Shown here piece by piece: positions 1 to 32,177 of a DNA stretch of 32,177 nt. The notes below the pieces were generated by a model, which worked only from the letters and a program-made list of their open reading frames with translations, did no database searches and was not told the origin of the DNA. Location: NCBI GenBank assembly GCA_039030515.1, contig JBCCEA010000041.1, forward strand, positions 1 through 32,177, read 5' to 3'. The DNA is from Myxococcota bacterium (GTDB taxonomy: Bacteria > Myxococcota_A > Polyangia > Polyangiales > Houyiibacteriaceae). Position 1 is the stretch's first letter. Every line of letters starts with the position of its first letter. The position numbers and the translations under genes were made by a program.

Positions 1-435
1 CCTGGTCAGGTTTGGAGTGGTTGCAGAGGGTCTGATGTAGGGTCGTCGGGTGGCATGTGCTCTTCGATGCTTGCGGTCCGAATGGCCCGGTCTGAGTTGT
101 CCCAATCGATCAAATAGATCCACCGACGTAGTTGGTACGAAAGACGGGTCGGTAGAAAGCACTCCTCAGCCGCTTTGATACCTTTTCAGTTGAGTTGTAT
201 TCCATCGACTAGGTTTCACTGGCCATGCACTCAAATTGATGGGCACACGTCTAGGGCAACCCGGGTATTTTACCGATACTTGCCCGCTAAATGCGTCTTT
301 AATTGCGCTGTTGCCTATGTAGGTTTGTTCATTACATCATAAATTCCCTAATTTTTTTCGTTACAATTCCAGCTCTTATGCAGATTCTTCTCCTTTCGCG
401 AGATCCACTCTCAAAGACGGACCATACTCCTTCAC

Positions 436-1926
436 GTGAGCGAAACTGAGTCAGAGAAATTGCACGGTTTGTCGGCATTGCTCCGGTCCGTAGTCAAAGT
501 TCAGGCCATTTCTGACGCTCCGGACTACGAGCAGCCCTGGCAAACCAGTGGTCCGAGCAGCAGTTTTGGTTCTGGTGCGATTGTAAAAACACTTCGAGGC
601 GCGAAGATCCTGACGAATGCACACTGTGTAGAAAATCACACGTTTGTTGAGGTGAAGCGACATGGTCAAGCAGCAAAGGTGATCGCAACGGTGGAGGCCG
701 TGGGACATGACTGCGACCTTGCTTTGCTAGACGTAGACCCGAGCTTCTATCGCGGTATCAAGCCGCTCGAAATCGGCCCCTTGCCCCACTTAGGCGATAA
801 GGTGCAAGTGTGTGGATTTCCGGTTGGCGGTGATCGCTTGTCGCTCACTCAAGGAATCGTCTCTCGAATCGACTTAACTCAATACGACCAGAGTCAACGT
901 AATCTACTCGCTATTCAAATAGACGCAGCGATCAACTCAGGCAATAGCGGTGGTCCAGTTCTCGATAACGGCAAACTCGTCGGCATTGCATTTCAGCTGC
1001 TCGATGGTGCCGATCGAGTCGGCCATATGATTGCACCCTCGGTAATCTCACACTTTTTACATGACGTAAATCAAGGGACCTACCGAGGGTTCCCTGGACT
1101 CGGTATCGAATGGCAAGCTCTAGAGTCCAAGGTACACAGGCAAGCCCTTGGGCTCCATTCACATCATAGCGGGATATTGGTCACCCGGGTGGGGTACGAA
1201 AGTTCCGCGTGGATGACGGTTCAGCCAGGAGACGTCCTTCTCGAGGTAGACAATACGCCCATCGGACCAGATGGTACGGTGCAGTTGCGGGAGGCGGAAC
1301 TCGTCGGCTTTGAACACGTGGTTTCGAGGAGACACGTTGGAGAAACGATCAGCCTTACCCTTTTTCGAGATGGAAGACAGCTCGACTGCCTCGTCGTCTT
1401 GCAGGAACCAAAGCCTTTGGTCGCAGAAGACCACTATGAGGTTGCGCCCTCTTACCTCTTGGTAGGGGGCCTGCTCATGGTACCGCTCACGCGAGACTAC
1501 TTGAAAACTTGGGGCGAACAATGGTGGCAAACCGCTCCAAAAGATCTCGTGTGTCTATACGAGCACGGAGTGGCAACCCCTGATCGCCAGGAAATCGTGG
1601 TGCTCCAAAAGGTTCTTGCAGACAGTCTGAATCAAGGATTCCATGAATTAGAAAGCGTTTGGATCGAACGCATTCAAGGGGTGTCCGTGCGTTCCCTGGC
1701 CCATGCGGCCTCTATTCTAGACGCGACCGATGAACCCTATTATCGCCTTGAGTCTGCAGATGGCCGACAAATCGTGCTCGATAGAAAAGAGTGCATTCGA
1801 CAAGAAGATGCCATTCTTAGCCGCTATGGAGTACCAGAGAATCGATCTCCCGATCTGATTCAAAGAAAATCCAAAAAAACCCCAACTGCTGAGTCTTGGC
1901 CATCGTCATTTGAGGGATTGAACTGA
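436..1926 (+). CDS. HtrA/DegP-family serine protease, Deg2/Deg9-like (trypsin domain + PDZ domains)
   Basis: Catalytic triad motifs LTNAHCV, GHDCDLALL and AAINSGNSGGP; PDZ-like VQPGDVLLEVD; second PDZ-like C-terminal domain; no N-terminal hydrophobic signal. Confidence 0.9.
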   Translation: MSETESEKLHGLSALLRSVVKVQAISDAPDYEQPWQTSGPSSSFGSGAIVKTLRGAKILTNAHCVENHTFVEVKRHGQAAKVIATVEAVGHDCDLALLDVDPSFYRGIKPLEIGPLPHLGDKVQVCGFPVGGDRLSLTQGIVSRIDLTQYDQSQRNLLAIQIDAAINSGNSGGPVLDNGKLVGIAFQLLDGADRVGHMIAPSVISHFLHDVNQGTYRGFPGLGIEWQALESKVHRQALGLHSHHSGILVTRVGYESSAWMTVQPGDVLLEVDNTPIGPDGTVQLREAELVGFEHVVSRRHVGETISLTLFRDGRQLDCLVVLQEPKPLVAEDHYEVAPSYLLVGGLLMVPLTRDYLKTWGEQWWQTAPKDLVCLYEHGVATPDRQEIVVLQKVLADSLNQGFHELESVWIERIQGVSVRSLAHAASILDATDEPYYRLESADGRQIVLDRKECIRQEDAILSRYGVPENRSPDLIQRKSKKTPTAESWPSSFEGLN

Positions 1927-2232
1927 ACGACGATATGTTGCAGTCCAGCATTATTGCTTAATTAGTGCAATATGATCGTCCTGGCATATCGACACTTTAG
2001 TCATAGAGCTGCTTAGGTATCAGGTATGCGCTCCCTTTGTGATCCGTGCTTCTACTCACAAGAACACCTGTGCATGTGGCGACGTATCCATTCATGATCG
2101 CGACACAGATGGACCTCTCTTGTAGCGAACATCGTCGTTTACGAAATCTGGGGGTACATTCCATTGACAAAAGCGTCGTTATGTGGACGCAGCGCAAGAG
2201 AACGCTAGACTGAAACGAGATCCCAAACGTGG

Positions 2233-2931
2233 GTGCGGGCTTCGGATGCGGAGGATGCGATGCTGGGGGATGCATTGAGATCACCGGAACATGCAGAAAG
2301 ATTGCCAGAAGACGCCTTGAGGCTGCCTGCGGGGGCGCTGGAGTTGCTCTGTTACCTCGGAGCTCCAGACTGGTTGCTGCATCATCATCGCGTGGCGGTG
2401 GCTGCGGCAATGCAGCTTGTTTCCGCGATCCGGCTGGAAACGGGCGCGCAATTCGACAGGCGACAGGTTCTCATGGGGGCTGCACTCCACGACTGCGGCA
2501 AAATCCTTCATCCCGAAGAACGGGGAAGTCTGGGCGAGGCGCACGAAGCAGCTGGCGAACAACTACTGCTTGCAAAGGGTATTCGCCCTGAAGTCGCTCG
2601 CTGCTGCCGAACCCATAGAGACTGGAGGAGCCGTGAGGCGAAACTTGAGGACTTACTGGTTGCACTGGCAGTGAGACTTCCGTGGGGGCCCCGGGAAGAG
2701 ACCCTAGAGCAAAGGATTATCGATGCTGTTGCGGCAAGAAGCCCTACGATGTCTGCCTGGGAAGTGTACGTACGCATCGCTCCGGTATTCGATTCTGCGG
2801 CCTCCTTAAGACCTGCGCGCCAGGCACCACACCGCTCTTCTCTGTCCCGGGCCGATGCAGTGGGACTCACGCCGAGTCGAGATCGAGGATGCACTGGTCG
2901 AATCTCTGAGCCTCCTCAGGCATCCCACTGA
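2233..2931 (+). CDS. HD domain-containing protein, possibly catalytically degenerate (start uncertain)
   Basis: HHHRV...ALHDCGKILHPEE...HE...H pattern typical of small HD phosphohydrolases; the final conserved Asp position reads LLVALAV. Confidence 0.7.
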   Translation: MRASDAEDAMLGDALRSPEHAERLPEDALRLPAGALELLCYLGAPDWLLHHHRVAVAAAMQLVSAIRLETGAQFDRRQVLMGAALHDCGKILHPEERGSLGEAHEAAGEQLLLAKGIRPEVARCCRTHRDWRSREAKLEDLLVALAVRLPWGPREETLEQRIIDAVAARSPTMSAWEVYVRIAPVFDSAASLRPARQAPHRSSLSRADAVGLTPSRDRGCTGRISEPPQASH

Positions 2932-2985
2932 AGCGACGTGAATCGCCGCTCAGAACTCAAGCCAGTCGCAAATCACGATGTCCAG

Positions 2986-3042
2986 GGCATATATCGCGGT
3001 CCTAGGCATGTATCGCGGTCGAAGGCATGTATCGCGGTATCC
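2986..3042. repeat. 3 x 19-nt tandem repeat upstream of metG
   Basis: ggcatatatcgcggtccta / ggcatgtatcgcggtcgaa / ggcatgtatcgcggtatcc starting at 2986, 3005 and 3024. Confidence 0.9.
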
Positions 3043-3164
3043 AGGCTCGCCGCCTCTACCTTTGTTGATTTGAAACCGAACGCATCGGTGGGGCTCGCCA
3101 ACCTCGCGGAGCTCTGATACGCCTGCTCCGACCCGATTCTGGGTGCCACTCAAGCGGAAATCGC

Positions 3165-5315
3165 ATGTCGTCGTCCGAGCCTTCACGAATTCTCGTCACC
3201 TCTGCGTTGCCTTACGCCAACGGTCCACTCCACATCGGCCACCTCGCCGGGGCCTATCTTCCTGCCGATATGTATTGCCGATTTCAGCGATTGATGGGCA
3301 GAGACGTCGTCTACATCTGCGGCTCAGATGAGCACGGCGTTCCCATCATGTTGCGGGCGCGGGCGGAGGGAAACACGCCTCAAGACATCGTGGATCGATA
3401 CCATGAACAGATTCACGATGCGTTCCGCGCCTTTCGGATGAGTTTCGACTTTTACGGACGCACCTCGAGCCCGATACATCGCGAAACCAGCCAAGAGTTC
3501 TTTCGGACGATGGCGAGCGACAGCGCGTTTGTACTTCGAAAGGACACGCAGCTTTTCGACCCCGAGGCGAAACTCTTCCTCGCAGACCGGTTTATACGGG
3601 GAACCTGCCCACATTGCGGTTACGTCGACGCCTATGGAGATCAGTGTGAGCAGTGTGGACGCTCCCTCACGCCGAAAGAGCTGCACAACCCTAGGAGCGC
3701 GATCACCGACAGCACCCCAGAACTGCGAGAGACGACCCATTGGTATTTGCCGCTCGATTCGGAACAGAAGTGGTTGGAAGGCTGGCTGGACGAGAAGTCC
3801 AATTGGAAAAGCAACGTGCTGGGTCAGGTGCGAAGCTGGCTAAACGATGGTTTGGCGGCGCGATCGATGACTCGGGATCAACCCTGGGGAGTGCCGGTTC
3901 CGGAGGACGTTGCCGAGCATGCTGGGGTTGATGCCGAGGGAAAGGTGCTCTACGTCTGGTTTGACGCGCCAATCGGCTATATTTCGGCAACTCGGCAGTG
4001 GGCGCAGGAATGCAAGGGCGCGCCGGATCTCTGGAAAACCTACTGGCAAAATGACGATACGAAGCTGGTGCACTTTATCGGCAAAGACAACATCGTATTT
4101 CACTGCATTATCTTCCCCGCCATGCTCCGCCGACACGGTGGCTACGTGCTCCCTTCCGATGTTCCGGCCAATGAGTTTCTCAATCTCAAAGGGCTTAAGT
4201 TTTCTACCAGTCGTGGGGTCGCGGTTTGGGCTCACGAATTTCTCGAGAACTATCCGGCAGACTACCTCAGGTACTCGATCGCTCGAACTCTGCCGGAGAC
4301 CAAGGACGCGGATTTTTCCTGGAGCGAGCTACAGTCTCACGTCAACAGCGAACTGGCAGATACGTTTGGGAACTTCGTCAATCGCACGCTGACCTTTGCT
4401 TTGAAGTATTTCGAGGGGGTCGTGCCGCCTCTATCCGAACCGAGCTCGCTCGATGAAGAGATGCTTCAGGCTTTAGCGGAGGCTCCGGCGAAGATCGCCA
4501 AGCTTTTTGAGGCCTATCGTTTCAGAGAGGCGACTACCGAAACGATGGCCTTGGCTCGACTCGGCAACAAATACTTTAGCGACAGCGAACCCTGGGCGAC
4601 TCGAACCTCAGACCGGCAACGCTGCAGCAATACGATTCATGTTTCACTGCAGCTCAGTGCCACCCTATCGATCCTCTTCGAACCCATTGTGCCAGACACC
4701 TGCGCCACGATTCGCCGCATGCTCCATTTAGAGGGCGTTCGGTCCAGTGCTCCGGAAGACAACGCACGACCGGGCGGCCATGAACAGTCCGAACCGGCAC
4801 ATGAGGCTGCCCTTGGCTGGCTGGATTCGGGACGACCACTGCTCGAGTCGGGCAGTGCGCTGGGGCAGGCCGAGATCCTCTTCCAAAAGATAGACGACGA
4901 GACGATCGCTGCCGAAATGGCGGAGCTCAAAAGCCGAGCTGAGGCGGCCACGGAGATCGGCCGAGAACCTGAGGCCCCCTACGCAGCGTTGAACCACGCG
5001 ATCGCATTCGAGGACTTTGCGAAACTCGACCTTCGGGTAGGCAAGGTGCTCGTTGCGGAGAAGGTAAAAAAGAGTCGGAAGCTACTCCGAACCGAGATCG
5101 ATTTCGGCTTCGAAAAGCGGCAAATCCTCGCGGGCGTCGCTGAACACTTTTCGGCCGAAGACTTGGTCGGTCGCTCGGTCGTAGCCATCGTGAATCTGCC
5201 TGTAAGAAAGATGGCAGGGCTTGAGAGCCAAGGCATGCTCCTGATGGCGGAAGACCGCGACGGCAAGCTCTCGCTCATAGAGTCTCTTGGAGAAGCGGGC
5301 GCCGCGGTCGGTTAG
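3165..5315 (+). CDS. metG: Methionine--tRNA ligase with C-terminal tRNA-binding domain
   Basis: SALPYANGPLHIGH (HIGH motif), GSDEHG, zinc knuckle CPHC/CEQC, LYVWFDAPIGY, KFSTS (KMSKS equivalent), C-terminal OB-fold FAKLDLRVG...ESQGMLL. Confidence 0.97.
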   Translation: MSSSEPSRILVTSALPYANGPLHIGHLAGAYLPADMYCRFQRLMGRDVVYICGSDEHGVPIMLRARAEGNTPQDIVDRYHEQIHDAFRAFRMSFDFYGRTSSPIHRETSQEFFRTMASDSAFVLRKDTQLFDPEAKLFLADRFIRGTCPHCGYVDAYGDQCEQCGRSLTPKELHNPRSAITDSTPELRETTHWYLPLDSEQKWLEGWLDEKSNWKSNVLGQVRSWLNDGLAARSMTRDQPWGVPVPEDVAEHAGVDAEGKVLYVWFDAPIGYISATRQWAQECKGAPDLWKTYWQNDDTKLVHFIGKDNIVFHCIIFPAMLRRHGGYVLPSDVPANEFLNLKGLKFSTSRGVAVWAHEFLENYPADYLRYSIARTLPETKDADFSWSELQSHVNSELADTFGNFVNRTLTFALKYFEGVVPPLSEPSSLDEEMLQALAEAPAKIAKLFEAYRFREATTETMALARLGNKYFSDSEPWATRTSDRQRCSNTIHVSLQLSATLSILFEPIVPDTCATIRRMLHLEGVRSSAPEDNARPGGHEQSEPAHEAALGWLDSGRPLLESGSALGQAEILFQKIDDETIAAEMAELKSRAEAATEIGREPEAPYAALNHAIAFEDFAKLDLRVGKVLVAEKVKKSRKLLRTEIDFGFEKRQILAGVAEHFSAEDLVGRSVVAIVNLPVRKMAGLESQGMLLMAEDRDGKLSLIESLGEAGAAVG

Positions 5316-5401
5316 TCTTCCTGGCATGCCGCGCGAGAGGTGGCCGAATCGCCGCGGCCGCAACCTTTTCCTGCACCCTGCGAATTGGCCGACCGTGATT
5401 C

Positions 5402-5410
5402 TGCTATCCT
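5402..5410 (+). promoter_or_regulatory. Putative extended -10 element for a leaderless add transcript
   Basis: TGc-TATCCT lies 6 nt before the GTG start at 5417; no Shine-Dalgarno present. Confidence 0.45.
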
Positions 5411-5416
5411 ACCCGG

Positions 5417-6547
5417 GTGACCCTTCCACTTTCCTTTTTTCAGCAGCTACCGAAAACCGATTTGCACGTCCATTTGGATGGATCTCTCAGACTTGCGACC
5501 ATTTTGGAGCTCGCCGAGCAAGACGGGATCGAGCTGCCGGCGACTACGCCAGATGAGCTGGCTCGGGCGATGAACTGTGGCCAGAACACCGGCTCCCTCG
5601 TCGAGTACCTCAAGGCCTTTGAAATCACCAATCGAGTGACTCAGACCGAAGAGAGCCTGTATCGCATCGCATACGAGTTGGCCGAAGATGCCGCCAAAGA
5701 GCACGTTCGCTACATGGAGGTTCGCTACGCCCCGATGCTTCACACGAACCGCGGCTTGAACACCACTGCGGTCGTTGAGGCGGTGCTTCAGGGGTTGATG
5801 GCTGCTCAGAAAGATCTGGGCATCCAGAGCAATGTGATCATTTGCGGGATTCGCAACATCTCGTCGGAATCCTCTCTGCAGATGGCTCGACTCGCTGTGG
5901 CCTACAAAAACCGCGGAGTGGTGGCCTACGATTTAGCGGGGGCGGAGTACGATCATCCCGCCAAGCACCACCTGGACGCTTTTCAGTTGGTTCGCGACAA
6001 CAACATCAACGTCACCATTCATGCGGGTGAAGCGTACGGTCCGGAGTCGATCCATCAGGCGCTTCACGTGTGTGGGGCGCATCGCATTGGACACGGCTGC
6101 CGGCTTTGGGAAGACGGTGATCTACTGCACTACGTCAACGATCACCGCATCGCACTGGAGTGCTGCCCTTCATCCAACGTTCAAACCGGAGCGGTGAAGG
6201 ACCTGGTGAGCCATCCGCTGCGGCTCTTTTTCGATCTCGGGCTTCGTTGCACGATCAACACCGACAATCGACTCGTCACCGACACCAGCGTTTCTCGGGA
6301 ACTATGGCTTTGCCATACCCAGCTTCGCTTCTCCTTAGACGGCATCAAGCGGCTTATTCTCAACGGGTTCAAGTCTGCCTTCCTCCCGTTCCATATGAAG
6401 CAAGCGATGTTGCGAGAGATCAATAAAGAGCTGGAGCGATTTCAGAGCGATGGAACGGTGACCCCGCTAGAGTCCGCTGCTGCGGGTCAAAGCATCGACG
6501 CCTCATACATCGCTGATTCCACCATCGGCTCCATCGAAGCAACCTGA
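5417..6547 (+). CDS. add: Adenosine deaminase
   Basis: PKTDLHVHLDGS, YMEVRYAP, DLAGAE, TIHAGE, RIGHG, ECCPSSN and NTDN motifs. Confidence 0.93.
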   Translation: MTLPLSFFQQLPKTDLHVHLDGSLRLATILELAEQDGIELPATTPDELARAMNCGQNTGSLVEYLKAFEITNRVTQTEESLYRIAYELAEDAAKEHVRYMEVRYAPMLHTNRGLNTTAVVEAVLQGLMAAQKDLGIQSNVIICGIRNISSESSLQMARLAVAYKNRGVVAYDLAGAEYDHPAKHHLDAFQLVRDNNINVTIHAGEAYGPESIHQALHVCGAHRIGHGCRLWEDGDLLHYVNDHRIALECCPSSNVQTGAVKDLVSHPLRLFFDLGLRCTINTDNRLVTDTSVSRELWLCHTQLRFSLDGIKRLILNGFKSAFLPFHMKQAMLREINKELERFQSDGTVTPLESAAAGQSIDASYIADSTIGSIEAT

Positions 6548-6586
6548 CTCGGTACTGAAACAACCTGACTCGGTACTGAAGCAACC
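6536..6586. repeat. ~2.4 x 21-nt tandem repeat spanning the add stop codon
   Basis: gaagcaacctgactcggtact / gaaacaacctgactcggtact / gaagcaacc. Confidence 0.9.
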
Positions 6587-6615
6587 GTACCTGGTGCGTC
6601 CTGACCGGGTACGGT
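6584..6615. terminator. Stem-loop between convergent add and trpS (possible bidirectional terminator or stabiliser)
   Basis: accgtacctggt-gcgtcctg-accgggtacggt: 12-bp stem with one U-G pair; no U-tract. Confidence 0.5.
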
Positions 6616-6623
6616 GCGCCTAG

Positions 6624-7589
6624 CTAACGCACACCAACGGCGCACCGCACTCGGCTCATCGTGGCCTCGGCAATGGTTCGCGCCCGCTCTGCGCCGTCCT
6701 GCAGCAGCTGATGCAGATGATTTCGGTCTGCTCGAAGCGCTTCAAAGGCCTTTCGCTTGGGTCCAAGCTCCGCCTCCAGAACCTCGAAGAGATCTTGCTT
6801 CGCATGGCCCCAGCCATACCCTCCGCGACGCAATTTGTCTGCGAGGACGGCCACGTCAGACTCAGAAGCCACCAGCCGAAACAACTGAACGATGCTCGAG
6901 CTCTCGGGATCCTTCGGTTCTTCCAGACCCTCACTGCCAGAGGCGATGCTCATGATGACCTTACGAAGCTGCTTGGGGTGCGCAAAAAGCGGGATCGTAT
7001 TGTTTCGGCTCTTGCTCATCTTTTCACCATCGGTGCCGGGCACGAGCGGTGCTTCGGAGATCAGCGGTTCCGGAACGACTACGGTGCCGGACCCGAACAC
7101 ATGGTTGACCCGAAGAGCCACGTCCCGCGCGAGTTCCAAATGCTGTTTTTGATCCTGCCCGACCGGGACCATATCGGCATCGTAGAGCACGATATCAGCG
7201 GCCATCAGCGCCGGATAGTTGAAGATGCCCGCGTTGACCTGGACGCCTTTGGCCAGTGCATCTTTGTAGGCGTGGCCGCGCTCGAGCTGACCGGTAGCGA
7301 GCAGACAGCAAAAAACCCAGCTTAGCTCGAACACCTCTGGAATATCGGACTGGCGATAGATCAGGGTTTCCTTGGGATCGAGCCCGCATGCGAGCCAGGT
7401 CGCGGTAACATCCAGCACGTGGCTCCGCATCGCTTCAGCGTCTCGAAGCGTGGTGAGCGCATGATAGTCCGCGATGAAGTACATCGTTCGGTACTGCTCA
7501 GCCAGTGCAAGGGCTGGTTGAATCGCCCCGAGGTAGTTGCCGAGATGGGGAATGCCACTCGGTTTGATGCCAGTGAGCGAGGTCTTCAC
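6624..7589 (-). CDS. trpS: Tryptophan--tRNA ligase
   Basis: [52 protein letters not shown]. Confidence 0.97.
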
Positions 7590-7592
7590 CTT

Positions 7593-7677
7593 GCAGCCCT
7601 AGCGCACGGGCAGCCCCAGCGCACGGGCAGCCCCAGCCCACGAGCAGCTCCAGCGCACGAGCAACCCTAGCGCGCAG
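7593..7677. repeat. 5 x 17-nt tandem repeat abutting the trpS start
   Basis: gcagccctagcgcacgg / gcagccccagcgcacgg / gcagccccagcccacga / gcagctccagcgcacga / gcaaccctagcgcgcag. Confidence 0.92.
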
Positions 7678-7774
7678 GCTTTGCGTGTACCACGTTCACT
7701 CGGTTTTGTGGCCTGCGTCGGGACAGCCTGGTTTTGGGCGGGTCGGCTGCACCGCGACTAAGGAGAACTGGACG

Positions 7775-8236
7775 ATGAACAAGCGACCTTTTCGGATTTT
7801 AGGGCTTCAGCAAATAGCTATCGGTGGACTGTCTAAAGACCCTTTACGTTCGCTGTGGGTCGATTTGCTGGGCGTGCCAGCGGTACATCACTTCAGGAGC
7901 GATGCCGAGAACGTGGATGAAGACATCTTACAGATCGGATCCGGCAACGCGGCGGTGGAGATCGATCTGATGCAGCCCATCGACCCGACAAAACGGCCTA
8001 AAGTACATGAGCCGGCGCTAAATCACATCGGGCTTTGGGTAGACGACCTGCATGCGGCGGTGGCTTGGTTGACCGAGCAAGGGGTTCGGTTTGCTCCGGG
8101 CGGAATCCGCAAGGGCGCGGCTGGGTATGACGTGTGTTTCATTCATCCAAAAGGCCATGACGCCGCACCGATCGGTGGCTGTGGCGTGCTCATCGAACTG
8201 GTGCAGGCACCCTCCGAGTTGTGCACCGATCCGTAA
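7775..8236 (+). CDS. VOC family protein, methylmalonyl-CoA epimerase-like
   Basis: [33 protein letters not shown] and [13 protein letters not shown] Shine-Dalgarno at 7761-7765 supports the ATG at 7775. Confidence 0.8.
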
Positions 8237-8308
8237 CTTCAGCTCCCAGTCGATCTCTGCTCAACTCTTGCAGCTTGGTTCGATGTTTGCTCGGATAGGC
8301 GCAAATCG

Positions 8309-9601
8309 ATGAGATGCCAGCCTAAGACCAGAAAACGCCGATCCACAGCGGGTCTAATTCAGACAGGTGTGAACCAGTGTTCTCAATCGCGTTGCGGACT
8401 TTGGTTTACGCGACATCGCAAATCGAAGCGCAGGAGTGGTGACGTAGACGTGATCGAGCGAGCACACCCGGCAATTCAAACTCGGAGCATGGGGGGTAGA
8501 CGGGCGACGGGGCAGAGCAGCCTGACAGCGCCTATCTTACTGCTTCCAATCGCCATTCTGCTAAGCGCTCCGGCTGAGGTTCGCGCGGATGCGGTGCTTC
8601 TTTTGCGACCGATCGGCGCACCGGTAGCGGACGATGGGTCTGCGACCCGCAGCGAGATCGATGATGTGGAGGATGCGATCGCGGACGCGGTTTTGGCAGA
8701 AGGGCATCGGGCGCAAACCGAGTTCGGCGCAGCTGCCTCAGCGGACGCGCAGGCGGCTCCCTCGACCGCAAACGAGATGCGGGCGATCGCAGAGCTCCAG
8801 CATGTCGCCTGGGTCGTGCAGCCGGAAGTGGTTCGCTACGATGCCGCCGAGTACCGTCTCAGGATCAAGGTTTTCATGCTGCGAGACCTTCGTATTGAAG
8901 AGGCCCTGGTCACCATTGTTCGTGCTCGCGAGGCGGCAGATCTTGGCGAATTGATGCGCCATGCGCTCTCAGACGAGGGGATCGGAGATTTCGATCTGGA
9001 TGCCGCCAGACGGGCTCGACAAGCAGAGTTTCAGCAGCAGCAGGAAGAAGAAGCTCGCGCACAAGCGGCCGCCGAGGCCCAGCGAGAACGCGAACGAAAG
9101 GCGCAGGCAACAGAGGACAAACGCCTCGCCCGGCAGCAGCGAGAACGCTACGACGGCAGCACGGGACGGCGCATGATCCAGCTTGGGTTTGGAGCGCGCG
9201 GTTTGCTCACCCACGACTCAGACGGAACCGGCGGAACCCTGTACTCGACCGAGGGTCGTTTCGGCTACGTGATCGAGTCGGTGCCCGGGCTCGAACTGCG
9301 TGCGGGCCTCGATGCTGTGGGCGGTTCGGTGGGGGGTATGGCGCTTCACGGCGGCGCCGCGTACCTTGCCAGTCCGTTTACCAGAACACCGATTCACTTT
9401 GGCGGCAGTCTCGAAATCGGCTGGTTTCAGGGTTTTACGGGCAACAAACGAGCCGCCTTCATGCTCCGAACTGGAGGCCTGCTTGCTTTTCGGCTGACCG
9501 ACCAGCTCTACCTCGAAGCGAGTGCTCCCGAGCTGACGTTGTTTTCCCGAGGAACGGCGATCGCGGTGGGTGCTTCCGCTCGGTTGGGATACCGATTCTG
9601 A
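8309..9601 (+). CDS. Secreted/outer-membrane protein: signal peptide, alpha/beta domain, Q/E/R-rich coiled coil, C-terminal beta-barrel (true start probably 8450-8489)
   Basis: Hydrophobic PILLLPIAILLSAPAEVRA; charged helical linker; Gly/aromatic alternating strands ending RLGYRF (terminal Phe, BAM-type signal). Confidence 0.65.
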   Translation: MRCQPKTRKRRSTAGLIQTGVNQCSQSRCGLWFTRHRKSKRRSGDVDVIERAHPAIQTRSMGGRRATGQSSLTAPILLLPIAILLSAPAEVRADAVLLLRPIGAPVADDGSATRSEIDDVEDAIADAVLAEGHRAQTEFGAAASADAQAAPSTANEMRAIAELQHVAWVVQPEVVRYDAAEYRLRIKVFMLRDLRIEEALVTIVRAREAADLGELMRHALSDEGIGDFDLDAARRARQAEFQQQQEEEARAQAAAEAQRERERKAQATEDKRLARQQRERYDGSTGRRMIQLGFGARGLLTHDSDGTGGTLYSTEGRFGYVIESVPGLELRAGLDAVGGSVGGMALHGGAAYLASPFTRTPIHFGGSLEIGWFQGFTGNKRAAFMLRTGGLLAFRLTDQLYLEASAPELTLFSRGTAIAVGASARLGYRF

Positions 9602-9667
9602 TCGGCGGGACGCTCGTTTCTCTTCGCGAACGTAGCATCGGGCCGGTGAGTCGAGTACGTACGCCCC

Positions 9668-10141
9668 ATGTCGTGGCCTCTTTGGGAACGGCTCTACGCC
9701 CTTGCCCTCACCCTGTTGCTCTCCGCACTGGTCGTCGGTCCAGCGTTTCGAAACCCGCCCTACGATAGTTTTCCGTTTTCGGACTATCCGATGTTCTCAG
9801 CCGGCCGGCCGACGCCTCAGCTCCGACTCACTCACGTCCAAGGCGTTTTCGAAAATGGAAGTCGCACGCCACTTTCGCCTTGGGTCGCCGCAGGCAATCA
9901 CGAGGTGCTCCAGGCCGGCAATCTGATCCGTCATGCCTCGTTTGGATCCGTGGAGTCTCGAGGGGCGTTCTGTCGACGTGCAGCAGCGCGCGTTGCCGAG
10001 GAAGAAGACCTCCAGGGGGTCGTCGCTGTAGAGCTGGTGACGAGCGACTTTGACTGCGTTCGTTACTTCGAGGAAGCGCAGAAACCACAGTTCCAAAGGA
10101 CACACGAGCGATGTTCGGTCACCCGGGATTCTGCGCGATGA
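9668..10141 (+). CDS. Small membrane-anchored protein with PFSxYPMFS motif (HTTM partner)
   Basis: N-terminal TM helix followed by DSFPFSDYPMFS; stop overlaps the next start as ATGA at 10138-10141. Confidence 0.7.
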   Translation: MSWPLWERLYALALTLLLSALVVGPAFRNPPYDSFPFSDYPMFSAGRPTPQLRLTHVQGVFENGSRTPLSPWVAAGNHEVLQAGNLIRHASFGSVESRGAFCRRAAARVAEEEDLQGVVAVELVTSDFDCVRYFEEAQKPQFQRTHERCSVTRDSAR

Positions 10142-11133
10142 GCTTACCTCTCGCGGGTCGCTGGGCCTTTACGCCTCGGCTCTTTCCCTCGGCGCCTGCT
10201 GCTCGCCTTGGAACGCTGCGTTTTCTTATCGGCCTTTACGCCTTTGTTTTTCTGTCTATTCGTGCGCCGCACTACTGGAGCTACAGTGCGATGCATCCAG
10301 AGCAGTTCCAGCCGGTGGGTTTGGGAACCCTACTCAGCGGGATTCTGCCCGCTCCGATCGTTCAGATCTTGGTCGTTTCAAGCGTGCTCTTGAGCGTTCC
10401 ATTCATGCTGGGCTATCGATTCCGTATCTTCGGTCCGCTCTTCGCCTCGGCGTTGATGGCCCTGCTGACCTACTCGAACTGCTTTGGACAGATCCTTCAC
10501 ACCGAGCATCTGCTTGCGCTCCACGTCCTCGTCCTCGCCCTAACGCCGGCAGCAGATGCGGTCAGTAAGGACGCGATCGCGCGAGAACACGCTGCTCGAA
10601 GAAGCTCTGCTGTGCCTGGGTTTGCGATCTCGAACCCTGCAACCCCTCATCCCCGATACGGCTGGGCGATTCAGCTGCTGTCCATCGTATGTGTTGCGGG
10701 ATATCTCTTGGCCGGAATCGCCAAAGTACGGCACTCGGGAATGGAGTTCGTGATGGGCGATACCCTCAGAAACTACGTGGCTTTTGACAATGTTCGCAAG
10801 CTCGAGCTCGGCAGCATCGGATCCCCGGTGGGCCCCGTCCTGCTCCAGCACACCGGGCTTTTCGGAGTGCTCGCCGGGCTTTCTTTGGGTCTCGAGCTTG
10901 GGGCGCCGCTCGCCCTTGTTCACCGCGGCTTTGGCATGCTTTGGACGCTGCTGGTTTGGGGCTTCCATCTCGGGGTGCTCGTGATCATGGCCATTGGGTT
11001 CCCCTACCATCTGTCGTTTATCGCCTTCCTTTCGTTCTATCGAGCAGAGGCGATCCTCGGGTGGCGCCCTTTGGGTGCACTCCTCGCGAGGCTGGGCTTG
11101 ATCCCTCAAGCAGGGCCCGAACCCCACCCCTAA
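10138..11133 (+). CDS. HTTM-domain multi-pass membrane protein
   Basis: RLGTLRFLIG, LGYRFR, FGQILHTEHL, YLLAGIAK, LELGAP and FHLG...MAIGF match the HTTM / vitamin K-dependent carboxylase / SdpB-like pattern. Confidence 0.75.
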   Translation: MSLPLAGRWAFTPRLFPSAPAARLGTLRFLIGLYAFVFLSIRAPHYWSYSAMHPEQFQPVGLGTLLSGILPAPIVQILVVSSVLLSVPFMLGYRFRIFGPLFASALMALLTYSNCFGQILHTEHLLALHVLVLALTPAADAVSKDAIAREHAARRSSAVPGFAISNPATPHPRYGWAIQLLSIVCVAGYLLAGIAKVRHSGMEFVMGDTLRNYVAFDNVRKLELGSIGSPVGPVLLQHTGLFGVLAGLSLGLELGAPLALVHRGFGMLWTLLVWGFHLGVLVIMAIGFPYHLSFIAFLSFYRAEAILGWRPLGALLARLGLIPQAGPEPHP

Positions 11134-11188
11134 GCTTGAGCGACTCTGCGAGTGTGCTGGTCGCTCGCGTACCGGGTCAGGCGGGCAC

Positions 11189-11246
11189 ATGCGAGAAGGG
11201 TAGGCGCAATGCAAGGAGGGTAGGCGCAATGCGAGGAAGGTAGCCG
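11189..11246. repeat. ~3 x 20-nt tandem repeat in a convergent intergenic gap
   Basis: atgcgagaagggtaggcgca / atgcaaggagggtaggcgca / atgcgaggaaggtagccg. Confidence 0.88.
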
Positions 11247-11279
11247 GATCGCCGGAAGCACGTAGATCGTCGAGAGAGC

Positions 11280-13412
11280 CTAGGGGCTGTCGCCCGTTTT
11301 CGTGATCAGCTTTTTGGCCATGAGAAACTCGTAGAAGCTGACCATATTTGTCTCTAGAACCCGCCGAAACAGCGCATCTGCACCAGCGAGGTCTCCCTGC
11401 GCGAGCAAGCGCGCTCCCTCATAGAAGTGCGCCTCGGTTTGTTCCCCGAGTCCAGAGGCCTCTTCAAGTAGGGTGTCGTACGCTAGTTCTCCTGCCCCAA
11501 AGAGCGCCAACCGGCCCCACCACGCACTACTTTCGGCCATATCCGTCAAGAGCCGATCGACTTCAGGATCGACCTGTGCCCCGTCTCTGCCCGCGACCGC
11601 TTTGACCCAAAGAGCGAAGTACACCTTCCACTCCGGAGCCAAAGAAAGCTGCCTCTGAGCCCTACGGAACACATCGTTGGCGAGATCGATATTGGGTCTT
11701 GAGGCGACGAGATGAGAGAGAATACCGGCATAAGGTTCCCGCCAAGTCGGTGCTGCGTACATCGCCCGTCGGAAGGCCTGCTCGGCCTGCTCCGGGGCAT
11801 CGATACGATCAAAAAGCACCCCTTGGCGTACGTAGACCATCGCGCTCGCGGGGCCCCGGATCGTGGGTAGGATATCCCCCCAGATCGACAGCGCTTCCCG
11901 GTACATGCGAATAGCCTGTCGCCGACTGCCGGTGGCCAGAAACGCGTCTCCCAGATGTTCCAGCAGTTCGGCTCTGCGGGCAGACCCCTCCCGTTGATCG
12001 TGGGGGGTCAGATCGAGTGCTCGCCGATAGAGTCGTGCGGCCTCGTTTACGTTGCCGGTGCGCTCTTGCAGGAGCCCTAGCTGCAACAGCGCACCGGAGT
12101 TTTCCCCAGCCTCAAGACTGGCTTGAAGATGACTCCTTGCCGCGCTGGTGTTGCCCGCATTCATCTCGAGCATGCCGACCAGAAACTGCAAACGTTCTCT
12201 TGCCACTGGAGGAGCGCTTTCGGGCCAGCGCTCGAGACGCGCCTCTAAAATCGCATCGGCATTTCGTGCGAGTAGACGCGCCTCATTTGGGTTGCCGCGG
12301 AAGAGTCCCGCCTCGAGAAACTCGTCCAGCTGACTCAAGGCCTCGTCATATAGCGCTCGCTGATCGGGTCCCAGTTCGATGGCTCGCGCGTACCATGCAG
12401 TCGCGTCGGCAAGGCGTTCCTGCACGGTGGCGACTCGAGCCAAACAAGTTGGAAAGACCGGAGAATCTGAATTCCGCTGCATACCGGAACGACAGAGTCC
12501 AAACGAGACTTGAGGCCTAGCGGTGAGGAACAGCTCCGCCAGTTCGAGGATCGCATCGTCGCCAGAGCGTCCACCTCCCCGAGCGTCTCGCAGTGTGCGA
12601 AGCAAGCGAACTTCGGTTCCGCTGATGTCGCCCATGGCCTCTACTCTTTCGATAGCGACCTCGACAATGCCGTGTTCGAGAAAAATGGAGGCTACGTCGA
12701 GGGGGGCGCGACGAATCAGGTGAGGCGAAATTGAACGCAGCCTCAAAGGAAATCCATCGGCGCCCGACTCGAGTGCGGCAAGTATAGCGGCACGGCGTTC
12801 AGAGTGCAGAGATGCCGCTGTTTCCAGAACTTCAGGCGAAGGGGTTAGATCGGCGTGCTCGGTCCAGACTTCGATGAGTTTGCTGACCGCCTCGATATCG
12901 CCGCCCAAAGATCGCCGCGCGTTCCGGCCCCATCGCTGGATTAGACGGTACTCGTTCTGATGGGTTTCCTCGTCGGGGCGGAGCCGGGACAGCACCAAAA
13001 GAGCGCTCATCACCGCGGCCTCTTCACCCCGAGGCGAGCCATGGTCTGCCACAAATCGAGCGACGGGTTCCAGGTTTTCGGGAAGATCAGATCGGCTGAA
13101 ATCGATCGGAAGCAGCAGCTCGGTCATCGCTGCAAAATGTTCGACGACCGCGTCGTAGTCTCCCTCGTCCATCAGCGCCTGGGACTGAAGCGCCAACTGG
13201 CCGATCAGCTGATCACGGAGTCCAATTCGATCTGGATGGTCGGCGCCGAGCGTATGGTAGAGCCGAACGCTGCCTGGAAAGTTTGCTTGGGTGATTTGGG
13301 TGGGTACGCCAGCCGATGGATGCACGTGATCGAGCGACCCTGGCTGAATTGCGGCCCCGCCACATCCGAAGGCGTACAGGAGAGCACCGATAGAAGCGAA
13401 AAGGCGTAACAT
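11280..13412 (-). CDS. Large TPR lipoprotein with NlpI-like C-terminus (ORF extends to 13472)
   Basis: MLRLFASIGALLYAFG|C lipobox; several TPR motifs (ALLQLGLLQERTGNVNEAARLYRRALDLTP); C-terminal TEAHFYEG...GDLAGADALFRRVLETNMVSFYE. Confidence 0.75.
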   Translation of the reverse strand: MLRLFASIGALLYAFGCGGAAIQPGSLDHVHPSAGVPTQITQANFPGSVRLYHTLGADHPDRIGLRDQLIGQLALQSQALMDEGDYDAVVEHFAAMTELLLPIDFSRSDLPENLEPVARFVADHGSPRGEEAAVMSALLVLSRLRPDEETHQNEYRLIQRWGRNARRSLGGDIEAVSKLIEVWTEHADLTPSPEVLETAASLHSERRAAILAALESGADGFPLRLRSISPHLIRRAPLDVASIFLEHGIVEVAIERVEAMGDISGTEVRLLRTLRDARGGGRSGDDAILELAELFLTARPQVSFGLCRSGMQRNSDSPVFPTCLARVATVQERLADATAWYARAIELGPDQRALYDEALSQLDEFLEAGLFRGNPNEARLLARNADAILEARLERWPESAPPVARERLQFLVGMLEMNAGNTSAARSHLQASLEAGENSGALLQLGLLQERTGNVNEAARLYRRALDLTPHDQREGSARRAELLEHLGDAFLATGSRRQAIRMYREALSIWGDILPTIRGPASAMVYVRQGVLFDRIDAPEQAEQAFRRAMYAAPTWREPYAGILSHLVASRPNIDLANDVFRRAQRQLSLAPEWKVYFALWVKAVAGRDGAQVDPEVDRLLTDMAESSAWWGRLALFGAGELAYDTLLEEASGLGEQTEAHFYEGARLLAQGDLAGADALFRRVLETNMVSFYEFLMAKKLITKTGDSP

Positions 13413-13473
13413 ATTGAGATAGAAGGCTCCTTTGCTGAGCATAGCAATCTGAGCGGGCAGCCGCATGATCAAG

Positions 13474-14709
13474 CTACCTGCTCTGCAAGAACATCATGAT
13501 CGCCCCAATGGCCGCGACGACGATGCCGCCCAAAAGCACCAGGACCGGAATCAGATTCCGCAAAGCGAAGCGTCTCCCTGAAACCGATCGTTTCGAGCCC
13601 TCTTGCGCGGTTTTCCTTGATTTCGTTTCACGCCTCGGCGTCGTCGCGGCTGAGGAACCGAAGTAGGATTTCTCGACACGTCGGGTTGTCTCGTTACGAA
13701 TTGTATCGCGTGACACATTTGCTGGGTAGAAATCGGGGTCCGCAATCTGCAAAGCCACCGCGAAGGACTCGCAAAATTCGCTAGCAGTCTGATGGCGCTG
13801 TTCGGGGATTCTCGACATCGCCCGATCGAGGACATCGGAAATGCTCTGCGGCACGTCTGGACGCACTTCCCGGATCGGTTTCTGAGCTCCGGACAAGATC
13901 GCGCCGAGAAGCTGGCCATGGTCTGATGCCTGATACGGGGATTCTCCCGCTAGGGCCTCGTACACGATGACACCCATCGAAAATACGTCTGTTCTGGAAT
14001 CTGCACTGCGTGCCGACCGGCAGAGTTCGGGGGCCATGTAGCGGGGGGTTCCTAGGATGATCCCGGTATGCGTCAGTCTTTTGGTGTTGAGCTCGTAGGA
14101 AAGTCCGAAATCGAGCAGCTTCACCCGGCTGGAATCGCCTTTTTCGAGAAAGATATTGTCCGGCTTGAGGTCTCGATGAACGATATGCTGCGCGTGAGCA
14201 GCGGCCAATGCAGAGCAGGTCGAATGTACGATCGGCAAAAGATCTTGGAGCTCGAAGGGCCCCTGTCTCTCGATCCGCTCGCCTAGCGTCTCTCCCTCGA
14301 GAAGCTCCATCGCGATCCAAGGATCTTCATCTTGGTGTCCGAACGCGAAGACCCGAACGATTCCTGGGTGGTTGATCTGCGAGAGGATCTCGGATTCGCG
14401 CCGGAATCGAGCCCGAATCTCTTCGTCTACGCCCCGGGCCTGAATGAGTACTTTGAGCGCGATCCTCTCGTCGCTTTCGAGATCGGTCGCCTCGTACACG
14501 GTGCCCATCGCTCCCTTGCCCAGCTCACGTTCAATGCAGAAACGGCCGGCCACAAAGGATCCAGGTGAAAACGCCGGCTGAACGACGGTCGGCCCGACTT
14601 CAAACTCGAGACTTTCGTAGGAGGGTCGCTTGGAACGCGTCACAACGGTCGGCTCGACTTCAAACTCGAGACTTTCGTAGGAAGGTCGCTTGGAGCGCAA
14701 GTGGTTCAT
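13474..14709 (-). CDS. Eukaryote-like Ser/Thr protein kinase with C-terminal TM helix
   Basis: LGKGAMGTVY, IALKVL, HRDLKPDN, DFG, GTPRYMAPE, DVFSMG; hydrophobic tail LIPVLVLLGGIVVAAIGAIMMFL. Confidence 0.95.
   Translation of the reverse strand: MNHLRSKRPSYESLEFEVEPTVVTRSKRPSYESLEFEVGPTVVQPAFSPGSFVAGRFCIERELGKGAMGTVYEATDLESDERIALKVLIQARGVDEEIRARFRRESEILSQINHPGIVRVFAFGHQDEDPWIAMELLEGETLGERIERQGPFELQDLLPIVHSTCSALAAAHAQHIVHRDLKPDNIFLEKGDSSRVKLLDFGLSYELNTKRLTHTGIILGTPRYMAPELCRSARSADSRTDVFSMGVIVYEALAGESPYQASDHGQLLGAILSGAQKPIREVRPDVPQSISDVLDRAMSRIPEQRHQTASEFCESFAVALQIADPDFYPANVSRDTIRNETTRRVEKSYFGSSAATTPRRETKSRKTAQEGSKRSVSGRRFALRNLIPVLVLLGGIVVAAIGAIMMFLQSR
14582..14698. repeat. 60-nt in-frame tandem duplication in the kinase N-terminus
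   Basis: Blocks 14581-14640 and 14641-14700 are nearly identical; encodes RSKRPSYESLEFEV(E/G)PTVV twice. Confidence 0.95.
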
Positions 14710-14736
14710 GAGGATCGAGTGACCGTGCTGGAGCGC

Positions 14737-16887
14737 TTATTCTCGCTCCACATCATATACGCCTTCGACCTTTTGGATGCCCCGCATCAGCGACTTGAGG
14801 GTGTTGAGGTCACGCACTGTGAACTGAAATACATTTTGTCCGCGGCCCGACAAGGATCGACAGCTGGCCTCGTTGATGTTGACTCCGTGTGTGGTGAATA
14901 CATTACTGATTTTTGACAGCAAACCCGGTCGATCGCCGGTAGTCACCCGCAGCGATACGGGCAGGTCGACGTTGGATGTACGCGCCCATTCTACATCGAC
15001 CCGTCGATCGGGATCGAGCTCCATGGCGCGCGGGCACCCACGTCGATGGACCGTGACTCCTCGTCCTCGGGTGATCCATCCCGTGACCGAGTCTCCAGGG
15101 ACGGGATTACAGCATTTGCCAAACCGGACCAGCATGTCGTCCATGCCCTGAATGAGGATGCAGTTGTCGCTTGGCCTGCGACGCACGCGATTCACCGTGC
15201 GCTCGATCAAACCGGGCTTGAGGTTTTCCTGCGTGGCCGGCTTGTCGGCGGGGACGATCGCTTCCATCACGTCCGACATATCGATGCGGCCATAGCCGAG
15301 CTGAGCGAAGAGCTCCTCGGTATTTTTGCAGCCGAGTTTTTCTACGACCTTCTGCGATTCGGGGCTCTTGAGGAATCTAGCGTAGGAGAGCTCCCGCTTG
15401 CGCATCTGCCGCTCGAAAAGGTCCCGCCCAAGTTTCACGCTTCTCCGGCGCTCCTCCGATCTCAAGTAGGTTCGTATGCGCGAGCGTGCCCGAGCGGTGA
15501 CGACGTGTTCGAGCTGATCTTTGTTTGGCCTTTGGTTGTTGCTCGTGAGGATGTCTACGACGTCGCCGTTGCGCAGCTGAGTGCGCATGGAAACCATCGC
15601 TCCGTTGACTCGAGCGCCAGCGCAGTGATGGCCAACCTCGCTGTGTATCGAGTAGGCAAAGTCGATCGGAGTGGCACCTTGGGGGAAGTTTTTGACGTCT
15701 CCCTTAGGGGTAAATACGAAGATCTCGTCATTGAACAGGTCCACGCGCACCGACTCGTAAAATTCGGCCGGGTCGTTGACCTCCTGCTGAAACTCCATCA
15801 GCTGCCTCAGCCAGGCGAAACGAGCCGCGTCTTTGGCATCGAGGCCACCTGTGCGCTGCTTGTACTGCCAGTGAGCAGCGATGCCGTACTCCGCGGTGCG
15901 ATGCATATCGTGCGTCCGTATCTGCACCTCGATTCGACGATGCTCCGGTCCGATGACGGTGGTGTGGAGCGACTGGTACATGTTGGACTTCGGCAGCGCG
16001 ATGTAGTCCTTGAAGCGTCCCGGCACCGGGGTCCATTCGGAATGCACGACGCCGAGCGCAGCATAGCAATCCGCCACGGTCTCCACCAAAACGCGAAACG
16101 CGGTCACGTCATGAACTTGCTCAAATTCGCAGTCGGTTTTTCTCATTTTGGAAAAGACCGAGTACAGGTGTTTGTGACGCCCAAAGACTTCGACCGCGAA
16201 CCCTCTTTGAATCAACATGTGCTGAAGCTTTTTGATCACCTGACTGACGTACCGATCGCTATCTTTCGTGCGTCGTTCCATCTGAGAGTTCAGGTCTAAA
16301 AAAGCGTCGGGCCAGAGGTACTGAAAGCTCAGATCCTCAAGCTCAGCCTTGAGCCACTGAATTCCAAGTCGGCCCGCAAGCGGCGCGTAGATCTCGACGG
16401 TCTCCCTCGAGATTCGCTCCTGGGAATCCGCGCGCATGTGTTCGAGCGTGCGCATATTGTCGAGTCGGTCGGCGAGCTTCACGAGAAGCACCCGGATGTC
16501 ACGGGCCATCGCGACCAACATCTTGCGGAAACTTTCCGCCTGTTGGTCCTCCCGACAAGAAAAGTTGACCTTGCCGAGTTTCGTCACTCCATCGACGAGG
16601 AACGCAACCTCTTGACCGAACGCTCCTTCGATTTCGTTACTCGTCACCTTCGTATCTTCTACGACGTCATGCAGCAGGGCGGCGCAAACACTGGCCGCAT
16701 CGAGCCTCATGTCGGCGATGATGTCTGCCACCGCTACCGGGTGCACAAAGTACGGGTCGCCTGACTTGCGCATTTGACCCTCGTGCATTCGAGCCGAGTA
16801 AACAAAGGCTTTATTGATGAGGTCGGTATCTGCCTCGGGGTGGTACCCCTTGACCTTGTCGAGGATATCGGTCAGGCGGATCATCAC
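14737..16887 (-). CDS. rel: Bifunctional (p)ppGpp synthetase/hydrolase (long RSH, Rel/SpoT)
   Basis: Intact HD hydrolase (GDPYFVHP, LLHDVVEDT, KLADRLDNMRTL); synthetase RFKDYIALPK...YQSLHT and EVQIRT; TGS domain FTPKG...IDFAYSIH; ZFD KCCNPVPGD; ACT DRPGLL. Confidence 0.96.
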   Translation of the reverse strand: MMIRLTDILDKVKGYHPEADTDLINKAFVYSARMHEGQMRKSGDPYFVHPVAVADIIADMRLDAASVCAALLHDVVEDTKVTSNEIEGAFGQEVAFLVDGVTKLGKVNFSCREDQQAESFRKMLVAMARDIRVLLVKLADRLDNMRTLEHMRADSQERISRETVEIYAPLAGRLGIQWLKAELEDLSFQYLWPDAFLDLNSQMERRTKDSDRYVSQVIKKLQHMLIQRGFAVEVFGRHKHLYSVFSKMRKTDCEFEQVHDVTAFRVLVETVADCYAALGVVHSEWTPVPGRFKDYIALPKSNMYQSLHTTVIGPEHRRIEVQIRTHDMHRTAEYGIAAHWQYKQRTGGLDAKDAARFAWLRQLMEFQQEVNDPAEFYESVRVDLFNDEIFVFTPKGDVKNFPQGATPIDFAYSIHSEVGHHCAGARVNGAMVSMRTQLRNGDVVDILTSNNQRPNKDQLEHVVTARARSRIRTYLRSEERRRSVKLGRDLFERQMRKRELSYARFLKSPESQKVVEKLGCKNTEELFAQLGYGRIDMSDVMEAIVPADKPATQENLKPGLIERTVNRVRRRPSDNCILIQGMDDMLVRFGKCCNPVPGDSVTGWITRGRGVTVHRRGCPRAMELDPDRRVDVEWARTSNVDLPVSLRVTTGDRPGLLSKISNVFTTHGVNINEASCRSLSGRGQNVFQFTVRDLNTLKSLMRGIQKVEGVYDVERE

Positions 16888-16939
16888 AGAGCAGCCACCA
16901 TCATCCGTTCAAAATCGTTGGTATTTCCAACCAATTATG

Positions 16940-16968
16940 AAAGTAGCATCGTCGACTCATGGGTACAA
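16940..16968 (-). promoter_or_regulatory. Putative sigma70 promoter for rel
   Basis: Minus strand reads TTGTAC-N17-TACTTT with TG at the extended -10 position, about 50 nt before the rel start. Confidence 0.5.
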
Positions 16969-17017
16969 GGTTTGCGGTATCGGCGGTCGTCTCTCGCTAA
17001 GATAAGAAGACTATGAA

Positions 17018-17599
17018 ATGAAATGGCTGAAGATGCTTGAGAGAATTGCTGCGGCGCATCGTCGAACGTTCGCTCGGTTTGCTGCCGTCTGTGGCGCGGT
17101 CATCGTTTCGTGGACGCTGTATTCTGAATTACCAAGAGAAATCGAGATCTTGTACAACTACGGGCTGCATCGCTTTGACGTGACCCGCGTCTCGATCGAC
17201 TACCTTAAACAAGGAGAGTCGGTGCACGGGGTTTCCTTCGAGTACCCCAGGGGAACAGCTCCGGCGAAGGAACGACATCGTCTCACCCTGGCTCGTGGCC
17301 ACTATCGCGTCCTCGCCCGACTCAGCTTGGATGGACGGTCGAAAGAGTTTGCGCGCGCTGTAGAAATCCCCCAGTCGGACGTCTATCAAATCGATCTATT
17401 TGAGATCGCGGTCGCTGCGGCCTCGGGAGAACGAAGCGAGCCACCCTACGCTGAAGAACTCCGCAACGTCTGGACGCATCACAACAGTTTGCACGCACCG
17501 CAATGGCTGCTTGCAAACCTGATTCAGGATGCTTTCGGCCACTCCAAGTTCCGAGCGCGCCGCGCCGATGTCGATAGAAGGCGATTTTACACCGAGTAG
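17018..17599 (+). CDS. Hypothetical membrane-anchored protein
   Basis: Divergent from rel; N-terminal TM (FAAVCGAVIVSWTLY) then a beta-rich domain; 3' end overlaps the convergent wzy stop by 13 nt. Confidence 0.6.
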   Translation: MKWLKMLERIAAAHRRTFARFAAVCGAVIVSWTLYSELPREIEILYNYGLHRFDVTRVSIDYLKQGESVHGVSFEYPRGTAPAKERHRLTLARGHYRVLARLSLDGRSKEFARAVEIPQSDVYQIDLFEIAVAAASGERSEPPYAEELRNVWTHHNSLHAPQWLLANLIQDAFGHSKFRARRADVDRRRFYTE

Positions 17600-18963
17600 C
17601 GTCCGGCGATCTGAGGAGCAGGACCGAGGATTTTGCGGCTTGATGCCTTTTCTGTTCGCTGCTTGGTGCGCAGTATTTGGTTCAACAAAACAAGTGGAGC
17701 CACCGTGAGTACAAACATCGACGGGAGATTCGACGCTATTACTCCGCCACTCGTCATACTCAGAATCATCACTAGATAGAGAAGCATACATCCAGACGAG
17801 TTTCGACGATGTTTTGCCCATTCCCAGGCGATACGGCAAAAGAGTCCGCTGAGTGTCATTCCGAAAAATACGCCTAGTATGCCAAAATTGATCCACCACT
17901 CTCCGATTCCTGTGAATGGCTTGCCGGCGGTGCCCGGTAGATATGTTTCTGAAAACCAGTTTCCAGAGGTGATCGTTTTTGGCTTCTCTTCCCAGAGTGT
18001 TCTCGGGACCAGCCCAATGACCCCACGCACAAAAAAATCCCCATAGAGAAAGTTGTTGTAGTCAAAGTCTTGTTTTACCACCATGAAGTGGTCGAACACA
18101 CTGAGATTTAGGGCCTTTGACATTGTGCGGAAGACTGACGGACTATCCCCGTCTGCCTGTTCCACAGTGTCCCAGTAGTTGACTCGGTTGTTTTCAAAAA
18201 TCGATCTCCGCGCTGTATCGAGCGCACCCATGAGTCCGCCGATCATCACCAAGCCAATTGCGAGATAGACCACTGGTACATTCGGTCTGGACAGCGTGTA
18301 AAGAGCGATAATAAAAATAATAGGATACACGACAGCACTTCGGTCACCCATTAGAGTCGGTGCGAGCAGTGACGCAATCAAGAATACCGCGCTCAAAGCC
18401 CGTCCCCGTCTTCTTTTTATGCTTTCTACCAACATAAAAGCGGCCAGTAGAGACGTAAGATTCGGAATGATCCGAAGAAAAGACAGCCCGTCCCAAAGAC
18501 CATGTCGCGAGGCGTACATAAACTCGGCAACGTTACCTACTCGGATGACTTGATATCCTATCATGCCTAGCGCTACGAGGATGCCTATTGACGTGACGAA
18601 TCGAAGTCGACGCATGCTAATGGCGGTTTGATATCGACCTTTCCCTTTTGAATCTGAACGAATCCATCGTCGCGACCATCCTTTGAAAGATAAATACGCC
18701 AATATAAAAGCGATGTATCCTACTGAAAAAACCATAAGGGTTTCTCGAGCCAGTGCCTTTGGCTCCTCCCGGAAAAGGAACGCAAGAAATGGTGTGTCCA
18801 AGTCCAGAAGAATGAACGCTGGCCTGACTACGAATCGTGGAATGTAGAGATATGAAAATATGGAAAGTGGATCGAACGGGTTTTCTCTGAAAAGCAAAAG
18901 AGCCGTAACCATTGTAGCGGCTAGCAGACCAAGTAGTAAGCTATCAAGAGTCAATAACTGCAT
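17587..18963 (-). CDS. wzy: Oligosaccharide repeat-unit polymerase (Wzy family; ORF extends to 19002)
   Basis: Many TM helices; GDRS motif; periplasmic loop FLYG...LVPRTLWEEKP; GEWWINFGILGV; directly downstream of the flippase. Confidence 0.8.
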   Translation of the reverse strand: MQLLTLDSLLLGLLAATMVTALLLFRENPFDPLSIFSYLYIPRFVVRPAFILLDLDTPFLAFLFREEPKALARETLMVFSVGYIAFILAYLSFKGWSRRWIRSDSKGKGRYQTAISMRRLRFVTSIGILVALGMIGYQVIRVGNVAEFMYASRHGLWDGLSFLRIIPNLTSLLAAFMLVESIKRRRGRALSAVFLIASLLAPTLMGDRSAVVYPIIFIIALYTLSRPNVPVVYLAIGLVMIGGLMGALDTARRSIFENNRVNYWDTVEQADGDSPSVFRTMSKALNLSVFDHFMVVKQDFDYNNFLYGDFFVRGVIGLVPRTLWEEKPKTITSGNWFSETYLPGTAGKPFTGIGEWWINFGILGVFFGMTLSGLFCRIAWEWAKHRRNSSGCMLLYLVMILSMTSGGVIASNLPSMFVLTVAPLVLLNQILRTKQRTEKASSRKILGPAPQIAGRYSV

Positions 18964-19050
18964 ATGATCTTGCTCTTTTCTCGTTCGATGCTCGAAAAGC
19001 ATTCTGAGACACCTGATATTTCAGGTGCGATGGTCATGTGGCTTGTTCGC

Positions 19051-20529
19051 TCACTGTTCGCGATTCCGGTTTCGAGCAAGCATCTTCACGACCAATGTTT
19101 TGATATCCTGGAAACTCTCCGGTTTATTGGTTTTATCTGCAACTTTGATAATGAGTGCCCCTGCAGCTAGCGAAGAGGTTCCTCCAAAGAACAGCTGAAG
19201 TAGCTCGGAGTTACATACGTATGTGGCAGTCCAAGCCGCGGCGCACATGGGTAGGGTTAAGAGCATCGGAGTCCAAACGATCTCAGCAGTTTCATACAGT
19301 GTGATCGATAGCGTGTTCGTTGTGAGCCACAGCCAAGGAAACACCAGGGATCCTTCCGCCAAGACCACTGCCCAAACAGCTCCCTGCACCCCGTGAGATC
19401 GGGTCGTGTGCCAGATGAGAGGAATCAACACGACCAAGTATATCGACGTGAGTAGTACCTCGTGTGCGGGAGTACCTCTTCCGATCAGCAAGGGTCGAAT
19501 CGAGGAAGTGATGGCCTTCAGCGCACCTGCGAGGGTCATCCACATCAGTACCGGTGCGGAAGAGCGCCACTTGTCGCTAAACACGAGGACGATCAATGGC
19601 TCCGCAAGCACCGCCAGGACACCAAGCGCCGGGAACGTCAGGAGCAGAGTGAACTGAAGTGATTTCTTATAACCTCGGGTGATTCGTGCGCTGTCGGTTT
19701 GAACGCTCGAATAAATTGGGAAAAGCGCCTTCCTCGCCACCTGAGTGAGGTCTGAAGCAAACATGTTGCTGAAGCGGGACCCGTTTTGAAACGTTGCTAG
19801 AGACGTTTGTCCGAGATGATTTGAAAGGACGATTCCCGCCAGCTGCTCTCGCGCAACCTGCAGCACGTTCAAAGCGAACAACCATTTGGCAAAGCCAAAG
19901 AGCTCAAAGAGGATCCTCAGATCCCAGGAGAATCGAGGAACATGTCGGTGAAGGACGTAGGACAGAGCTGCACGCGCAAGCAGTCCAGCGAACAAGCCCG
20001 CCACGAATGCCCATGCGCTCTGAAGCAAGGGCGCCAGCGTGCAGACTGTGAGAAGCATCGAGAGTCCGTTGGCCGCTTCGAGGAGAAAGCGCCTCCGAAA
20101 GTCGAGCTGCCTTGAGAGCACCACGAACGCGTTGTTTTCAAGAGCAATCGCCAGTGGGAGAAATGACATCGCCCTCGCTATCGGTAAGGCCTCTTCGGCA
20201 CCGAGAAGCCTTGCGATGGACGGTGCACAGAAAAAAAGCAGTACCGAATACAGGCACCCGCGCACAGCCTTGTCCCAGGTCCATGCCGCGTTGAGCAGCT
20301 CTTGTGAGACTTGTCCCTTTTTCTGGGTGACCGCTGCGCTAAATCCGAAAGCACCCATCGAGACTAATGAATGCAGAACCTTCGCAACAGCGACGAAACC
20401 GAACTCTTCGACGGTGAGGAGATGAGCCAATACCGACATGCTCACTACATGGGCTCCCCGCACTATCCAGCGAGCGAAACCCATCCAGATTCCGGCCTGC
20501 AATCCGATTTGCGTGAGATTTTTTCTCAT
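19051..20529 (-). CDS. wzx: Wzx/RfbX polysaccharide flippase (MOP superfamily; ORF extends to 20577)
   Basis: LAHLLTVEEFG, LSRQLDFRRRF, LFGFAKW, LFPIYSSVQ, LAEPLIVLVFSDKW, GVQGAVWA; many TM helices. Confidence 0.9.
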   Translation of the reverse strand: MRKNLTQIGLQAGIWMGFARWIVRGAHVVSMSVLAHLLTVEEFGFVAVAKVLHSLVSMGAFGFSAAVTQKKGQVSQELLNAAWTWDKAVRGCLYSVLLFFCAPSIARLLGAEEALPIARAMSFLPLAIALENNAFVVLSRQLDFRRRFLLEAANGLSMLLTVCTLAPLLQSAWAFVAGLFAGLLARAALSYVLHRHVPRFSWDLRILFELFGFAKWLFALNVLQVAREQLAGIVLSNHLGQTSLATFQNGSRFSNMFASDLTQVARKALFPIYSSVQTDSARITRGYKKSLQFTLLLTFPALGVLAVLAEPLIVLVFSDKWRSSAPVLMWMTLAGALKAITSSIRPLLIGRGTPAHEVLLTSIYLVVLIPLIWHTTRSHGVQGAVWAVVLAEGSLVFPWLWLTTNTLSITLYETAEIVWTPMLLTLPMCAAAWTATYVCNSELLQLFFGGTSSLAAGALIIKVADKTNKPESFQDIKTLVVKMLARNRNREQ

Positions 20530-21088
20530 CTGCGAACAAGGACCAGCCTTACGGCTCGAGGCCGCTATCGTCAACACCTCGCCGCAGGCTTGGAAGAGTC
20601 TCGGTTCAACCGGGGCCTATCACGAAACGATTGGAGATGCCGACGGATGCCTCTGCTTGATGCGTCGTGCGAGAAAAAACGACCTCTTTCATACGACTCC
20701 ACTGGGATGCCAGGCATTGTGGATTGCAGGTAAGCTCAACGATGGCTTTCGGTCCGAGCTCCTCAGTGAGAAGTTGATTGAGTGGCGTTCAGCGCGCTGG
20801 ACATCCGTCTACCTGAGGGGCAGGATTCGTGACGGGATGGGAACGATCTCGGTCGTGCTCCGCGACGAAGTCCGTCCCAGGGGGAAAAACTTGTGCCTCC
20901 CAACGTGGCTGTGTTGGATGTTTTCTTCGAGTTTTTCGAGACTGCGTGTACTAGACGTCAGGAACCGGCATTTCTCTTTGAGCGCAGCGGGCGAGGTGTC
21001 GTTTCCTATCGTGCAGACCTAAACGCTACGCGTTTCAGCAACCATCGGATCCATAGTTGAAATCTGCGGTGTTAAACGGGGAGACTCG

Positions 21089-23026
21089 ATGATTCGTATC
21101 GCGCTTAGAGCCACGCATGTTCTTCTGGATGTGCTCGTTCTCGCAGCCTCGGTAGTACTCGCGTATCTTCTGAGGTACGATTGGGTGCTGCCGTTCGGAG
21201 ATTTCAAAGTAGGCCTGTTTCTCGGGCCTTATGTTGTTCTTGCACAGTACGTGTTACTTAGCCTTTTCGGTATACCTCAATGTTCCTGGCGTCATTTTGG
21301 TTTGCGTGAAGTGCGACGGGTTGCGGCGGCTCTCGGAGTCGCCATGATGCTCTTTCTCGGCGCGCGAATCGTTTCGGGTTTGCTCCTTCCGAGATGGGAT
21401 TACGCACGCTATGCTCTGATGCCCATCGGAGTCACGATCATCGACTACGTTCTCGCTGTTCTATCGGTGTGTGGTCTTCGCGCGTTGCGACGAAGCATGG
21501 CAGATCGGGCTGCGATCAGGCCGCGGATGGTTCAAACCAAGCCGCGCAAAAAGACCCTGTTGGTCGGAGCGGGTAACGATGGCTGGCTCATCGCTCGCGA
21601 ACTTGAAAATCGGCCTGAATTGGGAATCGATGCGATTGGATTTCTCGATGATGATCCGCACAGGCAAGGTAGACGCGTGCAGGGGATTCCCGTGCTTGGT
21701 AAGGTCGATAATCTCAATACTTACGCATCTCGTTTTGCGGTGGAACAAGCGCTCATCACCCTAGTCGACCCGTCGGGTTTGGTTGTCCGCAAGGTTCGGC
21801 GACTTTGCGCAGAAGCCTCGATCCCTGCGAAGGTAATACCTGGACTTTCCGATATTGTTGAAGGACGAGTGAACCTTACCAGAATGCGGGACGTGGCCAT
21901 CGAGGATCTACTCGGTCGAGAGCCGGTCATCTTAGAGATGGAGGGCATATCCACCACCCTGAAAGATAAAGTCGTGCTGGTTACCGGAGCAGGGGGCAGT
22001 ATCGGCTCCGAGCTGTGCCGACAAATCCTTCGCTTTCATCCGAAACGTCTGATCCTTTTGGAGCGCGCGGAACATGCGCTTTTTGATACCCATCGGGATC
22101 TCATCAAGCTGAGCCCGGAGCATCTCGATCACGTGCTCCCGTGTATTGCAGATGTGTGCGACGAGACTCGCTTACATAGAATCTTTGAGCAGCATCGGCC
22201 AGATATCGTATTTCATGCTGCGGCGCACAAACACGTTCCCATGATGGAATGGAACCCAGGCGAGGCCATCAAGAACAATATTTTCGGAACGCGAACAGTC
22301 GCCGATGCATCCGATCGATTCGGTGTCGCCAGTTTTGTCATGGTTTCTACGGACAAAGCGGTGAATCCCACCTCTTTGATGGGTGCATCAAAGCGTGTAG
22401 CAGAGATTTACGTGCAGGCGTTAGACGATCGCAGTCGCACATCTTTTTCAACGGTTCGATTCGGCAACGTGCTCGGGTCGAACGGCAGCGTCATTCCTAT
22501 CTTCAAAGAGCAGATCGCCTCAGGCGGACCGGTTACGGTGACGCATCCGGATATGAAGCGCTATTTCATGACGATCCCCGAAGCTTGTCAGCTCGTGTTG
22601 CAGGCTGGCGCTATGAGCAAGGGAGGAGAGATTTTCGTCCTCGACATGGGAGAGCCGGTGAAGATTCTCGATCTAGCCACCGACTTAATTTCGCTTTCAG
22701 GATTCCGGCCCGGAGAAGATATCGATATAGAGTTTGTTGGTACCCGTCCAGGAGAGAAGCTCTTCGAAGAGCTTTCTGCGGACGAGGAGCAAGTCGATAA
22801 TACGAGGCATTCCAAAATCCTCGTATGCGCGACTCGCCGCAACGAAATCGACTGGGCGCGTAGAAATATCGAACGACTCGTGCAGATGGCAGATCGAGCT
22901 ACGCCTCACGAGATGCAGCTGGAGCTCACTCGTGTGGTTCCGGAATATCGAAGCCCGGCCGTCGATGATGAGCCCGCTTCTTGGGTTTCGAAGCCTATCA
23001 ACCGGACAGTTTCCGAAGCAGTCTGA
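21089..23026 (+). CDS. Membrane-bound UDP-GlcNAc 4,6-dehydratase (PglF/WbpM/CapD family)
   Basis: N-terminal TM helices; CoA-binding-like LLVGAG; IEDLLGR; TGAGGSIGSELCRQ; HAAAHKHVPMME; STDKAVNPTSLMGASK (MxxxK); RFGNVLGSNGSV. Confidence 0.93.
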   Translation: MIRIALRATHVLLDVLVLAASVVLAYLLRYDWVLPFGDFKVGLFLGPYVVLAQYVLLSLFGIPQCSWRHFGLREVRRVAAALGVAMMLFLGARIVSGLLLPRWDYARYALMPIGVTIIDYVLAVLSVCGLRALRRSMADRAAIRPRMVQTKPRKKTLLVGAGNDGWLIARELENRPELGIDAIGFLDDDPHRQGRRVQGIPVLGKVDNLNTYASRFAVEQALITLVDPSGLVVRKVRRLCAEASIPAKVIPGLSDIVEGRVNLTRMRDVAIEDLLGREPVILEMEGISTTLKDKVVLVTGAGGSIGSELCRQILRFHPKRLILLERAEHALFDTHRDLIKLSPEHLDHVLPCIADVCDETRLHRIFEQHRPDIVFHAAAHKHVPMMEWNPGEAIKNNIFGTRTVADASDRFGVASFVMVSTDKAVNPTSLMGASKRVAEIYVQALDDRSRTSFSTVRFGNVLGSNGSVIPIFKEQIASGGPVTVTHPDMKRYFMTIPEACQLVLQAGAMSKGGEIFVLDMGEPVKILDLATDLISLSGFRPGEDIDIEFVGTRPGEKLFEELSADEEQVDNTRHSKILVCATRRNEIDWARRNIERLVQMADRATPHEMQLELTRVVPEYRSPAVDDEPASWVSKPINRTVSEAV

Positions 23027-23116
23027 AGAACACTCGAACGACAAAGGCACCCTGCCCATTCAGTTCGCACCAAGGACATAGAGGATTTGGGAGCTTGGTC
23101 AGTAAGGAAAGTAGTA

Positions 23117-24130
23117 ATGAGTTCTGTCCGATCTGTTCTGATAACCGGTGGCACTGGATCCTTGGGTCAGGCGCTTGTCCGCAGTCTCGTTAAAGATCAT
23201 CCGGAGGTCGAGCGAATCGTCATCTTCTCTCGGGACGAACTCAAACAATTCGAGATGCAGCAAAAATTCGATGCTGCCTCGTCAAGGTTGCGATTCTTCT
23301 TGGGAGACGTCCGCGATGTAGATCGCCTCAAGCGAGCGTTACGAGATATCGATACGGTGATTCATGCAGCGGCGCTAAAGCAGGTTCCGGCCGCGGAATA
23401 CAATCCTTTCGAATTCATCCGTACGAACGTTATGGGAGCACAGAATTTGATCGATGCGTGTCTCGACAGCGATGTAAAGCGAGTGGTCGCTTTGAGCACG
23501 GATAAGGCAGCGGCACCCATCAATCTTTACGGCGCCACAAAGCTCTGCTCCGACAAGCTGTTCTCTGCTGCGAATCTTTTCAAGGGAGGCAGAGATCTGC
23601 GTTTCTCGGTGGTACGCTACGGCAACGTCATGGCAAGTCGTGGGAGTGTGATTCCCTTGTTCCTACGCAAGCGGAATGAGGGAATTTTACCCATTACCGA
23701 CAGTGAGATGACAAGATTCAACATCACACTGACCAGAGCTCTTGAGATGATCTACCACGCCATCGAGTCTGCTTGGGGCGGAGAGATTTTCGTTCCCAAG
23801 ATACCGAGCTACAGTATCACCGCTCTGGCCGAGGCAGTTGCACCCGAAGCGAAGCAAGTTATCGTAGGCATACGGCCCGGCGAAAAGCTGCACGAAGAAA
23901 TGATCACTGCTGCCGACTCTCCAAATACCGTCGAACTCGAAAGCCATTTCGTCATCATTCCCAGCATGTCTTGGTGGAAGCACGAGGACTATCTACTAGA
24001 GACAAGAGGTGAAAAAGTACCGAAGGGCTTTGCGTATCAAAGCGGTACGAATCCGCACTTCCTCACCGTAGAAGAGATTCGTGAGATGATTCAGCTGCAC
24101 GTGGATCCTAACTTTAGGCCATCTCAGTAA
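23117..24130 (+). CDS. pseB: UDP-N-acetylglucosamine 4,6-dehydratase (inverting)
   Basis: TGGTGSLG, FSRDELKQFEM, HAAALKQVPAAEYNPFE, STDKAAAPINLYGATKLCSDK, RYGNVMASRGSV, GIRPGEKLHEEMI; AAGGA Shine-Dalgarno before ATG 23117. Confidence 0.92.
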   Translation: MSSVRSVLITGGTGSLGQALVRSLVKDHPEVERIVIFSRDELKQFEMQQKFDAASSRLRFFLGDVRDVDRLKRALRDIDTVIHAAALKQVPAAEYNPFEFIRTNVMGAQNLIDACLDSDVKRVVALSTDKAAAPINLYGATKLCSDKLFSAANLFKGGRDLRFSVVRYGNVMASRGSVIPLFLRKRNEGILPITDSEMTRFNITLTRALEMIYHAIESAWGGEIFVPKIPSYSITALAEAVAPEAKQVIVGIRPGEKLHEEMITAADSPNTVELESHFVIIPSMSWWKHEDYLLETRGEKVPKGFAYQSGTNPHFLTVEEIREMIQLHVDPNFRPSQ

Positions 24131-24198
24131 GTGCGAAGTAAGAGATATTCCTCCATGAGCAATCGATGTCCCATGTGGCAGATATCAAAGGGTGCCTA

Positions 24199-25506
24199 AT
24201 GAGTCAGAATGCCATATTGCCGTATGGTCGCCAGTCGATATGCGAAAAGGACATCGACGCAGTTGTAGAGTGTCTTAAGGCAGACTTTCTCACTCAAGGG
24301 CCAAGAGTCCAGTCTTTCGAAAAAGCGCTGTGCGAGTTCACTGGTGCGCGATTTGCTGTAGCGGTATCCAGTGGTACTGCAGCGCTTCACCTGGCTTACG
24401 CGGCGCTTGGACTGGGTACGAACGATATGGCTCTTGTTCCCGCCATCACCTTTGTTGCTACAGCCAATGCAGCAAAGATGCAGGGGATGCGCGTTGCTTT
24501 CGTGGATGTGGAGCGTGATACAGCATTGGCAACCGGAAAGATGTTCAAAGAGGTTGCCGATCGAATAGAGAACAGTGGAAAACTACTCCTTGCACCGGTT
24601 CATATGTGTGGACACCCGGTCGATATGCGTTCGATCCATCGATTAGCAAGCGATAAAAACGCTTTCGTTGTGGAGGATGCATCCCACGCACTAGGTGCGG
24701 ACTATCGCGTGGATGGTGAAACTTATCGGGTAGGACAGTGCGCTCATTCAAATCTTGCCGTGACGAGTTTTCATCCGGTGAAGCACATCACGACAGGCGA
24801 GGGTGGGGCCATACTGACCGCCGACGAGTCGCTCTACGAACGCTTGATGACGCTCCGTTCCCACGGGATCCACAAGGATCCATCACGCTTTTCTTGGTCT
24901 GCAGAGGATCCGATGGCGGGCCCATGGTTCTACGAGATGACGGAGCTCGGTTACAACTATCGCATCACCGACATCCAATGTGCCCTTGGCGCGCAGCAAC
25001 TGACTAGGCTGCCTGAGTTTTTAGAACGCAGAAGGGCGCTCGCTGCGCGTTACGACTCGTTTCTTGCTCCACTCGCCGATTTCGTCGTTCCCCTTAGACG
25101 CAATGAGGACTGTCGACATGCCTATCATCTGTACGTGATTCAGCTTGTTCGGCGTCAAGACGAATCGCTCGAGCAGCTCGCGCTTCGGCGTAAGAGACTG
25201 TACCTTGCGCTTCGGGAGCGAGGAATTCTCACCCAGGTCCACTACATTCCCGTTCCGTGGCAGCCTTATTATCTCTCGCAGCATGGTGCGTATTTCAAAA
25301 CAATTGCTGCTCATATGGAAATCTCTGATTCAAACGAGCATTCCGACGCTGTCGTCGTGAACAAAGAAGCCAGGCAGACCATGTTTGAGTCCTACCCAGG
25401 TGCAGCAGAGTATTACGCTGCAAGTCTCAGCCTTCCGCTCTTTCCTGCTATGTCTGATGGCGATATCACTAAGGTTGTTGAGGGGATTCAAGCCTGGGTA
25501 CGTTGA
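24199..25506 (+). CDS. pseC: UDP-4-amino-4,6-dideoxy-N-acetyl-beta-L-altrosamine transaminase (DegT family; alternative start 24166)
   Basis: LPYGRQSI, FLTQGP, SSGTAALHLA, EDASHALG, SFHPVKHITTGEGG (PLP Lys), LGYNYRITDIQCALG, QVHYIP; follows pseB. Confidence 0.9.
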   Translation: MSQNAILPYGRQSICEKDIDAVVECLKADFLTQGPRVQSFEKALCEFTGARFAVAVSSGTAALHLAYAALGLGTNDMALVPAITFVATANAAKMQGMRVAFVDVERDTALATGKMFKEVADRIENSGKLLLAPVHMCGHPVDMRSIHRLASDKNAFVVEDASHALGADYRVDGETYRVGQCAHSNLAVTSFHPVKHITTGEGGAILTADESLYERLMTLRSHGIHKDPSRFSWSAEDPMAGPWFYEMTELGYNYRITDIQCALGAQQLTRLPEFLERRRALAARYDSFLAPLADFVVPLRRNEDCRHAYHLYVIQLVRRQDESLEQLALRRKRLYLALRERGILTQVHYIPVPWQPYYLSQHGAYFKTIAAHMEISDSNEHSDAVVVNKEARQTMFESYPGAAEYYAASLSLPLFPAMSDGDITKVVEGIQAWVR

Positions 25507-25567
25507 TCTCTAATGCCAACTTGGTACTTGATGCAAATAATCTCTATCTTAAGGCGACAGTAAATCA

Positions 25568-27874
25568 GTGTCATCGAACAAGACTATCAAGCTAGACTTT
25601 GTTTCGGTCGGCCCCATGCGTGCGGGGACTACCTGGCTTCACGAGGCCTTGAGTCATCATCCCGCAGTTTCGCTTCCGGTTGAAAAAGAGACGTTTTTCT
25701 TTGATAGGAACTTCGATCAGCCTCAAGAATGGCACGAGGCACATTTTCGACGACCCCTCAAAGCATGCGTCGGAGAAGTGGGTGCTTCTTACTTCCATGG
25801 TGATGGAGTTCCGGATCGGATCTACAGATACAGCCCTGGGTGCCGTATGATCATCCACCTTCGAGATCCTGTAGACCGAGCCTGGTCCACATTTGATCAT
25901 TTTCTGCGGCGCGGCATGGTACCTCAAGAGCTCCCGCGGGCGATCAAAGTGAAACCGGAAATACTTGAAGCCAGTCGGTATTCAGTATATCTCCCTCGCT
26001 GGACAGAGACTTTTGGTGCAGAGCGCATTCACTTTGTGTCGATGGACGCGATACGTGCACAGCCTGAACGCGTACTCGATGAGCTTTTGCATGTTCTGGG
26101 TCTAGCCAATATCGACGTGTCCTCTATTCCGCGAGGTCCAGTAAATGCCGCGTTTAGGCCACGCTCTCGTATTGTTCAGCGTATACAGCATGAACTATTT
26201 TGCGCGTTGCGAGATCGTCACTATTTTCATGCACTGTCCGCATTGAGACCGATCGCACGCAGGACGCGATCGTTCTGGCAAAAGTCAGCCTCTCCAAACG
26301 TGCCCAGCCAACGAGAGCTCGACTGGCTAAACCGAAATCTGGGTGACGAGCGGATATACTATCAGACGCTTTTATCCTCAGCGATCCAAGCGGAACTCGA
26401 TCATCCTCCAAGGTCTGTCGTAGCAAGCGAGCTCAGCACATCAGAATCTAGAAAACCTCGGTTTTTTTTAAAACCATCTTTCACAAAGGTACGGATATCT
26501 CCGGGATCCTTTGACGAACGAGATGCTTTGTTCAGTGACTCGAATGAGGACGACACAAGCCGCGTCTTGACCTCAACAGATGAAACGCGGACTACGGAAG
26601 TTTGGGTCACAACGGAGCAGCGATACCTTCGGTCGGACGACGGCGTGTTCGTCTCGGGTATCGAAGATGCAGACTTTTTCAGTCGTTATTTGCGCATCTT
26701 TACAAAGGTGAACGTGATAGCGAGAGTGACCCGTGTATCCGAAACTCCATCGGTACCGTATGTACGAGCCGAAGCTGCGCATATCGAGTTCTTTGACCTA
26801 CCGGCATTTCCCGATGTGCACGCTACACGAGGCGAAGTGCCATTTAGATGCGTCGCACTCGCGGATCGGATCCGGGCACTGATGTTTCTTTGGGGTAAGA
26901 AAACACGTTCGGAAGCCCAGGCTCCGGTCGTAATTCTTCGCTCTCCAGGGCTCGTGTGCTTTTGCGTTTGGCAAGGATTGAGGCTGCTCCCTAATTTCGC
27001 AAGACCGATTGTCGGGGCAGAAGTAGTTGCCGACCCAGACCAAGAATACGCCAGAGCAGCCATTGTATCCCGAGGTGCTTCTCTCTTACGCAGGACTGCA
27101 GTCAGGATGCTTGCAAATCAGTGCGAAAACAGCGACGGGGTTGCATATGTCACAGAGCATGCACTCCAGCAACTTTATCCACCGAAGTGCCGTTCCTTCA
27201 GTTACTCCAGCATCGATCTCGGCAGTTCCGCATTTGACCTTTCGACTCCCGTGAACGCGAGACTGAGTGCGCAGGACGATATGCTAAAGAAGGCCACCAT
27301 TGCATTCGTCGGCAATCTAGGCCGGCCACTCAAGGGGCTTGATGTGCTTCTCAACGCGATCGCGGCGATACCGGTGGATCTTCAGCCGAATCTTGCAGTG
27401 GTTGGAGATGGAGCGCTCAGAAAACAATATGAACTTCATGCGGAACAATTGGGCCTGCTCGATCGCGTAAAATTTCATGGACAATTACCTAAAGGAGACG
27501 CGGTGTATGCGGTGCTTGCAGACGCGGACCTTTTCGTGCTCCCAAGTCGGCGAGAGGGGTTGTCAAGGGCGGTGATCGAAGCGATGGCCGTTGGTTTACC
27601 CTGCCTGATGACTGAAGTTTGTGGTGCAGAAGAGTTACTTGCCAAACAAGACAGAGTCCCTATTGACGACGTATCTGCTTTGGCCAGTAAAATCGAGCAA
27701 ATGCTGCGGTCGCGGCAGCGGCGATGCCTTGCATCAGAACGCAATATTCAGCGGTCACGCAGGTATCAGCACGAGCTCATTCAACGGCAACGAGATTCGT
27801 TCTACCTATGGTTGAGGGACATTGCAGAGGTGAGTCGCTCCGGTCCGCCAAGGACGTATTTGAAAAAATACTGA
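25568..27874 (+). CDS. PAPS-dependent sulfotransferase fused to a GT4 glycosyltransferase
   Basis: N-terminal GPMRAGTTWL (5'-PSB loop), KETFFF, LRDPVDRAWS (3'-PB); Ser/Asp/Glu-rich linker; C-terminal FVGNL..KGLDVLL and FVLPSRREGLSRAVIEAM (EX7E). Confidence 0.85.
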   Translation: MSSNKTIKLDFVSVGPMRAGTTWLHEALSHHPAVSLPVEKETFFFDRNFDQPQEWHEAHFRRPLKACVGEVGASYFHGDGVPDRIYRYSPGCRMIIHLRDPVDRAWSTFDHFLRRGMVPQELPRAIKVKPEILEASRYSVYLPRWTETFGAERIHFVSMDAIRAQPERVLDELLHVLGLANIDVSSIPRGPVNAAFRPRSRIVQRIQHELFCALRDRHYFHALSALRPIARRTRSFWQKSASPNVPSQRELDWLNRNLGDERIYYQTLLSSAIQAELDHPPRSVVASELSTSESRKPRFFLKPSFTKVRISPGSFDERDALFSDSNEDDTSRVLTSTDETRTTEVWVTTEQRYLRSDDGVFVSGIEDADFFSRYLRIFTKVNVIARVTRVSETPSVPYVRAEAAHIEFFDLPAFPDVHATRGEVPFRCVALADRIRALMFLWGKKTRSEAQAPVVILRSPGLVCFCVWQGLRLLPNFARPIVGAEVVADPDQEYARAAIVSRGASLLRRTAVRMLANQCENSDGVAYVTEHALQQLYPPKCRSFSYSSIDLGSSAFDLSTPVNARLSAQDDMLKKATIAFVGNLGRPLKGLDVLLNAIAAIPVDLQPNLAVVGDGALRKQYELHAEQLGLLDRVKFHGQLPKGDAVYAVLADADLFVLPSRREGLSRAVIEAMAVGLPCLMTEVCGAEELLAKQDRVPIDDVSALASKIEQMLRSRQRRCLASERNIQRSRRYQHELIQRQRDSFYLWLRDIAEVSRSGPPRTYLKKY

Positions 27875-27902
27875 CGCGATCACGAACTCGCGGAGATCAG
27901 AC

Positions 27903-29087
27903 ATGCGAATATTGACTCTTATACAGGCGTATTTGCCAACAGTCGGCGGAATGATACGTTACAGCGCTGACGTTGTAGAACACCTGCGCACTCGAGGGCA
28001 TCAAGTAGATGTGCTTGCTCCAGCGCCAGGAACGCAAACAAGCCTGAGCCCGAGCAGCCAAGGAACCGTAATCAACGTACCCGCTTGGTTCCAGATCGAC
28101 TCTGCCGTTATCGCGCCGATGTACCCCACAGCATTTTGTGCTTTGGCCAAAGGGTACGACCTACTGCATTTCAACTTTCCTTCACCGATAGCTGAGCTTT
28201 CTCTGCTTGCGTTCTCGTCGCGATTAAAGCAAGTGCGGAAGGTCGTTACGTATCACTCTGACATCGTGCCTGCGAAACGATTCAGTGGTTTGTACAACAA
28301 ATTCATCACCCGTTCTTTCTTAGATTCTATGGACGACATCATCGTGACTTCGTCTCAGCTTTTGAATTCGTCGCCTCATTTGAAGGCTTTGAAAAGCCGA
28401 ACGCAAGTGATCCCTTTGGGTGTTCCCTCTAAGAAATTTGCCCTTCATTCGGTAAAGAAGAACATGAAAAGGCCCTTGCAAGTTCTCTTTGTGGGGCGGC
28501 TTTCACGGTACAAGGGGATCGACTACCTCATCGCCGCAATGCCTAAGCTGAACGCGGAGTTAAGAGTCGTTGGGGCGGGTCCCCTTGAAGCTTCCCTGCG
28601 AAGTCAGATTTCATCGCTTTCACTGCAAGAACGTATCACACTTCTTGGTAATATGTCTGAGTCCAAGTTGATTTCGGAATACCACGCGGCAGATGTGCTC
28701 GTACTGCCATCTACCGATTCGGCGGAAGCGTTCGGCTACGTTTTGATCGAAGCGATGATGGCTCGCTGTGCGGTCGTATCGACAGAACTCGGCACCGGTA
28801 CGTCGTTCGTCAACCAACATGGAGAGACCGGTTTCGTCCTGCCACCAAAGGACTCTGCTGCCATTCATCGGGCGCTGACCAAGCTAGACAGAGATCGCGG
28901 ACTGCTAAAAGACTATCAGGGAAACGCATACAATCGAGCTATAAAGCATTTTGGAATTGAATGTATGTTGGAGATGACGGCCAACCTTTTTGAAGGTGAT
29001 TCCAATAAGTCCTCGGATTTAGGTATATGCAGTACGAAGGCAGTATCATCTGCGGCGCACGCACTAGATCAAGTCGTCACGACGTGA
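27903..29087 (+). CDS. GT4 glycosyltransferase
   Basis: YLPTVGG, VTYHSDIV, FVGRLSRYKG, VLPSTDSAEAFGYVLIEAM, TELGTGTSFVN. Confidence 0.92.
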   Translation: MRILTLIQAYLPTVGGMIRYSADVVEHLRTRGHQVDVLAPAPGTQTSLSPSSQGTVINVPAWFQIDSAVIAPMYPTAFCALAKGYDLLHFNFPSPIAELSLLAFSSRLKQVRKVVTYHSDIVPAKRFSGLYNKFITRSFLDSMDDIIVTSSQLLNSSPHLKALKSRTQVIPLGVPSKKFALHSVKKNMKRPLQVLFVGRLSRYKGIDYLIAAMPKLNAELRVVGAGPLEASLRSQISSLSLQERITLLGNMSESKLISEYHAADVLVLPSTDSAEAFGYVLIEAMMARCAVVSTELGTGTSFVNQHGETGFVLPPKDSAAIHRALTKLDRDRGLLKDYQGNAYNRAIKHFGIECMLEMTANLFEGDSNKSSDLGICSTKAVSSAAHALDQVVTT

Positions 29088-31693
29088 GACCGGAAAAACC
29101 AAGCGATTCAGTCAGCGATTCACCGGAGATGTTTCGTACGTCTGCGCATCGATCGAAACGGCGATTCTCGCGACGGCGAACCGCGCGACTTTTGAGTTCG
29201 CCCCTACGTGCCAAGAGCCACACGTACGCGAGCTCAGCGATCGCCTTTCGGTTTGGGATCGGTGCGATGGGTGCATCGATAGGTCTTGCTCCACTGCTTT
29301 TCGGAGGAACCTTCGGCTGGTCGGTTTCTGTAATTGCAGGGATTTCTTCGATGGCGGCGATGACCGTGCCAGAGGCGTTTTTCTCTAGAGCAGGACGGCA
29401 TTTGCCGCTTTTGGCTGTGGTGTGGGCCGTGGCGGTCCTATTCACATTGATCCAGGCCATACCTTTGCCGAACTCTTTGGTGGCGGCGCTCGCCCCCGAG
29501 AGCCTTGAACGCTGGTTACGTGCAGCGCACCTGCTCGAGCTCGAGGTGGAGTATGCCGCGCTATCGCGCGACCCAGGACAAACATTCGCCTACTTTATTC
29601 AGGCTTTAGGGCTGTTTAGCGTCTACATCTGTGCGTTCATTCTTGGAGCAGGAGGACAGTATCGCTTGGTGCTCACGATGGTCGGTTCCGCGGCTGCTAT
29701 CGTTTCGCTGATAAGCCTCGCGCACATGATTTTTGCCGCCGACGCGGTGTACGGCCTTTACAAACCGGTGCATGCGCGTCCCACCGTGCTCTCGCCACTT
29801 CTCAACAGCAATCATCTTGCGGGGCTGTCCCTTCTAGGAGTCCCGATTCTGGCGACGCTCGGCCTAGAAGGTCGCGATCCATATCGGTACGCATACGGCA
29901 CTGCAGCCATACTCACCGCTTCAACCTTATTACTTACGCTTTCCAGAGGTGGAATCGTCAGCTTCGCAGTCACCTCGGTGATCACTGTGGTTTGGGTCTC
30001 GGTGCTTCGTCGTCGACAGGGAAGGAAGAGTTCGGCAGTTGGGCTGATGTTCGTGCTTCTCGCGGGGGCCGGTCTAGGGATCTGGGCGGCTCGAGGTCTC
30101 AAGGAGGAGTTCGCAGACGCTAGCCAGAAAAAACTGGAGCTTCTCCTTAAATCGTTCGAGTTTATGCAAAGTTGCCCCTGGGTCGGCGTCGGTAGAGGTG
30201 GGTATTCCGCCGCATTTGTCGAATTCTACGGGAACGATCACCGAGCGCACTACGCGGAGAATCTCATCGCGCAGTGGATTTCAGAGTGGGGCGCCATCGT
30301 CGGCCCAGCGGTCTTACTCAGTTGCGCCATTACGTATGTTCTCGCGGCTAGAAACGCTCGGAATGCAGTTCAAGTCGGTGCTCTGACCGGACTGGGAGGC
30401 CTTGTCTTACAGAACATGGTGGATTTCAGTCTTGAGCTCTCCGGTGTGGCGACAGCAGGTGCGGCTACGCTTGGGGTGGTGACGTCTTTTGCGCGAAAAA
30501 AACTACCCCGTCTTCGGATTGCTCCCTTGAGGACGCATCGAGTGGCGCGACTCGTCGGCACTCTGTCTCTCGGTATAATTTTGTTTTTTGGGTGGAGCGT
30601 GCACCGTGACTCGCTGGTCACGGCTCAAGATCGCCTTGAGAAGTCGCTGGCCACCCCGGAGCTCTTTCAAGACGAATTGCGACGTGCGGTGCAGAAGCAT
30701 CCCTCCGAGCCTGTGTTGGCTCTGCTCGCAGGGCACGAGGCCAGGCGCAGGAACGACCCGATGGCGTTGAGGTGGCTGAGCCGCGCCATGGTGCTCGCCC
30801 CAAACTGGTCGAGCCCTCACGAAGAAGCAGCGTATGCCCTTTTTGCCAGAGGCGCGGTGGAACAAGCGCTAATTTCGCTTCGGGAAGCGCTCGAACGGGA
30901 TCCGTCGATCAAGTCAACGTTGCCTTGCGAAGTATTGAACCTTCGATCTCGCGCAGACCCTACCCTCGATCTTCTTCAGGCCGCGCGGGGAAGAGCCGCG
31001 TCGCGGATGCTCGAGCTGGCTGCAGTGTGTCTTGCCATCGATGCCGATGAAACCCGTCGATTGGATCAGAAGATCCTCTCCCTCGACCAGGACCATGCAC
31101 CGGCGAATCTTCGTGCGGCGCGCCGAGCACGTCGAAATGGAGATTCCGTGGAGGCTCTCGACAAGATATTCCGAGCGGTGCGTAGTGATCCGTCCTCACG
31201 TACAGCTCATCTTTTGCGTCTTGAGTTGCTTCTGGCAAGCCAACAATATCTTGCGGCAGCTCAAGCTGTCGAGTACGCGCAAAAACACCTCGACTCGGTT
31301 TGGGAATTAAAGGCGATGCTGGCAGTGGCCAAGGGAGATGTCGAGGCGATGAGGAGCGCAATTTCGGCTATGCGAGGTAGTGCATCAGAGTCTGCGTCTC
31401 GGCTCGCCAGGACCTATAGGTTTTTAGGAAAGATGGAACTCAAAATGGGCTACCAAGCGCGTGCGATGGCTGCCTATACTCGGGCCTACCGCATCGCTCG
31501 GGACTCTCAATCCCTCGACAAGGTTGCGAATCTGGCAGAACAATTGGGGGATCGTGCAACGCTACGCTGGGCACTCAAACGGCTATGTACGCAAGATTCA
31601 ACACCCCCTCGTGCCTGTAGCGGCCGATCGCCCGACGACTCTATCAAGCCGCGGTTCCCTCGAGCTGTGGTGCTATCAGGTTCATCGAACTAG
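29084..31693 (+). CDS. O-antigen ligase (WaaL/Wzy_C)-like membrane protein with C-terminal TPRs (start GTG 29084 or ATG 29129)
   Basis: Multi-TM N-terminal half with NSNHLAG, TLSRGG, PWVGVGRG and AENLIAQWISEWG; helical TPR-like C-terminal half; GTGA overlap with the upstream stop. Confidence 0.8.
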   Translation: MRPEKPSDSVSDSPEMFRTSAHRSKRRFSRRRTARLLSSPLRAKSHTYASSAIAFRFGIGAMGASIGLAPLLFGGTFGWSVSVIAGISSMAAMTVPEAFFSRAGRHLPLLAVVWAVAVLFTLIQAIPLPNSLVAALAPESLERWLRAAHLLELEVEYAALSRDPGQTFAYFIQALGLFSVYICAFILGAGGQYRLVLTMVGSAAAIVSLISLAHMIFAADAVYGLYKPVHARPTVLSPLLNSNHLAGLSLLGVPILATLGLEGRDPYRYAYGTAAILTASTLLLTLSRGGIVSFAVTSVITVVWVSVLRRRQGRKSSAVGLMFVLLAGAGLGIWAARGLKEEFADASQKKLELLLKSFEFMQSCPWVGVGRGGYSAAFVEFYGNDHRAHYAENLIAQWISEWGAIVGPAVLLSCAITYVLAARNARNAVQVGALTGLGGLVLQNMVDFSLELSGVATAGAATLGVVTSFARKKLPRLRIAPLRTHRVARLVGTLSLGIILFFGWSVHRDSLVTAQDRLEKSLATPELFQDELRRAVQKHPSEPVLALLAGHEARRRNDPMALRWLSRAMVLAPNWSSPHEEAAYALFARGAVEQALISLREALERDPSIKSTLPCEVLNLRSRADPTLDLLQAARGRAASRMLELAAVCLAIDADETRRLDQKILSLDQDHAPANLRAARRARRNGDSVEALDKIFRAVRSDPSSRTAHLLRLELLLASQQYLAAAQAVEYAQKHLDSVWELKAMLAVAKGDVEAMRSAISAMRGSASESASRLARTYRFLGKMELKMGYQARAMAAYTRAYRIARDSQSLDKVANLAEQLGDRATLRWALKRLCTQDSTPPRACSGRSPDDSIKPRFPRAVVLSGSSN

Positions 31694-31725
31694 AAGGGTG
31701 TGGCTCCATTGAGAGGATTGAATCG

Positions 31726-32177
31726 ATGAGCAAATCGGATATCGTCGGAGAAAAGCAAGAGGAAGAATCCCTGATCGACGTCGCGTCGTTCCTAAGGCTG
31801 CTCTGGCAGCAGAAATGGGTTCTGCTCGTCTCCACTGTTGCATTCAGCACGGTAGTCATGTTGTGGACTGCACGGCAGCCCAAGGTCTACGAGGCTATCG
31901 GCACACTGCAGTACGATCCGAATCCGCCTCGTCCGCTCCCCGGTAGCGTGGAGGATATCTCACAAGAAGCCCCCAGCTATCTGGGACAACAAGAGTTCTA
32001 CAAAACTCAAAATCAAATTCTATCGAGTCGTGTGCTGATGGAACGAGTGGTGGAACAGCTAGGGCTGCAGGCAAACCCTGATTTCCTATATATCCCTGAG
32101 GACGAGCGCGATGCTTGGGAAGGCGCCTCGATTTCGGAAGCAGCACTCGCTCTTCAGCTACGACTTGGTGTTCGTCA
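31726..32177 (+). CDS. Wzc/GumC polysaccharide co-polymerase (chain-length determinant), 3'-truncated at the window edge
   Basis: Manual translation MSKSDIVGEKQEEESLIDVASFLRLLWQQKWVLL...RQPKVYEAIGTLQYDP...FYKTQNQILSSRVLMERVVEQLGL; GAGAGGA Shine-Dalgarno at 31711-31717; frame open to the end. Confidence 0.88.
   Translation, partial: MSKSDIVGEKQEEESLIDVASFLRLLWQQKWVLLVSTVAFSTVVMLWTARQPKVYEAIGTLQYDPNPPRPLPGSVEDISQEAPSYLGQQEFYKTQNQILSSRVLMERVVEQLGLQANPDFLYIPEDERDAWEGASISEAALALQLRLGVR

Follow-up and report, generated by a model that had tools for sequence, protein, structure and literature searches.

A sulfotransferase-GT4 fusion next to pseB-pseC in a myxobacterial Wzx/Wzy cluster probably serves a sulfated polymer containing pseudaminic acid

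The cluster in which a pseB-pseC pair is followed by a single gene joining a sulfotransferase to a GT4 glycosyltransferase probably encodes a sulfated polymer containing pseudaminic acid (Pse), and probably no new short-cut pathway. We lean, if only slightly, towards an explanation, taken as a whole, in which the window (the entire 32,177-nt stretch analyzed, equal to contig C41) comes from a marine, Sandaracinaceae-like myxobacterium and carries part of its Wzx/Wzy-dependent system for a surface polysaccharide, the genes of which are spread over at least three contigs, and in which a dispersed Pse (probably Pse5Ac7Fo) pathway feeds the sulfated Wzx/Wzy polymer. The original prediction had placed the fusion “instead of” pseH, pseG, pseI and pseF, a claim that gave way once the whole genome (85% complete) was searched: PseI is encoded on C28, a PseG-like gene and three CMP-sugar synthetase-like (cytidylyltransferase) genes on C5 and C51, and a putative Pse transferase adjoins PseI, so that of the set expected to be lacking only PseH is missing. 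Pathway genes that seem to be “missing” when judged on one contig thus need a whole-genome check. The statement that no such pathway was known also proved too strong, as sulfated Wzx/Wzy or capsule clusters that include sulfotransferases are in print, going by the available text of the two papers, for Synechocystis (PMC8205485) and marine Cobetia (PMC11766843).

Family matches in the window (Table 1) bear out the Wzx/Wzy/Wzz setting, as well as the order of pseB, pseC and, after about 60 nt, the fusion, the spacer between the pseC stop at 25506 and the next start (GTG, 25568) being 61 nt. PseB matches its equivalog model (TIGR03589) full-length, at profile positions 3-324 of 324, belongs to that equivalog by score, and is 65% identical both to the PseB of G008 and to that of G020, two sister genomes of the source genome (G000). 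PseC is likewise a member of its equivalog (TIGR03588), by a small margin and with the match in two stretches (446 aa against a 380-position profile). Going by these family assignments, the two enzymes would yield UDP-4-amino-4,6-dideoxy-beta-L-AltNAc. The second dehydratase, immediately 5' of pseB and presumably rightly named after the PglF/WbpM family, reaches only 194.7 bits with the PseB model (cut-off 407.75); together with PseB and PseC, it makes up all the sugar-nucleotide genes of the cluster. Wzx, Wzy, PCP, glycosyltransferases and the sulfotransferase all lie within 17587-32175, a synechan-like composition, while neither an initiating phosphoglycosyltransferase nor an outer-membrane export gene was found in the window. 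As had been stated originally, PseH, PseG, PseI and PseF are not encoded there: these families had no matches among the 24 long window ORFs scanned, and genome-wide HMM searches placed none of them on C41. The Wzy_C gene probably starts 3' of 29027, since its frame overlaps the GT4 gene.

Table 1. Features of the polysaccharide cluster in the window (positions of the window; bit scores with cut-offs where available).
Feature	Position	Strand	Evidence
Wzy-type repeat-unit polymerase	17587..19002	-	TIGR04370 65.2 bits (cut-off 40); Pfam O_anti_polymase and O-ag_pol_Wzy
Wzx (MOP family) flippase	19051..20577	-	Polysacc_synt_3 177.7 bits; MOP flippase NF007773 148 bits, under cut-off
Membrane-anchored PglF/WbpM/CapD-like UDP-GlcNAc 4,6-dehydratase	21089..23026	+	Polysacc_synt_2 407.9 bits; N-terminal CoA_binding_3
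pseB, inverting UDP-GlcNAc 4,6-dehydratase	23087..24130	+	347 aa; TIGR03589 496.9 bits (cut-off 407.75)
pseC, PLP aminotransferase (predicted product UDP-4-amino-4,6-dideoxy-beta-L-AltNAc)	24166..25506	+	446 aa; TIGR03588 433.9 bits (cut-off 423.5); DegT_DnrJ_EryC1 312.8 bits
ST1, sulfotransferase domain of fusion, residues 1-271	25568..26380	+	Pfam Sulfotransfer_3 and Sulfotransfer_1
Linker of fusion, residues 272-341, Ser/Thr/Asp/Glu-rich	26381..26590	+	Spanned by no homolog
GT4 glycosyltransferase domain of fusion, residues 342-768	26591..27874	+	Glycos_transf_1 103.5 bits (gathering score 26.4)
Second GT4 glycosyltransferase	27903..29087	+	Glycos_transf_1 123.1 bits; Glyco_transf_4 60 bits
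Wzy_C (O-antigen ligase/polymerase-like) membrane protein, C-terminal TPR repeats	29027..31693	+	Wzy_C 38.5 bits (cut-off 31.7); TPR_2 match
Wzz/PCP chain-length determinant, N-terminus, truncated at contig end	31726..32175	+	Pfam Wzz 35.6 bits (cut-off 25.5)

The fusion ORF (25568-27874, plus strand) encodes, in one frame of 768 aa, a domain like the heparan 3-O-sulfotransferases and, beyond a linker of 70 aa, an apparently complete GT4, with Pfam matches at residues 10-180 (Sulfotransfer_3/Sulfotransfer_1) and 574-719 (Glycos_transf_1). For the N-terminal, acceptor-side Rossmann domain expected of a retaining GT-B enzyme, there is no Glyco_transf_4 match in it; G020 has a standalone GT4 of 401 aa whose N-terminal half can be aligned to residues 345-573, and it is because this protein aligns over residues 345-749 (34% identity over 411 residues) that the GT4 half is regarded as complete. 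Its translation holds the GT4 E-x7-E stretch (EGLSRAVIE) and the GT4 C-terminal domain. No homolog spans residues 272-341, the ST matches stopping near 271 and the GT4 matches starting at 341-345, and the linker has a weaker coding signature (lower GC at first codon positions); its frame is open for 70 codons, the other two being full of stops. At the DNA level the fusion is genuine: its junction is covered, without a single difference, by Logan contigs of all three runs (from one study, two of them possibly being the source). Both halves share a frame in none of the 60 relatives, where they are separate genes (in G020 on different contigs); the remaining 149 of the best ST1-family representatives reach 598 aa at most, and no homolog of similar length was found among 5.8 billion proteins. 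At 2 of the 80 loci with an ST1 relative, a homolog of the GT4 of the fusion (32-34% identity, 387-422 aa) lies as a separate gene directly upstream of the sulfotransferase, which favors a pairing of ST and GT4 in function.

Among solved structures, the best matches to an ST1 profile (three orthologs) are heparan sulfate 3-OSTs and the NDST N-sulfotransferase domain (1t8t, 1zrh and 1nst, E 1.9e-22 to 5e-15), 3-OST-3 (1t8t) giving 83.5 bits at E 1.9e-22 and the NDST domain (1nst) 59 bits at E 5e-15. The 5'-phosphosulfate loop, the 3'-phosphate motif and the Glu of the E-x-x-x-S-Y-F stretch, which we take to be the catalytic base of 3-OSTs, align in ST1; the corresponding stretches (GPMRAGTTW, RDPVDRAWS and GEVGASYF) are conserved and align with those of 1t8t, and E70, R99 and P101 are invariant and S107 nearly invariant among 46 homologs, all presumably with the roles known from the 3-OST literature. 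Unlike the heparan enzymes, to which it is similar at low identity and over only ~190 residues, ST1 has an Arg in place of the loop Lys of the animal enzymes and is bacterial and cytoplasmic, lacking a Golgi stem, and its fusion partner is a glycosyltransferase, whereas that of NDST is a deacetylase. ST1 thus appears to keep the PAPS-binding and catalytic motifs of PAPS-dependent carbohydrate sulfotransferases. The PAPS genes that the original prediction had suggested looking for were found in the genome, namely CysC (278.8 bits) and CysD (502 bits), behind the latter of which comes a CysN/C-like frame of 695 aa that contains APS-kinase-like stretches, and from these genes a PAPS supply is predicted to be present.

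Much of the remaining Pse pathway could be located outside the window. PseI (C28:35061-36041, 470.1 bits against a cut-off of 340.25) lies in a same-strand run of sulfotransferase ST2, an N-formyltransferase (Formyl_trans_N and N_formyltrans_C domains), PseI and a 459-aa glycosyltransferase, separated by 14, 14 and 43 nt, with a small polyprenyl-phosphate sugar-phosphate transferase divergent from the run. The formyltransferase adjoining PseI is a PseJ-like sugar N-formyltransferase (PseJ being cited for the Pse5Ac7Fo pathway in the available text of PMC11040635), and it may take the place of PseH, for which there were no matches at E <= 0.001. The 459-aa protein matches NF046086 (the BFO_1060 family) and TIGR04396 at 59.9 and 71.7 bits, far below their cut-offs of 200 and 125; it is akin to the Tannerella forsythia transferases of Pse/Leg derivatives (Tanf_01245 and BFO_1060, the latter one of the nonulosonic-acid derivative transferases described in the available part of PMC5420450), from which it differs in being a putative transferase only, encoded outside the window. 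The PseG-like gene on C5 scores 127.5-128.1 bits against a cut-off of 153.55 (an Atlas look-up naming PseG with a score of 0.98 serves as a lead only). The best PseF matches, at 153.9 and 122.7 bits, are both under the cut-off of 205.7, and a third candidate, a CTP_transf_3 gene, lies downstream of the PseG-like gene, second in order from it; CMP-sugar synthetases are present, none of which seems assignable to Pse. We infer a full Pse pathway from a set in which, as in the canonical Campylobacter/Helicobacter cluster (pseB, C, H, G, I, F), PseB, PseC and PseI are over equivalog cut-offs, and in which, unlike in that cluster, the PseG and PseF candidates are under theirs, PseH was not found in an 85%-complete genome, the genes lie scattered over at least three contigs, and sulfotransferase genes are interleaved with them.

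PseB is borne by 5 of the 61 genomes of the family searched, and in three of these five (G000, G008 and G020, which are kin and not independent events) a sulfotransferase directly follows pseC, an adjacency that exceeds chance. The neighborhood put forward for a conservation check was recovered in the sister genomes as pseB-pseC-sulfotransferase, but with a different sulfotransferase family in each and the fusion nowhere else: in G008 the slot is taken by ST1, whose first codon and the end of pseC share 4 nt (GTGA), and in G020 by ST2', with a 4-nt overlap as well (ATGA). Behind the ST1 of G020 comes an ortholog, at 45% identity, of the protein taken to be the Pse transferase; the G008 ortholog of that protein has a cytidylyltransferase as its divergent neighbor. 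All three genomes keep PseI, PseG or a PseG-like match and the putative nonulosonic-acid transferase, and all have pseBC apart from the other pse genes; as each has one PseB over the cut-off and one PseC, the single pseBC pair must supply the PseI and PseG matches. The more distant PseB-bearing kin, G004 and G013, retain ordinary contiguous pse clusters with no sulfotransferase there. PseB and PseC occur together at only 1 of the 80 ST1-family loci (a duplicate of the G008 locus) and any nonulosonic-acid-type match at 2, and at 1 of 4 ST2-family loci NeuB, NeuC and a CMP synthetase are close by. The linkage of sulfotransferases to Pse genes is the new part, and the repeated connection of two of their families with Pse genes, in three genomes, is a pointer to a sulfated glycan that contains Pse.

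On the explanation favored here, the PseC product would most likely not be transferred directly but would feed the dispersed pathway: N-acylation by the PseJ-like formyltransferase, UDP removal by the PseG-like enzyme, PEP condensation by PseI, CMP activation by one of the three cytidylyltransferases and transfer by the BFO_1060-like protein. The fusion would work at the cytoplasmic membrane face, its GT4 half attaching an NDP-sugar to the lipid-linked repeat unit and its other half sulfating the growing glycan with PAPS from CysD, the CysN/C-like protein and CysC, most likely at a hydroxyl on, or adjacent to, the residue with which the fused GT4 deals. Wzx would then flip the unit, Wzy polymerize it and the Wzz/PCP protein set the chain length, giving a sulfated polymer with Pse, probably Pse5Ac7Fo. 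Against this weigh the putative nature of the acceptors of both halves, the PseG-like and PseF-like genes under their cut-offs, the failure to find PseH, the uniqueness of the fusion, which could reflect a recent stop-codon loss devoid of functional meaning, and the lack in the window of an initiating phosphoglycosyltransferase and an outer-membrane export gene. The 4-nt overlaps in G008 and G020, a layout typical of consecutive pathway enzymes, also weigh against it, as they would suit a sulfotransferase whose substrate is the PseC product no less than one that modifies the finished glycan.

It is this layout that leads to the rival reading that we would call possible yet rather unlikely, namely, that the sulfotransferases were recruited into the Pse branch itself, ST1/ST2 either N-sulfating the 4-amine of the PseC product (to 7-N-sulfo-pseudaminic acid) or O-sulfating Pse once transferred to the glycan; if true, the product would be the first sulfated nonulosonic acid from a bacterium, with the fusion marking its incorporation into a Wzx/Wzy polymer. 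Every located ST1/ST2 ortholog in the three genomes is directly beside a Pse gene (in G000, both the pseC-ST1 pair and the ST2-formyltransferase-PseI-transferase run), two unrelated families occupy the position behind pseC, an argument for the linkage being under selection, the distant kin with ordinary clusters have no sulfotransferase in them, PseH was not found in the 85%-complete genome, and the NDST domain to which ST1 is clearly related sulfates the amine of glucosamine. ST1 is, however, nearer to the O-sulfating 3-OSTs, the amine could be capped by the formyltransferase of G000 or by the GNAT beside PseG in G020, sulfotransferases are numerous (6 in G000, about 8-10 in G008 and G020), the counts from kin are not independent, and the link vanishes outside the lineage.

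Improbable, in our estimate, is the direct transfer of the original prediction, in which the GT4 half would use the PseC product or its sulfated form as a UDP-sugar, placing a 4-amino- or 4-sulfamido-4,6-dideoxy-L-AltNAc residue in the polymer with no Pse in the cluster. GT4 enzymes do use NDP-sugars, the sugar-nucleotide genes of the cluster go no further than PseC, and pseBC stands apart in the three genomes; yet PseI, PseG (or its like) and the putative transferase would be left substrate-less in all three if the single pseBC pair did not serve them, the GT4 ortholog of G020 sits between a peptidase and a PEP-mutase-like gene, an unrelated neighborhood by which this GT4 is judged not tied to pseBC, and we know of no polysaccharide with such a residue. 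We give equally little credence to the fusion being a functionless accident, i.e., neighbors joined by a recent stop-codon loss or a deletion, with one half inactive or the protein unstable. Its uniqueness, the unmatched linker with its weak coding signature and the separate halves in relatives would fit; the catalytic motifs kept in both halves, the frame identical in the assemblies of three runs, the linker free of stops and the adjacency of same-family GT4 and ST genes at two other loci speak against it.

To our knowledge, few bacteria other than cyanobacteria make sulfated polysaccharides, and hardly any of the sulfotransferases concerned has an acceptor assigned to it. Where such an enzyme is covalently joined to a single glycosyltransferase, the search for its acceptor narrows to one step in the assembly of the repeat unit, which is directly testable with recombinant protein. 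A sulfated Pse glycan could represent a new class of marine surface polymers of strongly anionic character, and also an enzyme source for chemo-enzymatic sulfation. The nearest known system is the xss cluster for synechan, the Wzx/Wzy-dependent sulfated exopolysaccharide of Synechocystis sp. PCC 6803, which comprises, in the available text of PMC8205485, Wzx, Wzy, PCP, eight glycosyltransferases and two sulfotransferases; the present genes are like it in clustering Wzx, Wzy, PCP and several glycosyltransferases with PAPS-type sulfotransferases of PF00685/PF13469, and unlike it in having the sulfotransferase fused to GT4 directly after pseB-pseC, a myxobacterial host, no XssQRS-type regulatory genes seen, and a polymer whose sulfation is predicted. 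On the synechan side, 7 of the 80 loci, cyanobacterial by their record titles, hold ST1 relatives (29-36% identity).

The surface-polysaccharide cluster, as delineated by Pfam/NCBIfam profile matches, spans the window from 17.6 kb to the contig end, this contig (C41) being the entire window and one of the 75 making up a genome that is 85% complete (see the table for coordinates). A second UDP-GlcNAc 4,6-dehydratase gene lies 60 nt upstream of pseB and reaches no more than 195 bits against the PseB model, which is why the cluster may also make a D-series 6-deoxy-HexNAc (e.g., a QuiNAc-, FucNAc- or bacillosamine-type sugar). Farther upstream, ahead of the genes for RelA/SpoT, a Ser/Thr kinase and a TPR protein, are a family-less 430-aa ORF and an HTTM-domain protein (30.5 bits; vitamin K-dependent carboxylase-like fold), neither of them related to the pse–sulfotransferase finding.

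Coordinates of the features discussed (window positions unless a contig, C, or fetched locus, L, is named)
Feature	Position	Strand	Details
430-aa ORF	8309-9601	+	
HTTM-domain protein	10111-11133	+	
Wzy polymerase	17587-19002	minus	
Wzx flippase	19051-20577	minus	
PglF/CapD-like 4,6-dehydratase, membrane-anchored	21089-23026	+	Polysacc_synt_2 408 bits, N-terminal CoA_binding_3
PseB	23087-24130		TIGR03589 496.9 bits vs cut-off 407.75
PseC	24166-25506		TIGR03588 433.9 bits vs cut-off 423.5
768-aa fusion frame	25568-27874		61-nt spacer after PseC
Fusion, sulfotransferase domain ST1	residues 1-271		Pfam Sulfotransfer_3 + Sulfotransfer_1
Fusion, linker	residues 272-341		no matches
Fusion, complete GT4	residues 342-768		
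Second GT4	27903-29087		
Wzy_C-TPR protein	29027-31693		
Wzz/PCP gene, 5' part only			truncated by contig end
PseI-containing run	C28:33.6-39.0 kb (L006 8619-14030)		
380-aa protein	C5:47193-48332 (L010 9194-10336)		
Cytidylyltransferase and Maf-like genes	C5:130-135 kb (L011 8368-13061)		
Second nonulosonic-acid system	C51 (L012 5969-10585)		
GT4 homolog and ST1-family gene, MAGs	L056 5683-7775; L097 5791-7792		
Archaeal-MAG locus with ST2-family gene	L148 2484-9813		

The original prediction of pseB and pseC followed by a sulfotransferase–GT4 fusion holds as an observation on the DNA, since the fusion is a single open frame, the remaining two frames being closed throughout the linker, and its junction is reproduced with 0 differences by the Logan contigs of three runs, all belonging to a single marine-metagenome study (two of these runs perhaps being the source sample). 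A standalone 401-aa GT4 of the sister genome G020 matches the fusion along 411 residues (34% identity), its residue 4 pairing with fusion residue 345. As far as the protein sequences searched go, the fusion is a singleton: no homolog of similar length was found among 5.8 billion proteins (of 8000 scored, the three at E <= 0.001 were the fusion, a sulfotransferase of 594 aa and a glycosyltransferase protein of 1082 aa), in the 60 related genomes the two halves never share a frame, and there is no second such fusion among the best 150 representatives of the ST1 family, which are 200-362 aa long barring the window protein and one of 598 aa. At two MAG loci, L056 and L097, an ST1-family gene is immediately preceded by the gene of a GT4-domain homolog (32-34% identity), an unfused version of the two halves in reversed gene order.

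ST1 belongs to a large family (39,443 representatives at E <= 0.001, of which 739 reach E <= 1e-30). When a profile of ST1 and two orthologs was compared with solved structures, it matched heparan sulfate 3-O-sulfotransferase 1t8t at E 1.9e-22 and the NDST N-sulfotransferase domain 1nst at E 5e-15. The alignment retains GPMRAGTTW, which is the phosphosulfate loop, together with the motif RDPV-x-RA-x-S and the Glu within GE-x-GASYF. E70, R99 and P101 are invariant across 46 ST1 homologs, and the motif positions presumably have the catalytic roles known for the 3-OSTs.

That pseH, pseG, pseI and pseF are replaced or missing, as had been supposed from the window, was not confirmed when the whole genome was searched with HMMs for PseH/G/I/F: PseI, a PseG-like protein, cytidylyltransferases and a putative Pse transferase are encoded on other contigs, so that the set is largely present elsewhere, with a formyltransferase that may stand in for PseH, which gave 0 matches in this 85%-complete genome. 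PseI (470 bits vs a cut-off of 340) is found on contig C28 within a same-strand run with gaps of 14-43 nt, where a second sulfotransferase (ST2; 403 aa, Sulfotransfer_3) is followed by a sugar N-formyltransferase (Formyl_trans_N and N_formyltrans_C), PseI and a 459-aa protein matching TIGR04396 and a BFO_1060-family glycosyltransferase model, each below cut-off. BFO_1060 is described as a transferase of a nonulosonic-acid derivative in Tannerella forsythia (PMC5420450), and PseJ is the formyltransferase cited for the Pse5Ac7Fo pathway (PMC11040635). Divergent from the run is a gene for a small polyprenyl-phosphate sugar-phosphate transferase, and the operon looks like the complement of the window cluster, which is without an initiating transferase.

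The PseG-like gene, on contig C5, reaches 127.5 bits vs a cut-off of 153.55 (PseG is also its name in an Atlas look-up, no more than a lead) and has a CTP_transf_3 gene two genes downstream; the 380-aa protein encoded between the PseG-like gene and the cytidylyltransferase has no Pfam/NCBIfam match and three paralogs in the same genome at 28-33% identity (two on C5, one on C11). Two more PseF-like cytidylyltransferases, on C51 and C5, score 153.9 and 122.7 bits vs a cut-off of 205.7, each with a Maf-like (MptE-like domain) gene nearby, and the one on C51 lies within a NeuB–NeuC cluster. This C51 cluster is a second nonulosonic-acid system, in which a NeuB-like synthase (375 bits, slightly short of cut-off) and NeuC (381 bits) go with the cytidylyltransferase and a Maf-like protein. 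At 130-135 kb of C5, genes for a B12-binding radical SAM protein and a Maf-like protein accompany another cytidylyltransferase. The role known for Maf proteins, transfer of nonulosonic acids to flagellin, is odd for a myxobacterium.

PseB exceeds its cut-off in five of the 61 searched genomes of the family (the present one counted), with G004 (pseB, pseC, cytidylyltransferase, pseG) and G013 (pseC, pseB, pseG, pseI, GNAT) having ordinary pse clusters without a sulfotransferase. The split layout of the present genome recurs in the sister genomes G008 and G020 (one genus). In G008, pseB, pseC and a standalone ST1 (about 270 aa, 44% identity to the window domain) are followed by a Wzy_C gene, PseI–PseG are on a separate contig, and the C28 transferase has an ortholog encoded divergently next to a C5-type cytidylyltransferase. 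In G020, pseB–pseC are followed by a 386-aa sulfotransferase and then Wzy; this sulfotransferase is a distant homolog of ST2 (23% identity full-length, E 2e-12) and not of ST1. The ST1 of G020 is encoded on a different contig, where the gene immediately after it is the ortholog (45% identity) of the C28 transferase; in addition, PseG passes its cut-off in G020 and is closely followed by a GNAT-like stretch. Taking the gene after the G020 ST1 for a Wzy_C protein was rejected, there being no likeness, once it proved to be that ortholog, and so was treating ST1 and ST2 as one family, as their sulfotransferase families differ and the alignment is meaningless. The pseBC–sulfotransferase neighbourhood is therefore kept in both sister genomes, albeit with the other sulfotransferase family in G020. 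All five ST1/ST2 orthologs located in the three genomes adjoin a Pse gene, a count that should not be over-read, as these genomes are kin and each of them has between 6 and about 10 genes for sulfotransferases.

Beyond the lineage, the link between sulfotransferases and Pse fades. The closest ST1 loci are, by record title, from Myxococcales and Sandaracinaceae MAGs, and among 80 ST1-relative loci (29-44% identity, from a search built on a 10-sequence alignment), only one, a duplicate of the G008 locus, has true PseB and PseC, and two have a GT4-domain homolog as a separate gene directly upstream of the sulfotransferase; tblastn with proteins of the present genome, which gives lower bounds, found polysaccharide-type matches at at least 26/80 and nonulosonic-acid-type ones at at least 2/80. 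Of four ST2-relative loci, two have an ST1-type gene nearby and one, from an archaeal MAG (L148), has NeuB, NeuC and CMP synthetase at 4-6 kb, being the sole other ST2-family gene seen near nonulosonic-acid genes.

The data are explained most simply by a Pse pathway that is complete but dispersed, starting with the single pseBC pair of the window and probably yielding Pse5Ac7Fo. The resulting polymer would be Wzx/Wzy-dependent, with a lipid-linked repeat unit sulfated in the cytoplasm from PAPS, and the fusion would couple a single glycosyl transfer with a single sulfation. The analysis shows the family memberships, the conserved motifs, the other genes elsewhere in the genome, the conserved linkage and a fusion that is real in the DNA, whereas all the substrates, the step order and the presence of sulfate are what we infer. 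The main rival, in which the sulfotransferases have the PseC amine or else Pse as their substrate, draws on the 4-nt overlaps of the sulfotransferase start with the pseC stop (GTGA, with a GTG start, in G008, and ATGA in G020) and on the slot after pseC being taken by two sulfotransferase families, but N-acylating enzymes are present and no sulfotransferase–Pse link of such kind is seen outside the lineage. Direct transfer of the PseC product by the GT4, as originally proposed, is the least likely reading, because PseI, PseG or a PseG-like protein and the putative nonulosonic-acid transferase are retained in all three genomes and would then have no other source of substrate.

N-formylated Pse is already in print, and clusters combining Wzx/Wzy machinery with sulfotransferases (synechan, PMC8205485), or capsule export with sulfotransferases and PAPS genes (the Cobetia capsule, PMC11766843), have been described. 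The literature search yielded no paper in which "pseB", "pseC" and "sulfotransferase" occur together, no sulfotransferase fused to a glycosyltransferase and, on bacterial sulfated nonulosonic acids or myxobacterial sulfated polysaccharides, nothing relevant beyond sludge-EPS chemistry (PMC10483923). Relative to the literature searched, the fusion, the wiring of sulfotransferases to pse genes and myxobacterial sulfated polysaccharides thus appear new; the interest is moderate at present, and would be high if sulfate sits on the nonulosonic acid.

The PAPS-synthesis genes that sulfation calls for are present, as a standalone CysC and a CysD gene, behind which comes a 695-aa frame that in places resembles APS kinase; no Sat-type ATP sulfurylase (PF01747) was found in the genome, which has the CysD route instead. 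An earlier tblastn-based count of only two sulfotransferases was dropped, as the Pfam search gives six, with about 8-10 in each sister genome, and this myxobacterial family is sulfotransferase-rich. Beyond ST1 and ST2, the genome has four Sulfotransfer_3 genes (two places on C7, one each on C43 and C9) scoring 58.6-110.5 bits.
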